Source: an uncultured Microthrixaceae bacterium
Lineage (GTDB): Bacteria; Actinomycetota; Acidimicrobiia; Acidimicrobiales; VFJN01
Assembly: GCA_963717755.1 (NCBI GenBank)
Contig: CAVQWY010000002.1
Coordinates: forward strand, 682,393-746,392
Length of the DNA: 64,000 bases
Direction: 5' to 3'
The position numbers were made by a program, and so were the translations under genes. Shown here piece by piece: positions 1 to 64,000 of this stretch (position 1 is the stretch's first letter; each line of letters opens with the position of its first letter). The notes under the pieces are model-generated. The model did not search any database and was not told where the DNA came from. It saw only the letters and a list, made by a program, of their open reading frames with translations.

Positions 1-1104
1 CTCCAGGCGGCCATGGCCTCGGCGCACGGCATCGACGCCTTCTGCTACTACCACTACTGGTTCGGGGGCCGGCAGGTCCTGAACCGTCCGTTCGACGAGG
101 TGCGCCGCAGTGGCCGCCCCGGTCTGCCGTTCATGCTCTGCTGGGCCAACGAGAACTGGACGCGAGCGTGGGACGCCAGCGACCACGAGGTGCTGCTCGA
201 GCAGTCCTACGGACCCGACGAGCGCGCGGAGCACCTCGCCTACCTGGTCGACGCCTTCAGGGACGAGCGCTACCTGCGGGTGGACGACCGCCCGGTGTTC
301 GCGATCTACCGCGTCGGCGCGCTGCCGGAAGCGGCGGGGTTCGTGTCCGACCTCCGGAAGGCGGCGGTGGCGGCGGGCCTGGCCGACCCGTTCATCGTCA
401 AGTTCGACACGCACGGCAACTTCGAGGATCCGGCCGCCACCGGGTGCGACGTCGCGTCGCAGTTCTACCCCCACGGCTCCACGGAGCTCGGGCTCGAGGA
501 CAAGCGGGTTCCCCTCGGCGACCCGGGCAACCTGGTGATCCCGTACGACGACGTGGTGACCGCGCTGCTCGACGCGCCGGCGCCGTCGTGGACGCGCTAC
601 GAGTGCGTCACCCCGAGCTGGGACAACACGCCCCGCCGCGGCGACGGTCGGAGCTGGGTGGTGCACGGCTCCACCCCGGACGCCTACGAGGCGTGGCTGC
701 GAGCTGTCCTCGATCGGGCGCCGCAGCGCACCAGCGGCACGCCGATGGTGTTCATCAACGCGTGGAACGAGTGGGCCGAGGGCGCCCACCTCGAGCCCGA
801 CCAGCGGTGGGGCGCGGCGTACCTCCGGGCGACCGCTCGCGCCGCACTCGGCGGGGAGCCGGCCGAGATGTTCGGGCCGCTGCCGGCCCCGGACGCGGTG
901 CCGCCCACCGCGAGCTTCGAGGAGCTGTACGGCGACCTCTACGAGCAGTACATCCATCTCCAGCAGCGCCTGAGCGCCGTGGAGCTGTCGGCCCAACGGC
1001 GGCTCGACCACACGGTCGCCGCGCTCGAGGCGAGGCTCCGCGAGCAGCACGAGCTGGCCACGCGCCTGGCTGACCAGCTCGACCGGCGGCTCGGCTCCGA
1101 GTGA
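1..1104 (+). CDS. WbsX-like glycosyltransferase-family protein with C-terminal coiled coil (5' end cut by window edge)
   Basis: ORF 13..1104 stays open to base 1. Motifs GIDAFCYYHYWF, CWANENWTRAWD and NAWNEWAEG match the WbsX-type family as I recall it. The last ~60 aa are heptad-like (FEELYGDLYEQYIHLQQRL...). Confidence 0.7.
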   Translation, partial: LQAAMASAHGIDAFCYYHYWFGGRQVLNRPFDEVRRSGRPGLPFMLCWANENWTRAWDASDHEVLLEQSYGPDERAEHLAYLVDAFRDERYLRVDDRPVFAIYRVGALPEAAGFVSDLRKAAVAAGLADPFIVKFDTHGNFEDPAATGCDVASQFYPHGSTELGLEDKRVPLGDPGNLVIPYDDVVTALLDAPAPSWTRYECVTPSWDNTPRRGDGRSWVVHGSTPDAYEAWLRAVLDRAPQRTSGTPMVFINAWNEWAEGAHLEPDQRWGAAYLRATARAALGGEPAEMFGPLPAPDAVPPTASFEELYGDLYEQYIHLQQRLSAVELSAQRRLDHTVAALEARLREQHELATRLADQLDRRLGSE

Positions 1105-1176
1105 CCGGGGCGGTAACGTGACGCCCCGACCTGGCACTGCCCTCGGTTCCCCCACTCGGGCACGGTCCTCCTCGCC

Positions 1177-1992
1177 ATGACCTCCGTCCTCGAGCTGCGC
1201 CGCCACCGAGAGCTCTTCGCGAACCTGACGCTGCGCGAGCTGCGCGGCAAGTACAAGCGGTCGGCCCTGGGCTGGGGCTGGTCGATGGTGAACCCGCTCG
1301 CCCAGATGGCGATCTTCTCCCTCGTGTTCGGGCTCGTGCTCGACGTGCCCACGCCGCGGGGCGATCCCAGCGACCTCAAGATCTTCGCCTTCTTCCTCCT
1401 CTGCGCGCTCCTGCCCTGGACGTTCCTCGCCAACGGCCTCACCGGCGGGATGGGATCGCTCCTCGCCAGCGCCAACCTGGTGAAGAAGGTGTGGTTCCCG
1501 CGGGAGCTCCTCGTGGCCTCCAGCGTGGCCAGCTTCGGCGTGTCCTTCGCCATCGAGCTCGGGGTGCTGGTCGTCGCCCTCCTCATCGCAGGGAACATGG
1601 TGCTGCCGTGGATGCTGCCGGTGCTCGGGGTGGCGCTGATCCAAGCCGTCTTCGTGCTGGGCCTCGCGCTCGCGTTCTCCGTGTGGAACGTGTACTTCCG
1701 CGACCTCGAGTACCTCGTGGGCATCGGGCTGCAGTTCTGGTTCTACGCCACGCCGATCGTCTACCCGATCAGCCTGGTCGAGGATGAGCTCGGCAAGGAC
1801 TCCCTCGGCCTCGACCTCTACCGCCTCAACCCCATGACGCGGTTCGTGGAGGTGTACCGCGACCTCTTCTACTCGTTGCGGGGCCCCACCCTCGGCACGA
1901 TGGCCTACCTCGTGGGCTGTGCCATCGTCTCGTTGGCCATCGGTCGCATCGCCTTCGGCCGCCTCCAAGGCCGCCTCGCGGAGGAGCTGTGA
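1177..1992 (+). CDS. ABC-2 type polysaccharide/teichoic-acid exporter permease (Wzm/TagG-like)
   Basis: Intact 271-aa ORF. N-terminal LRELRGKYKRSALGWGWSMVNPL signature and multiple TM helices. Directly upstream of the cognate ATPase. Confidence 0.9.
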   Translation: MTSVLELRRHRELFANLTLRELRGKYKRSALGWGWSMVNPLAQMAIFSLVFGLVLDVPTPRGDPSDLKIFAFFLLCALLPWTFLANGLTGGMGSLLASANLVKKVWFPRELLVASSVASFGVSFAIELGVLVVALLIAGNMVLPWMLPVLGVALIQAVFVLGLALAFSVWNVYFRDLEYLVGIGLQFWFYATPIVYPISLVEDELGKDSLGLDLYRLNPMTRFVEVYRDLFYSLRGPTLGTMAYLVGCAIVSLAIGRIAFGRLQGRLAEEL

Positions 1993-2076
1993 TGATCGAC
2001 ACCGAAGCGGAGCTTCGGCGCCGAGCTGAGCGGAGCCGGCCTGCGGCCGGCACTGTGGTCGTCGGGGCTGCGCCCC

Positions 2077-3282
2077 ATGACTGAGCCCGCCATCTCGGTG
2101 GATCACCTCTCCAAGCGCTTCCGCCTCTACCACGACCGCAACCAGAGCCTGAAGGCGGCGGTGATGCGCGGGCGGCGCGCGAAGTACGAGGAGTTCTGGG
2201 CGCTACGGGACGTGTCGCTCGAGATCCAGGAAGGCGTCACGTACGGCTTCATCGGCACCAACGGCTCGGGCAAGAGCACGCTGCTCAAGTGCCTGGCCCG
2301 CATCCTCGAGCCCGACGAGGGGAGCACCCGGACGCGCGGCAAGGTGTCCGCGCTCCTCGAGCTCGGGGCCGGGTTCCACCCCGAGCTGTCCGGGCGCGAG
2401 AACGTCTTCCTCAACGGGTCGATCCTGGGCCTCTCGAAGGCCGAGCTCGATCGGCGCTTCGACGACATCGTCGAGTTCGCCGGGCTCGAGCGGTTCATCG
2501 ACACCCCGGTGAAGAACTACTCCTCGGGGATGTACGTGCGCCTCGGCTTCTCCGTGGCGATCAACGTCGATCCCGACATCCTTCTCGTCGACGAGGTGCT
2601 GGCCGTGGGCGACGAGGAGTTCCAGCGCCGTTGCAACGAGCGCTTCGCCGACCTCCGCGCCGAAGGTCGCACCATCGTCGTCGTGTCCCACTCGCTGGGA
2701 TCGGTGCAGGCGATCTGCGACGAGGTGGCGTGGCTCGACGCCGGGGTGCTCCGGGCCACCGGCGACGCGGGGGACGTCATCGACCAGTACATCACCGAGG
2801 TCCACCAGGGGCGCACCGCCGACGCCGACGGGACGCACGCCACCGGCGGTCGGTGGGGCTCCGGCGAGGTCACCCTCGACGAGATGGAGGTGCTCGGCGC
2901 CGACGGGGCGACGGCGGAGGTCGTCCGCACGGGCCAGCCCATCACCTTCCGGTTCCACTACACCGCCCGCTCGCCGGTGGCTCGCCCGGTGTTCACCCTC
3001 GCGATCCACACCCTCGAGGGCCTGGGCGTCACCAACCCGAACACGCGAGACGCCGGCCTCGTGCCCGATCGGATCACCGGCCAGGGCCACGTCGACCTGG
3101 TCGTGGACCCCCTTCCGCTCCTCCCCGGCACCTACGACCTGTCGGGCGCGATCACCGATGAGGCGGCCCTCCACATCTACGACCACCGCCACCGGTCCCT
3201 GCGCTTCGACGTGGAGGCGGGTTCGCCGCGGGAGAGCTGGGGTGGCCTGGTGACCATGAACGGGCGCTGGAAGGTGACGTAG
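2077..3282 (+). CDS. ABC exporter ATP-binding protein (Wzt/TagH-like) with C-terminal glycan-binding-type domain
   Basis: Walker A GTNGSGKST, signature YSSGM, Walker B LLVDEVLAVGD. About 150 extra C-terminal aa resemble Wzt C-terminal domains. Confidence 0.9.
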   Translation: MTEPAISVDHLSKRFRLYHDRNQSLKAAVMRGRRAKYEEFWALRDVSLEIQEGVTYGFIGTNGSGKSTLLKCLARILEPDEGSTRTRGKVSALLELGAGFHPELSGRENVFLNGSILGLSKAELDRRFDDIVEFAGLERFIDTPVKNYSSGMYVRLGFSVAINVDPDILLVDEVLAVGDEEFQRRCNERFADLRAEGRTIVVVSHSLGSVQAICDEVAWLDAGVLRATGDAGDVIDQYITEVHQGRTADADGTHATGGRWGSGEVTLDEMEVLGADGATAEVVRTGQPITFRFHYTARSPVARPVFTLAIHTLEGLGVTNPNTRDAGLVPDRITGQGHVDLVVDPLPLLPGTYDLSGAITDEAALHIYDHRHRSLRFDVEAGSPRESWGGLVTMNGRWKVT

Positions 3283-3290
3283 CGACGCGG

Positions 3291-3771
3291 TCAGGGCGCG
3301 AAGCGGACGCTCTGGACGACCCGATCGGCCGTCCGCACCAGCGGACCCCGCGTGCGATGGCTGCCCACGACCACGTACAGGCAGAACGGTCGCCCCTGCA
3401 CCTGGAAGAACTCCTGCGAGCCCGCCATCCCCGCGATCGCCCGCTGCATGGCCTGCGGCGAGAACATCGCGTCGGTGAGGCGCGGCACGCCATCCCGACG
3501 GAACAGCGCGGTGGCCGCCGCCTCCGGTTCGTGCTCGAGCAGGCAGATCAAGATGTCGGAGCCGCTCATCTGCTCCACCGCCCCCGAGCCGTAGTCGCCG
3601 CGCTCGGTGGGCAGGGCGAAGCTGGCGGCGTGGAGCACCACGCCGAAGCCTCCCGCGTCGTCGCCCGCCTCAGCGCGCGGGGGAGGCACCGGACTGCCCG
3701 GCCGCCCGGATCTGGCCGTCCCAACCCGCCGGCAGGTCGACGGAGAGGCCGCCGTCCGCGAGCGCCGTCAC
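3291..3771 (-). pseudogene. Conserved hypothetical protein, one frameshift near 3680 as sequenced
   Basis: GTG at 3771 overlaps the upstream stop (GTGA). It reads TALADGGLSVDLPAGWDGQIRAAG, then a stop. The sequence continues in the frame of ORF 3291..3689 (GGFGVVLHAASFALPTERGDYGSGAV...). Confidence 0.5.
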
Positions 3772-4569
3772 GGCCCCTCGTCCCCGACGTGCGACGGGTG
3801 CGGGGTGGGGTAGAGGCTCGGATCGCCGGGCTCGATGCCGGCGGCGCGCAGCTCCTGGTCCACTCGATCCGCCCGGTCCTGGCCGCCCATGCGCGTGAGC
3901 GACCGGGCGGGAGGCGAGGGCTGCACGGCGGCGTCGGCCTCCGCCTTGCCGAGGAGGTCGATGACCTGCTCCCACGAGGACCCGGCGCCCTCGCCGACGA
4001 CCCGGCCGGAGGGCCCGTCGACGAGGATGAAGTACGGCGACACCGGCACGCGGTAGTCGTCCCACGCCTCGCTCGACATGACCGTGGTGACGCCGGCGGG
4101 CGCCAGGTCGGCGACCGCCGCCGGCGACTCGGCGTCGGGGCCGTTCGTGATCACGACCACCCGGGTGGACGGGTCGGCCAGGTGGCGGGTGGGCTCGTGG
4201 CCGAGGGCCTCCCAGAACGTGCCACAGGTGCCACAGCCCGTGGACAGGAACGCGAGCAGCGTGGGGTGGTCGACCCCCACCACGGCCACGTGGGCCGCGC
4301 CGCCTTGCGGCAGGCGGCCGGTGAGGTCGGCGGCGTCGCCCATCGGACCGTCGTCGCGCGGGTCGCGGTACGCCGTCGGCGGTGCGCATCGGGGCGTGCT
4401 GCGACACGGCCGCCGGTCGCCGCGGCGCGGTCGTGGAGCCGTCCTCGAGGTTGACGCCGAGGTCGTGGAGGGCCCGCAGGATCTCGGCGTGCGAGCGGAG
4501 CAACCCGACGACCAGGACCGCGAGGAGGGCCATGGCGAGGGCGAGCGCCACGACGACGGCGGCCATCAT
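3768..4569 (-). pseudogene. Membrane-anchored thioredoxin-like (TlpA/MauD-like) protein, C-G-T-C motif, one frameshift near 4385
   Basis: The N-terminal TM helix MMAAVVVALALAMALLAVLVVGLL is in one frame. The thioredoxin-fold part (LLAFLSTGCGTCGTFWE ... VPVSPYFILVD) is in ORF 3768..4343. The start lies 7 nt after the stop of the Cys-rich gene. Confidence 0.65.
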
Positions 4570-4576
4570 GGGTGCA

Positions 4577-5905
4577 TCACCCGATGAACCAGCGCTGGCC
4601 GAACGTGACGGTGATGTAGGTCGGGTCGTCAAGCGAACGCCGGAGGTACCAGCGCCCCTCGGACGGGCGGTAGACGCCGATGCCGACGACGCCGAGGGCG
4701 AACCAGTCGCCCACGATGGGCAGGTCGCCCTTCTTCCCGAAGGTGACCACCCGCGCGGTGGAGCCGGACGTCAGGGTGTTGTTGAGGTGCCACTGGCCGC
4801 TGCGGAAGATGCCGATCCCGTCGACGCCGTCGCCGTTCCAGTCGCCCACCACGGGGAGGTCGCCACTGAGCTGGCCGTAGCGCACCACCCGCGTCGCCAC
4901 CGGATGGGCGACGTTGTCGCTCAGGTGCCAGTAGCCGCCGGTGCGGAAGATCCCCGGCGCGTCGGTGCCGTCGCCGTTCCAGTCGCCGGCCACCGGCCGG
5001 TCGCCGCTCGCCACCCCCCAGGGTGGGGTCACGATGGCCGTGGCGGCGGGGCCGACCTGGTTGGAGAGGTGCCACACGCCTTGGCGGAAGATGCCCACGC
5101 CCTTGGCGCCGTCGCCGTTCCAGTCGCCCACCACCGGGCGGTCGCCGGCCTGGAGCCCGTACTTGAACACGGGCACGGGGTTGAGGTTGGCGCTCTGCCT
5201 GAGCGTCCACGTCCCGGTGCGGTTGTCGTAGAACCCGATCCCCGTCTTGTCGACGCCGTCCCAGTCGCCCGCCACCGGGTAGATCGCGGGCGCCGCCTGC
5301 AGGCACGGACGGTTGTGGCCGCGCGTGTTGTTGTCGGTGCGCACGGCGCTGGACGAGCACGTCGGTTCCACCAGCCACGGGGGGGTGCAGGTGACGACGC
5401 GGCACTGGATCGGGCCGATGCAGGCGCGCTGGTTGTTGCAGTTGCCGTAGCGGAACGCGGTGCACCCGGCCTTGCGGTGGTCACAGCGCCCGTTGCCGCA
5501 GCCGCACGAGGTGCCGCTGCACGCGCCCGTGCAGATGCCGGAGCCGCCGCAGCCGCACGAGCCGCACGAGCGATGGCAGTCCATGTAGTACCGGGCGGCG
5601 CCGCCGCAGAAGCTGGAGCCGTCGGCCTTCCACCAGCCGCCGGTGAGGGCGCCGGCGGGGCAGGCGTTCACGCCGTACAGCGCGCAGCAGAACTCCGTGT
5701 AGCCGTCGCAGCACAGCGATCCGCACGGGCAGGCCTTGCCCAGGCAGCTGCACACGGCCGCGTACGCGCTCTGCGGGCGGAGCAGCAGGTCGCCGGGCGC
5801 CGTCACGAGGGCGCTGCCCACCAGCGCCGAGCGAGCGATGAAGCTGCGGCGGTCGAGGCGGTTGGCGACGGCATCGGTCGCCCGGGACAGGACGCTGCGG
5901 GGCAC
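4577..5905 (-). CDS. Tat-signal secreted protein: 26-Cys domain plus five FG-GAP/VCBS-like repeats
   Basis: Intact 442 aa. Twin-arginine signal LDRRSFIARSALVGSALV...AYA. Residues 51-201 (5303..5755) hold 26 Cys. Residues ~208-440 (4586..5284) are 5 repeats of P[VI][VA]GDW[ND]GDG..G[IV][FY]R.G.W.L. Confidence 0.85.
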   Translation of the reverse strand: MPRSVLSRATDAVANRLDRRSFIARSALVGSALVTAPGDLLLRPQSAYAAVCSCLGKACPCGSLCCDGYTEFCCALYGVNACPAGALTGGWWKADGSSFCGGAARYYMDCHRSCGSCGCGGSGICTGACSGTSCGCGNGRCDHRKAGCTAFRYGNCNNQRACIGPIQCRVVTCTPPWLVEPTCSSSAVRTDNNTRGHNRPCLQAAPAIYPVAGDWDGVDKTGIGFYDNRTGTWTLRQSANLNPVPVFKYGLQAGDRPVVGDWNGDGAKGVGIFRQGVWHLSNQVGPAATAIVTPPWGVASGDRPVAGDWNGDGTDAPGIFRTGGYWHLSDNVAHPVATRVVRYGQLSGDLPVVGDWNGDGVDGIGIFRSGQWHLNNTLTSGSTARVVTFGKKGDLPIVGDWFALGVVGIGVYRPSEGRWYLRRSLDDPTYITVTFGQRWFIG

Positions 5906-5979
5906 GGCAGGGATGACCTTAGTGGTCGCCCACCACCCGCCGTGATCGCCGCGACCGGGGGGTCGGTAGCCTCGGCGCC

Positions 5980-7341
5980 ATGGCGCTGCGCTTCGTGATC
6001 ATCGGCGGGGGACCAGCGGGGAACACCGCCGCCACCCACGCGGCCCGGCTCGGCGCCGAGGTCACGGTGATCGAGCAGGACGTCGTGGGCGGCGCCGCCC
6101 ACCTGTGGGACTGCATCCCGTCCAAGGCGATGATCGCCACCGGTGGGGCATTGGCGGCCGTGGGCCGGTCGCCGGAGATGGGGCTCACCGCCGCCGCCGC
6201 CGAGGTCGACCCGGACGCCCTCAAGGCCCGCATCGAGGCGATCGAGCAGAAGCTCGAGCACGGCGTTCGGCGCCTGCTCGACAGCCAGGGGGTGCGCATC
6301 CTGCGGGGGCGCGGCCGCCTGGTGGGGCCCCACGCCGTCGTCGCCGACACCATCGACGGGCCCGTGGAGGTGGACGCCGACGTCATCCTCCTCGCCACCG
6401 GCAGCCGTCCCCGGATCCCAGACTGGGCGGACGTCGACGGTCAGCGCGTGCTGTCCACCCGCGACGCGTATCCGCCGGCCGTGTGGCCCGCGCACCTCGT
6501 GGTGATCGGCTCCGGGGTCACCGGCGTCGAGTTCGTGCACATGTTCAGCTCGCTGGGCAGCGACGTCACCTTGATCGTGTCCCGGCAGCAGGTGCTCCCG
6601 CAGAAGGACTCCGAGGTGGCCGCGGCGCTGGAGGACGAGCTGCTGAGCCGCGGGGTGCGGCTGCTCAAGGGTGCCCGCGCGGTGGGCATCGATCAGCAGG
6701 ACGGTGGCGTCTCGGTCCGCTGCGACGACGGGCGCGTCGCCCAGGGGAGCCACGCGCTGCTCGCCATCGGCTCCATCCCCAACAGCGAGGGCCTCGAGCT
6801 GAGCGCCGCCGGCGTGGAGGCCGATGCCGGCGGCTACGTGCCGGTGGACGAGAGCTGCCGCACCAACGTCGCCCACGTCTACGCGGCCGGCGACCTGTCG
6901 GGGAAGCTCCCGCTGTCGTCGGTCGCCGCGATGCAGGGCCGCCGGATCGCCGAGCACGCGATGGGCGTCCAGTCCCGCAGCAGCCGGCAGCTCGACTACG
7001 ACAAGGCGGCGTCCGCCATCTTCACCGTCCCGGAGATCGCCGACGTCGGGTTGGCGGAGGCCGATGCCTTCGCCGAAGGGCGCAAGGTGCGGGTCACCAA
7101 GGTGCCCTTCTCCGCCTCGCCGAAGGCCCTCATCGAGAGCCACAGCCGCGGCTTCGTGAAGATCGTCAGCGACCCGGCCACCGGGGTGGTGCTGGGCGGG
7201 TCGATCGTCGGGCGGCACGCCGCCGAGCTGATCTCCGTGATCGCCGTGGCCGTCACCAACGGCCTTCGCGTGGCCGACATCGTCGACAGCCTCCTCGTGC
7301 ACCCCTCGCTGTCCGAGGCCCTGGCCGAGGCGGCCGAGTGA
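5980..7341 (+). CDS. lpdA: Flavoprotein disulfide reductase / NAD(P)H-quinone dehydrogenase (LpdA-like)
   Basis: Intact 453 aa. FAD motif IIGGGPAGNTAA. Second Rossmann motif VIGSGVTGVEF. C-terminal dimerisation-domain pattern. No canonical CxxxxC pair, as in mycobacterial LpdA (from memory). Confidence 0.8.
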   Translation: MALRFVIIGGGPAGNTAATHAARLGAEVTVIEQDVVGGAAHLWDCIPSKAMIATGGALAAVGRSPEMGLTAAAAEVDPDALKARIEAIEQKLEHGVRRLLDSQGVRILRGRGRLVGPHAVVADTIDGPVEVDADVILLATGSRPRIPDWADVDGQRVLSTRDAYPPAVWPAHLVVIGSGVTGVEFVHMFSSLGSDVTLIVSRQQVLPQKDSEVAAALEDELLSRGVRLLKGARAVGIDQQDGGVSVRCDDGRVAQGSHALLAIGSIPNSEGLELSAAGVEADAGGYVPVDESCRTNVAHVYAAGDLSGKLPLSSVAAMQGRRIAEHAMGVQSRSSRQLDYDKAASAIFTVPEIADVGLAEADAFAEGRKVRVTKVPFSASPKALIESHSRGFVKIVSDPATGVVLGGSIVGRHAAELISVIAVAVTNGLRVADIVDSLLVHPSLSEALAEAAE

Positions 7342-7348
7342 CGCGCCT

Positions 7349-7864
7349 GTGCCGGCGCTGACCGGGCCCGCGCTGGTCGCCGCCGCGCTGCTCGCGCTGG
7401 CCGGTGCGCAGAAGGTCGTCGACCCGACGATGACGGTGGGCGCCCTCCGGGCGCTGCGGCTGCCGTCGTCAGCGACCCTGGTGCGGGCGGGCTCGACGCT
7501 CGAGCTGGCGCTCGGCGTGGGGGCCATCGCCGTCGGCGGCGCCGTGCTGTGGTCGGCGGTCGCCGTGAGCTACGTGCTGTTCGCCGCCTTCGTGGTCGCC
7601 GCGCTCCGGAAGGGCACGATGATCGGCTCGTGCGGCTGCTTCGGGCGCGAGGACACGCCGCCGCACTGGAGCCACGTCGTGCTCAACCTCGCGCTGGCGG
7701 CCTTGGCGGCGGCCAACGCGGTCCGCAGTCCCGCCGCGCCGCTCGACGCCCTCGTCGACCACCCCGGTGCGGGCGCGGCCGTCGTCGCGCTGGCCGCCTT
7801 GTCGCTGTACCTGCTCCACGCCGCCTTCGTGGAGCTCCCGCGGACGCTGGCCGCTACTCGATGA
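7349..7864 (+). CDS. MauE/DoxX-family redox-associated membrane protein
   Basis: 171 aa, 4 predicted TM helices. SCGCFG motif typical of the MauE family as I recall it. Confidence 0.65.
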   Translation: MPALTGPALVAAALLALAGAQKVVDPTMTVGALRALRLPSSATLVRAGSTLELALGVGAIAVGGAVLWSAVAVSYVLFAAFVVAALRKGTMIGSCGCFGREDTPPHWSHVVLNLALAALAAANAVRSPAAPLDALVDHPGAGAAVVALAALSLYLLHAAFVELPRTLAATR

Positions 7865-9608
7865 CGACGATGACGTCGCCGGAGCCCACCGACTGGCCAG
7901 GCGTCACCTTGATCTCCTTCACCGTGCCCGCCTTGTCGGCGGCGATGTTGTTCTCCATCTTCATGGCCTCGAGCACGCACACGGGCTGACCGGCCTCGAC
8001 GGCCTGGCCGACCTCCACGAGGATCTTCACGATCGTGCCCTGCATCGGCACGGTGACCTTGCCGCTGCCGACCGCACCGGCTCCGGCGACGGCGGCTCGT
8101 CGCGGGCGGGGGCTGGCGCCGGACCCGGCCACCACGGCCAGCGGCACGTCGGGGACCCACATCCGCACGCTGAAGCGCTTGCCGTTGACCTCCACGTCGA
8201 CGTCCCGCTGCACCTTGGGTTCCTCGTCGTCATCCGTGGGGACGGCCGGGGTGGCGGAGACGCCGGTGAGGTCGAGCGTGTCCTCCACCCACTTGGTGGA
8301 GTGCTCGGCGTTCTGGAAGTCGGCGTGGCGCAGGATGGCGAGGTCGGCCGGGACGGTGGTGGCGATGCCCTCGATGCGCAGCTCCTCGAGCGCGCGGATC
8401 ATGCGACCGATGGCCGTGGCGCGGTCATCGCCCCAGACGATGAGCTTGCCGACGAGGTTGTCGTAGTACTGGCTGACCTCGTCGCCGCTCTCGTAGCCGC
8501 CGTCCCAACGCACGCCGAAGCCCTGCGGCGGCACCAGCTCGGTGATCGTGCCGGGGGAGGGGAGGAACCGGCCCTCGGCGGGGTCCTCGGCGTTGATGCG
8601 GACCTCGATCGCCCAGCCCCGCAGGTCGATGTCGTCCTGCGTGAACGAGAGCGGCTCGCCGGAGGCCACGCGGATCTGCTCGCGGACGAGGTCGATGCCC
8701 GACACCAGCTCGGTGACGGGGTGCTCGACCTGGAGGCGGGTGTTCATCTCGAGGAACCAGAACTCGCCGTCCTGGTAGAGGAACTCGACGGTGCCGGCGT
8801 TGTAGTAGCCGCACGCCTTGGCGACCTTCACGGCCGCCTCACCCATGGCCTGGCGGGTCTCGGCCGGGAAGGCGGGCGCCGGGCTCTCCTCGATCAGCTT
8901 CTGGTGACGGCGCTGGGCTGAGCAGTCGCGCTCGCCCACCCACACGACGCTGCCGTGGGTGTCCCCGATCACCTGCATCTCCACGTGGCGCGGCCAGGTG
9001 AGGTAGCGCTCGACGTAGCACTCGGCCCGCCCGAAGCCCTTGAGGGCCTCTGACTGCGCGGACTCGAGGGCGGCGTGGGCCTCGTCAGCGCTGGTGACGA
9101 CGCGCATGCCGCGCCCGCCACCGCCGTAGGCGGCCTTGATGGCGACCGGCCAGCCGAACTCCTCGCCGAACGCCACGACCTCGTCGCCGCTGGTCAGGAA
9201 CTCGGTGGTGCCGGGCACGCCCTGCACGCCCGCCTCCTGCGCGGCGATGCGGCTCGACACCTTGTCGCCCATGACCTCGATGGCCTCGGGCGGCGGGCCG
9301 ATGAACGTGACGCCCCGCTCGGTGATGGCGCGGGCGAAGTCGGTGTTCTCGGAGAAGAAGCCGTAGCCGGGGTGTACGCCGTCGGCGCCGGACTGCTCGA
9401 TCACCTCGAGGATGCGCTCGGTGTTGAGGTAGCTCTCGGCCGCCGTCTGACCGCCCAGCGCGTAGGCCTCATCGGCCAGCCGGACGTGCAGCGCCTCCCG
9501 ATCGAGCTCGGAGTACACCGCCACCGTGGCGATGCCCATCTCCTTGCAGGCACGAATGACACGGACAGCGATCTCGCCCCGGTTGGCGATGAGGACCTTG
9601 GTGAGCAC
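7854..9608 (-). CDS. accA: Acetyl/propionyl-CoA carboxylase alpha subunit (biotin carboxylase + BCCP)
   Basis: Intact 584 aa. N-terminus KVLIANRGEIAVRVIRAC. ATP-grasp core. C-terminal biotinyl motif LEAMKMEN. Confidence 0.95.
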   Translation of the reverse strand: MLTKVLIANRGEIAVRVIRACKEMGIATVAVYSELDREALHVRLADEAYALGGQTAAESYLNTERILEVIEQSGADGVHPGYGFFSENTDFARAITERGVTFIGPPPEAIEVMGDKVSSRIAAQEAGVQGVPGTTEFLTSGDEVVAFGEEFGWPVAIKAAYGGGGRGMRVVTSADEAHAALESAQSEALKGFGRAECYVERYLTWPRHVEMQVIGDTHGSVVWVGERDCSAQRRHQKLIEESPAPAFPAETRQAMGEAAVKVAKACGYYNAGTVEFLYQDGEFWFLEMNTRLQVEHPVTELVSGIDLVREQIRVASGEPLSFTQDDIDLRGWAIEVRINAEDPAEGRFLPSPGTITELVPPQGFGVRWDGGYESGDEVSQYYDNLVGKLIVWGDDRATAIGRMIRALEELRIEGIATTVPADLAILRHADFQNAEHSTKWVEDTLDLTGVSATPAVPTDDDEEPKVQRDVDVEVNGKRFSVRMWVPDVPLAVVAGSGASPRPRRAAVAGAGAVGSGKVTVPMQGTIVKILVEVGQAVEAGQPVCVLEAMKMENNIAADKAGTVKEIKVTPGQSVGSGDVIVVIE

Positions 9609-9613
9609 GCCAT

Positions 9614-10468
9614 ATGGTTAGTGGCGTGCCGGGTGGACGTGCCAGATCTGTGCTGGCCGGCGGCTCCGGTGGGCGCTTTGCCGACGTGCGGTGGGTCGAC
9701 GAGACGGGGTCCACCAACGTCGACGCCATGGAGCTGGCCCGCCAGGGCGAGCGCGAGGGCATCGTGCTGGTGGCCGACCACCAGACAGCGGGTCGCGGCC
9801 GGGCCGGCCGAACGTGGACCGCCCCGCCCGGCGCCGGCCTGCTGCTCTCGATCCTCTTGCGCCCGCCCGCCGCCGTGATGGACCTCTGCACGATGGCGGT
9901 GGCCGTGGCGGCGGCGTCAGCCGTCGAGTCGGTCGCGGGGTTCTCCCCCCGGCTGAAGTGGCCGAACGACCTCGTGTGGCCGGGCGACGGCTCGGTGCCG
10001 GACCGCAAGCTGGCCGGCATCCTGGCCGAGGCCGACTGGCCTGCGTCGTCCGCCATCTCGGCGGGCTGGAAGCCGCCCGCGGCGGGGGAGAAGGCGGTGG
10101 TCGTCGTCGGCATCGGCCTCAACGTGGCGTGGCCCGACGCGCTGCCGCCCGACCTGGCGGAGATCGCGGTGGCGATGAACCACGTCGTCGACACGCCCGT
10201 CGACCGGGAGGACCTGCTGATCGCGCTGCTGTCGGAGCTCGGGCCGCGGTATGCCGCGTTGGTCGGCGGCGATCGCGGCGGCTTGCTGGACGAGTGGCGC
10301 ACCCGCTCGGCCACGCTCGGCCAGCGGGTGCGGATCGACCTCGGCGCCGACGAGGTCGAAGGCGCGGCCGTCGACGTGACCGACGAGGGCCACCTCGTCA
10401 TCGAGACGGTCGAGGGCGAGCGCCGCACCTTCGCCGCCGGCGACGTCGTCCACCTCCGCCCCGCCTGA
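9614..10468 (+). CDS. birA: Biotin--[acetyl-CoA-carboxylase] ligase
   Basis: Motifs DETGSTN and ADHQTAGRGRAGRTW. The start is uncertain because the ATG at 9614 is only 5 nt from the divergent accA start. Confidence 0.9.
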   Translation: MVSGVPGGRARSVLAGGSGGRFADVRWVDETGSTNVDAMELARQGEREGIVLVADHQTAGRGRAGRTWTAPPGAGLLLSILLRPPAAVMDLCTMAVAVAAASAVESVAGFSPRLKWPNDLVWPGDGSVPDRKLAGILAEADWPASSAISAGWKPPAAGEKAVVVVGIGLNVAWPDALPPDLAEIAVAMNHVVDTPVDREDLLIALLSELGPRYAALVGGDRGGLLDEWRTRSATLGQRVRIDLGADEVEGAAVDVTDEGHLVIETVEGERRTFAAGDVVHLRPA

Positions 10469-10477
10469 CCGGGCGGG

Positions 10478-10930
10478 CTACGCGTTCTTGAGCTCGCGCT
10501 TCTTGGCCAGCCAGGCCTGGACGACCTTGCCCATGGCCTCGGGGTTGTAGGCGTCCTCCTCGTAGCTCCACTGGCCGTTGCCGGCGTAGTGGAGCTTGGT
10601 GAGGTTGGCGGCTTGGTAGACCTCGCCGTCGCCGAGGTCGTTGAGGCGGTTCTGGATCTCGCACACGATCCAGCCCCGCTCCTCGTCGAACATGGCCCAC
10701 TCGATCGGGAACCGCGTGAACTGGTTGTTCGGGTACTCGGCCATCGTCGAGGTGATCCACCGCCGGATCGCCTCGCGGCCCTCGAAGCGCCCGTACAGGT
10801 GCTCGACGTACACCGCGTCGTCGGTGAACTGGTCCGCCCACTGGCTCCAGTCGCCGGTCTCGCCTGCCAGCTTCCCGCGCGCCTGGTACGCCTCGAACTC
10901 CCGCTCCAGCTCTTCCCTCGTGAACGTCAT
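10478..10930 (-). CDS. NTF2/SnoaL-like fold protein
   Basis: Intact 150 aa. Composition and pattern (YVEHLYGRFEGREAIRRWI...) resemble SnoaL-like domains. Confidence 0.6.
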   Translation of the reverse strand: MTFTREELEREFEAYQARGKLAGETGDWSQWADQFTDDAVYVEHLYGRFEGREAIRRWITSTMAEYPNNQFTRFPIEWAMFDEERGWIVCEIQNRLNDLGDGEVYQAANLTKLHYAGNGQWSYEEDAYNPEAMGKVVQAWLAKKRELKNA

Positions 10931-10940
10931 GGCCGGACCC

Positions 10941-11549
10941 TAGACACCCAGGGTCAGGCCGTGATCGCCGCGCTCGCCGAGGAGCCGGAACCAGCCGATC
11001 GCGGAGCTGTCGCCCTCCTCCGGGTGCCGCACCAGGTCGGAGTGCTGGGAGCGGGCCGTAGGCGATCATCGTGAGGTTGGCGGCATCGAGGACCTCCCGT
11101 TCCGTGGAGGAGATGGCCCGGCTCCGGCGCTCGAACCCCTCGACCGCCATGGCGTCCTCGATGGCGAGGGACCGTCGCACCGTCGGACGGCGGCCATCCG
11201 CCGCCTCTCCCGCCACGAGCTCCTCGACCGTGGCCAGCCCGGATCCGAGCCGCGTGACCGGCAGCAACGGGCGTGGCGCGGGCAGCCCGGCATCGTGGAG
11301 ATGGCGCTGCACCTCGAGGCAGGCGGTCAGCCGCGCCGTGGTGGCGTGGTGCCGATGCACCTTGACGACCACCCGTCGGTCGTCGGCGAGGCGAAGCCCC
11401 GCGACGAGCCCGACGCCGGCTTCGTCGAAGAGGCCCTCGCGCACTTCACCGAGGGGCGCGCACACCGATGCCAACGCCGCGCCCACCGCTTCGGCGTCGC
11501 TGGTGGCCAGCAGGTCGGCCTCCAGGTCTGACCCGACCTGCTGCATCGA
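10941..11549 (-). pseudogene. Hypothetical protein, weak resemblance to kinase-like phosphotransferase N-lobe; frameshift near 11055
   Basis: Coding-like segment MQQVGSDLEADLL...VVVKVHRHH... lies inside long ORF 10398..12047. The C-terminus (SQHSDLVRHPEEGDSSAIGWFRLLGERGDHGLTLGV, stop at 10941) is in another frame. Confidence 0.35.
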
Positions 11550-11581
11550 GTCCCGGGCCAGGTCCGCCGGCGGTCTGCTCG

Positions 11582-12589
11582 TCACAGGCCCGGCCACCGC
11601 TCCGCCGGCCGCAGGTAGTGGGCGAGGTTCTTCCATGCTTCGGCGATGTCGGTCGTGTCGGTGTGGGGTCGACGCAGCTCGCCGAGGTACCCGCCGATCT
11701 CCGTGAGGTCGTACCAGGAGCGGTACAGGTCGAGGGCGGCTGGCGACGGCGTGAGGCCGGTCGCCAGCCGGTACGCGTCCAGGATCGATCCGTCGCCGGG
11801 GTCGAGGTCCCACAGGTCGCGCTCGGCGACGGCGAGCAGCGCGGTGTCCCAGTCGATCAGGTAGCGGCGGTCGTGCACCACGAGGACGTTGCCCGCATGC
11901 GGTTCGCCGTGGGTCAGCACCGCGCGGTCGCCGAGCTGCTCGACTTGCTCGGCGAGGCCGCCGTACGCGTCGAGCAGGCGCTGGAGCGGGACCGCGTGCT
12001 CCTCCAGCAGGGCGCGGGCGCGCTCGCCGTAGGGGCCGGCATCCCACGCGGTGCCCAGGGCGTCGAGGGAGGTCGGGATCTCGTCGAGATGGGGGACGGT
12101 GAGGTCGTCGGCATCGGCGTGGGGCGCCGCGGCGCTGGTCGCACCGTGGACCCGGATCACGAGGTCGAGGACGGCCAGACGGTCTTCTGGCGAGTCGAAC
12201 TCGCCGTCGGCCCCGGCGGGGTGGCCGACGAGGTACGGGTGCACGGCGAGGGTGAAGCGCGGATCGAGCCGTTCGACGATGCGGCCGGCGATCCCGCGCA
12301 TCGGTGCGAGCACGAACGAGAGCCCGGCCTGTGCGATGGATGCCGCGGCGGAGAACGACGCGGTGAGCCGCCGGAACACCTCGTCCTCCGCTTCGGCCTC
12401 GTCACGCCGCTTGGCGGTGAGGTCGTGCACGGTGACGAACCGAGCGTCGCCTGACGGGTCGGCGGCCCTCCAGTGGTGGGCGCCGAAGCCGACCGGCTCG
12501 TAGGCGAGCACCGTGGCCTCGAACCCCCAGTGCTCAGCGAGCGAGGCGCGGATGGCGTCGTCGCTCAGCTCGGGCGGGCGCGTGAACAC
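11582..12589 (-). CDS. Aminoglycoside/kinase-like phosphotransferase (APH family)
   Basis: Intact 335 aa. Catalytic-loop pattern LTHGEPHAGNVLV followed by YLIDWDTA. Confidence 0.8.
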   Translation of the reverse strand: MFTRPPELSDDAIRASLAEHWGFEATVLAYEPVGFGAHHWRAADPSGDARFVTVHDLTAKRRDEAEAEDEVFRRLTASFSAAASIAQAGLSFVLAPMRGIAGRIVERLDPRFTLAVHPYLVGHPAGADGEFDSPEDRLAVLDLVIRVHGATSAAAPHADADDLTVPHLDEIPTSLDALGTAWDAGPYGERARALLEEHAVPLQRLLDAYGGLAEQVEQLGDRAVLTHGEPHAGNVLVVHDRRYLIDWDTALLAVAERDLWDLDPGDGSILDAYRLATGLTPSPAALDLYRSWYDLTEIGGYLGELRRPHTDTTDIAEAWKNLAHYLRPAERWPGL

Positions 12590-12595
12590 AGGAGC

Positions 12596-13423
12596 TCAGG
12601 GGTCGTCGGTCTGCGCGGTGAGCTCGCGGAAGGCGTCGGCGGCGGTTTCGGAGAGCGGACCTGGGACCGGGAGCTGGCGGTCGTCGATGCGGTCGACCGG
12701 TTGGACGTCGCGGCCGGTGCTGGTGAGGAACACGTCGTCAGCGGCGAGGAAGTCTGCCATCGCGATGTCCTCCTCGACGGCGTCGGTGACCTCGAGGACG
12801 AGGTCGCGGGTGACGCCGGCCAGGCAGCCGGACGAGAGCGGCGGGGTGAGCAGCCGGCCGCCGATGCCCACGAACACGTTGGATCCGGTGCCCTCGCTGA
12901 GCAGACCGGTGGTGGTGGGGAAGATCGCCTCCGTGCAGCCGCGCTCCTTGGCGTAGGCGAGGGCCTTCACGTTCTCCGCGTACGACGTGGTCTTGATGCC
13001 GGCCATCGCCCCGCGCTCGTTGCGGGGCCACGGCACCACGCAGACGGCCGTGGACGGCGTCATCGCCTTGAGCGGCCCGACCGCGACCACCACGGTGGCC
13101 GCGCCTTCGCCACGCTCTGAGCCGAGCGGCGCGGCGCCGCCGGTGACCGTCACCCGCACGCGCGCGAGCGGGAGGTCGTAGGACGCCAGCACCTCGGCCA
13201 TCGCCGAGCGCAGCTGCTCGTCGGTGAACGGCACGCGGAGGTCGAGGCCCTCGGCGGAGCGGTGCAGACGTTCGAGGTGACGACGGGTGGCGAAGGGACG
13301 GCCATCGACCGCCTTCAGCGTCTCGAACACGCCGTCACCGACGGTGAGGCCGTGGTCGAAGATCGAGATCGTCGCGTCGGCGGCGTCCACCAGGGACCCG
13401 TTCAGCCAGACCTGTTCAGCCAT
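12596..13423 (-). CDS. pabC: Aminodeoxychorismate lyase / class IV aminotransferase
   Basis: MAEQVWLNGSLVDAADATISIFDHGLTVGDGVFETL... The ATG overlaps the pabB stop (GATGGCTGA). Embedded in fused ORF 12596..14107. Confidence 0.8.
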   Translation of the reverse strand: MAEQVWLNGSLVDAADATISIFDHGLTVGDGVFETLKAVDGRPFATRRHLERLHRSAEGLDLRVPFTDEQLRSAMAEVLASYDLPLARVRVTVTGGAAPLGSERGEGAATVVVAVGPLKAMTPSTAVCVVPWPRNERGAMAGIKTTSYAENVKALAYAKERGCTEAIFPTTTGLLSEGTGSNVFVGIGGRLLTPPLSSGCLAGVTRDLVLEVTDAVEEDIAMADFLAADDVFLTSTGRDVQPVDRIDDRQLPVPGPLSETAADAFRELTAQTDDP

Positions 13424-14445
13424 CGGAGGATCCTGACGCGACTCGGAGGAGGTTTCGAGCCTTGAGCTCGGTCTCCGCCCACTCGTCGTCGGGTTCGCTG
13501 TCCCATGTGATGCCGGCCGCCCGTGCCGAAGTGCAGCATGGTCGTCCTCCACCCAGAACGTGCGGATGGCCACGTTGAGGTCGCCCTGGTGGCGATCGGC
13601 GTCCACCCAGCCCACCGCGCCGCAGTACACGCCGCGGGGCACCGGCTCGAGGGCAGCGATCCGCTCGAGGGCGGCGACCTTCGGCGCGCCCGTGACCGAG
13701 CCCGGCGGGAACGTGGCGGCGATGGCGTCCGCCCAACCGCACCCGGGGCGCAGTCGGCCCGTCACCGTCGAGACGAGGTGCACCAGCCCGGGGTGGTGCT
13801 CGAGCGCGAGCAGGGACGGCACCGCTACCGATCCGAACTCGCACACGCGCCCCAGGTCGTTGCGCACGAGGTCGACGATCATCACGTTCTCGGCCCGGTC
13901 CTTGGCGGTGAGGCCGCTGGGGTCCGGCGCGGTGCCCTTGATCGGACCCGAGGTCACGATGTCGCGGTCGCGCGACAGGAACCGCTCGGGTGACGCGGAG
14001 GCCACCAGGCAGCCGGCCGCGGGCAGGCGGACGACCGCGCTGTAGGGCGCCGGGTTGCCCTCCGCCAGCGCGGCGCCCAGGGCGGCGACGTCACCGCCGG
14101 CGGGCATCGGGCGCGGACAGTCGCCGGGTCAGGTTCACCTGGTACACGTCGCCGGCGGCGATCGAGCCGCGGATGGCGCGCACCCCCGCCGTGAACTGGG
14201 CCTCGGACAGCGAGCTCGTCCAGCTCGCCGCGGCTGGACCCTCCCACGGACGACCGGGCCACGGCCGGGCCGGGCGCACGTTGGCGAAGCGAGCACAGAT
14301 CGGCGCGCCCTCGAAGGGGAGCACGACCGCCCAGAACCCGGTGGCGTCGAGCGCACCGAGGTCGGACGTCAGGTCGACGAGGTCGGTGGCCAGGCGCCCG
14401 CCGACGACGGCCAACGGCACGTCGGCGGCGATGGGTCGCGGCATG
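13417..14445 (-). pseudogene. pabB: Aminodeoxychorismate synthase component I, at least 3 frame disruptions (near 14110, 13541, 13515)
   Basis: Chorismate-binding motifs SPERFL, GPIKGT, MIVDLVRNDLGRV and GVYCGAVGW. The conserved C-terminus LHFGTGGGITWDSEPDDEWAETELKA is only recovered by passing through two other frames. Confidence 0.8.
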
Positions 14446-14520
14446 GCGGGCAGCGTACGATCACACCTCGCCACCACCGTCACCCGTTCCAGCCCGCCTA
14501 CCGGGAAGGCCGTCGCACCA

Positions 14521-15669
14521 GTGCACCTGGAGTTCACCGAAGAGCACGACGCGCTGCGCAAGGTGGTGCGTGGCTTCGCGGAGAGCGAGATCGCCCCGCA
14601 CGCGGAGGCGTGGGACCGCGACCACCACTTCCCGGTCGACGTGGTGCGGGCGATGGGCGACCTCGGTCTGTTCGGCATCCCCTTCCCCGAGGAGTACGGC
14701 GGCGGAGGCGGCGACCTGACCATGCTCTGCATCGCCATCGAGGAGCTGGCCCGGGTCGACCACTCGATGGCCATCACCCTCGAAGCGGGCGTGGGGCTCG
14801 GCGCCAACCCGATCCACCGGTTCGGTGACGAGGACCAGAAGCAGACGTGGCTGCCCGACCTCTGCGCCGGACGCGCCCTCGGCGGCTTCGGCCTCACCGA
14901 ACCGGAGGCCGGCAGCGATGCCGGTGGCACCCGCACCACCGCCACCCTCGACGCAGACGCGGGGGAGTGGGTGGTGAACGGCGAGAAGGCCTTCATCACC
15001 AACTCCGGCTCCGAGATCACCGCCTTCGTCACCGTGACGGCCCGCACCGGCCCAGGCGAGATCAGCACGATCATCGTGCCGTCGGGGACACCGGGGTTCG
15101 AGGTGCAACCCGCGTACCGGAAGATGGGTTGGCACGCGTCGGACACTCACGGCCTCTCGTTCGTCGACGCCCGCGTGCCGGAGGCCAACCTGCTCGGCGC
15201 ACGCGGTCGGGGCTTCGCGCAGTTCCTCCAGATCCTCGACGAGGGTCGCATCGCCATCTCCGCGCTCGCCGTCGGGTGCATCCAGGCGTGCCTCGAGCAC
15301 TGCACGCAGTACGCCCAGGACCGCCAGGCGTTCGGGAAGCCGATCGGCGCCAACCAGGGGGTGGCGTTCCAGGTCGCCGATCTCGCGGTGATGGCCGAGA
15401 CGGCTCGCCTGCTCACCTACCAGGCCGCCTGGCTCCACGACACGGGCCGACCGTGCAAGCAGGCGGCCGCCATGGCCAAGCTCCACACCACGGAGGCGGC
15501 GGTGACGGCCACCCGCATCGCCACGCAGGTGTTCGGCGGCTACGGGTTCATCGACGAGACACCGGTGGCTCGCTTCTACCGCGACGCCAAGATCCTCGAG
15601 ATCGGCGAGGGCACGAGCGAGATCCAGCGGCTGGTGATCAGCCGCGAGCTCGGCCTGCCCGTCCAGTGA
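14521..15669 (+). CDS. Acyl-CoA dehydrogenase
   Basis: GTG start. Intact ~382 aa with GFGLTEPEAGSDAGG, AFITNSG and the C-terminal ILEIGEGTSEIQRLVISREL pattern. Confidence 0.9.
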   Translation: MHLEFTEEHDALRKVVRGFAESEIAPHAEAWDRDHHFPVDVVRAMGDLGLFGIPFPEEYGGGGGDLTMLCIAIEELARVDHSMAITLEAGVGLGANPIHRFGDEDQKQTWLPDLCAGRALGGFGLTEPEAGSDAGGTRTTATLDADAGEWVVNGEKAFITNSGSEITAFVTVTARTGPGEISTIIVPSGTPGFEVQPAYRKMGWHASDTHGLSFVDARVPEANLLGARGRGFAQFLQILDEGRIAISALAVGCIQACLEHCTQYAQDRQAFGKPIGANQGVAFQVADLAVMAETARLLTYQAAWLHDTGRPCKQAAAMAKLHTTEAAVTATRIATQVFGGYGFIDETPVARFYRDAKILEIGEGTSEIQRLVISRELGLPVQ

Positions 15670-17103
15670 GACGGCCGGACCGCAAGCGGGGCCGACGCCC
15701 GCCGCGCCAGCGCCTCCTGCTCGCGTTCAACAGCTGCCTGGTCGTCATGCTCTTGGTGACCGCGGGCGGGCTCACCTACGTGTACTCGAAGTACAGCCGC
15801 CTCCCGCGCATCGAGCTGGGGTCCGTGCTGACCGAGCGCACCGGCAGCGACGAACCGCGCAACTTCCTGCTGGTGGGCGTCGACAGCGCCGCCGACCTCG
15901 CTGACGACGACCCGGCGCGGGCCGGACGGGACAACGTCGGCGGTCTGCGGTCGGACACGATGATGATCCTGCGCGTGGATCCCGTCTCCGGGGGAGCCGC
16001 GCTGGTCTCGCTGCCGCGCGACCTCTGGGTGCCGATGGCCAGCGGCGGCAACCAGCGCATCAACACCGCCATCCAGCGCGGTGGGCCGGCCGAGCTGATC
16101 GACACGATCGAGGAGTACCTCGGCGTACCCGTGCACCACTACATCCAGGTCGACTTCGCCGGCTTCAAGGAGCTGGTCGACGTCGTCGACGGGGTCGACG
16201 TGTACTTCGCCAACCCGGCACGCGACACCCGGTCGTTCCTCGACATCGAGGACACGGGGTGCATCACCCTCGACGGCACCGACGCGCTGGCCTACGTCCG
16301 GTCCCGACACTACCAGTACTTCGAGGACGGCCGGTGGCGCAGCGACGGATCGGGCGACCTCGGCCGCGTCGAGCCGCCAGCAGGACTTCATCGTCCGCGC
16401 GCTGCGGCGCGCCGTCGACCGCGGGGTGCGCAACCCCGTGACCCTGAACCGGGTGGTGGACGCCGCCCTGGAGGCGGTGACGGTCGACGACCTGCTGACC
16501 GCCGACGACATCATCGATCTGGCCCGGGCGTTCCGGAGCTTCGACCCCGGCACCCTCGACCTCTACGCCCTGCCGGTGCAGGCGGGTTCGGCCGGCGGGG
16601 CCTCGGTCCTGCGCCTGATCGACGGGCGGGCGCAGCCGATCCTCGACGTCTTCCGTGGCACCGACATCAGCGACCTGCGGCCGGCCGACATCCGGGTGCG
16701 GGTGCTGAACGGCTCGGGGGTCACCGGCCAGGCCGGGCAGGCGGGCGACGACCTCGCGGCGGTGGGGTTCGGCTCGGCCGGCACCGGCGAGGCGGAGCGC
16801 TTCGACATCTCGGAGACGCTCGTGCGCTACACGACCGGCGACGAAGCGAAGGCAGACCTCGTGGCCAGGTACCTGGACCCCAGCGCCCAGCTCGAACAGG
16901 TCGAGGGACCGCTGGATGCCGACGTCGTGGTGGTGACCGGCCGCCAGTACGCCGGCGTGCGCGCCACCCCGCGCCCTCCGGGCCCGTCGACCTCCACCAC
17001 GACCCGGCCGACCACCACCACCACGGGCCCCACCTCGAGCTCCACGACCTCCACGACGGTCGTCGGCGTGGTGCCCGAGGTGCCCCCGGGCGTCGACTGC
17101 TGA
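15666..17103 (+). pseudogene. LytR-CpsA-Psr (LCP) family cell-wall glycopolymer ligase, frameshift near 16372
   Basis: The GTG overlaps the ACAD stop (GTGA). TM anchor, then NFLLVGVDS...RSDTMMILRVD...SLPRDLWV. The frame switches at GDLGRVE|RQQDFIVRAL. LytR_C-like tail and Thr/Pro-rich end. Confidence 0.85.
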
Positions 17104-17209
17104 CGGTGCCAGCAGCCTTGGGGGCGTTCTGCGGTACGTGCCAGACTTGGCCGGCCATGGACCCCTCCCACCGCTCTGCCGCTGCCCTGGCGCGTCCAGA
17201 GGGGCCCCG

Positions 17210-18101
17210 GTGAAGGGGATCGTGCTGGCGGGCGGTCGGGCCACGCGCCTCAGCCCGGCCAGTCGGGCGACGTCGAAGCAGCTCATGCACGTCTACGACA
17301 AGCCGCTCGTGTACTACCCGATCAGCACGCTGCTGCACGCCGCGCATCAACGAGATCCTGGTCATCTCCACGCCCGACCAGCTGCCGCTCTTCGAGCACC
17401 TCCTGGGCGACGGCAGCCAGTGGGGCTGCGCGTTCAGCTACGCCGTCCAGCCCGAGCCGAACGGCATCGCGGCGGCCTTCCTGATCGGGGAGGACTTCAT
17501 CGGGGACGACGACGTCGCCCTCATCCTCGGCGACAACATCTTCTACGGCGTCGGGCTGGGCGAGCAGCTCCAGCAGTACACGGACCCCAAGGGCGCCGTG
17601 GTGTTCGGCCTCTGGGTGCCCGACCCCGAGCGCTACGGCGTGCTCGAGCTCGATCCCGGCGGCCAGGCGGTGGGCATCCACGAGAAGCCGGCCGTCCCGC
17701 CGTCGAGCTTCATGATCCCGGGGCTCTACTTCTACGACAACAGCGTCGTGGAGATGGCCCGGTCGATCACCCCGAGCGCGCGCGGCGAGCTCGAGATCAG
17801 CGAGGTCAACACGTCGTACCTGCGCGACGGTCGCCTGCAGGTCTGCAAGCTGCCGTTCTCCACGGAGTGGTTCGACGTCGGCACCTTCGACGCCCTCCTC
17901 GACGCGCAGACCTGGGTCGCGGGCCAGCAACGTCGCAAGGGGCTGCTCATCGGCTCACCCGAGACGGCCGCCCATCGTGAGGGGTTCATCACCAGCGACC
18001 AGCTGCGAGCGCTGGCGGCGGCCGACGACCAGGCCGGCGACCTCGCCAAGAGCGGGTACGGCGACCACCTCCTGCGGTTCCTCGAGTTCGAGGGCGGCTG
18101 A
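17210..18101 (+). pseudogene. rmlA: Glucose-1-phosphate thymidylyltransferase, frameshift near 17340
   Basis: [14 protein letters not shown]...[21 protein letters not shown] in one frame. [10 protein letters not shown]...LGDNIFYG...EKP..P.S in the next frame. Confidence 0.9.
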
Positions 18102-18106
18102 CCGCG

Positions 18107-18679
18107 ATGGCTGAGATCATCGACATGGCGGTCACGTCGACGGCGATCGACGGGCTCGTCTTCATCACGATGAAGCAGGCCACCGACGAGCGCGGCACCG
18201 TGCGGGAGTTCTACCGGGAGTCGGCGTTCGAGGCCGCCGGCCTACCGTCGCTCGGACCGTGGCTGCAGGTGAACGTCACGGAGACGCAGCGCGGCGGGCT
18301 GCGCGGGATCCACGCCGAGGACATGCACAAGCTCGTCGCCGTCGTGGCGGGCGAGGCCTTCGCCGCCTACGTCGACCTGCGCCCCGAGTCCGCTACCTAC
18401 GGCAAGGTCGTCACCACCACGCTCGTGCCCGGCTCGCAGGTGCTCGTGCCGCGCGGGGTCGGGAACGGCTTCCAGGCCACCGCCGACGGCGCTACGCAGT
18501 ACCTGTACTGCTTCGACCAGGAGTGGCGGCCGGGGATGGCCGGCGTGGCCTGCACCCCCCTCGACCCTGCGCTCGGCATCGACTGGCCGCTGCCCGTCGA
18601 CCCCGCCGATCGTGCCCAGGTCTCGGCCAAGGATCTCGACGCCCCGCGGTTCGCCCAGCTCGAAGGGACCGACCCGTGA
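18107..18679 (+). CDS. rmlC: dTDP-4-dehydrorhamnose 3,5-epimerase
   Basis: Intact 190 aa cupin. DERGTVREFYR, RGIHAE and VPRGVGNGFQA motifs. Confidence 0.9.
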   Translation: MAEIIDMAVTSTAIDGLVFITMKQATDERGTVREFYRESAFEAAGLPSLGPWLQVNVTETQRGGLRGIHAEDMHKLVAVVAGEAFAAYVDLRPESATYGKVVTTTLVPGSQVLVPRGVGNGFQATADGATQYLYCFDQEWRPGMAGVACTPLDPALGIDWPLPVDPADRAQVSAKDLDAPRFAQLEGTDP

Positions 18680-19635
18680 AGCTCCTCGTCACAGGTGGAG
18701 CCGGCTTCATCGGCTCCAACTACGTCCGCTACGTGCTGCGGGAGACCGACGACGAGGTCGTCGTGTACGACTCCCTCACCTACGCGGGGAACCTGTCCAC
18801 CCTGAAGGACGTCGACGACGACCCGCGCTACTCGTTCGTGAAGGGGAACATCTGCGACCCGGGGACCCTCGAGGAGGCCATGGCCGGCGTGGACGCCGTC
18901 GTCCACTTCGCCGCCGAGAGCCACGTCGACCGGTCGATCATCGGCTCCGACGACTTCGTCAACACGAACTGCTTCGGCACCAACGTGGTGATGGACACCG
19001 CCCGTCGGCTCGAGATCGGGCGCGTCGTGCACATCGGCACCGACGAGGTGTACGGATCGGTGGAGGTCGGCTCCTCGAAGGAGGACGATCCGCTGGAGCC
19101 CCGCTCGCCGTACTCGGCGTCCAAGGCCGGGTCCGACCTGATCGCGCTGAGCTACCACCACACCCACGACGTGCCGGTCACGGTGACGCGCTGCACCAAC
19201 AACTTCGGGCCGTGGCAGTACCCGGAGAAGGCCATCCCGCTGTTCACCACCAACCTCCTCGACGGCGGGAAGATCCCGCTCTACGGCGACGGGTTGAACG
19301 AGCGGGACTGGCTGTTCGTCGACGACCACTGCTCAGGCGTGCACCTCGTGCTGCACGAGGGGGCGCCCGGCGAGATCTACAACATCGGAGCCGGCAACGA
19401 GACGCCCAACCGCGTCCTGGTGGACAAGCTCTTGGCCCTGCTCGGCAAGGACGAGTCGTCGGTCGAGTACGTGGAGGACCGGCTGGGCCATGATCGCCGC
19501 TACTCGGTGGACATCACCAAGATCACAGCCCTCGGCTGGACGAAGCAGCGGACCCTCGATGAGGCCCTCGAGGCCACCGTCGACTGGTACCGCGCCAACG
19601 ACTGGTGGTGGCGGCCGCTCAAGTCCGGCCGCTGA
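18676..19635 (+). CDS. rmlB: dTDP-glucose 4,6-dehydratase
   Basis: The GTG overlaps the rmlC stop. LLVTGGAGFIGSN, SPYSASKAGSD and DRRYSVD motifs. Intact. Confidence 0.95.
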   Translation: MKLLVTGGAGFIGSNYVRYVLRETDDEVVVYDSLTYAGNLSTLKDVDDDPRYSFVKGNICDPGTLEEAMAGVDAVVHFAAESHVDRSIIGSDDFVNTNCFGTNVVMDTARRLEIGRVVHIGTDEVYGSVEVGSSKEDDPLEPRSPYSASKAGSDLIALSYHHTHDVPVTVTRCTNNFGPWQYPEKAIPLFTTNLLDGGKIPLYGDGLNERDWLFVDDHCSGVHLVLHEGAPGEIYNIGAGNETPNRVLVDKLLALLGKDESSVEYVEDRLGHDRRYSVDITKITALGWTKQRTLDEALEATVDWYRANDWWWRPLKSGR

Positions 19636-20495
19636 TGCGGGTCCTCGTCACCGGCGCCTCGGGCCAGCTCGGCACCGATCTCGTGCGCACCTGCACCGAC
19701 GCGGGCGACGACGTGGTGGGCTGCGCCCACGCGGATCTGGACCTCACCGACCGGGACCAGGTGCACCAGGCCATCACCAGCGCGCACCCCGATGTGGTGA
19801 TCAACGCGGCGGCGTGGACCGCGGTGGACGCCTGCGAGTCCGACCCGGAGCGCGCGTTCAGCACCAACGCCCTCGGCGTGCGCTGGGTCACCGCCGCCGC
19901 TCGTGACGCGGGTGCCCACGTCGTGCAGATCAGCACCGACTACGTCTTCGACGGCACGAAGGCCGAGCCGTACGTCGAGTGGGATCCCACCAACCCGACG
20001 TCCGTGTACGGCCGGTCCAAGCTCGGCGGCGAGCAAGAGGTGGACCCCACCCACACCGTCGTCCGCACGGCGTGGGTGTGCGGCGCCCACGGCCCCAACA
20101 TGGTGAAGACCGTGCTCGGCCTGCTCGACCAGCCCCAGCTGGCGTTCGTCGACGACCAGCGGGGGAGCCCCACCTTCACGGCCGACCTCGCCCCGGCCAT
20201 CCGGCGCTTGGCCGCCGCCCGGGCGCCCGGCGTCTTCCACGCCACCAACCAGGGCGCGACGACCTGGTACGGGTTCGTCCGGGAGATCCTCGAGACCGCC
20301 GGCCAGGACCCCGCCAAGGTGCGGCCCATCCGCACCGCCGACCTCGATCCGCCCCGCGCCGCATCGCGGCCCGCCAACTCGGTGCTCGACAACGCCGCCC
20401 TCCGGTCTGGGGGGTTCCCCCTCCTTCCGCACTACCGTGATGCCCTCGAACGCCTCGTGCGCGAGCTTCAGACTGACGGCGGGAGGACTCCATGA
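19635..20495 (+). CDS. rmlD: dTDP-4-dehydrorhamnose reductase
   Basis: The ATG overlaps the rmlB stop (TGATG). MRVLVTGASGQLG, STDYVFDG and YGRSKLGGE motifs. Intact. Confidence 0.9.
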   Translation: MRVLVTGASGQLGTDLVRTCTDAGDDVVGCAHADLDLTDRDQVHQAITSAHPDVVINAAAWTAVDACESDPERAFSTNALGVRWVTAAARDAGAHVVQISTDYVFDGTKAEPYVEWDPTNPTSVYGRSKLGGEQEVDPTHTVVRTAWVCGAHGPNMVKTVLGLLDQPQLAFVDDQRGSPTFTADLAPAIRRLAAARAPGVFHATNQGATTWYGFVREILETAGQDPAKVRPIRTADLDPPRAASRPANSVLDNAALRSGGFPLLPHYRDALERLVRELQTDGGRTP

Positions 20496-21764
20496 GCAAG
20501 ATCGCTGTGATCGGCACTGGGTACGTCGGCCTGACCACCGGCGCCTGCTTCGCCCACATCGGCCACGAGGTGGTGTGCGTCGACGTCGACGCGGAGAAGG
20601 TGGCTCAGCTCCAGCGGGGCGAGGTCCCGATCCTCGAGGCGGGCCTCGACAACCTCGTCCGCGAGGGGTTGCAGGACGGACGCCTCCGGTTCGTGGTGGA
20701 CGCCGCGTCCGCCGTCGAAGACTGCGACTTGGCCTACCTGTGCGTGCCCACCCCGCAGGGGGCCGACGGCTCCGCCGACCTCTCGTACATCGAGCAAGCC
20801 GCGCGCGACGATCGGCCCGCTGCTGCCCAGCGAAGCCATCGTCGTCAACAAGTCCACCGTGCCCGTCGGCTCCACCCGCGTGGTCGAGCAGGCGCTCGGC
20901 CGCAGCGACATCTCGGTGGTGTCGAACCCCGAGTTCCTCCGCGAGGGCTCCGCGATCCACGACTTCCTCCATCCCGACCGGATCGTCATCGGCGCCGAAG
21001 ACCAGTCGGCTGCGGTCCGGGTGCAATCGCTCTACCTCGGGATCACCGCGCCGGTCATCGTCACCGATCCGGCGTCGGCCGAGACGATCAAGTACGCCGC
21101 CAACGCGTTCCTCGCCACCAAGATCTCCTTCATCAACGCGGTGGCCGCCGTGTGCGAGGCGGTGGGCGCTGACATCAAGGACGTGGCGCTCGGCATGGGC
21201 TACGACACCCGCATCGGCCACGAGTTCCTGAAGCCCGGGCCCGGTTGGGGCGGCAGCTGCTTCCCCAAGGACACGCGGGCCATGGTGCGGATCGCTGAGG
21301 ACGCGGGGTACGACTTCGACCTCCTCAAGGGCGTGGTCACCGTCAACGACGAGCAGCTGCACCGCGTGGCGGCGAAGATCGTGGAGCTGGCCGGCGGCTC
21401 CGTCTCGGGCAAGCGCATCGGTGTGTGGGGCCTCACGTTCAAGGCCCGCACCGACGATCTCCGCGAGTCGCCGTCGCTGACCGTGATCGAGCACCTCGTC
21501 CAACAGGGCGCGATCGTCCGTGGCTTCGATCCGTCCGGTCCCGGCCCGCTCGAGGGCATCGAGGTCGTGGACGACCCCTACGCCGCCGTCGAAGGGGCGG
21601 AGGTGCTGGCCGTCCTCACGGAGTGGGACGAGTTCCGGTGGCTCGACATCGACAAGGTGGCCAACCTCATGGTTGCGAGGAACGTGGTCGACGCCCGCAA
21701 CCTGCTCGACCGCGCCGCCATGGTGCGCCGCGGCTTCGAGTACCGCGGCATCGGTCGCAGCTGA
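20492..21764 (+). pseudogene. ugd: UDP-glucose 6-dehydrogenase, frameshift near 20810
   Basis: The ATGA overlaps the rmlD stop. IAVIGTGYVGLTTG, then the frame switches before IGPLLPSEAIVVNKSTVPVGS. GWGGSCFPKD catalytic Cys motif. Confidence 0.9.
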
Positions 21765-21814
21765 GTACGGTCCGGCCGTGCTGCTCACGCCCAGGTACGG
21801 CGACGAACCGGTCG

Positions 21815-22618
21815 TTGCACGTCGAGGACGTCGTCGTGGGCGACCACCCGCTCGTCCGCCAGCGGCAACGGCTCGGGGCCTTCCTGGCCGAGCTGCCCGA
21901 GGACGAGTGGCACCGTCCGAGTCGCTGCGAGGGGTGGACGGTGCAGGACGTCGTCACGCACCTCACCAGCACCAACGGCTTCTGGGCGTTCTCGATCCAA
22001 GCGGGCCGGTCGGGCGAGCCGACCCGGTTCCTCGAGCGCGTTCGATCCGGTGGCCTCTCCAGCCCAGCTCGTGCAAGAGGGCCACGGCACCCCGGTCACC
22101 GAGACCCTCGAGGCGTTCACCACGAGCAACGCGGCCCTGGCCGACGTGATGGCGCGCTCGGCCAGGCGGAGTGGGAGACGCTGGCGGAAGCCCCGCCGGG
22201 GCACCTCCCCATCCGGCTCGTCGCCGACCACGCCCTGTGGGACTGCTGGGTGCACGAGCGCGACATCGGGCTCCCGCTCGGCCACGCGCCCACCGTCGAC
22301 CCCGATGAGGTGCTGGTCTGCCTGCGCTACGCCGCCGCGCTCGGTCGGGCCTTCAACCTCTGCCGCGGATCGACCGAGCAGGGCGCCGTCGCCCTGACGG
22401 TCAGCGACCCCGACGCCGTCATCGTGGTGGTCGTCGACGGGAGCGACGTGCGCGTCCACGAGGGGTCTGTCCCCGAGGGAGCGGTGCACCTGGCGGGCGA
22501 CGCCGTCGAGATCCTCGAGATGCTCAGCATGCGCGAGGTCGACGCGCCGGCGCCGGAGGGGCTCGGCTGGCTCACGGCCGGGCTGGCCGAGGTCTTCGAC
22601 CAGCCCGCGACCGTCTGA
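21815..22618 (+). pseudogene. DinB / mycothiol-dependent maleylpyruvate-isomerase-N-domain family protein, 2 frameshifts (near 22036 and 22168)
   Basis: LPEDEWHRPSRCEGWTVQDVVTHL motif. The middle segment FDPVASPAQLVQEGHGTPVTETLEAF... is only in ORF 22050..22397. Start uncertain (TTG 21815 or GTG 21836). Confidence 0.55.
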
Positions 22619-22635
22619 GGTCTCGGTCGCGTCGT

Positions 22636-23833
22636 TCAGCCCTCCAGCAGACGATCGAAGTCCGGCAGGGCGGCTTCGTCGGAGTAGGCGTCCTCGAAGG
22701 CACGGCGCGCCCGCGCCCGGACCTCCGCATCACCGCGCAGCTCCTGGACGGCCGCGACCACGCCGTCCACGTCGCCCTCGCGCAGGCTGCGTCCCGCGCC
22801 GTGGCGGGCGATGGCCTCGTCGACGTTGCTGCCGACGGGCCCGACGTACAGCACCGGGAGCCCGGCCGCGAGGTTGGCGTGGAGCTTCGACGGGCTCATC
22901 ACGCCGAGGGATCGCTCGTCGAGCGTGATGAGCGCGACGTCGGCGCCAGCCATCACCGCCGGCGTGTCGTCCTTGGGCACGTACGTCTGGAACACGACGT
23001 TGGTGAGCCCGCGGGCGGCGGCCGTCGCCTCGAGCTCGGTGCCACCGCGCACCACCGCCGACGAACAGGAAGAGGGCGTCGTCCGCCAGCCGTTCAGCCG
23101 CGGCCAGCACGGTGTCGAAGCGATGGCCGACGCCCGTGTTGCCGAGGTAGAGCACGACGGTGCGATCACCCACGTCGAAGGCGTCGTAGCCCGCCCAGAC
23201 CGGGACGTCCTCGGCCGGGAAGAGCGCAGGCGCTCCCAGTTCGGCACCACCGCGAAGTGCGGCTGGCTCGGGCTGGCCGCGTACTGCGATTCGAGCAGCT
23301 CGACCATCGCGCCGTCGAGGCCGACCACCAGCTCGATCCGGCGGAAGAGCCAGCGGTTGAGGGCGCGGAGGGTGCGGCTCGCGACCCCGCCGGGTCGCAG
23401 CTCGCCGAAGCGCTCGGCCGCGTCCGGGTAGCAGTCCATGCTCCACAGGACGATGCGCGTGCGGCGGTGCAGCAGCTGGTGGAGCACCGCGGCGAGGACG
23501 ACGAACGGCGGCGTGGTCATCGCGACGATCACGTCCTGCCGCGGGAGCCGCAGCAGGCGCACGGCGCTCCCGACGGAGAACGACGCGTAGCCGAGCAGGC
23601 GGCGAGCCCGCGACGACTTGCCGAGGTCGGGGGTCCAGCACGCGACGGATGCGCAGGCCCGGACCGGTCCTGACCACCCCCGCGGGGGCCAGCCCCTCCA
23701 GGTACCCGGCGCGGCCCGTGACGATCGTGACCTGGTCGCCGAGCTCGGCCCGATGCTCGGCCAGCGACGCAGCGAGCTGGGCGGTGGGGCTGATGTCGGG
23801 GGCGTAGAACTGGTTGAGGAGCGTCAGCCGCAC
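22636..23833 (-). pseudogene. GT-B (family 4, WcaI-like) glycosyltransferase, at least 3 frameshifts
   Basis: Conserved segments alternate between ORFs 22730..23833 and 22636..23562. In order: [19 protein letters not shown]..., then WTPDLGKSSRARRLLGYASF..., then VVLYLGNTGVGHRFDTVL..., then TNVVFQTYVPKDD... Confidence 0.8.
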
Positions 23834-23846
23834 CGGGTGGAGCCGA

Positions 23847-24960
23847 TCACTCGAGCTGCGCCGTCACGGCCGCCACCATCTCCTCGACGATGGTCTCGAG
23901 GTCGCGATCCTGGCTGCCAGCCAGGGAAGTGCCCCCGGAACTTGGCCATGTCTGAGTAGTAGCAGATGTGGTCGCCGACCCGAGCTTGGTCGTCGTAGGT
24001 GAGGACCGGCCGCTTGCCACCCGAGGCGTCGGCAACCAGCTCCACGCACTCGAGCAGGCTGGCGGCGTTCGCTTTGCCGCCCCCGAGGTTGTACGCCTCG
24101 CCCGGACGAGGGTCCTGGGCGAAGGCCCAGAACGCGCTGATGACGTCGGCCGAGTGGATCTGATCGCGGACCTGCTTCCCCTTGTAGCCGAAGATCGTGT
24201 ACGGCCCTTCCCGCAGCGCGGTGAGCACGAGGTAGCTGAGGAAGCCGTGCAGCTCCACCCCCGCGTGGTGCGGGCCGGTGAGGCAGCCGCCCCGGAACGC
24301 GCCGGTGCGGAGCCCGAAGTAGCGCCCGTACTCCTGCGTGAGCACGTCGGCCGCCACCTTGGAGGCGCCGAACAGCGAGTGGGTGCAGTGGTCGAGCGAC
24401 ATCGTCTCGTCGATGCCCTCGGCCATGGCGGGGTCGGCGTAGTCCCAGCGCGTCTCGAGCTCGACGAGCGGCACCTGGTTGGGGTTGTCGCCGTAGACCT
24501 TGTTCGTCGACACCGTGATGAACACGGCGTCGGGAGTGTGGCGGCGGGCGGCCTCCAGCAGGTTCAGCGTGCCGCCCGCGTTCACGTCGAAGTCGTCGAA
24601 CGGTCGCGAGGCGGCGAGATCGTGGCTCGGCTGCGCGGCGGCGTGGATGACCAGCTCGTACTGGCCGGCCTGCACGAGGGCGTCGACGGCGGCGCGGTCG
24701 CGGATGTCGGTGTCGTGGTGGGTGTAGCGCTGGCACGTCGCCTCGAGGCGCTCGCGGTTCCACGTCGTGTCCCCGCCCGGGCCGAAGAAGTCGGCTCGCA
24801 TGTTGTTGTCGACGCCGTGGACGTCGAAGCCGAGGCCGTCGAAGAACTCCACCGCCTCCGACCCGATGAGGCCCGCGCTGCCGGTGACGAGCACCTTCAC
24901 GACGGTGCCGCGGCAGCCAGGAGGCGGGGGGACATGGCTCGGGACACTACCGGTTGCCAT
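23847..24960 (-). pseudogene. NAD-dependent sugar epimerase/dehydratase (CDP-paratose-2-epimerase-like), frameshift near 23917
   Basis: [12 protein letters not shown] and [11 protein letters not shown] (YxxxK region). The last ~22 aa ([21 protein letters not shown]) are in ORF 23847..24035. The start is ATG 24960 (GGAG 7 nt upstream) or GTG 24900. Confidence 0.75.
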
Positions 24961-24981
24961 GTCAGACTCCACGAGCCGCCC

Positions 24982-26062
24982 ATGCGAGTCGCCGTCACCC
25001 TCGAGCAGTGCTGGCACCGGGTGCCCGGTGGGACCGCCCGCGCCACGCTCGACACCGTCGCCGCCGTCGCAGGCGCGCGGTGGCGTCGAGCAGGTGGGGG
25101 TGAGCGCCTGGCACCGCGACCCCGCACCGGCGGCGTGGCGGCCGCCGGTGGACGTGCGACGGGTACGGCTCCCGCGGGTCCTCCTCTACGACGCCTGGCA
25201 GCGCCTCCGTCGCCCTCGCGTCGAGGGCGCCACCGGGCCGGTGGACGTGGTGCACTCGACCGCGCACGTGGCGGCGCCGTCGCGGGCACCCATGGTGGCG
25301 ACGATCCACGACCTGCACTTCCTGCACGAGCCGGGGCACTTCACCGCGCGTGGGGTCGCGGTGTTCAACCGGTTCCTCGACATCGTGCGCGACGAGGCCG
25401 CCATCGTGGTCTGCCCGTCGGAGGCCACCCGCGCCGACTGCGAGACGGCTGGCATCGACGCCGCTCGTCTTCGCGTCACGCCGTGGGGCACCAACGCCCA
25501 GCCGGTGGCCGCGGGGGAGGTGGAGCGCGTGCGCCGCACCTACGACCTCACCCGACCGTTCGTGCTCTTCACCGGCACGGTGGAGCCGCGCAAGAACCTG
25601 GGCCGCCTGCTCGAGGCGTTCGGACGGCTGGGCGACGTCGACGCCGAGCTGGTCGTCGTGGGCCCCGAGGGCTGGCACACCGACCTCCCGGACGTCGCGG
25701 CGCGCCGGCTGGGCTTCGTGCCTCAAGCGGACCGCGACGCGCTGTACGCCGCCGCGAACGTCGTCGCCTACCCGAGCCTCCGCGAGGGCTTCGGGCTGCC
25801 GGTGCTCGAGGCCATGGTGCAAGGCGCCGCGGTGGTGACCTCTGCGACGACGTCCACCGCCGAGGTGGCGGGCGACGCCGGCCTGCTCGTGGATCCCCTC
25901 GACGTCGATGCCATCGCCGGTGCCCTCCGCCGCCTGCTCGACGACCCGGAGCTCGCCGCCCGTCTCGGAGCGGCGGCTCGCCGGCAGGCCGCGACCTTCA
26001 CGTGGGACCGGACCGCGGCCGCGGTCACCGACGCCTACCGCGACGCGGTGGAGGCCCCATGA
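24982..26062 (+). pseudogene. GT-B family 1/4 glycosyltransferase, frameshift near 25078
   Basis: The N-terminus [24 protein letters not shown] is in the frame of ORF 23968... The rest is in ORF 24767..26062 (EPRKNL, YPSLREGFGLPVLEAM). Confidence 0.8.
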
Positions 26063-27186
26063 CCGCCACGGTCGGTCTGAACCTCCTGTGGCTCGTGCCC
26101 GGCGCCGTCGGCGGGAGCGAGCAGTCGACGGTGGCCACGCTGCGGGCCCTCCGGGACCTCGCCCCGCCCGACCTCGACCTGCGCCTGTTCGTGCTGGAGC
26201 CGTTCGGCCTCGCCCACCCCGATGTCGTGGCCGCGTTCCCCACCGAGGTGCTGCCCGTGTCGGGTCGCTCGCGGATCGTGCGGGTCGGCGGCGAGGCGTC
26301 GTGGCTGTCGGCCCGCACGCGCCGGTTGGACCTCGTGCACCACGCCGGCGGCACCGCCCCACCGCGGGGGAGGGCGCCATACGTCCTCACCGTGCACGAC
26401 CTCCAGCCGCTCGAGCGCCAAGCCACCCATGGCCGGGGCAAGCGGGCCTACCTCCGCTCCGTCCTTCCGCGATCCGTCCGGCGCGCCCGATCGGTGGCTG
26501 TGCCCAGTGACTTCGTGCGCGAGTCGGTGGTCTCCCGCTTCGACGTCGATCCGGCTCGGGTCGTCACGATCCCGCACGGCGTGGCCCGACCGACGACCGT
26601 CGTCAGCTCCGAAGCCGTGGTGCGCGCCCGCTACCAGCTCGACGGGCCGGTGGTGCTCTACCCGGCCATCACCTACCCGCACAAGAACCACGTCACGCTG
26701 GTCGAGGCGTTCGCCCGAGTGCGCGAGCACCACCCCGACGCGGTGCTCGTCCTGTCAGGAGCCGAGGGGGCCTGTGAGGGGGCGGTGCTGGAGCAGGTCG
26801 ATCGGCTCGGGCTCCAGCGCAGCGTCCGCCGGGTGGGTCGCATCTCGGACGCCGACGTGGCCGGCCTCTACGCGGCGGCGACGGTGGTGGCGGTGCCCTC
26901 GACCTACGAGGGGTTCGGGCTGCCCGCCGCCGAGGCCATGGCGGCGGGAGTGGCCCTGGTGGCCGCCGATGCCACTGCCCTGCCAGAGGTCGTGGGCGAC
27001 GCCGGGCTCCTCGTCGAAGCCACCGATCCGCAGGCTTGGGCCGACGCCATCGGCCGGCTCCTGGGTGACCAGGGGGAGCGCGATCGGCTGGTCGCACGGG
27101 GCCGTGATCGGGTGCTGCGGTACTCGTGGCGGGCCAACGCGGAGGCGTTCGCCGACCTCTACCGGGCGGCGGTGGCCACCGGCTGA
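26059..27186 (+). CDS. GT-B family 1/4 glycosyltransferase
   Basis: The ATGA overlaps the upstream stop. Intact ~375 aa. YPHKNH and PSTYEGFGLPAAEAMAAG motifs. Confidence 0.85.
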   Translation: MTATVGLNLLWLVPGAVGGSEQSTVATLRALRDLAPPDLDLRLFVLEPFGLAHPDVVAAFPTEVLPVSGRSRIVRVGGEASWLSARTRRLDLVHHAGGTAPPRGRAPYVLTVHDLQPLERQATHGRGKRAYLRSVLPRSVRRARSVAVPSDFVRESVVSRFDVDPARVVTIPHGVARPTTVVSSEAVVRARYQLDGPVVLYPAITYPHKNHVTLVEAFARVREHHPDAVLVLSGAEGACEGAVLEQVDRLGLQRSVRRVGRISDADVAGLYAAATVVAVPSTYEGFGLPAAEAMAAGVALVAADATALPEVVGDAGLLVEATDPQAWADAIGRLLGDQGERDRLVARGRDRVLRYSWRANAEAFADLYRAAVATG

Positions 27187-27241
27187 GCCCGTCGGGGCCG
27201 AATGGGTCCGGCCGCGCGGCTCTTGTAGGGTGAGCGACCCT

Positions 27242-28048
27242 ATGGGTAAGGCATCGTCGTCGAAGAAGGTGGCCCGCGCGGCGCGAGCCGGCGGCCGGGT
27301 GTCCTCCGGGCAGCCCCGCGGCCTCCTGTTCCCCAGCGTCCTCACGCTGATCGTGGTGCTGGGGGTGGCCTTGGTCGTGTACGCCCGGAACGACCGCAGC
27401 AACGAGGATCTCGGCGGGGTCCCGCAGCTCGGCGACCACATCCACCAGGCGATCGCCATCAACATCTGCGGCGTCGAGCAGGCGGTCGTGCCCGAGTGGG
27501 AGCCGAGCCCGATCGGCCTCCACACCCACGGTGACGGCGTCATGCACATCCACCCGTTCTCGCAGCTCGGCGTGGGCACCAACGCCACCCTCGGCCGCTT
27601 CATCCAGAGCGCGCGCGACGAGGGCAACCTGGACTTCTCACTGTCGGACACCAAGCTCGAGTACCTCGACGAGACCTACGAAGAGGGCGAGAGCAAGTGC
27701 GAGGGGGTCGAGGATCCCGAGCTGCGCCTGGCGTACTGGGACGACGTGCAGGACGCGGCGTCCGTGCCTGAGGTGACCACCGGCGGCTTCTCCGACAAGC
27801 GCCTCACGAAGAACGGCTCCGGGGTCACGATCTTCTTCGGCGACCCCGACGCAGACATCCCGAAGCCGGCGAGCGCTCCGCAGCTCGAGGCTCTGGGTGC
27901 CGTCGACCAGGACCCGAGCGCGACCACCTCGACGACCTCGGGCGAGACCACCACCACCGCGCCCGGTGCGACCACCACGACCGCGCCAGGGGCCACGACC
28001 TCGACGACGGCCGCGGGCGACACCACGACGACGACCGCGGCGCCCTAG
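27242..28048 (+). CDS. Membrane-anchored hypothetical protein with Thr/Pro-rich tail
   Basis: MGKASSSKKVARAARAGG, one TM helix, a globular part (HIHQAIAINICG...HTHGDGVMHIHPF) and a TTTAPGATTTT low-complexity end. Confidence 0.6.
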   Translation: MGKASSSKKVARAARAGGRVSSGQPRGLLFPSVLTLIVVLGVALVVYARNDRSNEDLGGVPQLGDHIHQAIAINICGVEQAVVPEWEPSPIGLHTHGDGVMHIHPFSQLGVGTNATLGRFIQSARDEGNLDFSLSDTKLEYLDETYEEGESKCEGVEDPELRLAYWDDVQDAASVPEVTTGGFSDKRLTKNGSGVTIFFGDPDADIPKPASAPQLEALGAVDQDPSATTSTTSGETTTTAPGATTTTAPGATTSTTAAGDTTTTTAAP

Positions 28049-28053
28049 TCGCG

Positions 28054-29053
28054 ATGCGGGCGGTCGTGCTCGTCGGGGGCTTCGGCACTCGCCTTCGTCC
28101 GCTGACGCGCGCGACCCCCAAGCAGATGCTGCCGGTGGTGAACCGGCCGATGATCGAGCGGGTGCTCGAGCACCTGGCCGACCACGGCGTCACGTCGGCG
28201 GTCCTGAGCCTCGGGTACCGCCCCGATGCCTTCCAGGACGCCTACCCGTCGGGACGCTGCGCCGGGGTCGACCTGCACTACGCCATCGAGCCCGAGCCGC
28301 GTGACACCGCCGGCGCGATCCGGTTCGCGGCCGTCGACGCGGGCATCACCGAGCGCTTCCTGGTGTTGAACGGCGACATCCTGACTGACCTCGACATCGG
28401 GGCCCTGCTGGCCGCCCACGAGCGCACCGGTGCCGAAGGGACGATCGCCCTCCACCGGGTGCTGGACCCGTCGGCCTTCGGGGTCGTCCCCACCGACGAC
28501 GACGGGCGCGTGACGGCGTTCATCGAGAAGCCGCCACGAGACGAGGCGCCCACCGACCTGATCAACGCCGGGACGTACGTGCTGGAGCCGTCGGTGCTCG
28601 ACGCGGATCACGCCGGACGTGCCCGTCAACGTCGAGCGGGTCACGTTCCCCGCCATGGTGGCGGACGGCTCGCTCTACGCCCTCGACGGCGACACGTACT
28701 GGATCGATGCCGGCGTCCCCACCACCTACCTCGCCGCCAACCTCGACCTCATCAACGGCCATCGCCTCCCCTCGGAGCCCGGGGTGCACCCAGACGCCGA
28801 GGTCGACGGCGCGGTGGTCGAGGCGGTCATCGGAGCGGGCGCCCGGATCGGCGAGGGCGCGCTCGTCTCGACGTCGGTGGTCTTCCCGGGAGCCGTCGTG
28901 GCCGAGGGCGCCGTGGTGCGGGATGCCATCATTGGCGCTCGGGCCTCCATCGGGGCCGGAGCGGTGCTCGAGGGGGGCACGGTCGTAGGCGACGATGAGG
29001 TCGTCCCCGCCGGGGCGGAGCTGGCAGGGGTGCGGATCCCAGAGGAGAGCTGA
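28054..29053 (+). pseudogene. manC: Mannose-1-phosphate guanylyltransferase-type sugar nucleotidyltransferase with LbH tail, frameshift near 28605
   Basis: MRAVVLVGGFGTRLRPLT...KQMLPV, EKP, INAGTYV. After the shift, ITPDVPVNVERVTFPAMV... and left-handed-helix hexapeptide repeats. Confidence 0.8.
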
Positions 29054-29994
29054 TGCAGGCGCTGGTCACCGGAGGAGCAGGGTTCATCGGCTCGACGCTC
29101 GTCGACCGGCTGCTCGCCGAGGGCCATCGCGTCGACGTGGTGGACGACCTCTCGAGCGGTTCGCTGGCCAACCTGGCCGAGGCGAGGGCGGATCGCAGCA
29201 ACGAGCTGAAGGTCCACCAGGTCGACATCCGCGACCCGGCCGTGATCGAGGTCATCGGCCGGCGCCAGCCCGAGGTCGTCTTCCACCTCGCCGCGCAGGC
29301 CGACGTGCGGGTGTCCGTCGCCCGACCCTCGTTCGACGCCGAGATCAACATCATCGGGAGCCTCAACGTCCTCGAAGGCGCGCGCGTCGGTGGCACCCGC
29401 AAGGTGGTGTTCGCGTCGAGCGGCGGCACGATCTACGGCGAGCCGGCGCCCGCCGACCTCCCCGTCAAGGAGTCGCACCCGCAACAACCGCTCTCGCCGT
29501 ACGGCGTGGCCAAGCGGGTGGTCACCGACTACCTCCACGTGTACCGGGAGCTGCACTCGATCGAGTTCACGTCGCTGGCCATGGCCAACATCTACGGGCC
29601 CCGGCAGGATCCGCACGGCGAGGCGGGGGTGGTGGCGATCTTCGCCGGGCTGCTCCTCGAAGGGAAGCCGTGCACCGTGTTCGGGGACGGCAAGCAGACG
29701 CGCGACTTCGTCTACGTCGACGACGCCGTCGACGCCTTCGTCCGGGCCGCCGATCGCGGCAGTGGACTGCTGTGCAACGTCGGCACCGGCGTGGAGACCT
29801 CGGTGAACGAGCTGTACGAGGCGATGGCGGCGGCGGCCGGGGTGACGACACCGCCCGTGCACGCCCCGGCGCGCGCGGGTGAGCTCGCCCGCAGCGCGCT
29901 CGATCCGGGGAGGGCCGCCCTCCACCTCGGGTGGGAGCCCTGGACCGATCTGCCCACCGGCGTCGCCGAGGTCCTGCGCTGGTTCCAGGGCTGA
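29053..29994 (+). CDS. UDP-glucose 4-epimerase-like NAD-dependent epimerase
   Basis: Intact 313 aa. ALVTGGAGFIGS and SPYGVAKRV (YxxxK). TGATG overlap with manC. Confidence 0.85.
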   Translation: MQALVTGGAGFIGSTLVDRLLAEGHRVDVVDDLSSGSLANLAEARADRSNELKVHQVDIRDPAVIEVIGRRQPEVVFHLAAQADVRVSVARPSFDAEINIIGSLNVLEGARVGGTRKVVFASSGGTIYGEPAPADLPVKESHPQQPLSPYGVAKRVVTDYLHVYRELHSIEFTSLAMANIYGPRQDPHGEAGVVAIFAGLLLEGKPCTVFGDGKQTRDFVYVDDAVDAFVRAADRGSGLLCNVGTGVETSVNELYEAMAAAAGVTTPPVHAPARAGELARSALDPGRAALHLGWEPWTDLPTGVAEVLRWFQG

Positions 29995-30001
29995 GCGCGC
30001 G

Positions 30002-30703
30002 CTAGCGGAACAGGTCCTCCTGCGAGGGCCGCACCACCTCGGCGTGCACCTCACCCCGTCCGAGCCAGCTCGGGTCGACGCCGCGCACCACGGCTGCGGC
30101 CACGCCGGACGCCTTGCCCATCACGAGCTCGGCCGCCGCCGCCAGCTCGTCGACGACGCACACCTCGGTGACCTGCAGCTCGCGACCGCGGGTGTCCTCC
30201 GTGCCCCGCAGGTCGACCACGGCGCGGATGCCCGCGCAGCCGATGGCGACATCGGTGAGGCCGCGCCGCCAGGGTCGGCCGAAGGTGTCCGAGATGATCA
30301 CCGCCACCTCGACGCCGAGGGCCGCGCGCAACCCGTCCCGGATCCGGCGGGCCGAGCGATCGCTGTCGTCGGGGAGCAGCGCGGCCCAGCCCTCGTCCAC
30401 GTTGGAGAGGTCGACGCCGGCGTTGGCGCACACGAAGCCGTGCTTCGTCTCGCTGATGATGAGGTCACCCCGCCGGCGCACCACGCGCACCGATTGCTCT
30501 TCGACGATGGCCTTGTGCCCGCGCGGGTCCGACGGGTCGATGGGTGCCATCGCGCCTTCGGCCTTCGACACGACCTTCTGCGTGACCACCACGACGTCCC
30601 CGTCGCGAAGTCCCGGCTCGGCGGCCGCGATGAAGCCGGCCAGGTCGTCGCCCGCCCGCACCTCCGGGATGCCCGCCACGCCGAACACCTCGAGGCGCGT
30701 CAC
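30002..30703 (-). CDS. cofE: Coenzyme F420-0:L-glutamate ligase
   Basis: The GTG overlaps the cofD stop (GTGA). VVVTQKVVSKAEG, HGFVCANAGVD and ISDTFGRPWR motifs. Embedded in long ORF 30002..31408. Confidence 0.85.
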   Translation of the reverse strand: MTRLEVFGVAGIPEVRAGDDLAGFIAAAEPGLRDGDVVVVTQKVVSKAEGAMAPIDPSDPRGHKAIVEEQSVRVVRRRGDLIISETKHGFVCANAGVDLSNVDEGWAALLPDDSDRSARRIRDGLRAALGVEVAVIISDTFGRPWRRGLTDVAIGCAGIRAVVDLRGTEDTRGRELQVTEVCVVDELAAAAELVMGKASGVAAAVVRGVDPSWLGRGEVHAEVVRPSQEDLFR

Positions 30704-31620
30704 GCCAACACCACCTCGGCGAGCGCCCGGGCCTCGTCGGGGCCGTGCATGATCGTCGGAGCCACCACGCAGCGCAGGCCCTCGGCTTCCACCGCGGCGG
30801 CGTGGTCGGCGTCGACCTCGTCGATCACCAGGGTGGCCACGAGAGGAGCGTAGAGGCGGGCCACGCCGACCACCGATGCCTCGTGACCGAGCTCGCGCAG
30901 GAGGCGGTCGGCGGGACCCTTGAGCGCGGCGCCGGCGATGATCGGGGACACGGCCACCGCGTCCTCGCGGCGGGCGACGACCGCGTCCCGCACGCCCGGC
31001 ACCGCGAGGACGGGATCGATCGACACCAACGGGTTCGACGGTGCCACCACGACCCGCCGGGCCGAGGCGATGGCCTGGAGCACGAACGGCGCCGGACGGG
31101 CGGTGTCGGCGCCCTCGAACCGGATGGCCTCGACGGGCACGTCGTGGTGCCGTTGCACGAAGTACTCCTGGAACCCGATCTCGCCCTCCCCAGCCACCGT
31201 GACCCGCGTCTGCACGCGATCGTCGGTGACGGGGAGCAGGCGCAGCCCGAGCCCCCACGCGTCGGCGATCTCGGCGCTCACCTCGGACAGCGCGGCGCCG
31301 GACCGCAGGCGGTCGGTGCGGTACAGGTGGGTGGCGAGGTCGCGGTCGCCGAGGTTGAACCACGTGACGGCGCGCGGGTAGCGGCCGAGGGCATCCATGG
31401 CGTGCCACGTCTCTCCCGCCAACCCCCAGCCCCGGTCCGGGTCGATGGCACCGGCGACGGTGTAGGTGATGGTGTCGAGGTCGGGGCTGATGTGCAGTCC
31501 GTGGAGCTCGACGTCGTCGCCCACGTTCACGATGGCGGTGATGTCCGCGGGCGGGACGGCTCGCACGAGCCCCGCCAGCAGGCGGGCCGCGCCGACCCCG
31601 CCCGAGAGGACGGTGATCAG
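30700..31620 (-). CDS. cofD: 2-phospho-L-lactate transferase
   Basis: The ORF track starts at GTG 31566. The conserved N-terminal [18 protein letters not shown] lies upstream in the same frame with no ATG/GTG/TTG, so CTG 31620 is proposed. Body motifs [14 protein letters not shown] and PSNP. Confidence 0.8.
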
Positions 31621-33629
31621 CTGATCCCCCGCAAGCGCCCGGACAGCAGCTCGATGTCAGCGTCGACCATCATCGTCACGAGGTCTTCGAACGACGTGCG
31701 CGGTTGCCAGCCGAGCACCGCCTTGGCCTTCGACGCATCGCCGATGAGCAGGTCGACCTCCGCGGGGCGCATGAACTTCTCATCGATCGTCACGTGGTCC
31801 TCCCAGCGCAGGCCCACGTGCTCGAAGGCGATCTGGCAGAACTGGCGGACCGAGTGCGTCTCGCCGCTCGCCACCACGTAGTCGTCGGGCCGATCCTGCT
31901 GGAGCATCATCCACATGGCCTCGACGTAGTCACCGGCGAAGCCCCAGTCGCGCTCCGCGTCGAGGTTGCCGAGGGCGAGCGTGTCCGTGAGCCCGAGCTT
32001 GATCCGCGCCACCGTGTGGCTGACCTTCCGAGGCAAGAACTCCATCCCTCGCCGAGGCGAGTTGTGGGTCACGACGAGGCCAACGCCGGCCGCGAACCGT
32101 TCGGTCTCGGTAGCCAGGTCGCACATCCAGCCGCGGTAGGTGCCTTCGTCCACTCGACGGACCTCGTCCTGAGGCTCGCGGAGATGGGCACCCTCGTTCC
32201 CAACCGTCAGGCCCGGGCTCAGGTTGATCAGATAGCTGTCGCCACCCCCGAGCGCGCCACCCTGGCGGTAGATGCTGACTCGGCGGCCCAGGGTGGTGCG
32301 GGCCAACCACACCAGCCCGGCGGCCAGCACCGGAGAGGTCGTGCAGAAGGCCTTGAACGGATCGATCCCGTGGCCGGCCCGCAGCCCGTCGCCGAGGTTG
32401 TACGCCGCGAGGAACGCCTCTTGGAGGTGCGGTGCCGCGTTCAGGATCCGCTTCGGCACCCGCTTGTGGCGGTCGGCGCAGTACAGCTCGGAGCGGAGCA
32501 TGCGCAGATATGGCGCGTTGCCGTTGAGGCGCAGCGCCGGCGTCCGGCGATCGCTGAAGGCCGACGGGCCTCCGAGGTACTTGACGCTGGTCCCGCCGCT
32601 CACGCGCTCCCAACAGCTGGCCGCTTCGGCGAGCACGGCGTCGTCATGGCACGTGATGCACCCGTTCCCTCGCTCGCTCACCCACCCCTCCGCCGTCAGG
32701 ATCCCGAGCAGCCAGGCCTCTTCCTCCGTGAGCACCGTGCCCAGGGTCTGCCCGGGTTGATCCGCCAACACGAGACGCTCGCCCGCTACCAGCGACGCCG
32801 CCTCTCGGTCGCCACTAGGGGTGATGTGGACATGGTCGGGTGTCGACTCGATGACTCCGCCCCGGCCGTGGACGATGGTGGTCGGTCCGTCGTACCAGTA
32901 CGCGGTGCGCGCGAGGACCCGGACGAAGCGCTCGCCGTCCCACACCTGCAGGTCGCCGCCGGGATACGTGAGCCGGCCACCCGGCTCGCCATCGCGCGGG
33001 TGTGGCATCAGCGCACCGATCGGGACGACGTCGATGAGGCCGTCGCGCAGGGTCACGACGGGCGTGTTCTCCACCAAACTCTCGTGGTTGAACAGGATGC
33101 CACTGGAGGCGTGGAGGTCGTAGGACTCGCGGTAGTTGACGGTGATCCAGTGGCCGTAGAGCTTGGCCACGCCGTAGGGGGACCGCGGGTAGAAGGGCGT
33201 CTTCTCCGTCTGCGGGACCTGCTGCACCTTGCCGAACATCTCGCTGGAGCTGGCTTGGTAGAAGCGGATCTCCGGGTCGACGATCCGGATGGCGTCGAGG
33301 AGTCTGGTGACGCCGAGGGCGGTGATCTCGCCGGTGAGCACGGGCTGCGTGAACGACGTCTGCACGAACGACTGGGCGGCGAGGTTGTACACCTCCGTGG
33401 GCCGGCACTCGCGGAGGATCGAGATGAGCGAGGCCTCGTCGAGCAGGTCGCCGGACGATGTGTAGGGATCGAGCACGACGCGGTCCTGGAGGTGGGCGAT
33501 GCGCTCGAAGTTCGTGGTGCTGCTGCGCCGCACCATGCCGATGACCTCGTAGTCCTTCTCGAGGAGCAGCTCGGCCAGGTACGAGCCGTCCTGACCGGTG
33601 ATGCCGGTGATGAGCGCACGCTTGGTCAT
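31617..33629 (-). CDS. gmd: GDP-mannose 4,6-dehydratase interrupted by an in-frame intein
   Basis: Intact 670 aa. N-extein [19 protein letters not shown]...[10 protein letters not shown]...GILFNHE (183 aa). C-extein [13 protein letters not shown]...[11 protein letters not shown] (147 aa). Confidence 0.9.
32061..33080 (-). mobile_element. Intein (340 aa, Ser1 ... His-Asn / Ser+1) with LAGLIDADG-type homing endonuclease domain
   Basis: Starts [14 protein letters not shown] (AGT at 33080..33078). TPDH block [12 protein letters not shown] and [26 protein letters not shown]. Ends GLVVTHN (AAC at 32063..32061), followed by SPRRG. Confidence 0.85.
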
Positions 33630-33662
33630 CCGGCCGTTCTACCCCGGGGTTGTGACGGTGGC

Positions 33663-33679
33663 TGCCAACTAGGTTGGCA
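33663..33679. promoter_or_regulatory. 17-bp palindrome TGCCAAC-TAG-GTTGGCA, candidate operator
   Basis: Perfect 7-3-7 inverted repeat. It ends 2 nt before the GTG of the XRE regulator and sits in the 52-bp gap to divergent gmd. Confidence 0.4.
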
Positions 33680-33681
33680 AG

Positions 33682-34134
33682 GTGGACTCCCTCGGGCGGC
33701 GCATCGCCAAGCGGCGGGCGGAGCTCGGATGGACCCAGCAGGAGCTGGCCGATCGCATCGCCGTGTCCCGGGTCGCGCTGTCCCACCTCGAGAGCGACCT
33801 GAGCTCAGCCGGCGAGCGCACGGTCGCGCTGCTGGCGGGTGTCTTCGGTCTGGAGCCCCATGAGCTCGTGTCCGGCTCGACGTACCCAGCCGCCAAGGCC
33901 GACCGCCTGCCGCTCGTGGTCGCTCGCCACACCGAGGTCGAGCTCCAGTGCCGCCTCCTCGATCGCGACCTCGACGAGCTCGCCCGCACCGGTGACCGCA
34001 CCCGCCTCGACGGCTGGGCTGCCCGGCTCGCCGCCCTCCACGGTGAGGCCCACGACGCCCGCCAGCGCACCCTGCTCGACCAGGCCGGCGCCCGCCTCCG
34101 CCACGCCCAGTCGCGCGGCACCGCCCATTCTTGA
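33682..34134 (+). CDS. XRE-family helix-turn-helix transcriptional regulator
   Basis: LGRRIAKRRAELGWTQQELADRIAVSRVALSHLE is a classic Cro/C1-type HTH. Intact 150 aa. Confidence 0.85.
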   Translation: MDSLGRRIAKRRAELGWTQQELADRIAVSRVALSHLESDLSSAGERTVALLAGVFGLEPHELVSGSTYPAAKADRLPLVVARHTEVELQCRLLDRDLDELARTGDRTRLDGWAARLAALHGEAHDARQRTLLDQAGARLRHAQSRGTAHS

Positions 34135-34188
34135 GCTGGTTCGCTGTGGTCTTCGCAGCAAGACAGCTCGAGAACGCGGGTGGACCGG

Positions 34189-35101
34189 TCAGTCGCTGAG
34201 GATGCGGTGGCGCATGTCGTCGAGGAGGTCGGCGACCGTCTGCTCGATCGAGATGGTGGGCGCCCAGCCGGTGGCGGCGCGGAGCTTCGATGCGTCGCCG
34301 CGCAGCACCGGGAGGTCGATCGGGCGGAGCAGCGCGGGATCGGTCACCAGCTCGATGGGCCGCTCGGCCAGGCCGACCAGCAGGTCGGCGAGCGTCTGGA
34401 TGGCGAGGTCCTGGCCGGTGCAGAGGTTGTAGACGTCGCCCGGCGTGCCGTGCTCGATGAGCAGCCGGTACGCGCGCACGACGTCGCGGACGTCGGTGAC
34501 GTCGCGGCGAGCGGACAGGCTCCCGACCGGGATGGTGTCGGCACCGTCGCGCTCGGCGCGGGCGATGCGGGCGGCGATGGCCGGGGCGACGAAGTGCTCG
34601 GACTGACCTGGCCCGAGGTGGTTGAAGGGCCGGACGCGCACCACCCCGAGGCCGTGGCCGAGGAACGCCTGTTGGGCCGAGCGCGTCGGCCGCGACCTTG
34701 GAGGCGGCGTAGGGGCTGGTGGGTCGCAGCGGGGAGTCCTCGGTGAGCGGCAGCTCGGCCTCGGTGACGACGCCGTAGACGTCGGCGCTCGCCACCGCCA
34801 GGACCCGGTCGACTCCGGCGGCCGTGCACGCTCGCAGCACGTGCAGCGTGCCCTCGGCGTTCACCCGGAGGACCTCCACGGGGTCCCGCCACGACGCGCC
34901 CACGTCGGCCCAGCCGGCCAGGTGGTACACGGCGTCGGGAGCCGCCTCCGTCAGCGCCGCCTCGACGCCGGGACCGTCGGTGATGTCCACGACGTGGTCG
35001 CCCTGGTGGTCGAGCGTCGTCACCTCGTCGCCCGCCTCGCGGAGGTGCTCCACGAGGTGGCGGCCGACGAACCCCAGACCTCCGGTGACCACCGCTCGCA
35101 T
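34189..35101 (-). pseudogene. rmd: GDP-4-dehydro-6-deoxy-D-mannose reductase-like SDR (Rmd/GDP-sugar reductase), frameshift near 34690
   Basis: MRAVVTGGLGFVGRHL...SPYAASKVAAD in one frame. QQAFLGHGLGVVRVRPFNHLGPGQ... is in ORF 34189..34644. Adjacent to gmd. Confidence 0.7.
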
Positions 35102-35111
35102 GGCGCGCACA

Positions 35112-36048
35112 CTACGGGAGACGGGGGTGTCCTCCCGCCAAGAGCCGAGCGGCGTCGAACGCGGCTCGCACCCGCCGCCGCAGGGGAGCGACGTGGGGAC
35201 GCCGGACCCGAACCAGCGGACCGAGCACGTCGGTGCCGACGGCCACGACGATCCCGCCGAGGGCCCGGGCCCACGCCCCGATGGCGACCCGCGCGCCCGC
35301 CGTGCCGCGTCACCACCACCAGGCGGTTGCGCCGGTTGAGGTGGTCGAGGAGCGGTGTCCGCTCGCCACCGGAGCTGGCCCGGTGGAGGTGGCGGACGAC
35401 CGAGGTGGGCACGTATCGGTACCGCCACCCCCGCTTGGCGCCGCGCCAGGCGAGATCGGCATCCTCCGCGTAGAGGAAGAGCCTCTCGTCGAAGTGGCCC
35501 ACCTCGTCCAGGTAGTGGCGACGCAGCAGCACGGCCGCCCCGCACCAGCCCCACACGTCCTCTTCGCGGTCGTACTGCCCGCGGTCGACCTCGCCGTACC
35601 CGCGGTCGTGCAGCTCCCACGTGGGGCCGAGCTCGTTGCCCACGTTGTTGATGACCGCCCGCCCGTCGTCGTCGGGCTCGGCCAAGAGGATCTTCGGGCT
35701 CGCGGCGCCCACCTTCGGGTCGGCATCGAGCGCCGCCGCGAGGGGGGTCAGCCACCCCGGGTCGACGAAGGCGTCGGAGTTCACCAACGCCACGGCGTCG
35801 AGGTCGCCCAGCTCGACGAGGCCGCGGTTCATGCCGCCCGCGTACCCGAGGTTGGCGCCGGTCTCCACCAGGCGCACGTTGGAGTGGCGCTCCGTCCAGC
35901 GATCGGTGGAGCCGTCGGTGGAGCCGTTGTCGACCACCACCACCTCGAGCGAGCCGGTCCACTCCGTGGCCAGCAGGTGCTCGACGCAGCGATCGATGAT
36001 GCCCGCGTTGTTCCAGCAGAGCACCACGGCGCGCACTCGCTGGATCAC
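35112..36048 (-). pseudogene. GT-A family 2 glycosyltransferase (rhamnosyltransferase-like), frameshift near 35280
   Basis: VVVVDNGSTDGS, NLGYAGGMNRG and YAEDADLAWR motifs. The C-terminal ~65 aa and the TAG stop (35112) are in another frame. Confidence 0.8.
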
Positions 36049-36088
36049 CGGGTGATCGTACGGGCGGAGCCGCTGGGGGAGCGGACCG

Positions 36089-36325
36089 CTACTTGCGCTC
36101 GAGCACCGCGCCGAGGCGCTCTTCGACCATCTTCAGTCGCTCACCGACCAAGGCGCCCACCACCTCGAGGGCGCCCTTGGCCTCGTCGGCCTGCCCGCTG
36201 AGGACCTTGTTCAGCTCGTTGCGACGCACCTGGAGGCGCTGGAACGCGATGACGCCGAGACCGACGGACACGTACGCCGCGTCCTTCACGGCGTTGGTGA
36301 CGTCGTCGAGGGGAGATCGAGCCAT
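36089..36325 (-). CDS. Small conserved hypothetical protein (78 aa)
   Basis: ATG at 36325 preceded by GAAGGAG 6 nt upstream. MARSPLDDVTNAVKDAAYVSVGLGVIAF... Confidence 0.6.
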   Translation of the reverse strand: MARSPLDDVTNAVKDAAYVSVGLGVIAFQRLQVRRNELNKVLSGQADEAKGALEVVGALVGERLKMVEERLGAVLERK

Positions 36326-36400
36326 GGTGCGCTCCTTCGGGGGCCGCGAGGTGGTGCTGCGGGCACCGTACAGGCCCTCTGCTAACTGCTGCAAGCGCTT

Positions 36401-39400
36401 GTGCGAACGTGCGCAAGACCGCCGTCATGGGGCCTGCAGCCCGCTCGGGTGGGCGGAGGCGCGCGAGGCCCGGAGTACCCTCGGACAACCGTGGAGCCCC
36501 CTACCCCTGGCATCGACGCGCCCGATGACGCGCCGCTGGACACGCCACCGACTGCGCCCGCGGTCGTCGCCGTGGTCGTCGCGCGTGACCCCGGACCCTG
36601 GTTCGAGGAGGCGTTGGCGGCCCTCGCGGCCCAGGACTACCCGAACCTCGACATCCTCGTCATCGACGCCAACAGCCCCACCGAGGTCAAGCCGCGGGTC
36701 GGCCACGCCGCCCCGGGTGCCTTCGTGCGACGCCTCGACGAGGACCCCGGGTTCGGGGCCGCCGCCAACGAGGTGCTCGAGGTCGTCGAGGGCGCCGCCT
36801 TCTACCTGCTCTGCCACGACGACGTCGCGCCCGAGCCGGACGCGCTGCGCACGCTCGTCGAGGAGGCGTTCCGGTCCAACGCCGCCCTCGTCGGCCCGAA
36901 GCTGGTCGATTGGGACGACCCGCGCCGGCTCCTCCAGGTGGGCCAGGGCATGGACCATGCCGGCTACGGCATCCCGCTGGTGGAGCGGGGCGAGCTCGAC
37001 CAGTCGCAGCACGACGGCGTGCGCGACGTGTTCACCGTGCCGGGGCCGTGCACGCTGGTGCGAGCCGACCTCTTCGCCGAGATCGGCGGGTTCGACGAGG
37101 GCATCAGCGACTTCCTCGACGACGTCAGCCTGTGCTGGCGGGCGCAGATCGCCGGCGCGCGCGTGATCGTGGCGCCCGATGCCCGCGTCCGGCACCGCGA
37201 CGCGCTGGCCGAGCGCGCCGGCTACGACGGCCGCCGCCGCCTCCAAGCCCGTCACCGCCTCCGCATCGTGCTCAGCTGCTACGGCCCGCTCGGCGTGGCT
37301 CGCGCCGTCGTGCAGACCGTCGTGCTCAACATCATCGAGGTCGTCTACGCGCTGGCCGCTGGTCGCCGGCAGCGGGTGGGGGACGTCTTCCTCGCGTGGT
37401 CGTGGAACCTCCGGCACATCGGCGAGCTGCGCGAAGCGCGCCAGCAGGTCAAGGGCTTCCGGAACGTCTCCGACGGCGAGGTGCGCGCCGGGATGAGCCG
37501 GGGGAGCGCCCGGCTGAACCAGTTCCTCCGAGGCCAGATCGGGCGCGGGGAAGATCGCTTCTCGGGGCTCGCTCAGAGCGGGCGCGACGTGGCGGGGGTG
37601 CTCCGCTCGGGCACCCTCCGCGCGTCGGCCACCGTGTGGGCGGTCGTGGCCATCGTGCTGGTGGCGGGGAGCCGGCACCTGATCACGAGGGGCGTGCCGA
37701 CCGTCGGGGAGATGGTGGCGTTCGGCTCGTCGCCGCTCGATCTGCTGCGCAGCTGGATCAGCGGGTGGCGCACCGCCGGGCTGGGGTCGGAGGCCCCCGC
37801 CCCGACCGCGTTCGGGCTCCTCGGTGCGCTCGGGGTCGCCGTCGTCGGGACGATGGGCATGCTGCGCACCGTGCTGACCCTCGGGATGCTGCCGCTCGGC
37901 GCCCTCTTCGCCTACCGCCTGCCGCGCCCCACGGGCTCGCGGGGCGCGCAGATCGCGTGCCTGATCGTCTACGTCACCGTGCCGCTGCCGTACAACGCCC
38001 TGGCCCACGGCCGCTGGGGGGCGTTGGTGCTCTACGCCGCCGCGCCGCTGTTGGTGGCGCTGCTCGCCCGTGCGAGCCGGGTCGTCCCCTTCGGCGACGT
38101 CGGCGGTCCCGTCGGGCCTGCGGTCCAGCCCCGGAGCTGGCGCAACCACGTCCTCGCCCTCGGGCTCACCACCGCCGTGGTCGCCACGTTCGTGCCGGCC
38201 GTCGTCGTGCTGGTGGTGGTGATGGCCGCGGCCATGGCCATCGGCGGGGTCATCGCGCTGAACACCAGCGGCAGCGTCCGCATGCTCGGCGCGGCGACGG
38301 GCGGCGCGCTGCTCGCCGTGCTGCTGCACCTGCCGTGGAGCCTCGACTTCCTCATGCCGGGGACGACGCTCTCCGCGCTGGTGGGCGTGCCGAGCGCCAG
38401 CGAGCCCTCCGACCTCGGGGCGCTGCTGCGGTTCGACGTCGGCCCGTTGGGAAGCGGACCCGTGGGGCTGTGCTTCCTGGTGGCCGCCGCCCTCCCCCTC
38501 CTCATCGGTCGCGCCGAGCGGCACACCTGGGCGGTCCGTGGCTGGACGCTCGCCGTCGTCTCGTTCGCCGCGGCATGGGCGGCCCAGCGGGGCACGTTGG
38601 GCGTCGCCCTGCCGCCGGTCGACGTGCTGCTCGTACCTGCCGCCGTGGGCCTGGCGCTGGCGGCCGCCATGGGCGTGGCGGCCTTCGAGGTCGACCTGCC
38701 CGGGTACCGCTTCGGCTGGCGGCAGATCGCGTCGGGGGTGGCCGCTGCCGCCGTCGTGGCCGGCATCGTGCCGGTGCTGGGCGCCTCCTTCAACGGACGC
38801 TGGTCGATGCCGGCCGGCGACCACTCGCGGTCCCTTGCGTTCATCGACGCCGAGAGCGACGAGACGCCCTTCCGCGTGCTGTGGCTCGGCGACCCCGCCG
38901 CGCTTCCCCTCGCCGGATGGGAGCTCGACGAGGGCCTCGCCTATGCCAGCACCGACGCCGGGGCGCCGGGGCTGGAGAACCTCTGGGTGGGCTCCGACGA
39001 CGGCCGCACCGGGTTGCTGGGCGATGCGCTCGACCTGGCCCGCACCGGTCAGACCGCGCGGTTGGGGCGGCTCCTGGCCCCGATGGGGGTGCGCTACCTC
39101 GTGGTGCCAGAGCGCCTGGCGCCGGCTCCCTTCGCCACCGAGCCGTTCCCGGTGCCGGGTCGGCTCATCGCCACGCTCGCCGCGCAGCTCGACCTCGAGC
39201 CCCTCGACGTCCCCGCCGGGCTGACGGTGTTCCGCAACCAGGCGTTCATGCCGATGCGCGCGGGGCTCCCGGCGTCCGTCGCCGTGCCGACCGACGGGGG
39301 CATCGCGGCCGCCCTCGGCATCGACCTGTCGGACACGCCTGCGGTCCTCCCGGACGAGGACGGCCGCCTGCGCTGGTCGGGTCCCGTGGAGGCCGACACC

Positions 39401-39658
39401 ACCGTGCTGCTGTCGGCGTCGCACTCTGACCGCTGGGAGCTCACCGTGGACGGCACGGCCATCCCGTCCGACAAGCCCTTCGGGTGGGCGAACGGGTTCA
39501 CGATCAGCGAGGACGGCGAGGCCACCCTGCGGTTCCGAACGTCGCCGCTGCGCTACGGGGTGCTCGCCCTGCAGGCCCTGGCCTGGCTGTGGGCGATCCG
39601 GGTCTTGCTCCGCCTCCGGTTGAACCCGGCCCGCACCACCGAGGATGACGTCGCATGA
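36401..39658 (+). CDS. Large fusion protein: N-terminal GT-A family 2 glycosyltransferase, polytopic membrane domain, C-terminal extracytoplasmic domain
   Basis: Uninterrupted 1085-aa ORF. The true start may be GTG 36491. VVVARDPGPWFEEAL...LLCHDDV...DDVSLCWR, then more than 10 hydrophobic helices. Confidence 0.85.
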   Translation: MRTCARPPSWGLQPARVGGGARGPEYPRTTVEPPTPGIDAPDDAPLDTPPTAPAVVAVVVARDPGPWFEEALAALAAQDYPNLDILVIDANSPTEVKPRVGHAAPGAFVRRLDEDPGFGAAANEVLEVVEGAAFYLLCHDDVAPEPDALRTLVEEAFRSNAALVGPKLVDWDDPRRLLQVGQGMDHAGYGIPLVERGELDQSQHDGVRDVFTVPGPCTLVRADLFAEIGGFDEGISDFLDDVSLCWRAQIAGARVIVAPDARVRHRDALAERAGYDGRRRLQARHRLRIVLSCYGPLGVARAVVQTVVLNIIEVVYALAAGRRQRVGDVFLAWSWNLRHIGELREARQQVKGFRNVSDGEVRAGMSRGSARLNQFLRGQIGRGEDRFSGLAQSGRDVAGVLRSGTLRASATVWAVVAIVLVAGSRHLITRGVPTVGEMVAFGSSPLDLLRSWISGWRTAGLGSEAPAPTAFGLLGALGVAVVGTMGMLRTVLTLGMLPLGALFAYRLPRPTGSRGAQIACLIVYVTVPLPYNALAHGRWGALVLYAAAPLLVALLARASRVVPFGDVGGPVGPAVQPRSWRNHVLALGLTTAVVATFVPAVVVLVVVMAAAMAIGGVIALNTSGSVRMLGAATGGALLAVLLHLPWSLDFLMPGTTLSALVGVPSASEPSDLGALLRFDVGPLGSGPVGLCFLVAAALPLLIGRAERHTWAVRGWTLAVVSFAAAWAAQRGTLGVALPPVDVLLVPAAVGLALAAAMGVAAFEVDLPGYRFGWRQIASGVAAAAVVAGIVPVLGASFNGRWSMPAGDHSRSLAFIDAESDETPFRVLWLGDPAALPLAGWELDEGLAYASTDAGAPGLENLWVGSDDGRTGLLGDALDLARTGQTARLGRLLAPMGVRYLVVPERLAPAPFATEPFPVPGRLIATLAAQLDLEPLDVPAGLTVFRNQAFMPMRAGLPASVAVPTDGGIAAALGIDLSDTPAVLPDEDGRLRWSGPVEADTTVLLSASHSDRWELTVDGTAIPSDKPFGWANGFTISEDGEATLRFRTSPLRYGVLALQALAWLWAIRVLLRLRLNPARTTEDDVA

Positions 39659-41272
39659 GGTCGTCCCGCCTCACCTCGCTCGTGCTGCTGGCCGGTGCCG
39701 TCACAGGTGGCCTCGTGCTGGACGCCGCCGATGAACCGGCCGGCCCCGCGGACGACTCGCCCACCATCGTGGCCGGCGTCGCCATCCCTGCCGCCACGCC
39801 ACCCGGCACCCTCACCTCCACCTGGTACTGCGCAGGCGGCACCGCCACCGACGACGGCATCGCCGACCACGTCCTGCTGCTGGCCAACCCCACCGACCGT
39901 CCGCGGGAGGCGACGATCACGGTCCTGCCGGGCACCGTGTCGGCGGCGCCGGCCGTGGTCGACGAGGCCGCCGGCGGCGACACCACCACGACCACCGCGG
40001 CGTCGGCCACCACGACCACCACCGAGGCGGAGCCGCCTCCCGCGCCCACGCAGGTCGCCCTCCCCGCGCAGAGCCGCATCGAGGTGTCGCTCCGCGAGCT
40101 CGTCGAAGCACCGCTCGCGGGTGCCATCGTCGAGGTCGACGGCGGGGAGGTGGCCGTCGAGCACCAGATCACGGATCTCAGCGAGGACGGCGGGGGCCGG
40201 GCCACGGCGCCGTGCAGCTCGACGGCGGCACAGCGAGTGGTCCTTCCCCTGGGGCGTCACCTCCCGCGGCGCCCGGGAGCTCCTCGTGTTCATGAACCCG
40301 TTCCCCGACGACGCCACCGTCAACGTCGACTTCGCCACCGACGAGGGCACCCGCGACACGCTCCGCTTCCAGAACTTCGTCGTCCCGGGCCGCAGCGTGG
40401 TGGGCGCCTTCATCGACGAGGACGTCACCCGGCGGGCCCAGGTGTCCGCCCAGGTCCACGTGGGCAGCGGCCGCCTGGTGGTCGATCGCATCCAGACCTT
40501 CGACGGCAGCGACCCCGCCCTGGACGGCATCACCCTCGGTCTCGGCGCGCCGACGCCGGCCGAGACGTGGATCTTCCCCGACGGCAAGGTCGACGAGGGG
40601 ATCACCGAACAGATCGTCGTGTTCAACCCGACCGAGGACGTGGCGGAGGTGGTGGTGGAGGTGCGCCTCGACGACCCGACCACGAACGGCGTGCCGGAAC
40701 CGTTCGAGCTCACCATCCCACCGAGCCGGTTCTCGATCGTCGACCTGCACCAGCCGGACACCGAGGTCACCGAGGACACGCCCAAGCGGATCCCCGACGG
40801 CGTGGCCCACACCATCCTCGTCAACTCGTTGAACGGGGTGCCGGTGGCGGCGGAGCGCGTCGTCACGGCCTCCGAGCCGAACTCGACCGTCGGCGTCGGG
40901 GCCACGCTCGGCTCACCCGTGGCCGCACCCACGTGGCTGTTCCCGGGGGGCGGTGTGTCGGAGGAGCGCGACGAGTTCCTCACGCTGTTCAACGCGTCGA
41001 ACGACACCATCCGGTTCAGCGTCACGGCGCTCACCGGCTCCAGTCCGCTGGCGGTGCAGGACCTCCAAGACCTGGAGCTGGTCGCCGGCGGCCGGCTCTC
41101 GATCCAGCTGAGCCAGCACGTGGCCCGGGAGGACCTGCCGCTGGTGGTCGAGGCCGACGGCCCGATCGTCGTCGAGCGGGGGCTGTACCGGATCCAGGGT
41201 CGGGGCATCTCGCAGTCGATGGGCATCCCGATCGGGGTCGGCGTGCTCGTCCCCGATCCCATCAACGGGTGA
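39655..41272 (+). pseudogene. DUF5719-like secreted/anchored protein, frameshift near 40230
   Basis: The ATGA overlaps the upstream stop. Signal/anchor MRSSRLTSLVLLAGAV, WYCAGGT. After the shift, EWSFPWGVTSRGARELLVFMNPFPDD... Family name recalled from Streptomyces annotations. Confidence 0.6.
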
Positions 41273-41281
41273 ACTGCCGTT

Positions 41282-41293
41282 GAAATCGATTTC
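41282..41293. promoter_or_regulatory. 12-bp AT-rich perfect palindrome GAAATCGATTTC
   Basis: Only AT-rich patch in the 46-bp gap upstream of the PhyH-family gene. Could be an operator or part of a -10 region. Confidence 0.25.
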
Positions 41294-41318
41294 GATCGGG
41301 TCGGGGGGCTGGGCGGTG

Positions 41319-42180
41319 ATGTTGGACGAGGCGGTGGTGCAGGCCTTCGAGCGGGACGGGTTCGTCGTCATCCCCGACCTCGTCACCGTGGACGAGCTCG
41401 ACCACTTCGGCGGGGTCGTGACGGACGCGGTGGGCGAGCGGACCCAGGCGGACGACGTGCCGTTCGAGGAGAAGAGCCGGTACCAGCAGTCGTTCGTGCA
41501 GTGCATGAACCTCTGGGAGGACCATCCCGACGTCCGCCCGTTGACGTTCCACCCGCGCCTCGGCCAGGCGGCCGCCGACCTGCTGCGGGTGCCCGCCATC
41601 CGGCTCTGGCACGACCAGGCCCTCTACAAGCAGCCCGGGGGCCGACCCACCGACGCCCACCAGGACCACCCCTACTGGCCGATCAAGGAGACCCCGTCGG
41701 TGACGGCGTGGGTTCCGTTCGACGGGATCCACCCTCGCGTCGGGAGCCATGGCGTACCTGCCGGGCAGTCACACCATCGGGCTGCGCAAGTTCGTCAACA
41801 TCTTCTTCGGTGAGCCCGAGGACCTCCTCGCCGACCCGGAGATCGCGGGGATCGAGCCGGTCTTCGTCGAGGTCCCGAAGGGGAGCGTCGCGTTCCACCA
41901 CGGCCTCACCGTGCACCTGGCCAACGCCAACACCACCGACCGGCCCCGAGCCGTCCACACGATGATCTACTTCCCCGACGGCAGCACGCGTGGGTACCCG
42001 ACGCCGCACTTCTCGGTCGACCGCAACGGCATCGAGGTCGGCGAGCGCATCGACGGCGACGCCACGCCGCTGGTGTGGCCCCGGCCGGACGGCGACCTCC
42101 CACCGGTGCCCGCCGTCCCCTTCGACGTGCCCAGCCGGATCACCAACAGCGGCGCAGTGCCTCGCCCGACCGCCGGCTAG
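41319..42180 (+). pseudogene. Phytanoyl-CoA dioxygenase (PhyH) family Fe(II)/2OG oxygenase, frameshift near 41727
   Basis: FERDGFVVIPDL, WHDQALYKQPGG.PTDAHQD. After the shift, MAYLPGSHTIG...GSVAFHHGLTVH. Confidence 0.75.
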
Positions 42181-42184
42181 CGCG

Positions 42185-42637
42185 TCAGCTCAGCACGTCC
42201 TCGATGCGCTCGAGCGTGGCGGCCATGTTCTTGGCCGCGGTCTTGCCGCCCGGCGCCACCGCCGGCTTGGTGAGCGGTGACTCCTGCGAGATGTCCCAGC
42301 TCTCGCGCACGAGCGTGCCGCCGTCGGTGGGCTCGAGCTCGTAGCGCCAGATGCGGCCGCCCACGAGGTGGCCGATGCAGCGACGGGCCGCGCGTCTGCC
42401 ACGCGATGCGGCGGCCCTCCTCGAACTCGATGACCTTGCTCTCCATCGCGTACGGGACGCCCATCACCATCGACATGCCGAACTTGCTCCCGAGCCGCAG
42501 GCGCTCGACCGTGCCCACCGCGTCGCGGACCGTGCCGGAGCCATCGATGTCCCGATGGCGGTTCGGGTCGGCGACAGATCGAAGATCTCCGCGGCGGGAG
42601 CGGGGATGAACCGCTCGACGCTGACGACATCAGCCAT
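42185..42637 (-). pseudogene. SRPBCC (START/polyketide-cyclase-like) family protein, 2 frameshifts
   Basis: MADVVSVERFIPAPAAEIFDL..., GSKFGMSMVMGVPYAMESKVIEFEEGRRIAWQT and GGRIWRYELEPTDGGTLVRESWD... lie in three different frames. Confidence 0.65.
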
Positions 42638-42664
42638 GGTCGGCTCCTGGTGTCGGTGTTCGGG

Positions 42665-43148
42665 CTACGACTGCCCGAGGGCGGCTTCCACTTCGGCCTT
42701 GACCCCGTCGGGGAGCGTGGTGCCGGCGACCCGGCCGATGCCCTCGAAGCGCTTGAGCTCCTCGATGACGGCGGGATCGAGGCCCGGCGTCGACGAGCAG
42801 CAGCAGGGCGGAGGTGCCGGGGTCGATCCAGCCCGCCATGTCCTTGACCCACGCGTCCTCGAGGCCCTTGTCGACCAGCTTGCCGTAGAGCGCGCCGGCG
42901 GCCGCTCCGCCGATGGCGGCGCCGAGGAACACCGGCCCGCCGATGAGCAGCCCGCCGAGCATCCCCCACCAGGTGCCGGACGAGCGCGCCCTTGAGCGGG
43001 GTGACGTCGACCGTCTCGACGATCCGGGTGTGGCCCTCGCTCGTCCTTGGCGACGATCACGGCATCGTGCATCTTCAGCTTGCCCTCGCCGGCCAGGTTC
43101 AGCGAGCACGAGCAGCAGCTCCGAGGCCCGGCTCGGCTTGTCGAGCAC
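42665..43148 (-). pseudogene. DUF1269-like membrane protein (glycine-zipper), at least 4 frameshifts
   Basis: Segments LDKPSRASELLLVLA / NLAGEGKLKMHDAVIVAKDERG / HTRIVETVDVTPLKGALV / GTWWGMLGGLLIGG...GALYGKLVDKGLEDAW...PGTSALLLLV / LDPAVIEELKRFEG... alternate among all three frames. Start unresolved. Confidence 0.6.
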
Positions 43149-43264
43149 GATGGCCAGGATCTCCTGGCCAGACTCGGGCCGTCAGGATCGGCGGGCGAGT
43201 GGGGAGTCGCTCACCGCGCCGACGCTACAAGCGGGCCGACGCGTTCCGGCCCTACGGTGCGCCC

Positions 43265-44320
43265 GTGCTGCCCGACGACCCTCTGCTGCCGCTGCCGCCC
43301 CAGCCTGCCGGCGTGCCCTGGCCGACCGAGGCGTGGCCCACGGCTGATCCGCCGGCCGCCGTGGTCGCGCTGGTGGACGAGCTGTCGAGGACACCGATCG
43401 CTACGGCACCACGTACGCGGTCGCGGTCGTGCAGGGAGGACGGCTGCTCCTCGACCGCTACGGCGGTGCGCTGCCGCACTTCGACCGGCCGCCGGAGCCC
43501 GTCGAGCCGGACACGCCCCTGCTGTCGTGGTCGATGGCCAAGTCGGTGCTGCACGCCGGCATCGGCGTGCTGGTGGGGGAGGGACGGCTGTCGCTCGACG
43601 CGCCGCCGGGGGTGCCGGGCTGGACGGACGGTCGCGCCGCCATCACGCTCGACCACCTCCTGCAGATGCGCGACGGGCTCGAGTGGGCCGAGGACTACGT
43701 GGACGCCGGCGTGTCGCAACGTCATCGAGATGCTGTTCGGCGCGGGCCAGGACGACGTGGCCGCGTACGCGGAGGCGCGGCCCGCTCGAGTCCACGAGCC
43801 GGGCACCACTTCAACTACTCGTCGGGCACCTCGAACATCGTGGCGGCCGATCCTCGGCCGCGAGGTCGGCGCGGGCGAGGCCGTGCGCCGGTTCCTCCTC
43901 GACCGCGTGTTGCACCCGATCGGGATGCGCTCGGCCGATCCTCGCGTCGACGCGGCCGGCACGTTCATCGGATCGTCCTACGTGTACGCCACCGCGCAGG
44001 ACTGGGCCCGGCTTCGGCACCCTGCACCTCCGCGACGGCGTGTGGGACGGCCAGCGCATCCTGCCCGAGGGGTGGGTCGACCACGGCCGCCGGCCGCGCT
44101 CGGTGGACCCCACCGACGGCGACGATCTACGGCGCCCACTGGTGGATGGACCACCTCGACGTGGAGCGGGGCACCTTCCGGGCGTCCGGCTACGAAGGGC
44201 CAGTCGGTCGCCATCTGCCCGGCCCTCGACGCGGTGGCCGTCCGCCTCGGCAAGACCGACGAGCCGATCACCGAGAACCTCCCGCCCTGGCGCAAGCGCC
44301 TCTTCGACGCGCTGAGCTGA
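43265..44320 (+). pseudogene. Beta-lactamase-related serine hydrolase, at least 7 frameshifts
   Basis: SWSMAKSV (SxxK), HLLQMRDGLEW, HFNYSSGTSNIVA, YGAHWW and SGYEGQSVAICP are recovered only by hopping among ORFs 42992.., 43047.. and 43429... Confidence 0.7.
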
Positions 44321-44355
44321 GCCAGCCGATTCGGTTGCAGCGGTGCGCCGGTACG

Positions 44356-45966
44356 GTGCTGCTGGTGACGGACCAACCCCCGGGTCCTCCCGCTCCGCCC
44401 GGCGGCTGGATCGAGCTGCCGGACGACTCGCCGCCCCCGTTGCCTCCGCGTCCTGCGTCTGGAGCGTGGCTCTCGCTGGGTCCGGCCGGGCCGCCGCTTC
44501 CACCTCCGCCCCTGCCGGCGCCTCCGTCGGCGGGGCGGCCGCGTTGGCCGCTTCCGGTGGCCGCGGTGCTGCTCGTCCTGGGCGCGGGCGCCTTCGCGCT
44601 GTCTCGGCGAGACAGCGGTCGTCGTTTCCCGAAGGAGTGGGACGCAGCGCGTGGTTCGGATGGTCGAGTTCGTGGAGCACGAGCGGAAGCTGACCTTCGA
44701 CCACCCGGTCCGCATCGACTTCCTCGACGAAGCCGAATGGGAGGAGCAGGGCAGCATCGACGACGAGGACGTAACCGACGAGGACCGGCAGCTGTTGGAG
44801 CACGGCGCAGGACTGTTCCGCGCCGTGGGCCTGGCCGAGGGCGACCTCGACCTGCTGTCCGACACCGAGGAGCTCGGCACGAGCGGCACCGTCGGCCGGT
44901 ACAGCTTCGAGGAGCAGCTGATCACCGTCCGTGGAACCGAGCTGAGCCGTGAGGTCGAGGCGACCCTCATCCACGAGCTCACCCACGTGCTCCAGGATCA
45001 GCACTTCAAGATCGGCGAGCGGTTGCAGCGGCTCGGCGACGACGACAACGCCGAGGGGTCGCTGCGGGCGCTCGTCGAGGGCGACGCGGACCGCATCGAG
45101 GACAAGTGGGTGGAGGACCTGCCGGACGAAGGAGCGGGACGTCCTCGAGGAGGAGCGGTCCGCGGGAGGCGACGAGGCCAACGAGACCCTCGACGAGCTG
45201 CCGAGCTCGCTGGTCACCTTCTTCGCGGCCGACTACATCCTCGGCTCGGGGTTCCTGTCGATCGTGGAGGCGGCCGACGGCACGTCGGCCATCGACGACG
45301 CGTTCCGGTCGCCCCCGGGACCGGAGGAGCACGTGTTCGATCCGATCTCGTACCTGGAGGACGACGATCCGAGCGAGGTCGAGCTGCCGAGCGTGAACGG
45401 CGAGGCGATCGAGGACATGGACGGTGACTTCGGGGCGGTGAGCTGGTTCCTCATGCTGGCCGAGCGGATCGATCCCGTGGAGGCGTTCGCGGCAGTGGAC
45501 GGGTGGGGTGGCGACGCGTTCCGCGCCTTCACGGACGGCGACCGCACGTGCGTGGCGTTGCGGTTCGTCGGTGAGACCGAGGACGCCGCGACCACCATGG
45601 AGACGTCGCTCGCGGAATGGGCGGCGGCGATGCCGGCCGAAGGCGGAGGCCGAGGCGGCCCTCACGGGCGACATGGTGAACGTGGCGACGTGCGATCCGG
45701 GTGCCGAAGCGGACATCCTGGAAGGGAACGGACGATCACAGGAGGCGATCTCGCTCGTCGCGACGCGCACCACGCTGGCGGCCCAGGTGCTCGACAGCGG
45801 GGGAACCAACGATCAGGCGCGGTGCTTCTCGAGCGGGCTGATTGCGAGCCTCGGCTACGAGCTGATCGTCGACGACGAGCCGACGGCCGCCCAGGAGGAG
45901 CAGATCCAGCAGCTCGCCACCGACCAGGCCGCCGCTGCCGCTAGGCCGGGTCAGGACCGCGGGTGA
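44356..45966 (+). pseudogene. Membrane-anchored HExxH putative zinc metallopeptidase, at least 3 frameshifts (near 44640, 45130, 45640)
   Basis: Pro-rich N-terminus and TM helix (PLPVAAVLLVLGAGAFAL). LIHELTHVLQDQHF and ALVEGDADRIEDKW. Segments lie in ORFs 43429.., 44651.., 44949.. and 45508... Start uncertain. Confidence 0.55.
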
Positions 45967-46055
45967 GGCGGCTCGTCGGCGAGCTGGGCCTCGTGGCGTT
46001 CCTTCTCGTCCTGGAGGGCCTGCAATACCGCCATCATGATCTTGTTCATGTCCTG
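45951..46055 (-). pseudogene. Displaced 3' fragment of the MFS transporter gene (QDMNKIMMAVLQALQDEKERHEAQLADEPPHPRS-stop)
   Basis: Near-identical to the C-terminal codons of the MFS gene at 52185..52290. It sits at the left junction of the island. Confidence 0.7.
45997..46054. repeat. Left copy of 58-bp direct repeat (attL candidate)
   Basis: cgttccttctcgtcctggagggcctgcaaTacCgccatcatgatcttgttcatgtcct. Differs from the right copy at 46026 and 46029. Confidence 0.8.
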
Positions 46056-46100
46056 ACGTGAGGCACTGAAGCCCAGGTCAGAGCGGGTACGCCGATCCGC

Positions 46101-46118
46101 CGTGCCATCTACGTGCCA
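46101..46118. repeat. 18-bp motif CGTGCCA-TCTA-CGTGCCA (left, inside element)
   Basis: Exact 18-mer also present at 52110..52127. Contains an internal 7-bp direct repeat at 11-bp spacing. Lies 47 bp inside attL. Confidence 0.6.
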
Positions 46119-46128
46119 CAAGCGCTGC

Positions 46129-46410
46129 TCATTGGGAGCCCGAGGGCTCTGGACGGCGCCGTGCGGGCTCCTCGTCGCCGTGCAGTACGAGCGGGTCGAG
46201 ATCCAGCCCGTTCGGCCAGACGACATCGCCGTCCTCGACTCTGACCTGCGCGAAGAACGACGGATCCTTCAGCGGCTCGAACATCGGGCCCCACAGCCGG
46301 TCAGCGAGGTCCGTGTCGTGCACCACGCCGTCGTCGAAGGTCACCCGGATCGCGTAGGGAGGGAGCACCTCGACGGCGACTGGCCTCGGGATTCGGTCGT
46401 ACTTCTTCAT
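46129..46410 (-). CDS. DUF2442-like small protein
   Basis: MKKYDRIPRPVAVEVLPPYAIRVTFDDGVVHDTDL...VVWPNGLDLDP. The ATGA overlaps the DUF4160-like gene. Confidence 0.65.
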   Translation of the reverse strand: MKKYDRIPRPVAVEVLPPYAIRVTFDDGVVHDTDLADRLWGPMFEPLKDPSFFAQVRVEDGDVVWPNGLDLDPLVLHGDEEPARRRPEPSGSQ

Positions 46411-46667
46411 GGCAACGGCTCGATCGTACCGGGATCGCCAGAATCGGCGGCTCGGTTCCACGCGTGGTGAAGGTCAGCGACATGAAGCGCGTGCCATGTG
46501 CGAACGAGTCGTAGAGCTCTGCGAGGCAGGGAGCCCGCCAACACAGAACCGTCTTCGATCCGAAGGAGCACGTCGTGCTCCCCGTAGCGAGCGTGGAAGT
46601 GGGGCGGCGGATGATCGTCCCAGTACATCGTGATGACGATGCCGTAGAAGGTTGAGAGCCGAGGCAC
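46407..46667 (-). CDS. DUF4160-like small protein
   Basis: VPRLSTFYGIVITMYWDDHPPPHFHARYGEHDVLLRI...LPRRALRLV. The GTG lies 2 nt after the integrase stop. Confidence 0.65.
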   Translation of the reverse strand: MPRLSTFYGIVITMYWDDHPPPHFHARYGEHDVLLRIEDGSVLAGSLPRRALRLVRTWHALHVADLHHAWNRAADSGDPGTIEPLP

Positions 46668-46669
46668 GC

Positions 46670-47764
46670 TCAGCCGTCCTCGGACAGTGCGCGGAACGTG
46701 TGATCGAGGCGGGCCATGACCGCGTCGTTGGTCTCGGAGAACAGGTGGCCGTAGACGTCGGCGGTGATCTGGACCGAGCTGTGGCCGAGCCAGCGGCTCA
46801 CCTGCAGCAGGTTCGCCCCCATCTCGACCCACAGCGGAACGGCTGAGTGGCGCAGGTGGTGGAAGCGCAGCGACGGGAAGCCCGCTGCCTCGCGGGCGGG
46901 CTTCCACACGTCGCCGTGCCAGTTCCCCGCGTGGAGGCGTCCACCCCGGGACGCCGTGAAGACGAGGGTGTCGTGGTCGGCCCTGTCGATCGTCTGGAGG
47001 TGCGCCCCCAGGACCGTGGCGAGGAACCCGGGGATGGGCACGGACCGGCGACCGGACGCCGTCTTCGGCTCGGCACGGTCGGGACCGACCTGCGGTGCGG
47101 TCTCCTCGACGTGGACGAGTCGCCGAGGGAGGTCAACCCGCCCGACTCGAAGGCCGGCGATCTCGGCGAACCGAAGTCCGCAGACGCCGGCGACGAAGAT
47201 CATCGGCCGCCAGCTCGCCGGGGTCGCATCGGCGAGGCGAACGAGGGCCTCTGGACGGACGACGGTGACGCTCGTCTTCGGGATGGGCGGCAATCGCACG
47301 CCGCGGGTGGGCGCTCGCTCGATCAGCTCGAGGTCGACCGCCGTCCGCAGCGCCGAGCGGAGCACGGCGTAGACGGAGTGCGTGGTGCCGGCGCCGAGCG
47401 TCTCCGTCAGCCCGGCGACGAAGCGCTGCACGTCCTGCGGACGGAGATCCGAGAGGGGAGTGGCGCCGAGCGCCGGGCTCGATGTGGGCGCGGATGGCGC
47501 TTCGATCTCTGGCGAGCGTTCCGGGCCGTTTGTGGAGGGAGTGCTGGGTGCGCCACCGCTCGAGCCACTCGCCGACCGTCAGGTCCGGCTCAGGGTCCCC
47601 GACCACGAAGGTGCCGCGTTGCAGGTCCGTCTCCGCCATGGCGAGCCAGCGAGCGGCGTCGGCCTTCGTGGTGAAGGTGGTGGGCGCGGGCGACCCGTCG
47701 GGGAGCCGGGCCTGGTAGCGGCCCGACGGCAAGCGGCGGACAGCCCGAACTGACGTCTGCCCAT
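46670..47764 (-). pseudogene. int: Tyrosine recombinase/integrase, 2 frameshifts (near 47735 and 47465)
   Basis: MGRRQFG | VRRLPSGRYQARLPDG...TKADAARWL | QRFVAGL... Catalytic FHHLRHS and LGHSSVQITADVYGHL. Confidence 0.85.
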
Positions 47765-47813
47765 GGCGAACCTCCGAGGCAGCGGCGATGGCCGCAGCGG
47801 GTGCGAGGGGACC

Positions 47814-48131
47814 TCAGCGGTCCCGAGGAGGCTCGGCCTGAGCGGGCCGGCGACGCGAAGCCAACCGTACCGGTGGGGTGAGACGTTCGCCGTGCCGGTG
47901 CGAGTCGATCCACGCGTCGATCTCGAGCGGATCGAACCGCAGCAGGTGCCCCCATTTCACGAACGGGATCCGTCGTTCGTGGACCAGGCGCCGCACGTGT
48001 CGAAGCTCAACGCCGAGTAGCTCGGCAACCTCTGCGATAGGGATCAGCCTGCGGGGCAATGGAAGCGGGTGCGAGGAGTCGTGCGTCCACGTGACACTCC
48101 TGGAGGTGCGTGGTGGTCCTCCGCGGGACAC
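47814..48131 (-). CDS. xis: Excisionase-family helix-turn-helix DNA-binding protein
   Basis: LIPIAEVAELLGVELRHVRRLVHERRIPFVKWGHLLRFDPLEIDAWI. The likely true start is TTG 48059. Directly upstream of int. Confidence 0.7.
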   Translation of the reverse strand: MSRGGPPRTSRSVTWTHDSSHPLPLPRRLIPIAEVAELLGVELRHVRRLVHERRIPFVKWGHLLRFDPLEIDAWIDSHRHGERLTPPVRLASRRRPAQAEPPRDR

Positions 48132-48499
48132 ATCGGTGGTCCCGAGAGCCGTCCAGTGGTCAGAAGGTCAGCCCTCGGGTCCTTCCCCCGGCTGGACGGC
48201 GGGGGCCGACGGGGACCGACGAGCGCCGCGATCCATGTCTCAGCGGCAGTCCGTCCTCGCTGCGCCCTTGCGCCTGATAGAGGGTGGGGTGCAGGCGTTG
48301 CGGGTTCGCTCGTAGCGTTCGAGGGCCTGGTGGGCGGTCTCGACTTTGCCCTGCCACCGGTTCGGTTGGCTTCTCAACGATCTGGCCGCTCGCTGGGTTC
48401 TCGCTGCGGCGTGGCTCGAAATAGGCGAGACGCAACGGCCCCTCATCAGGACTGCCCGCCGTGGCACACCACCACAACGGACAGTCATGAGGAGGAGAT

Positions 48500-49517
48500 G
48501 TGTTCATCATCGGGATCGACCCTCACAAGGGGTCCCATACCGCGGCGGTGCTCGACGATCAGGAGGCGCTCGTCGGTGAGCTCCGTGTCGTGGCGGACCG
48601 GCGACAACGCGATCAGCTGTTGCGGTTCGCGTCGCCGTTCGCGCCGAGGACGTGGGCCATCGAAGCTGCCGGCGGGCTCGGCGCGCTGTTAGCGCAGCAG
48701 CTCGTGGCGGTCGGTGAGACCGTGCTTGACGTGCCCCCGGCGCTGTCGGCTCGGGCACGGTTGTTGGACTCGGGACGCACCGACAAGAGCGATCCGCACG
48801 ACGCCCGCTCCGCCGCGATCGTGGCGTTGCGGCACGACTCACTGCAGTTGGTTCGACCGGTCGATCACACCGCGGTGCTGCGGCTGTTGGCGGACCGCCG
48901 CCACGATCTGCGAGGGCTGCGGACCCAGGCGGTCTGCCGGCTCCATGCGCTGTTGTGCCTGCTCAGGCCCGGTGGGCTCTCCCAGCGGCTCTCGGCGGAT
49001 CGGGCCGCCAAGGTGCTGCGGTCGATCCGACCGGTCGAACCCGTGGCCGTCGAACGCAAGCGCGTGGCCCTCGAGCTCCTTGGTGATGTCCGCCGCCTCG
49101 ACCAGCAGCTCGCCGCCCTCAGCGAGCGCATCACCATCGCCGTCGAGGCATCCGACACCACCCTCACCGACGTCTACGGGATCGGCCCGATCCTGGCCGC
49201 GACCATCGTCGGCCACACCGCTCACATCGGCCGGTTCCCCACCGCCGGGCACTACGCCCGCTACAACGCCACCGCCCCGATCGAAGCCTCCAGCGGGCCG
49301 CGGGTTCGGCACCGCCTCAACCCCCGCGGGAACCGGCGAGCTCAACCACGCGCTCCACATCGCCGCGGTCACCCAGATCGCGCACGACACGCCGGGCCGC
49401 GTCTACTTCGAACGGAAGCTCGCCGAGGGCAAGACCCGCAAGGAAGCCCTCCGCGCGTTGAAGCGACGCATCAGCGACGTCGTCTACCGCCAACTCCTCG
49501 CCGACGCTCGACGCTGA
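48500..49517 (+). pseudogene. IS110-family transposase, frameshift near 49330
   Basis: AGGAGG 4 nt upstream of the GTG start. N-terminal FIIGIDPHKGSHTAAVLD (DEDD-type). After the shift, the C-terminus is NRELNHALHIAAVTQIAHDTPGRVYFERK... Element ends not identifiable. Confidence 0.85.
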
Positions 49518-49685
49518 TCAGACGGGCCCGGGAGGGCAGACGGGACGACTCTTAGCCAGCGTGGCCGGCTCGACACCCTGAGGCCGGCTCTTCGGACAAG
49601 CCACTCCCGGACCCACACCAACGCTACGTCCGACTGCTTCACCGCGCCCTCGAACACGTCCTTGACACAAACAGGCATCGGTATG

Positions 49686-49707
49686 GGCGGGGCCCGCGGG
49701 CCCCGCC
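49686..49707. terminator. GC-rich near-perfect palindrome GGCGGGGCCC-GC-GGGCCCCGCC between convergent genes
   Basis: 10-bp complementary arms, 11 nt downstream of the second recombinase stop. No U-tract, so this is a candidate only. Confidence 0.35.
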
Positions 49708-49717
49708 GGTGATCGGG

Positions 49718-50641
49718 TTAGGTGGCGCCTTCGACCCAGGCGGCCACGGCGTGGGTGGAGTTGCGGGCGATGGCGTCGCGGTTGCGGTCGTAGTAGGCGA
49801 CCATGCGGCTGTCGGCGTGTCCGGTAGATGCGGCGATGTCTCGTTCGCGTTGGCCGGCGTCGAGGGCGAGGGTGACGAAGGTGTGTCGGAAGCTGTGGGG
49901 CGTGATGCGCTTGGTGATGTGGGCCTGGCGGACGACCCGTGCCACGACTCGGGCGGCGCCGCGGCGGTCCATGCGCGTTCCCGTGGCGGTGACGAAGAGC
50001 GGGCCGGAAAGTGCGGTCGCCCATGACCTCGTCGACGAGCCACGCGGTGCGACTGGCCAGCGGGATGGTCTGTTCCTTGCCGCCCTTGCGGGTCACCCGA
50101 ACCGTGCGGACCCCGCGCCAACGTCCGATGTCCTCGATGTCGATGCCGGTCACCTCCGACACCCGCAGGCCGTTGAGGCCCAGCAGACAGACCAGGGCGT
50201 GATCCCTCGCCGGGAGGTGACTGGCGACGGTGAGGAGATCCGCGAACTCCGTGCGGGTCAGCCCGACGGTGCTCGAGGTTCGCTGCAGCTTCGGGCGGCT
50301 CACGAAGACCATGGGGTTCTCGTCGATGAGCCGGTCGATATGGGCGTACTTGTAGAACCCGGCGAGCGCGTTCAGCCGGGCACCGACGGTCGCCGGCTTG
50401 CGGCCGTGCTGCTCGAGAGTGCGAGCGAAGAGCTCGATCTCCTTCCAAGTCGCCTCGAGCGGGTCGATCCTCGCCTCCTCGCACCACTGGAAGAACTGCC
50501 GCAGAGCCGTCTCGTACGCCTCCCGGGTGCGCTCAACCCGATAGCGAGCGATGAAGGCCATGGCGTGGAGCTCGGCCCGCGAACGCTGCCGCGAACCCGT
50601 CGAGCTACCAGCTCGGCATTCGTCAGATGGATATGGGTCAT
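49718..50641 (-). pseudogene. Second tyrosine recombinase (XerC/D-like), 2 frameshifts (near 50600 and 49990)
   Basis: ATG 50641 with GGAGG 7 nt upstream. MTHIHLTNAE | LAGSSTGSRQRSRAELHAMAFIARYRVERTREAYE...LRVSEV | RMDRRGAARVV...PHSFRHTFVT...MVAYYDR. Confidence 0.8.
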
Positions 50642-50743
50642 CAAAGTTCCTCCGTTCTGCAGCCCGCCGCCACAGAACGCAGCACCTCCATCAGCCGCCG
50701 TCGACGCCACACGCGGCGCCCATACCGGGCAGAGTGTGCACCC

Positions 50744-51418
50744 ATGCTTCATGTCGCGCGATCCGTGATCGCGTTGATCGTCGACTTCGTCGTGGTGAGC
50801 GCCGGCCTCGGTGCCGCGGCCTGGTTGACCGTCGTGCCGGCCATGGACCATGAGGCCGAAGAGCTTGCGTTCGCTGCGATCCTCATCATTTTGTTGGTTC
50901 CGGCTGCGGCCTGGTGGAAGGCCACTCCTGAGCGGCGGCGAAAGTGGTCCGTCGGACGCAGGCTCACTCGGCTGCCGCCGTTCGGGCAGACGGCATACCT
51001 GCCGGAAGGCGCGCATGCCGACTACCGACCATCGCAGACCGTCCGTACGCGAGCGACCTTGGCCAGGATGGAAGTACGTTCGGAGTTCGTGGCCGACGCA
51101 GACCACCGAGTTGAACCCTCTAGCAAGACGGCGCAGCGGCACGAGGCGCGTGCGATCGTCGGGGCCTATCACCAGGAACAGCTACGACGGTTGCTGGAGC
51201 ACGTCCGCGCAGGCTTCGACCAGCTAGATGCGGGTGGGATCGACGAGTTTGAGCTCGACGACCTCATCCACCGCTACAAGCGGGCCGCGAAGCATCTCTG
51301 GGTCTTCTGTGAATCGAGTGGCGGGCAGTTCCTGCCGACGGCCGCGGCCCTGCAGTCCATCCGCGACCGAGGGGAGGAGCGAGATTGGTGGGCTGAGAGC
51401 GAGCGGCGCCGGGATTGA
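50744..51418 (+). CDS. Hypothetical protein with N-terminal TM helices
   Basis: MLHVARSVIALIVDFVVVSAGLGAAAWLTVV... Lower-GC codons. Intact. Could be two fused small genes. No family recognised. Confidence 0.4.
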   Translation: MLHVARSVIALIVDFVVVSAGLGAAAWLTVVPAMDHEAEELAFAAILIILLVPAAAWWKATPERRRKWSVGRRLTRLPPFGQTAYLPEGAHADYRPSQTVRTRATLARMEVRSEFVADADHRVEPSSKTAQRHEARAIVGAYHQEQLRRLLEHVRAGFDQLDAGGIDEFELDDLIHRYKRAAKHLWVFCESSGGQFLPTAAALQSIRDRGEERDWWAESERRRD

Positions 51419-51682
51419 TACCCAATCCTGCCCCGTCTGCCTTCCCGTTGACCTGCCGCCCCGGCGCTGGCGCGCCGAGTTGCCAACGGTCCAAGGCGGC
51501 CTGACCGCCATCCAGACCGATCAGCTCTCGGTCTCTGCGACTCCTTCATGCCGGCCGCTGTCGTTCGCAGCAACTGCGGCCGTGACCCGCCACCCGCTCC
51601 GCGGCTAGGTCGAGATGGGACAGACGATTGCATTGACTGTCCACCTCGGGGGACACCCAGGTCCTGAGGGGCCTAGGTGGGC

Positions 51683-52087
51683 ATGCCGAAGACCTTCTTC
51701 GCCGTGTACGAGCCAGACATCGAGGGCGACGAGTGGCGCGTCCGAATCGAGGGCGTGGACGGATGCCAAGCCTTCGGGCGGAGCTTCCCGACAGCCCGGA
51801 GGCGAATCCGCGAGGTGCTCGGCTGGAAGGTGGGGAGTGATCCAGCGGCGTTGCACATCGAGGATCGGTTGCCCTCACAGATCGCGGCTGTGGCGAAGCG
51901 GGCGAGGCGAGCTCGCCGTGAGGCAGACCGAGCCACCGCGAGGGCGCAGCAGGAGGCAGCCAGTGCAGCGAAGGAGCTGGCCGAGCTGGGGCTCAGCCGG
52001 CGCGACTCCGCTGCGCTGCTCGGCCTGTCGCATCAACGAGTACAGCAGCTCGTTCCCGGCGGTGACGGCGCTTCGAGCTGCTCGTAG
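51683..52087 (+). CDS. HicB-like antitoxin-fold protein with C-terminal HTH
   Basis: MPKTFFAVYEPDIEGDEWRVRIEGVDGCQAFGRSFPTARRRIREVL (HicB-type fold pattern). LGLSRRDSAALLGLSHQRVQQL HTH. No hicA partner seen. Confidence 0.55.
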   Translation: MPKTFFAVYEPDIEGDEWRVRIEGVDGCQAFGRSFPTARRRIREVLGWKVGSDPAALHIEDRLPSQIAAVAKRARRARREADRATARAQQEAASAAKELAELGLSRRDSAALLGLSHQRVQQLVPGGDGASSCS

Positions 52088-52109
52088 ATCGAGTGCAACC
52101 GACTGGTTG

Positions 52110-52127
52110 CGTGCCATCTACGTGCCA
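52110..52127. repeat. 18-bp motif CGTGCCA-TCTA-CGTGCCA (right, inside element)
   Basis: Exact copy in the same orientation, 100 bp inside attR. Confidence 0.6.
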
Positions 52128-52184
52128 GAAGGAACGGAAAATTGGCGGATCTGATGGTCAACGCCGGTCGCTGGCGGACACCGC

Positions 52185-53754
52185 TCAGGCGGGGTGAACT
52201 CCCTGCTCAGCGGCCTTTTCTGCCTGCCGTTCCTTCTCGTCCTGGAGGGCCTGCAAAACGGCCATCATGATCTTGTTCATGTCCTCGTCGAGGAACTTGC
52301 GGGCCCGGAACAGGATGGCGGCGCCGAGGAACGAGCAGTGGTGAGCAGGCGAGGAACGCCACGCGGAGGTTCTCGTCGAAGCTGCCGGAGATGAGCGACG
52401 ACGATGAACGGTGCTGCCGCCTGGCCGCACACCACCGCCACGAGGTTGAAGGCCCCGAACCCGGCGCCGCGGAGGTGGGCCGGGATGGCGTCGGTGAGCC
52501 CGGCGCGGAGACCGGGGATCGACATCGTCATGATGAACAGCCCGATGAGCTGCAGCGACGGCGACCACGATGACGAGGTCGCGCGAGTAGCACGTCGGCT
52601 GCGCAGCAGGTAGGCGGCGGTGAAGAAGAGGTTGCCGCCGGCGATGAAGATGGCGGGGAGGGCCAGTCGCCCGCCCTGCATCTTCGTGGGCGTAGCGATC
52701 GGCCACCCGTCCGCCGAGGAGCACGCCGGGGATCGCCGCCGAAGATGATCAGGACGGTGAAGAGCGCCTCGCCAGTGCCCTCCGCCATGTGGAGGTGGCG
52801 CTCGTAGTACTGGGGGAGCCAGGCCGCCAGGGCGGTCACGGTGAAGAGCAGCGCCGCCACACCGGCGAGCGCGTAGCGCATCGTGCGGATGTCGAGGATC
52901 ACTCGCATGTCCGCCTTGAGCCCGGAGATCATGTCCTGCAGGAACTGGCCGAACCCCTGCTCGAACAGATCGACGTGGTCGTCCTCGTCGGCGTGCTGGA
53001 CGGACCCGGCGCCGATGGCCGCCATCATGTCGGCGGTGCCCCGCTTCGGCTCGCGCATGCGGAACACGAGCATCGGCGACGAGCAGGCCTGGCAGTGCCA
53101 CGATCACGAGGGCCGGCCGCCACCCCCAGTTGGTGCCGATGAACCCGCCGAGGCCCACGCCGACGCCGGTGCCGGCGAGCAGCATCACCTGCTGGATGGA
53201 GAACGCCTTCCCGCGCTGGTCGGGCGGGTAGTAGTCGCCGATGAGGCTGGCGGCCGACGGCTCGGTGATGGCCTGGCCGAAGCCGAGCGCGGATCGCATG
53301 CCGACCAGCATCGGGAAGCCCGACGGACGCCGCGCCGCCGGCGGTGAGCACCGACCAGCCGACGACGGTCCGGCCGATGGCCCGGGTGCGGTTCCAGCGG
53401 TCGGCCAGGTAGCCGGCCGGGACGGTGATCAGGCCGTTGAACAGCAGCGCCAGCGACAGGAGGACGCCGATCCCGACGTCGCCGACGCCGAACTCCTCCT
53501 TGAGCGGGGTGATCATGCCCCGCACGACGTTCTTGTCGACCTCGTCCATGAACAGGACGAGGCCGAGGACCCACATCGGCTCGGTGAAGAGCCGCACGAA
53601 GAACGGGCGCTTGACGTCTCGGGACCGGTTCGCCGGCCGGCTCGTCCGGGGTGGGCGACGCGATGTCCGGCGTCAGCCCGTTGGTGATGAGCGCTGGGAG
53701 CCCCCGCCTCGTCGTCGACGTGTCGAGGCCATGGTCGGTGGGCGGGTCACCCAT
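52185..53754 (-). pseudogene. MFS transporter, at least 6 frameshifts; 3' end rebuilt by the island
   Basis: Hydrophobic MFS-like segments (LADRWNRTRAIG, GFGQAITEPSAASLIGDYYPPDQRGKAFS...) are scattered over ORFs 53185.., 53025.., 52277.., 52528.. and 52185... Confidence 0.7.
52228..52285. repeat. Right copy of 58-bp direct repeat (attR candidate)
   Basis: Same sequence at an offset of 6231 bp. Lies inside the C-terminal coding region of the MFS gene. Confidence 0.8.
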
Positions 53755-53831
53755 GGCGGGACATTCTGCACGATGGGTGCGATCTCCTTGGCATCCGCCG
53801 GTCGGGTGGCCGCACCGCGCGATCGGGCGGC

Positions 53832-54296
53832 ATGCTCGGCGCATGGAGCGCGCTCGTCCTCGCCGTCGTCCTCGCCGCTCGTGGCGGTCGCCGTCGCGGC
53901 CGCGCTCCAGCGCCGGCAGCGTCCAGACGCACCCGTGCGGACCGGGTACGCGGTGCCCGCCCAGCTCGACCGGGACGACTTCGCCCGCCCCGAGGCACCG
54001 TGGCTCGTGGCCGTGTTCACGTCGGCCACCTGCGGCACGTGCGCGGGCGTGTGGGAGCGGGCCCAGCCGCTCGGCCAGCGCCGTCGGTCGCGGTGCAGCA
54101 GCTCGAGCACGTGGCCGACCGGCACCTGCACGACCGCTACGAGATCGAAGCGGTGCCCACCACGCTCGTGGCGGGTCCCGACGGGGTGGTGGCCGCCAGC
54201 TTCCTCGGTCCGGTGACGGCGACCGACCTCTGGGCCGCGGTGGCCGAGGCGCGCGAGCCGGGCAGCACACCCGGCGGCTGCGAGCCGCGGACCTAG
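53832..54296 (+). pseudogene. Membrane-anchored thioredoxin-like protein (C-G-T-C), 2 frameshifts (near 53880 and 54075)
   Basis: MLGAWSALVLAVVLAA | ...APWLVAVFTSATCGTCAGVWE... | VAVQQLEHVADRHLHDRYEIEAVPTTLV. Paralogous in pattern to 3768..4569. Confidence 0.55.
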
Positions 54297-56297
54297 CGTC
54301 GGTGCTGGGGCTTGGTGTCGGTGGCGGCGTGGACAGCTGCCTCGTCGGAGAGCGCCTGAGCCCTCGCCGCGGCCGTCGCTGGCCTGCCACTCACCGAACT
54401 CCTCGATGGCCGACCGACCCTCGCGGCCGAGGGCCACCAGCCGGTACACCTCGGAGCCGTCGATCGTCTCGTGCTCGAGCAGGGCACGGGCCACGAGGTC
54501 GAGGCCGTTGCGGTGCTCGGTGAGCGTCACCCGGCAGCGCTCCTCCTGCTCGCGCAGGATCCGCTCGACCTCTTCGTCGATCACACGGGCCGTCTCGTCG
54601 GAGTAGTCGCGGGAGTGCATGAGGTCGTCGCCGAGGAACACGGCGCCCTGCGAGCCCCACGCCATCGGCCCGACCCGCTCGGACATGCCCCACTCGCGGA
54701 CCATCTTGCGGGCCAGCTCGGTGGAGCCGACGAGGTCGTTGTTGGCGCCGGTGGAGATCACGCCGAACACGAGGTCTTCGGCGATGCGGCCGCCCATGCG
54801 GACGACGAGGCTGTCCTCGATGTAGTCCTGCCGGTAGATGTGGCGATCGTCCATCGGGAGCTGCTGCGTGACGCCGAGCGCCATGCCCATCGGGAGGATG
54901 GTGACCTTGTGCACGGGGTCGGCCTGCGGCAGCACGGCGGCGGCGACGGCGTGGCCGGCCTCGTGGTAGGCGATGGCCTCCTTCTCGCGGTCGGCGAGGG
55001 CCATCGACTCCCGGCGAGCGCCCATGAGCACGCGGTCGCGTGCCAGCTCGAAGTGGCGCTGGAAGATCTCCTCCTCGCCGCCGCGCACGGCGAACAGCGC
55101 GGCCTCGTTGACGAGGTTGGAGAGGTCGGCGCCGGACATGCCGGGGGTGCCCCGGGCGACGACCGCGAGGTCGACGTCGGCTGCCAGGCGCTTGGACTTG
55201 GCGTGGACCCGCAGGATCTCCTCGCGCTCGCTCAGCTCGGGCAGCGGCACGACGACCTGGCGGTCGAAGCGGCCGGGCCGGAGGAGCGCGGGGTCGAGGA
55301 TGTCGGGCCGGTTGGTGGCCGCGATCATCACGATGCCCTCGGTGGCCTCGAAGCCGTCCATCTCCGAGAGCATCTGGTTGAGGGTCTGCTCCCGCTCGTC
55401 GTGCCCGCCACCGAGCCCGGCGCCGCGCTTGCGGCCGATGGAGTCGATCTCGTCGACGAAGATGATCGCCTTGCCCATCTTGCGGGCGCTCTGGAACAGG
55501 TCGCGCACGCGGCTCGCGCCCACGCCCACGAACATCTCCATGAAGTCGGAGCCGGTGACCGACAGGAACGGCACACCGGCCTCGCCCGCCACCGCGCGAG
55601 CGATGAGCGTCTTGCCGGTGCCCGGGGGCCCCACGAGCAGGATGCCCTTCGGGATGCGGGCACCGATCTCGGCGAAGCGGGCCGGGGTCTTGAGGAAGTC
55701 GATGACCTCCTTGACCTCTTCCTTGACGCCCGCGTAGCCCGCCACGTCGGCGAACGTGGTGCCGGGGCGCTCGGTGGAGTACGTCTTGGCCTTCGAGCGG
55801 CCGATCGACATGATCCCGCCCATCTGGCTCTGCGCTCGACGCTGCATGAACCAGAAGAACGCCACGAAGATGGCGACCGGGATCAGGAACGGGAGCAGGC
55901 TCACGAAGAAGCTGGGCGTCGGCGTCTTGTAGTCGACCTCCACGCTCTGGTCGCGCAGCACCTCGAGGTCGGCGTCGGGGATGCCGCCGTCGAGCGGGCC
56001 CGTGGTGCGGAACTCGTCGCCGCCGTCGAGCTCGCCGGAGATCGAGCCGTTGGTGTTGTCGATCTCGACGCTCTTGACGTTGCCCTCGCGCACGTCGGCC
56101 ATGAAGGTGGAGTAGGGCACCTTCTCGGGATCGCCGGCGCCGCTGAGGAGCGGGCCGAGGAGCACGATGCTGAGGGTGAGGCCGAGCAGGGCGTACAGCC
56201 CCCACTTCGGCATGCCTTGGCCCACCAGGCCTCGGCCTGGGCCGCGCTGATCCCGCGGCGGCGGGGGCGGGGGCGGCGGCAACCCCTCAGGACTCAT
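54293..56297 (-). pseudogene. ftsH: ATP-dependent zinc metalloprotease FtsH, frameshift in the last ~20 codons (near 54350)
   Basis: Two TM helices, [19 protein letters not shown] region, HEAGHAV. The in-frame reading runs on to 53673 through Arg-rich nonsense. The alternative frame ends SDEAAVHAATDTKPQHRR, with its stop at 54293. Confidence 0.9.
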
Positions 56298-56379
56298 GGC
56301 GACAGGATACGGGTCGGCCAGCCGGAACCACAGCCAGGGATCCGCGTCGCCCGCTGAGCCCCTGGATAGCGTCGGCTCG

Positions 56380-56610
56380 ATGAGCAGCCGCACCTGCGCC
56401 AAGCCGGGGTGCAACACCAGCGCCTCCGCCACCCTCACGTACGACTACGCGAGTCGCACGGCCTGGGTCGAGCGCCTCAACGACGAGGCCCACCCCATGC
56501 GGTACGACCTCTGCGCCGACCACGCGGACGGCATGCGGGTGCCGCAGGGCTGGGCCCTGCAGGACCGGCGTGTGCGCTATCCCGCCGCGCTCCAGTCGAT
56601 CGCCTCCTGA
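56380..56610 (+). CDS. DUF3499-like small Cys-containing protein
   Basis: MSSRTCAKPGCNTSASATLTYDYASRTAWVERL...YDLCADHADGMRVPQGW. Family name from memory. Confidence 0.65.
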   Translation: MSSRTCAKPGCNTSASATLTYDYASRTAWVERLNDEAHPMRYDLCADHADGMRVPQGWALQDRRVRYPAALQSIAS

Positions 56611-56647
56611 CTTCCGGCGCCCGGACGCGCCCGCGTAGCCTCGTCCG

Positions 56648-57383
56648 GTGACCGAGGCCGCCACCGCCCCCACCGAGGTGCCCGCGCGGCCGCGCTGGGG
56701 CCTCGGTGACGCCGTCGGCGGCTGGGTGGCCGTGCAGATCGTCTCCATGGTGTGGGCCCTTGCGGTGGTCGGCGCCGCCGGGCACTCGGGGGAGGACTTC
56801 GACGACCTCCCCATCTCCGTGGTGGCGCTGGCCCAGCTCGGGCTGGCCCTCGGGTTCTTCGCGGTCCCGTACCTGGCGACCCGCCTGAAGGGCAACGGGC
56901 TCGTCGCCGACCTCGGGGTGCGGGCGCGCTGGCAGGACCTGTGGCAGGGCGGGTTGGCGGGCGCGCTGCTCCAGATCCCGGTGCTCCCGTTGCTGTACTG
57001 GCCGCTGCTCGAGCTGCTCGACAAGACGTCGAGCGATCTCGATGGTCCCGCCGAGTCGCTCACCGACCGGGCCCACGGCGTGGTCGGCGTGCTGCTGCTC
57101 GTGCTCATCGTCGGGGTGCTCGCCCCGATCTTCGAGGAGATCTTCTACCGCGGCCTGCGTCCAGCGGGCGCTGCTCAAGCGAGGGTTGCCGCCCGCCGTC
57201 GCCATCGGCACCACCGCCCTCGTCTTCGGTGCGAGCCACTTCCTCCTGCTGCAGCTGCCCGGCCTGGTGCTCGCCGGCGCGCTCTTCGGCGTGCTCGCGC
57301 ACCGCGCCGGTCGCCTCGGTCCCGCCATCGTCGCCCACGTCGCCTTCAACATGGTGACGGTCGTCGCCTTGCTGGCCGCGTGA
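56648..57383 (+). pseudogene. CPBP-family intramembrane glutamic endopeptidase (CAAX protease-like), frameshift near 57157
   Basis: APIFEEIFYRGL (EExxxR motif), then the frame switches to VQRALLKRG...LVFGASHF...AHVAFNM. Confidence 0.8.
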
Positions 57384-57411
57384 CGGAACGAGCGAGGCTC
57401 GGGGTGCGACG

Positions 57412-60105
57412 ATGACACCCGCCATGGACCAGGAACCGAGGGCGGACAGCGACCTGCTCGTCGACGACCGCGTCGCCGACGACGTCGACGATGGTGACCT
57501 GGACGGGTGGAGCGAGTGGACGGCTGACCTCGAGGACGCCGACGACGACTGGCCCCCGGTGGATCCCGTGGCGATGGAGCGGCGCGATCGCTTCGTGCGC
57601 CAGACCGTCGACTGGGTCGTGGTGGTGGCCTGCGTCGTCTTCGTGTTCGTGAACCTGCACCCCGCTGAGCTCCTGTCCAGCGCGGTGCCCGCCGGGGGCG
57701 ACATGGGGGCCCACGTCTGGGGCCCTGCGTACCTCCGCGACCACCTGCTGCCCGAGGGGCGCATCTCCGGGTGGACGCCCGATTGGTACGCCGGCTTCCC
57801 CGCCTACCAGTTCTACATGGTGTTGCCGTCGCTGCTGATCGTGGCGCTGGACGTCGGGCTCTTCGGCGGCTGGACGATGCTCATCCCGCTGGCCGCAGCC
57901 GCGGCGCTGGTGGTCGCCAGCACGCGCGTGGCTACGGGTTGGCGGCGCTGGGCGGTGATGGCCGCGGCCGTGGCGGTCGCCGTGTTCTGCGTGGAGCTGC
58001 CGTACGGGACCGCCTTCAAGCTGGTGACCATCCTCGGGCTGCTGTCCCTGCCGATCTGCGCGTACGCGTTCGGGCGCCTGGCCGACCTCCCGTTCCCTGG
58101 CCCCGCACTGCTGGCGGTGGCCGCGGTGCTGTTCCTGTTCGACCGCAACTTCACGATCTACGGCGGCAACGTGGCCTCCACCCTGGCCGGCGAGTTCGCC
58201 TTCTCGATCAGCCTGTCGCTGTCGATCCTGTACCTCGGCTTCGTGATCCGCGGGCTGCGCACGGGGAAGCACCGCGCCATGGCGGCTGTGCTCCTCGCCC
58301 TCACGGGCCTGTGCCACCTCATCCCCGCCTTCTTCGCGCTCGCCGGCACGCTGGTCATCGCGCTCCTGCGCCGTCCCGCGCTGCGCACGGTGAAGTGGCT
58401 CGCCTGCGTCCTGCCGGTGGGCGGGCTCATCAGCGCGTTCTGGGTGCTGCCGTTCTGGTGGCAGTCGGCCTACGTGAACGACATGGGGTGGGAGAAGCTG
58501 CCGTACTCCACGGCGGAGAACGGCTTCCGCTCGTGGTCGGACACGCTGTTCAGCTTCGACGGCGAGACCTACTGGAAGTACCTCATCCCGCGGACGGGCG
58601 TCGACTCGCCCAACGACCTGCGCTGGGTGCTGGCGCTCGCCTGCATGGGGCTGGTGCTGTCGATCGCGTTCCGCGTGCGCACCGGGCTCATCCTCGCCGG
58701 GTGCACGGTGCTCATGGGGACGGCGTTCGTGTTCCTCCCCGAGGACCGGCTGTGGAACGCCCGGCTGCTGCCCTTCTACTACCTCGGTCTGTACCTGCTG
58801 GCGGCGGTCGGCGTCGCCGAGGTCGGCCGGACGGTGGCCGTGCTCATCGCCCGCGATCCCGAACGGCCCAGCATCGTGGGGCCGGCGGTCACCGCAGGGT
58901 TGGCGCTGGTGGTGTCCCTCGTGCTCATCAGCCTGCCGCTGCGCATCCTGCCCGGCGGCCACCTGCGCGCCGACGGCAGCTACTCCTGGATGGGGCTGTC
59001 CAACGGCGTCAACAAGGAGAGCTTCGTCCGGTCGTGGGCCCGCTGGAACTACACGGGCTACGAGGGCAAGGACGCGTACGGCGAGTACCGCGCTCTGATG
59101 ATGACGATGGCGGGCGTCGGCGCCGAGCACGGCTGCGGCCGCTCGTTCTGGGAGTACGAGAAGGAGATCAACCGGTACGGCACCCCGATGGCGCTCATGC
59201 TCCTGCCGCACTGGACCGACGGCTGCATCGGCTCGATGGAGGGCCTGTTCTTCGAGGCGTCGGCCACCACGCCGTTCCACTTCCTCACCCAGGTGGAGCT
59301 CAGCGCCGCGCCCAGCGCCGCGCAGCGCGACCTGCCGTACGGCACGTTCGACATCGACAAGGGGGTGCGCCACCTCCAGCTGATGGGCGTGCGGTACTAC
59401 CTCGCCACCTCGGTGGAGGCGACCACCGCGGCGCGCGGCCACCCCGACCTCACGGAGCTGGCCACCTCCGGTCCGTGGGTGATCTTCGAGGTGGCCGACT
59501 CCGCCCTCGTGGCACCGATCGACAACGAACCCGCGGTGCTCGACGGGGTGAGCGACGCGCAGTCGGGCTGGATCTGCCGGACGAAGAACGAGGCCGGCAA
59601 GTGCGACGGACCCGCGGTGCGGTGGTACCAGGACCTCGAGGCGCAGGACGTGCTGCTCGCCTCGTCCGGCCCCGACAGCTGGCAGCACGTGGACATCGAC
59701 GACCCGCAGCCCGTCGAGCGATCGGTCGCCCCCGTCGAGGTCAGCGACATCGACGCCCGGAACGACCACATCTCGTTCGACGTCGACCAGGTCGGCTCCC
59801 CGGTGCTGGTCAAGGCGTCCTACTTCCCCAACTGGCGCGTGAGCGGCGCCGACGGCCCCTACCGCGTGGCGCCGAACCTGATGGTCGTGGTGCCCACCTC
59901 CGAGCACGTCGAGCTCACCTACGGGCGCGAGCCGGTCGAGTGGCTCGCGTACGCGCTGACGGCGCTCGGCATCGCGCTGGCCATCCTCCTCGCCACCCGT
60001 CCGCCGGTGCGGGGACGGCCGGAACCGATCGACCCGCTGGCGATGCCGGAGGGCTGGCCACCCGAGCCCCCGGAGCCGTCGACTCCCCAGCACCTCGTCC
60101 CGTGA
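57412..60105 (+). CDS. Large polytopic membrane protein, putative GT-C-type glycosyltransferase
   Basis: Uninterrupted 897 aa. Acidic N-terminus, at least 10 TM helices (GGDMGAHVWGPAYLRDHLLP...WTPDWYAGFPAYQFY) and a large soluble C-terminal domain. Functional call is inferred from architecture and the neighbouring gene. Confidence 0.6.
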   Translation: MTPAMDQEPRADSDLLVDDRVADDVDDGDLDGWSEWTADLEDADDDWPPVDPVAMERRDRFVRQTVDWVVVVACVVFVFVNLHPAELLSSAVPAGGDMGAHVWGPAYLRDHLLPEGRISGWTPDWYAGFPAYQFYMVLPSLLIVALDVGLFGGWTMLIPLAAAAALVVASTRVATGWRRWAVMAAAVAVAVFCVELPYGTAFKLVTILGLLSLPICAYAFGRLADLPFPGPALLAVAAVLFLFDRNFTIYGGNVASTLAGEFAFSISLSLSILYLGFVIRGLRTGKHRAMAAVLLALTGLCHLIPAFFALAGTLVIALLRRPALRTVKWLACVLPVGGLISAFWVLPFWWQSAYVNDMGWEKLPYSTAENGFRSWSDTLFSFDGETYWKYLIPRTGVDSPNDLRWVLALACMGLVLSIAFRVRTGLILAGCTVLMGTAFVFLPEDRLWNARLLPFYYLGLYLLAAVGVAEVGRTVAVLIARDPERPSIVGPAVTAGLALVVSLVLISLPLRILPGGHLRADGSYSWMGLSNGVNKESFVRSWARWNYTGYEGKDAYGEYRALMMTMAGVGAEHGCGRSFWEYEKEINRYGTPMALMLLPHWTDGCIGSMEGLFFEASATTPFHFLTQVELSAAPSAAQRDLPYGTFDIDKGVRHLQLMGVRYYLATSVEATTAARGHPDLTELATSGPWVIFEVADSALVAPIDNEPAVLDGVSDAQSGWICRTKNEAGKCDGPAVRWYQDLEAQDVLLASSGPDSWQHVDIDDPQPVERSVAPVEVSDIDARNDHISFDVDQVGSPVLVKASYFPNWRVSGADGPYRVAPNLMVVVPTSEHVELTYGREPVEWLAYALTALGIALAILLATRPPVRGRPEPIDPLAMPEGWPPEPPEPSTPQHLVP

Positions 60106-61293
60106 GCGAGCGGCTCCGGCGGCTTGCCGTGGTGGCCCTCGTGCCCACGGCGGTCGACATCGGCCTGCTCGTCGCGCTGCGCCAAGGGCTCGGCTGGATC
60201 CTCGTCCTGGCCGACCTGGCGGCGATCGCGGTGGCGTCGGTGCTGTCCTACGGGCTGCACCGCCGGATGACCTTCCGGTCCGATCCGTTCGTGCGCTGGG
60301 TGCGCATGCCCGGCGCGTTCGTGGTGGTGGCGTCGCTCGCCGCCCTCGTCGACGTGGCCGTCCTGCGCGGCGTCTTCGCCGCCCACGGCTTCTCCTCCAC
60401 CCCCGCACTGATCGGCGCCAAGGTGGTGGCGCTGGCGGTGGCGGCCACCGTGCGCTTGATCCTCTACCGGGCCGTGCTGCTCAGCGCAGTCCGCCGCTCG
60501 CTCCACGAGCGGGTGGCGCGCCCTCCCGCCCCTGGCGTCCTGCGGGCGTCCGTGATCGTGCCGGCCCTCGACGAGGCGGCCGGCATCGGGGCGACGATCG
60601 CCGCGATCCGCGCCGCCCTCGGCGAGGTCGCGGAGGACGGGGGACTGGAGATCGTCGTCGTCGACGACGGCTCGACGGACGGCACCGCGGACGCGGCGTT
60701 GGCGGGCGGGGCCGACCAGGTCATCGGGTTGCCCGAGAACCGCGGCAAGGGCGCCGCCATCCGGGCGGGCGTCGAAGCGGCCCGCGGCCGCACCGTCGCC
60801 TTCACCGACGCCGACCTCGCCTACGCGCCCGATCAGCTCCTCACGGTGATCGGCGAGGTGGAGACGGGTTGGGACGTGGCGGTGGGCAACCGCCGCCACC
60901 CGGACACGGTCAGCGTGCGGAGTGCCGGCGCGCTGCGCGGCCTCGGCAGCCGCGCCATCAACCTCCTCGCCATGGGCGTCTTGCTCAGCCACCCCCACGA
61001 CACCCAGTGCGGGCTCAAGGCGTTCCGCTCCGACGTCGCCAAGACCGTGTTCGGCCTGGGCCGCGTCGACCGGTTCGCGTTCGACATCGAGGTGCTCCAC
61101 CTCGTCGAGCGCCACGGGTTCTCCGTGGCCGAGGTGCCGGTGCGCCTCATGACGGGGGAGCGCTCCACCGTGCGGCTCGCGCGCGACACGATGCGCCTCC
61201 TCCGGGACCTGTGGCGCATCCGCCACTGGTCGGCCACCGGCGCCTACGAGCTGGACCTGCCGGTCAGCGGCGGCCACCGTCACGTCGTCGTAG
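60102..61293 (+). pseudogene. GtrA-like domain fused to GT-A family 2 polyprenyl-phosphate glycosyltransferase; 3' end unresolved
   Basis: The GTGA overlaps the upstream stop. 4 TM helices of GtrA type, then VIVPALDEA...VVVDDGSTDGT...ENRGKGAA...FTDADL...QCGLKAF. In frame it reads on to 61670, antisense to the next gene. The +1 frame has a TAG at 61291. Confidence 0.75.
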
Positions 61294-62457
61294 TCACCGG
61301 TCGTCGCACGGGCCGCGGGAGCGCTTCGGGCGACGTGTCGATCTCGTCGAGGGTGATGTCACCGGCCAGCACCTGCCGCTTCCACTCGTCGTGCTCGCCT
61401 TGGCGCTCGACGAACTCGGGCATGACCTCGGTGGCGAACAGCTCGAGGCTGGCGCAGATGTCGTCGTGCGTGTTGCGGCCGGCCTGGTTGAGGAGGATCA
61501 CCTGGTCGACGTGCGACGCTTCGAACTTGCGGAGCTTGGTGCGGATCGTCTCCGGCGACCCGATGAGCCCACCGGCGTGCATCTTCTCGAACTGCGGGGT
61601 GCGTCGGAACGCCTGGTACTCCTCCCACAGGTTGATGCTCCCGGGCTCGCCGGGCACCCGCGTGGAGTAGAAGCGCAGCGCGAACGCGAAGAACGTCCAG
61701 CCGTCGGCCTTCTCGTGCGCCTCCTCGTCCGTCTCGCAGCACATGAAGCCGCAGACCACCGCGATGTTCGGGTTGGTGGCGTAGTCGGCGATGCGCTCGA
61801 GCCGCTTCGTGTAGGCGTTGTAGTAGGCCGCGACCCACGCGTTGGCCTCGTCGGCGCTGACGAACTGGAAGCCGAGCGCACCCATGCCCCACTGGCCGGC
61901 CGCCTCGATCGTGTCGCGCTGGCTGCACGCCACCCAGAGCGGCGGGTGGGGCTTCTGCAACGGCTTGGGCAGCACGTTGCGCATCGGGAAGTCGAAGAAG
62001 GGCCCGTGGTACTCCACGCCTTCGTCACCGAACATCGGGATCAACGCCTTGACCGCGTCCTCCCACACCGCTCGCTTGTCGCGGAAGCGGCGGTCGAACG
62101 GGTGCAGCTCGGTGGTGGTGGAGCCCTCGCCGATGCCGAGCTCGACGCGCCCGTCGCTCACGAGGTCGAGGGTGGACACGCGCTCGGCGACGCGGGCCGG
62201 GTGGTTGGTGGTCAGCTGGATGATGCCGTGGCCGAGCCGTATCTGCGTCGTGCGCTGGCTGGCCGCCGCCAGGAACACCTCGGGGGCCGAGGAGTGCGAG
62301 TACTCCTCGAGGAAGTGGTGCTCGACCTCCCAGGCGTAGTGGTAGCCGAGCCGATCGGCGAGCTCGATCTGGTCGAGCGACTGCTTCACCAGCCGGTACT
62401 CGCTGTCGGACTCCCAGGGCCTCGGGAGCTGGTGCTCGTAGAAGATCCCGAACTTCA
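61280..62457 (-). CDS. Luciferase-like monooxygenase (LLM) family, probable F420-dependent oxidoreductase
   Basis: Intact 392 aa starting MKFGIFYEHQLPRPW. Typical LLM TIM-barrel pattern. Embedded in long ORF 61280..63892. Confidence 0.8.
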
Positions 62458-62521
62458 TGCGGTGATCATGCCCCGTCGGCGGCCCGGGGGTGCCGAGGCG
62501 CGCCAGTAGGGTGACCGCCCG

Positions 62522-63877
62522 ATGCCCGACCTCGACGCGATCTTCAAGGCCTACGACATCCGAGGCGTCACCCCCGACCAGCTCGACGCCGACGTGGCGC
62601 GGGCCGTTGGCGAGGCGTTCGCGGTCTTCGTGCAGGGCCAGGTCGGTGGGGCGAGGAAGGTGCTCGTCGGGCGCGACATGCGCGCGTCCGGTGTCGACCT
62701 GGCCGCGGCCTTCTCCGACGGCGTGCGAGCGCAGGGCATCGACGTCGTCGACCTGGGCCTGGCGTCCACCGACCTCGTGTACTTCGCGGCGGGGAAGCTC
62801 GACGCGCCGGCCGCGATGTTCACCGCCTCGCACAACCCAGCGCAGTACAACGGCATGAAGCTGTGCCTGGCGGGCGCCAAGCCGATCGGCGTGGACACCG
62901 GGCTCGGCGAGATCAAGCGGATGGCGGCGGAGGGCGTGCCAGCCGGCGCGGGGCCCGCGGGCGGCTTCGAGTCGCTCGACCTGCTCCGCGCCTTCGGCGA
63001 GCACGTCCGCTCGTTCGTCGACCAGACGGTGCTGCGCCCGCTCAAGGTCGTGGCCGACACGGCCAACGGCATGGGCGGCCTCGTGGTGCCGGCCGTGTTC
63101 GAGGGCCTGCCCGTCGACCTCGAGGTCCTCTACGCCGAGCTCGACGGCAGCTTCCCCAACCACCCGGCCGACCCGATCCAGGTCGAGAACCTGCGCGACC
63201 TGCAAGCCCGTGTCCTCGCGGTCGGCGCCGATGTCGGCTTGGCGTTCGACGGCGACGCGGACCGGGTGTTCCTCGTCGACGAGCTCGGGGAGCCGGTGTC
63301 CGGGTCCACCACCACGGCCATCGTGGCGGTCGGGGTGCTCGAGAAGAACCCCGGCGCCACGATCCTCCACAACTGCATCTGCTCCAAGGCCGTGCCCGAG
63401 GTGATCCGCGAGCATGGCGGCACGCCCGTCCGCACGAAGGTGGGCCACAGCTACATCAAGGCGGTGATGGCCGAGACGGGTGCCGCCTTCGGCGGGGAGC
63501 ACTCCGCGCACTACTACTTCCGCGACAACTAGCGGGCCGACTCCGGCTCGATCGCGGCGCTGCTCGTGCTGGAGCAGCTCGCGAAGGCGGGCGTGCCGCT
63601 GTCGGAGCTGCGCCGCCCGTTCGACCGCTACGCGGCCTCCGGCGAGATCAACAGCACCGTCGCCGACCCCGCCGCGGTGATCGAGCGGGTGGCGGCCACC
63701 TACCCCTCGGAGGCGCAGGACCGGCTCGACGGGCTCACCGTCGACCTCGGTGATTGGTGGTTCAACCTGCGGGCCTCCAACACGGAGCCCCTGCTCCGAC
63801 TCAACCTCGAAGCGCCCGATGCGGCAATGTGTGCAGCGAAGGTCGCCGAGGTCCAAGCCCTCATCGACGCCGCCTGA
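62522..63877 (+). pseudogene. manB: Phosphomannomutase/phosphoglucomutase with in-frame TAG at 63530..63532
   Basis: Active-site TASHNPAQYNG, metal loop FDGDADR, GGEHSAHYYFRDN-stop-RADSGSIAALLVLE. The same frame continues to 63877. Confidence 0.9.
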
Positions 63878-63895
63878 TCCAAGGAGTCCCACCCC

Positions 63896-64000
63896 ATGGC
63901 CCTCGACCCCCAGCTGCTCGAGATCCTCGCCTGCCCCGACGACAAGGGCCCGCTCCTGTACTTCGAGGACGAGGACGCGCTCTACAACCCACGGCTCAAG
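63896..64000 (+). CDS. Trm112-family small protein (3' end cut by window edge)
   Basis: AAGGAG 9 nt upstream of the ATG. MALDPQLLEILACPDDKGPLLYFEDE is the Trm112/DUF343 signature. Confidence 0.75.
   Translation, partial: MALDPQLLEILACPDDKGPLLYFEDEDALYNPRLK

Follow-up and report, generated by a model that had tools for sequence, protein, structure and literature searches.

The gmd gene of an Acidimicrobiia-type actinobacterium is interrupted by a predicted self-splicing, full-size intein

In the window, as we call the whole stretch of 64,000 nucleotides that was analysed, the gmd gene of an Acidimicrobiia-type actinobacterium, encoding GDP-mannose 4,6-dehydratase (Gmd), is interrupted by a full-size intein whose self-splicing is predicted from its sequence. 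The insert is very probably a canonical class-1 intein with an embedded LAGLIDADG homing endonuclease (HEN), positioned within the NHE/SPRRG substrate-binding loop motif of the enzyme. The first-pass annotation had proposed a full-size intein with a homing-endonuclease domain, and this proposal is supported by clean excision, conserved residues, a predicted Hint and LAGLIDADG fold, profile homology and the existence of empty alleles.

Layout of the gmd locus and excision of the insert

The features of the locus, all on the minus strand (-), have the following positions in the window.

31617-33629 (-): gmd precursor ORF, 670 aa, 73.8 kDa; stop codon 31617-31619; TIGR01472 E 3.6e-136
33081-33629 (-): N-extein, Gmd aa 1-183; GITGQDG at aa 9, SSSE catalytic motif at aa 127, YGVAK at aa 152; terminus ...GILFNHE
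32061-33080 (-): intein, 340 aa, 36.6 kDa, 1020 nt in frame, from Ser1 to His339-Asn340
31620-32060 (-): C-extein, precursor aa 524-670; begins with Ser+1 (SPRRGMEF...)
32745-33080 (-): Hint (splicing) domain, N-terminal part, intein aa 1-112; all-beta in the model, matching the mini-inteins NpuDnaB and Mtu RecA
32181-32744 (-): LAGLIDADG homing-endonuclease domain, intein aa ~113-300; alpha/beta with two pseudo-symmetric halves in the model, matching I-Tsp061I, I-SceI and the HEN domains of TliVMA and PI-PkoII
32061-32180 (-): Hint domain, C-terminal part, intein aa 301-340, from the model; aligns to the PI-PkoII C-terminus ...YDL..F..G.GLV.HN
33039-33080 (-): block A, intein aa 1-14; Ser1 is the putative first nucleophile
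32820-32861 (-): block B, TPDH; T80, D82 and H83 invariant in the family alignment; aligns to block B of the Mtu RecA intein
32679-32723 (-): block C, first LAGLIDADG motif; acidic residue E131
32436-32468 (-): block D; R207, P209, R211, L213, N214 and A215 invariant; aligns to PI-PkoII KRIPEFVF
32382-32426 (-): block E, second LAGLIDADG motif; acidic residue D231
32286-32336 (-): block H-like helix; A253, G255, L256, L259 and L264 invariant; helix 250-262 in the model
32085-32138 (-): block F; contains D321
32061-32084 (-): block G, VGLVVTHN; H339-N340, then Ser+1 at 32058-32060

In the precursor, GILFNHE occupies aa 177-183, the insert aa 184-523, and SPRRG starts at aa 524. The first-pass annotation had placed a 340-aa insert at GILFNHE/SPRRG (32061-33080) in a Gmd ORF of 670 aa, coordinates that proved exact, and the motifs it quoted (block A, TPDH, two LAGLIDADG-like motifs, a block F-like stretch and VVTHN followed by Ser) are all present where it had located them. 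The two LAGLIDADG motifs read LLGILTAEG, with E131, and AYNLGDG, with D231.

The flanks of the insert are Gmd, as they match TIGR01472 (E 3.6e-136) and PF16363 (E 2.8e-133), with both matches split over two stretches. The equivalog match of the host to TIGR01472 scored 453.8 bits (cutoff 415), and the catalytic SDR motifs and NHESPRRG are present. Without the insert the product is 330 aa long and, at 100% coverage, shares 87-95% identity with more than 120 Gmd proteins (330-331 aa) of Acidimicrobiia MAGs that lack an intein; the names of these nearest extein homologues are the basis for calling the host Acidimicrobiia-type. The product also aligned over its whole length with P. aeruginosa GMD 1RPN (E 1e-131), gap-free at the junction. 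The spliced coding sequence (993 nt) equals the syntenic empty alleles L004 and L006 in length and aligned with them without gaps at 87-88% nucleotide identity; the N-extein is gapless against empty alleles and shares 96% aa identity with that of the intein-bearing relative L007. The empty-allele junction in L004 and L006 reads GCATCCTGTTCAACCACGA[A/G] followed, directly across the insertion point, by TCGCC (about 8520-8580 in L004). The comparison with intein-less Gmd that had been suggested as a check on clean excision thus restored a contiguous Gmd at all three levels (330-aa protein, 1RPN and empty-allele DNA), and the empty gmd alleles that were to be sought among relatives are present in close ones, the syntenic L004 and L006 included. 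The NHESPRRG loop, which the insert splits, is contiguous in every solved GMD.

Five neighbouring genes carry one +1-nt insertion each when compared with intact syntenic orthologues (at about 25069, 28602, 34677, 35296 and 40245). The earlier remark that the gmd ORF is intact among frame-disrupted neighbours was right about the disruption, but the contrast is not significant: at the neighbours' indel rate, the chance of a 2-kb ORF staying intact is P ~0.56, which makes the contrast uninformative. Because neighbouring genes carry indels, single-base errors may also exist inside the intein, even though its frame is intact. Among the homologues, many gene calls start within the intein, even on long contigs. 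The possibility that homologues are decayed or frameshifted was rejected for those checked, the DNA of L001 and L002 containing intact full-length ORFs. Two homologue entries, P0032 and P0033, look like out-of-frame translations.

Splicing and endonuclease domains of the insert

In the single-sequence Pfam scan, the only match of the insert was to LAGLIDADG_3 and lay below threshold (E 0.11; 13.2 bits, cutoff 22.5), and single-sequence phmmer against PDB inteins returned marginal matches only, which were superseded by the family profile search. With the family profile, PI-PkoII (E 7e-8), the TliVMA intein (E 1e-7) and the Mtu RecA intein (E 7e-4) were matched in PDB, and 3111 relatives were retrieved at E<=1e-3 from a representative library of 1.84 billion proteins. 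The non-Gmd relatives carry Pfam Intein_splicing (PF14890) in 30 and LAGLIDADG_3 in 38 of 44 cases, and among the proteins that they interrupt are DNA polymerase B, Rad51/RadA, RecA and subtilases; a precomputed PF14528 match is present in two gmd-site homologues (P0025 and P0029).

The AlphaFold (AF2) model of the intein reached a pLDDT of 89.3 and a pTM of 0.89. Its best Foldseek matches are full-size HEN inteins, namely TliVMA (E 3.8e-20, TM 0.66), PhoVMA, PI-PkoII and PI-SceI, followed by free LAGLIDADG enzymes and mini-inteins; the LAGLIDADG matches include I-Tsp061I (E 4.8e-5), I-SceI and the LAGLIDADG domains of WhiA. The predicted structure accordingly comprises both a Hint fold and a LAGLIDADG alpha/beta fold. 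The first-pass annotation had held that a missing Hint-domain hit would refute an intein, and the Pfam and NCBIfam scans of the single sequence, Intein_splicing (PF14890) among the models, indeed gave no Hint/intein match at E<=1. The profile and structure results override this objection: because they are positive, we regard the absent match as a sensitivity limit of the curated model and not as counter-evidence.

The insert is not a chance pattern: a single-sequence search found 34 homologues of it at E<=0.01, every one of them in Gmd and at the same site. These have Ser or Cys at position 1, and all 26 that cover the C-terminus end in HN followed by Ser. Residues were also counted in 52 full-length representatives of Gmd-intein clusters, where position 1 is Cys in 31, Ser in 10 and Thr in 6; the terminal Asn is found in 52/52, the penultimate His in 35/52, and the +1 residue is Ser in 49 and Thr in three. 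At each of the two LAGLIDADG acidic positions, 51 of the 52 have D or E. The window intein has Ser1 (S184 of the precursor), T80-P-D-H83, and H339-N340 followed by S524. The concern that orthologs might carry the insert without Ser1, His-Asn and Ser+1 did not materialise, since Ser or Cys at position 1, TxxH, the terminal Asn (mostly as His-Asn) and Ser+1 are conserved. The combination of Ser1 and Ser+1, in which all nucleophiles are oxygen, is in the minority among gmd-site inteins, most of which have Cys1. Inteins with Ser1 and Ser+1 often splice more slowly.

By analogy with the established class-1 pathway, a precursor of 73.8 kDa would be translated first. Ser1 (S184) would then undergo an N-O acyl shift at Glu183-Ser184, assisted by Thr80 and His83 of block B, and the resulting ester would be attacked by Ser+1 (S524) to give a branched intermediate. 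Cyclisation of Asn340, assisted by His339, would free the 36.6-kDa intein, and an O-N shift would leave the native NHESPRRG in an active Gmd of 37.3 kDa. For homing, the free intein probably cuts intein-less gmd across ...TTCAACCACGAG and the adjoining TCGCC... by means of its two-motif LAGLIDADG domain (E131, D231), and subsequent repair would copy the intein into the cut allele.

Selection, descent and alternative explanations

Between the window and the intein-bearing sister L007, dN/dS is 0.098 for the intein (HEN 0.113, N-terminal Hint part 0.084, C-terminal Hint part 0.050) and 0.055 for the exteins. All three parts of the intein are under purifying selection. A neighbour-joining tree with 119 empty alleles pairs the window exteins with those of L007 as sisters. 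The intein is present in only 2 of 121 close alleles, and its presence among close relatives is sporadic. Inteins occupy the NHE/SPRRG site in at least 52 Gmd clusters (50% identity), whose sources are Actinomycetota, Chloroflexota, Cyanobacteria, Acidobacteria-labelled MAGs and Ca. Aquilonibacter. They are also found there on viral contigs, and in some gmd genes the catalytic SSE motif holds a further intein. A search of the window for a second intein copy found none. The gmd-site intein is very probably a real but ordinary mobile element, and its site is widespread in metagenomes.

One alternative, which we consider unlikely, is that the intein still splices but no longer homes, the HEN being kept as a structural scaffold or standing in early decay while inheritance in this lineage is now purely vertical. 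The sister exteins of the window and L007, both with the intein, would fit a single old gain followed by vertical descent, and their inteins have diverged to 84% aa identity, which speaks against recent homing between them. Decay of the HEN does occur in the family, as indicated by at least one member, P0028 (Thermosynechococcus), in which Ala replaces the motif-2 Asp. However, a dN/dS of 0.113 for the HEN is far below neutrality, E131 and D231 are intact at positions kept acidic throughout the clusters but for one representative each, and the intein is confined to just two of the 121 close alleles. Moreover, between distant hosts (window versus L001 and L002) the HEN is 68-71% identical at the aa level whereas the exteins are 59-63% identical, which suggests past horizontal movement.

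A farther-reaching proposal, that the gmd NHE/SPRRG site is a widespread, largely uncatalogued intein hot-spot and more than the target of a selfish insertion, appears improbable to us. Under this proposal, conditional splicing would switch the GDP-deoxyhexose supply of envelope glycans on and off after translation, and viruses would carry the element from one phylum to another. There is very little likelihood that the insert is permanent and non-splicing, either as an exapted Hint/LAGLIDADG module in a 74-kDa Gmd or in an inactivated gmd pseudogene; the neighbouring genes look frame-disrupted, so regional gene decay would be possible, but such an insert would break the loop that is contiguous in all solved GMD structures, it would have no need of splicing residues that are all conserved across phyla, and purifying selection on the exteins is strong (dN/dS 0.055). 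That an assembly artefact or chimera joined an unrelated intein to gmd is scarcely credible in spite of the signs of single-base insertion errors in the window, because different projects have yielded the same architecture on many independent contigs (L001, L002, L007, L008 and L009-L011), with in-frame junctions at the identical codon on each.

Related inteins and significance

The first-pass annotation had put forward gmd as an insertion site not known to be catalogued, but a type II (full-length) gmd intein has already been reported from Thermosynechococcus strains, in a passing mention without analysis of site or distribution (Cheng et al. 2022, PMC9403480). In metagenomes, inteins at the site are common. 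The Thermosynechococcus intein shares the host gene and the insertion codon with the canonical intein that we propose for the window: P0028 (Thermosynechococcus sp. Uc) ends in ...GWIHN directly before SPRRGETF, and it is homologous to the window intein (E 7.6e-38, 36% identity over 83% of the query), with Hint and LAGLIDADG in both. The Thermosynechococcus inteins differ in their cyanobacterial host, in an identity of only 36-40%, in Cys1 (P0023 and P0025) in place of the Ser1 of the window, in a penultimate context of WIHN in place of VTHN and, for P0028, in the substituted motif-2 Asp.

The closest structural counterparts are TliVMA (7qsu/7qss), PhoVMA (7qst) and PI-PkoII (2cw7), with Foldseek E values of 3.8e-20 to 2.4e-16 and TMq of 0.56-0.66. 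The archaeal VMA and DNA polymerase inteins are also the best profile-sequence matches (E ~1e-7), with blocks A-H in the same order and an HN end; unlike the window intein, they have archaeal hosts (V-ATPase A, DNA polymerase B) and Cys1, and identity is 14-20%. PI-SceI of yeast VMA1 (1vde/1lws), the prototype of a splicing element with a homing endonuclease, has the same two-domain plan (Foldseek E 5e-11 to 5e-9), but its TM is only 0.39-0.44 and its host is eukaryotic. It is about 454 aa long and has an extra DNA-recognition region in its Hint domain. The Mycobacterium tuberculosis RecA intein (PI-MtuI) is likewise an actinobacterial class-1 intein, and its ATPDH aligns to the window TPDH (block B), whereas its host is RecA and the resemblance is limited to the splicing domain (E 7e-4), the HEN domains not being detectably close.

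Nucleotide-sugar enzymes, as opposed to replication proteins, are on record as intein hosts: Table 2 of Novikova et al. 2016 (PMC4760082) gives 10 inteins in UDP-glucose/GDP-mannose dehydrogenase of Euryarchaeota, and 'dehydratase' is absent from the main text of that paper. These archaeal inteins set a precedent by the kind of enzyme that they interrupt; its fold and the insertion site are unrelated to those of gmd.

The 670-aa product is best annotated as a Gmd that contains an intein; its homologues are entered in public records just as 'GDP-mannose 4,6-dehydratase', and their gene calls are often cut short inside the intein. The gmd intein adds a well-documented case in a sugar-nucleotide enzyme to those in replication and repair hosts. 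It combines a defined putative homing site and natural empty alleles with oxygen (Ser1/Ser+1) and sulfur (Cys1) variants at one site, a second intein site in gmd and copies on viral contigs. While entailing no new mechanism, the comparative set is useful for studying site choice, nucleophile switching and the spread of inteins across phyla.

Motifs, relatives and predicted fold of the gmd insert

The GDP-mannose 4,6-dehydratase gene (gmd) is a 670-aa ORF whose insert lies exactly at the coordinates of the first-pass annotation, between GILFNHE and SPRRG, and all motifs quoted there were found again.

Features of the gmd precursor (window positions; aa of the precursor)
31617..33629, minus strand: gmd precursor ORF, 670 aa
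aa 177-183: GILFNHE, N-side of the insert
32061..33080, minus strand, aa 184-523: intein insert SLVENT...VVTHN, 340 aa, 1020 nt
from aa 524: SPRRG, C-side of the insert

In intein numbering, TPDH provides T80 and H83, the LAGLIDADG acidic residues are E131 and D231, and D321 and a terminal VVTHN followed by Ser are present. The flanking exteins are GDP-mannose 4,6-dehydratase, matched in two stretches by NCBIfam TIGR01472 (453.8 bits, cutoff 415 bits), and the ORF matches Pfam PF16363 with E 2.8e-133.

Pfam and NCBIfam scans of the insert itself yielded zero Hint or intein matches, the only match being LAGLIDADG_3 (E 0.11), and a single-sequence search of the PDB gave marginal matches. The lack of a Hint-domain hit, named beforehand as an argument against an intein, is thus literally what these libraries return, but four independent lines overturn it: conservation, profile, fold and selection. 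All 34 homologues of the insert (E<=0.01) lie within Gmd at the identical codon and begin with Ser or Cys, HN then Ser occurs in 26/26 of those covering the C-junction, and T80, D82 and H83 are invariant in the family alignment. In a library of 1.84 billion representative proteins, a profile built from 16 trimmed inteins (A1) retrieved 3111 relatives at E<=1e-3, of which 137 reached E<=1e-30. Pfam Intein_splicing was present in 30 and LAGLIDADG_3 in 38 of 44 non-Gmd relatives, whose hosts include the classic intein hosts DNA polymerase B, Rad51/RadA and RecA, and also subtilases and glycosyltransferases. Against the PDB the same profile matched PI-PkoII (E 7e-8), the TliVMA intein (1e-7) and the Mtu RecA intein (7e-4), with blocks B, C, D, E, F and G aligned. 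The AlphaFold2 model built with A1 was confident (pLDDT 89.3, pTM 0.89), and its best Foldseek match was TliVMA (7qsu, E 3.8e-20, TM 0.66); PhoVMA, PI-PkoII and PI-SceI were further top matches, all of them full-size homing-endonuclease inteins, with the free LAGLIDADG enzymes I-Tsp061I and I-SceI and the mini-inteins NpuDnaB, TFIIB, RadA and Mtu RecA at the next rank. Furthermore, dN/dS against the intein-bearing sister allele L007 is low: the exteins show 0.055 and the intein 0.098, split into Hint N 0.084, homing endonuclease 0.113 and Hint C 0.050. Judged from sequence and model, the insert encodes a canonical class-1 intein that carries a LAGLIDADG homing endonuclease, in support of the full-size intein first proposed.

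Predicted splicing, empty alleles and the probable homing target

By the class-1 pathway established elsewhere, Thr80 and His83 would assist Ser1 in an N-O acyl shift at Glu183-Ser184, Ser+1 would drive trans-esterification, Asn340 would cyclise with the help of His339 and an O-N shift would restore NHESPRRG. From the 73.8-kDa precursor, a Gmd of 37.3 kDa and an intein of 36.6 kDa are predicted; the single-chain LAGLIDADG domain of the free intein probably cuts the empty gmd junction, with homing via double-strand-break repair. All solved GMDs have an unbroken loop where the intein sits, and in the general picture of extended SDR enzymes this loop contacts the nucleotide-sugar. The unspliced precursor should therefore be inactive; such inactivity of the host protein is the usual protection of inteins against deletion.

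The excision point is clean. Once the insert is removed in silico, aa 1-183 and aa 524-670 together form a full-length Gmd of 330 aa. It shares 87-95% identity with more than 120 Gmd proteins (330-331 aa, coverage 100%), which come, where a name is given, from Acidimicrobiales, Acidimicrobiia or Microthrixaceae MAGs, and P. aeruginosa GMD (1RPN) aligns with it end to end (E 1.1e-131), the junction stretch being contiguous. The host is accordingly an actinobacterium of Acidimicrobiia type, most of whose relatives lack the insert. The empty alleles sought as definition of the homing site were found in contigs L004 and L006, which share with the window the order GT2, GT2, epimerase, HTH regulator, gmd, cofD, cofE, epimerase, NTP-transferase. 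The in silico spliced CDS (993 nt) equals both alleles in length and matches them at 87-88% nt identity with zero gaps, also at the junction, and the natural target can therefore be read from them as ...CTGTTCAACCACGA(G/A)|TCGCC(G/T)...

Distribution and possible transfer of gmd inteins

Among the best 148 representatives, 70 have Gmd-like flanks with an insert at the same place. The 52 full-length ones all match TIGR01472 and all end in Asn, preceded by His in 35. Their +1 residue is mostly Ser (49, against 3 with Thr); at position 1, 31 carry Cys, 10 Ser and 6 Thr. Each LAGLIDADG acidic residue is found in 51. Named sources include Actinomycetota, Acidimicrobiales, Nitriliruptorales, Anaerolineae/Anaerolinea, Thermosynechococcus, an Acidobacteria-labelled MAG and Candidatus Aquilonibacter. 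Some Gmd proteins, namely the representative-library matches P0038 (1087 aa) and P0058 (1043 aa), carry two inteins, with the second site directly before the catalytic SSE motif (YQAS|S...LAHN|SSEMFG; FYNAG|C...FSGN|SSEEFG). The gene thus offers at least two points of insertion, each within an active-site motif. P0032 (449 aa, 70-kb ENA contig) and P0033 (227 aa, 38-kb ENA contig) resemble out-of-frame gmd-intein translations and could be decayed copies or assembly frameshift errors.

A homologous intein is also encoded by three IMG/VR viral contigs, L009 (85 kb), L010 (117 kb) and L011 (52 kb); for L010 this is a comparable match.

Viral gmd ORFs read, with the intein at the NHE|SPRRG site
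L009, 2302-4434
L011, 2332-4359

The N-extein of L009 ends in NHT, not NHE, and position 1 in L011 is apparently Thr (NHE|TMADFMP). Given these viral copies, viruses are possible vectors of the intein between phyla. A neighbour-joining tree with 119 empty alleles pairs the exteins of the window with those of L007 as sisters, which fits a single gain in their common ancestor. Within this close pair the intein evolves faster (84% versus 94% aa identity for the exteins), whereas towards the distant intein-bearing hosts L001 and L002 the endonuclease domain (68-71%) is better conserved than the exteins (only 59-63%), a contrast that hints at past horizontal transfer. Intein GC3 (0.871) is lower than that of exteins (0.946) and six neighbouring genes (0.90-0.955), and intein dS against L007 (1.1) is about twice the extein value (0.59); either the intein differs in history from its host gene or codon bias acts on it more weakly.

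Gene neighbourhood, annotation and earlier reports

The gene is part of a conserved envelope-glycan cluster (window 23900-41300) whose order is common to L004, L006 and L007. An XRE-type HTH gene flanks gmd on one side, and cofD and cofE, both F420 genes, flank it on the other. The cluster further contains several GT2/GT4 glycosyltransferases, a mannose-1-phosphate guanylyltransferase-like NTP-transferase and, besides gmd, three SDR epimerases/dehydratases. The intact gmd had been set against frame-disrupted neighbours. That observation is correct: compared with L004, 5 of about 16 syntenic genes (a GT4 glycosyltransferase, an NTP-transferase, a 303-aa epimerase, a 311-aa GT2 and a DUF5719 protein) change frame, near 25069, 28602, 34677, 35296 and 40245, each through one +1-nt insertion relative to the intact orthologue, with a long homopolymer at none of the five sites. 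With a single lesion in each gene and the same type throughout, the pattern suggests insertion errors of the assembly and not old pseudogenes. The rate is five insertions per 17.4 kb, under which a 2013-nt ORF would be spared with P ~0.56; the contrast is therefore uninformative and silent on selection on the intein.

Public annotation of the homologues reads merely "GDP-mannose 4,6-dehydratase". Gene callers often begin gmd at an internal Met within the intein, also on long contigs (for example P0008, P0009, P0020, P0026, P0031). In the DNA checked for one such call (L002, P0009) the 670-aa ORF is intact, so gmd genes with the intein are systematically mis-annotated as short or partial Gmd.

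The suggestion that gmd might be an uncatalogued insertion site did not hold. Cheng et al. 2022 (PMC9403480) report in passing that Thermosynechococcus strains from Taiwan and India carry a type II intein in gmd, the sole earlier mention in our full-text literature search, and P0028 of Thermosynechococcus sp. Uc is homologous to the window's intein with an identical junction; thus the site is not new. The main-text Table 2 of the survey of Novikova et al. (PMC4760082) includes UDP-glucose/GDP-mannose dehydrogenase, and "dehydratase" is absent from that main text. In the searchable literature, neither the Acidimicrobiia Ser1 allele nor the family's breadth seems to have been described. While a gmd intein as such is unsurprising to the specialist, the family is a useful comparative set.

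Follow-up and report, generated by a model that had tools for sequence, protein, structure and literature searches.

The analysed window is a stretch of 64 kb from an uncultured Acidimicrobiia bacterium, and all coordinates given here are positions in it. A 6.2-kb island with its own integrase aboard is sited at the last codons of an MFS transporter gene. It is bounded by a 58-bp repeat at 45997-46054 and 52228-52285, the two copies of which are in direct orientation, 56/58 identical and 6231 bp apart from start to start. With up to three mismatches allowed, the 58-mer has only these two copies in the 64 kb, and 100 shuffles gave an expectation of 0.00. The repeat reported in an earlier note on this DNA was thus reproduced at its exact coordinates. 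Weaker similarity runs on through the tails that follow both copies (94 nt at 80%), and in relatives the attP/attB homology is also longer than 58 bp (~175 nt in L007). Read on the minus strand, the right copy shares the frame of the MFS gene and gives ...DMNKIMMAVLQALQDEKER-QAEKAAEQGVHPA-stop, so that the target gene continues in frame through the core and 13 codons to a stop. For the left copy the reading is ...DMNKIMMAVLQALQDEKER-HEAQLADEPPHPRS-stop, and its tail overlaps the 3' end of a convergent DUF8575 gene. The target gene and the two ends of the island comprise the following features:

45951..45996, minus strand: putative displaced MFS tail, 14 codons and stop (HEAQLADEPPHPRS), outside the element, in frame with the left core
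45997..46054, minus strand: integrase-proximal (MFS-distal) copy of the 58-bp att core (repeat and pattern search)
46101..46118, minus strand: P' arm motif TGGCACGTAGATGGCACG, a candidate arm-type integrase site, 66 nt before the core word GACATG
52094..52127, minus strand: P arm motif TGGCACGTAGATGGCACG, then the hairpin GCAACC-N4-GGTTGC, 156 nt past the core word GACATG
52128..52184, minus strand: conserved post-stop sequence of ~57 nt, in the homology shared by attP and attB (alignments)
52185..52227, minus strand: element-supplied substitute MFS end, 13 codons and stop (QAEKAAEQGVHPA), in frame with the core
52228..52285, minus strand: MFS-proximal copy of the 58-bp att core, holding CATGA-N6-TCATG
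52286..53750, minus strand: body of the target MFS transporter gene (Pfam MFS_1; homologs 89% identical)

CATGA-N6-TCATG falls within the first ~28 bp of the core, and its two halves are candidate core-type sites with the overlap region between them. Neither a tRNA nor a tmRNA was found in 40000-58000, in agreement with the earlier statement that the target is not a tRNA.

Gene content of the island

Between the repeats, the following genes were identified:

46129..46410, minus strand: DUF2442 gene, partner of the DUF4160 gene (Pfam PF10387, E=1.5e-10)
46407..46664, minus strand: DUF4160 gene, DhiT-toxin-like (Pfam PF13711, E=2e-19)
46670..47732, minus strand: tyrosine integrase (PF00589, E=6.6e-16, SAM_3; 94% identical to intact P0121)
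47814..48131, minus strand: excisionase, HTH_17 (PF12728, E=4.6e-10; TIGR01764, 45.5 bits against a cutoff of 28.8)
48400..50731, no strand assigned: nested 2.33-kb unit of IS110 transposase and rec2 (Pfam and NCBIfam)
48500-49517, plus strand: IS110-family transposase (PF01548, E=3e-21; PF02371, E=4e-11)
49718-50561, minus strand: XerD-like tyrosine recombinase rec2 (Pfam and NCBIfam)
50744..51418, plus strand: predicted membrane protein, cargo (ORF; weak RDD match, E=0.006)
51677..52087, plus strand: HicB-like antitoxin with C-terminal HTH (PHROG 8245, E=2.3e-16)

The gene list given earlier (Phage_integrase, HTH_17/excisionase, DUF4160, DUF2442, IS110 DEDD transposase, a second tyrosine recombinase and a HicB-like gene) is borne out in full. 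As expected of an integrative element bounded by the repeats, which is how the earlier note described the 6.2 kb, the integrase and excisionase genes abut the left copy and each end holds a candidate arm motif on its inner side. The integrase gene is broken by one extra base near 47477-47479, which is missing in L006 and L175; the motifs HHLRHS and DVYGH are readable in the ORF and are invariant columns in the family alignment. Its relatives carry an N-terminal PF26003 domain, and an integrase fragment, P0133, is 100% identical to it. The excisionase also matches PHROG excisionase families. The DUF2442 gene adjoins the integrase in L007, L167, L175 and L176 too; the Pfam domains of the DUF4160/DUF2442 pair are clear, and the DUF4160 protein scores 69.8 bits against the NCBIfam model toxin_DhiT, under its cutoff of 100.

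The frameshifted IS110 ORF reaches 131 bits with NCBIfam transpos_IS110, just below the cutoff of 140, and has the DEDD transposase and Transposase_20 domains of the IS110 family. An Rfam scan of the element gave nothing above noise and no match to an IS110 bridge-RNA family. The nested unit is 99.5% identical to positions 18781-21109 of L175, but it is inverted there and has different flanks; outside the unit, the identity of the element is 95.5%. For the membrane protein there was no match in PADLOC, PHROG or NCBIfam, a search for a HicA partner of the HicB-like gene found none, and PADLOC returned no defence-system matches for the cargo of the window. The cargo of the element is toxin-antitoxin-like, and the IS110/recombinase unit has inserted into it.

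The earlier note had also seen no replication, conjugation or capsid genes. This holds for the whole 6.2 kb, all ORFs of which were taken into account: no Rep, FtsK-like or T4SS gene is found among the ORFs, nor are there phage structural, packaging or replication genes, PHROG matches being confined to the integrase, the excisionase, the HicB-like protein and unknowns. A tblastn search of the window with the TrwC protein of L020 gave no match. At the same MFS site in L020 (OY970242.1) and L035 a TrwC relaxase lies beside the P arm, and L007 keeps a relaxase remnant, namely the last 164 residues of TrwC. Since relatives at the site carry this relaxase, the window copy is, as judged from its genes, derived from a mobilizable island and has no relaxase of its own.

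The same site in related genomes

The earlier note had proposed to align the core against genomes with related integrases. Integrases 71-94% identical are found at the same MFS 3' end or at a displaced MFS core in eight other assemblies (L006, L007, L023, L087, L167, L169, L175 and L176). L087 is the only relevant find of a metagenome scan with the integrase alignment. One of the eight assemblies carries a complete type II CBASS. Among 80 species-level genomes with the MFS gene, an integrase is detectable within 10 kb of it in L007 and L023 only; in a third MAG, L008, the integrase is on a separate contig (L167). The element of L007 is 3.15 kb long, and one short-read contig spans both of its junctions, which lie 3151 bp from each other. 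No second core copy was found on the L169 and L023 contigs.

In most related genomes the core is present once and an integrase is lacking; in L001 and L004 the single core is accompanied by conserved DUF3499-FtsH-thioredoxin-MFS synteny. However, no MFS gene was found that has the HEAQLADEPPHPRS end and DUF8575 as its neighbour: none of the 80 genomes has a DUF8575 neighbour within 10 kb of the MFS gene, and the closest homolog context, that of L175, is also occupied.

The tails are informative about which gene end belongs to the island. The identity of the tail now on the MFS gene is 0.90 with the tails of the element-bearing L007 and L035 but only 0.69 with that of L001. The latter is the closest chromosomal relative, and the tail similarity disagrees with that of the gene body. 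Together with the geometry, these values uphold the claim that the element supplies a substitute gene end. The companion claim, that the left tail is the displaced original end, is plausible from the alignments, since this tail is colinear with MFS tails and begins with HE, like those of the closest relatives, but it is not proven, as the exact empty site was not found. The HEAQLADEPPHPRS tail is present at the same junction in the sister contig L175, and the DUF8575 and beta-lactamase genes that adjoin the left tail belong to the chromosome in L176.

TGGCACG-N4-TGGCACG occurs inside both element ends, at -66 and +156 from the core. Measured from the start of the 58-mer instead of the conserved GACATG word, the P' motif begins 64 nt before and the P motif 158 nt after. 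The -66 motif has the same offset in L006, L007, L087 and L175 and is a variant in L176; altogether, it is present in five integrase-proximal junctions, with a variant in the sixth. The +156 motif is present at 4/4 MFS-proximal element junctions versus 1/6 distal junctions with enough downstream sequence. Because a similar motif lies beside 64%-identical integrases located away from the MFS gene, it is probably an arm-binding site. Nonetheless, the +156 motif also stands beside the MFS gene at nine species-level loci (L001, L014-L016, L021, L024, L025, L042 and L048), which have neither an integrase nor a relaxase within 10 kb. It could therefore be native rather than a P arm, unless larger elements, or what is left of elements, account for these nine copies. 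A sigma-54 promoter (TGGCAC) was considered for the +156 motif and rejected, as its second half is TGGCACG and not TTGC; moreover, Actinobacteria are not known to possess sigma-54.

Origin and present state of the island

We consider it very probable that the 6.2-kb segment is a site-specific island integrated by a tyrosine integrase. The attP of the island would carry a duplicate of the final ~30 codons of an MFS transporter gene from Acidimicrobiia, plus post-stop sequence. The integrase would have recombined this attP with the chromosomal MFS 3' end within the first ~28 bp of the 58-bp core. As the sequence of the two junctions shows, the transporter gene now ends in element DNA (QAEKAAEQGVHPA-stop), and its putative former end (HEAQLADEPPHPRS-stop) lies 6.2 kb away, past the other core copy. 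The TGGCACG-N4-TGGCACG motifs inside both ends are likely arm-type sites for the N-terminal domain of the integrase, and the integrase and excisionase together could re-excise the element. Replacement of a gene end is a well-known insertion mode for such islands, and the mechanism is a textbook one.

Whether the island can still move is a separate matter. It is possible, although we put this forward with reserve, that it came by integration and is now a fixed, immobile remnant that is vertically inherited and eroded by IS elements, with no excision or transfer. L175 has the same distal junction and tail with a rearranged interior, the window copy has no relaxase, unlike its relatives, and insertions have accumulated in both: IS110/rec2 in the window copy and ISL3 and IS3-type elements in L175. 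Because the element is common to L175 at ~95% identity and IS-bearing, it may indeed be old and fixed in place. However, the att copies are still nearly identical, both arm motifs are intact, and so is the excisionase gene. The frameshift in the integrase would, in the sequence as given, also speak for a remnant, but its extra base lies within a tract full of similar insertions. Single-base insertions, overlooked in the earlier note, break the frames of the MFS gene, the integrase, IS110, rec2 and neighbouring genes; the MFS gene body as given has nine of them, mapped against L001 and of doubtful reality. Altogether, there are ~25 uncompensated single-base insertions in a tract of 12 kb (~42380-54290) and none in the flanking DNA, which suggests that the consensus of the tract is poor. 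Gene decay was rejected as the preferred cause since almost all changes are single-base insertions in this one tract and are missing in L175, L006 and L001. The frameshifts in the integrase, IS110 and rec2 are probably consensus errors and not good evidence of decay. Consequently, of the earlier description of the element as 'minimal or decayed', 'minimal' stands, since the window copy lacks the relaxase present in L020 and L035, whereas the frameshifts give no ground for 'decayed'.

The polarity of the insertion might also be reversed, such that the chromosome originally had the tail fused to the MFS gene and the DNA downstream of it, and the element brought in the left copy and the tail attached to that copy. 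The right tail does fit a family consensus, ...AEKAA-QG-HPA, found in many genomes, and ~75 nt after its stop are homologous to L001, which has no integrase. We nevertheless regard this arrangement as unlikely. The mobile unit of an integrase element is the segment between the repeats, so the left tail lies outside it; the displaced distal tails in L007, L006 and L176 bear the conserved post-stop sequence as well; the +156 motif tracks MFS-proximal junctions; and the left tail is conserved with its DUF8575 neighbour in L175, DUF8575 being chromosomal in L176.

That the duplication arose as an assembly artefact, from a long-read misjoin or a collapsed haplotype beside the MFS gene, is highly improbable. 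The insertion-rich tract might point to a thin or mixed consensus exactly there, but the two repeat copies differ at two positions and have different flanks, and this arrangement recurs in assemblies made independently, namely L007 (both junctions, from short reads), L169, L023 and L175. A decayed prophage or phage satellite is hardly credible either: the integrase and excisionase match phage-type families, but modules for capsid, terminase, primase or repressor are missing, and relatives bear a conjugative relaxase rather than phage genes.

Known analogues and the wider meaning

The island, taken as an integrated element, resembles several known systems without coinciding with any of them. 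AICEs such as pSAM2 and SLP1 are small actinobacterial int-xis elements in which attP repeats the target-gene 3' end, and in this they are alike; AICEs, however, mostly insert at tRNA genes and code for Rep and for an FtsK-like Tra protein, whereas both are absent here and the target is an MFS gene. Integrative mobilizable elements have an integrase and a relaxase but no mating apparatus, and the TrwC relaxase of L020 and L035 at the MFS site, with its remnant in L007, is a point in common; the window copy, with neither a relaxase nor a recognisable oriT, lacks the defining feature of the class. In e14 and phage 21 at E. coli icd, a tyrosine-integrase element has likewise entered the 3' portion of a protein-coding gene, for which it provides a new end, and a displaced pseudo-end is left at the far junction; in e14 this is an icd' of 163 bp (PMC6379469). 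The present island differs in host phylum, in integrase clade and in having an MFS transporter as its target; its core, at 58 bp, is shorter, and the window element is without phage functions. The dusA-associated islands share with the present family a dedicated integrase clade at one conserved protein-coding gene, and their cargo is highly variable, with the integrase as the only universal gene (Farrugia et al. 2015, PMC4482086). They occupy the dusA 5' end in Proteobacteria, as opposed to the MFS gene 3' end in Acidimicrobiia, and their excision has been demonstrated by PCR (PMC4482086).

As a tentative reading, for which we claim rather modest confidence, the integrase clade and its ~240-bp attP might form a dedicated Acidimicrobiia system. 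It would repeatedly load defence or toxin-antitoxin cargo (CBASS, HicAB, DhiT-like pairs) at one transporter gene, swapping the cytoplasmic tail of the transporter each time and leaving older arms and cargo as a growing downstream hotspot. The candidate attP would consist of two TGGCACG-N4-TGGCACG arm sites around the CATGA-N6-TCATG core.

Acidimicrobiia are a class known mostly from metagenomes. The literature searched yielded no account of a mobile element characterised in the class, nor any earlier description of this insertion mode at the MFS target gene or in Acidimicrobiia. Since the mechanism itself is textbook, the finding is of value for cataloguing and as a possible genetic tool rather than as a new concept. 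The locus shows where Acidimicrobiia genomes gather defence and toxin-antitoxin genes, and, with an integrase and an excisionase that come with a short core and candidate arm sites, it offers a concrete integration system that can be tested. Should the system prove active, Acidimicrobiia would gain their first described family of mobilizable islands, and this uncultured class its first usable tool for site-specific integration.

The duplicated core and the two gene ends

The direct repeat described in the earlier note was confirmed at both coordinates: 45997-46054 and 52228-52285 are copies of a 58-bp sequence, spaced by 6231 bp and identical at 56 of 58 positions. With up to 3 mismatches allowed, a pattern search of the 64-kb window returned no further copy, and shuffled sequence is expected to contain none. 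Both core copies translate, on the minus strand, as DMNKIMMAVLQALQDEKER; the right one is in frame with the MFS transporter gene and terminates as QAEKAAEQGVHPA-stop, the left one as HEAQLADEPPHPRS-stop. The target is indeed not a tRNA, since neither tRNA nor tmRNA was found in 40000-58000. G+C content falls slightly from 0.70-0.74 in the flanks to about 0.65-0.70 within the element, the integrase gene (int) excepted.

All genes previously listed between the repeats were recovered:

46129-46410, minus: DUF2442
46407-46664, minus: DUF4160, DhiT toxin-like, score under the NCBIfam cutoff
46670-47732, minus: tyrosine integrase (int)
47814-48131, minus: excisionase (xis), above the TIGR01764 cutoff
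48500-49517, plus: IS110-family transposase
49718-50561, minus: XerD-like recombinase (rec2)
about 50744-51418, plus: membrane protein, without family match
51677-52087, plus: HicB-like protein

Replication, transfer and virion genes are missing from this content, which bears out the reported absence of replication, conjugation and capsid genes; a HicA partner of the HicB-like gene was sought and not found. The 2.33-kb unit formed by the IS110-family transposase and the convergent XerD-like tyrosine recombinase (48400-50731) is 99.5% identical to 18781-21109 of the sister contig L175, where it is inverted and differently flanked, while the surrounding element is just 95.5% identical; the two genes may have moved recently, as a composite mobile unit. 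Between its convergent genes lies a perfect 22-bp palindrome (49686-49707), probably their shared terminator. A 20-nt inverted repeat (19/20 complementary) joins 47857-47876, in the 3' coding part of xis, with 48354-48373, roughly 45 nt beyond the left end of the IS110/rec2 unit (48400), and Rfam returned no RNA family for it.

Does the element supply a substitute MFS end, as had been proposed? The repeats enclose the tail now fused to the gene (52185-52227). Over the gene body, the window is nearest to the related contig L001 (0.85-0.86 identity) and distant from L020 and L035 (0.69-0.79), whereas the fused tail shows 0.90 identity to L007 and L035 and only 0.69 to L001. This change of affinity at the core is consistent with horizontal acquisition of the gene end and, together with the geometry, supports the proposal. 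The displaced left tail is colinear with MFS tails and starts with HE, as in the closest relatives (proteins P0001, P0002, P0008 and P0011). It is retained in L175, and its neighbours are chromosomal in contig L176. These observations argue that the left tail is most likely the previous native MFS end, as suggested earlier, although a same-species empty site was looked for and not found.

Occupancy of the MFS site in related genomes

Homologs of the MFS protein number in the hundreds among Acidimicrobiia metagenome-assembled genomes and reach 89% identity. The order DUF3499-FtsH-thioredoxin-MFS is kept in L001 and L004, where variable DNA follows the MFS gene until the DUF1269, DUF5719 and GT2 genes return; the window and L001 are divergent over 43228-52110. 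Toxin-antitoxin pairs are abundant past the MFS gene (L004 11730-13294, L006 5796-6453, L007 7814-8438, L001 11773-12437). They are HipBA-like, PIN/PhdYeFM and RHH/PIN, the last read from ORF translations, and this richness fits leftovers of successive insertions.

The repaired integrase has relatives at 71-94% identity, with the MFS 3' end in every context recovered. In L006 (94%), xis-int is followed by two small ORFs, the candidate arm motif P', the core, the displaced tail and DUF5719-GT2. A single short-read contig, L007 (81%), holds a complete 3.15-kb element in the order MFS-core-tail-motif, relaxase remnant, xis, int, HicA, HicB, DUF2442, P' motif, core and tail. In L169 (72%), MFS and int enclose a full type II CBASS (2450-6426) whose cyclase, E2, E1, JAB and NucC nuclease effector are each strong PADLOC matches. 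More integrases of this group occupy the site in L023, L087 and L167. L175 is 95.5% identical to window 43579-48249 and shares the DUF8575 neighbour, displaced tail, core, P' motif and DUF2442-DUF4160-int-xis order, with a different interior; L176 has DUF1269-DUF8575-beta-lactamase as chromosomal genes, as well as a DUF2442-int module with displaced MFS core and tail.

An occupied site is the exception: among 80 species-level genomes with the MFS gene, the integrase-family HMM found an integrase within 10 kb in L007 and L023 only. In a third genome the integrase lies on another contig (L167), and the MFS contig, L008, ends right after the MFS gene. The integrases of L171-L174, at about 64% identity to that of the window, are not adjacent to an MFS gene, which places the rough limit of the MFS-specific clade at this level; those of L171-L173 adjoin an Exo_endo_phos gene.

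Candidate arm sites and the crossover region

Each end of the window element contains an internal copy of an 18-mer, TGGCACGTAGATGGCACG. With offsets measured from the conserved GACATG word, 2 bases into the 58-mer, one copy begins 66 nt ahead of the left core copy and the other 156 nt beyond the point where the right core copy starts. L006, L007, L087 and L175 also have the -66 motif, and L176 has a variant of it. The +156 motif is present at 4/4 examinable MFS-proximal junctions of integrase-bearing elements (window, L007, L023, L169) and at only one of six distal junctions having adequate downstream sequence. A GCAACC-N4-GGTTGC hairpin usually comes next. This hairpin (52094-52109) has the same position in L016, L020, L021, L023, L025 and L048, and is conserved among MFS lineages with strongly divergent coding tails. 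At another locus, a related motif, TGGCACG-N4-CGGCACG, stands at the end of int in L172 (11161), L173 (3238) and L174 (1266), which encode 64%-identical integrases, and relatives of the window integrase have an N-terminal PF26003 domain. Taken together, motif distribution, the L172-L174 motif and this domain suggest that the two motifs could be arm-type binding sites, within an attP some 240 bp long. A caveat is that eleven species-level loci lacking an integrase within 10 kb (L001, L014-L016, L020, L021, L024, L025, L035, L042, L048) also have the +156 motif beside the MFS gene. In L001 it is probably a remnant, since chromosomal synteny is back after 2.7 kb.

The core includes CATGA-N6-TCATG. 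Its variable position 29 is T where the copy is MFS-proximal and the locus bears the motif (window, L007, L016, L020), and in none of the aligned copies that are distal or lack the motif, a pattern pointing to crossover within the first 28 bp or so. The attP/attB homology exceeds 58 bp: the L007 junctions share about 175 nt, and the displaced tails of L006, L007 and L176 retain conserved post-stop sequence.

Mobility and standing of the element

Larger family members carry a TrwC-type relaxase beside the P arm. It is full-length (863 aa) and directly follows the P-arm motif beside MFS in L020/L170 (11539-14130) and L035 (3389-5965), for which reason L020 and L035 look like larger elements with the integrase past the fetched flank. 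In L170 the relaxase precedes TIR, Peptidase_M78/DUF4411 and Imm35 genes. L007 retains only its last 164 residues (4327-4818) and the window none, so that the window copy is a non-autonomous, relaxase-less derivative. Of the earlier description as minimal or decayed, the first term therefore stands; decay is not to be read from the frameshifts.

These affect the MFS gene, int, IS110, rec2, a thioredoxin-like gene and genes left of the element (DUF8575, beta-lactamase-like). Aligned to syntenic L001 (84% nucleotide identity), L006 and L175, nearly all frame breaks are single inserted bases, mainly G or C, outside homopolymer runs. About 25 such insertions are uncompensated, 9 of them in the MFS gene; they are confined to about 42380-54290, with none in 36476-41275 or 54400-61253, and those in int, IS110 and rec2 are missing from L175 and L006. 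Gene decay is disfavoured by this clustering of single-base insertions in one 12-kb tract and by their lack of counterparts in L175 and L006. The pattern instead suggests that the consensus is poor over this tract, which is centred on the element, as could arise in a long-read assembly from a haplotype of low depth or in the minority. The element may still excise, its att sites, arm motifs and xis looking intact and the int frameshift being doubtful; on the other side stand its sharing with L175 and its IS insertions.

The integrative element at the 3' end of the MFS gene is thus real, and its earlier interpretation holds in the main points. On the best reading, integrase-mediated insertion would have replaced the gene end, as happens at icd with e14 and phage 21 (PMC6379469), while dusA islands likewise have an integrase clade dedicated to one gene (PMC4482086). 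The element is of a known kind, in a poorly studied bacterial class. Of modest interest are its defined att system and the hotspot, at which relatives also bear CBASS and toxin-antitoxin cargo.
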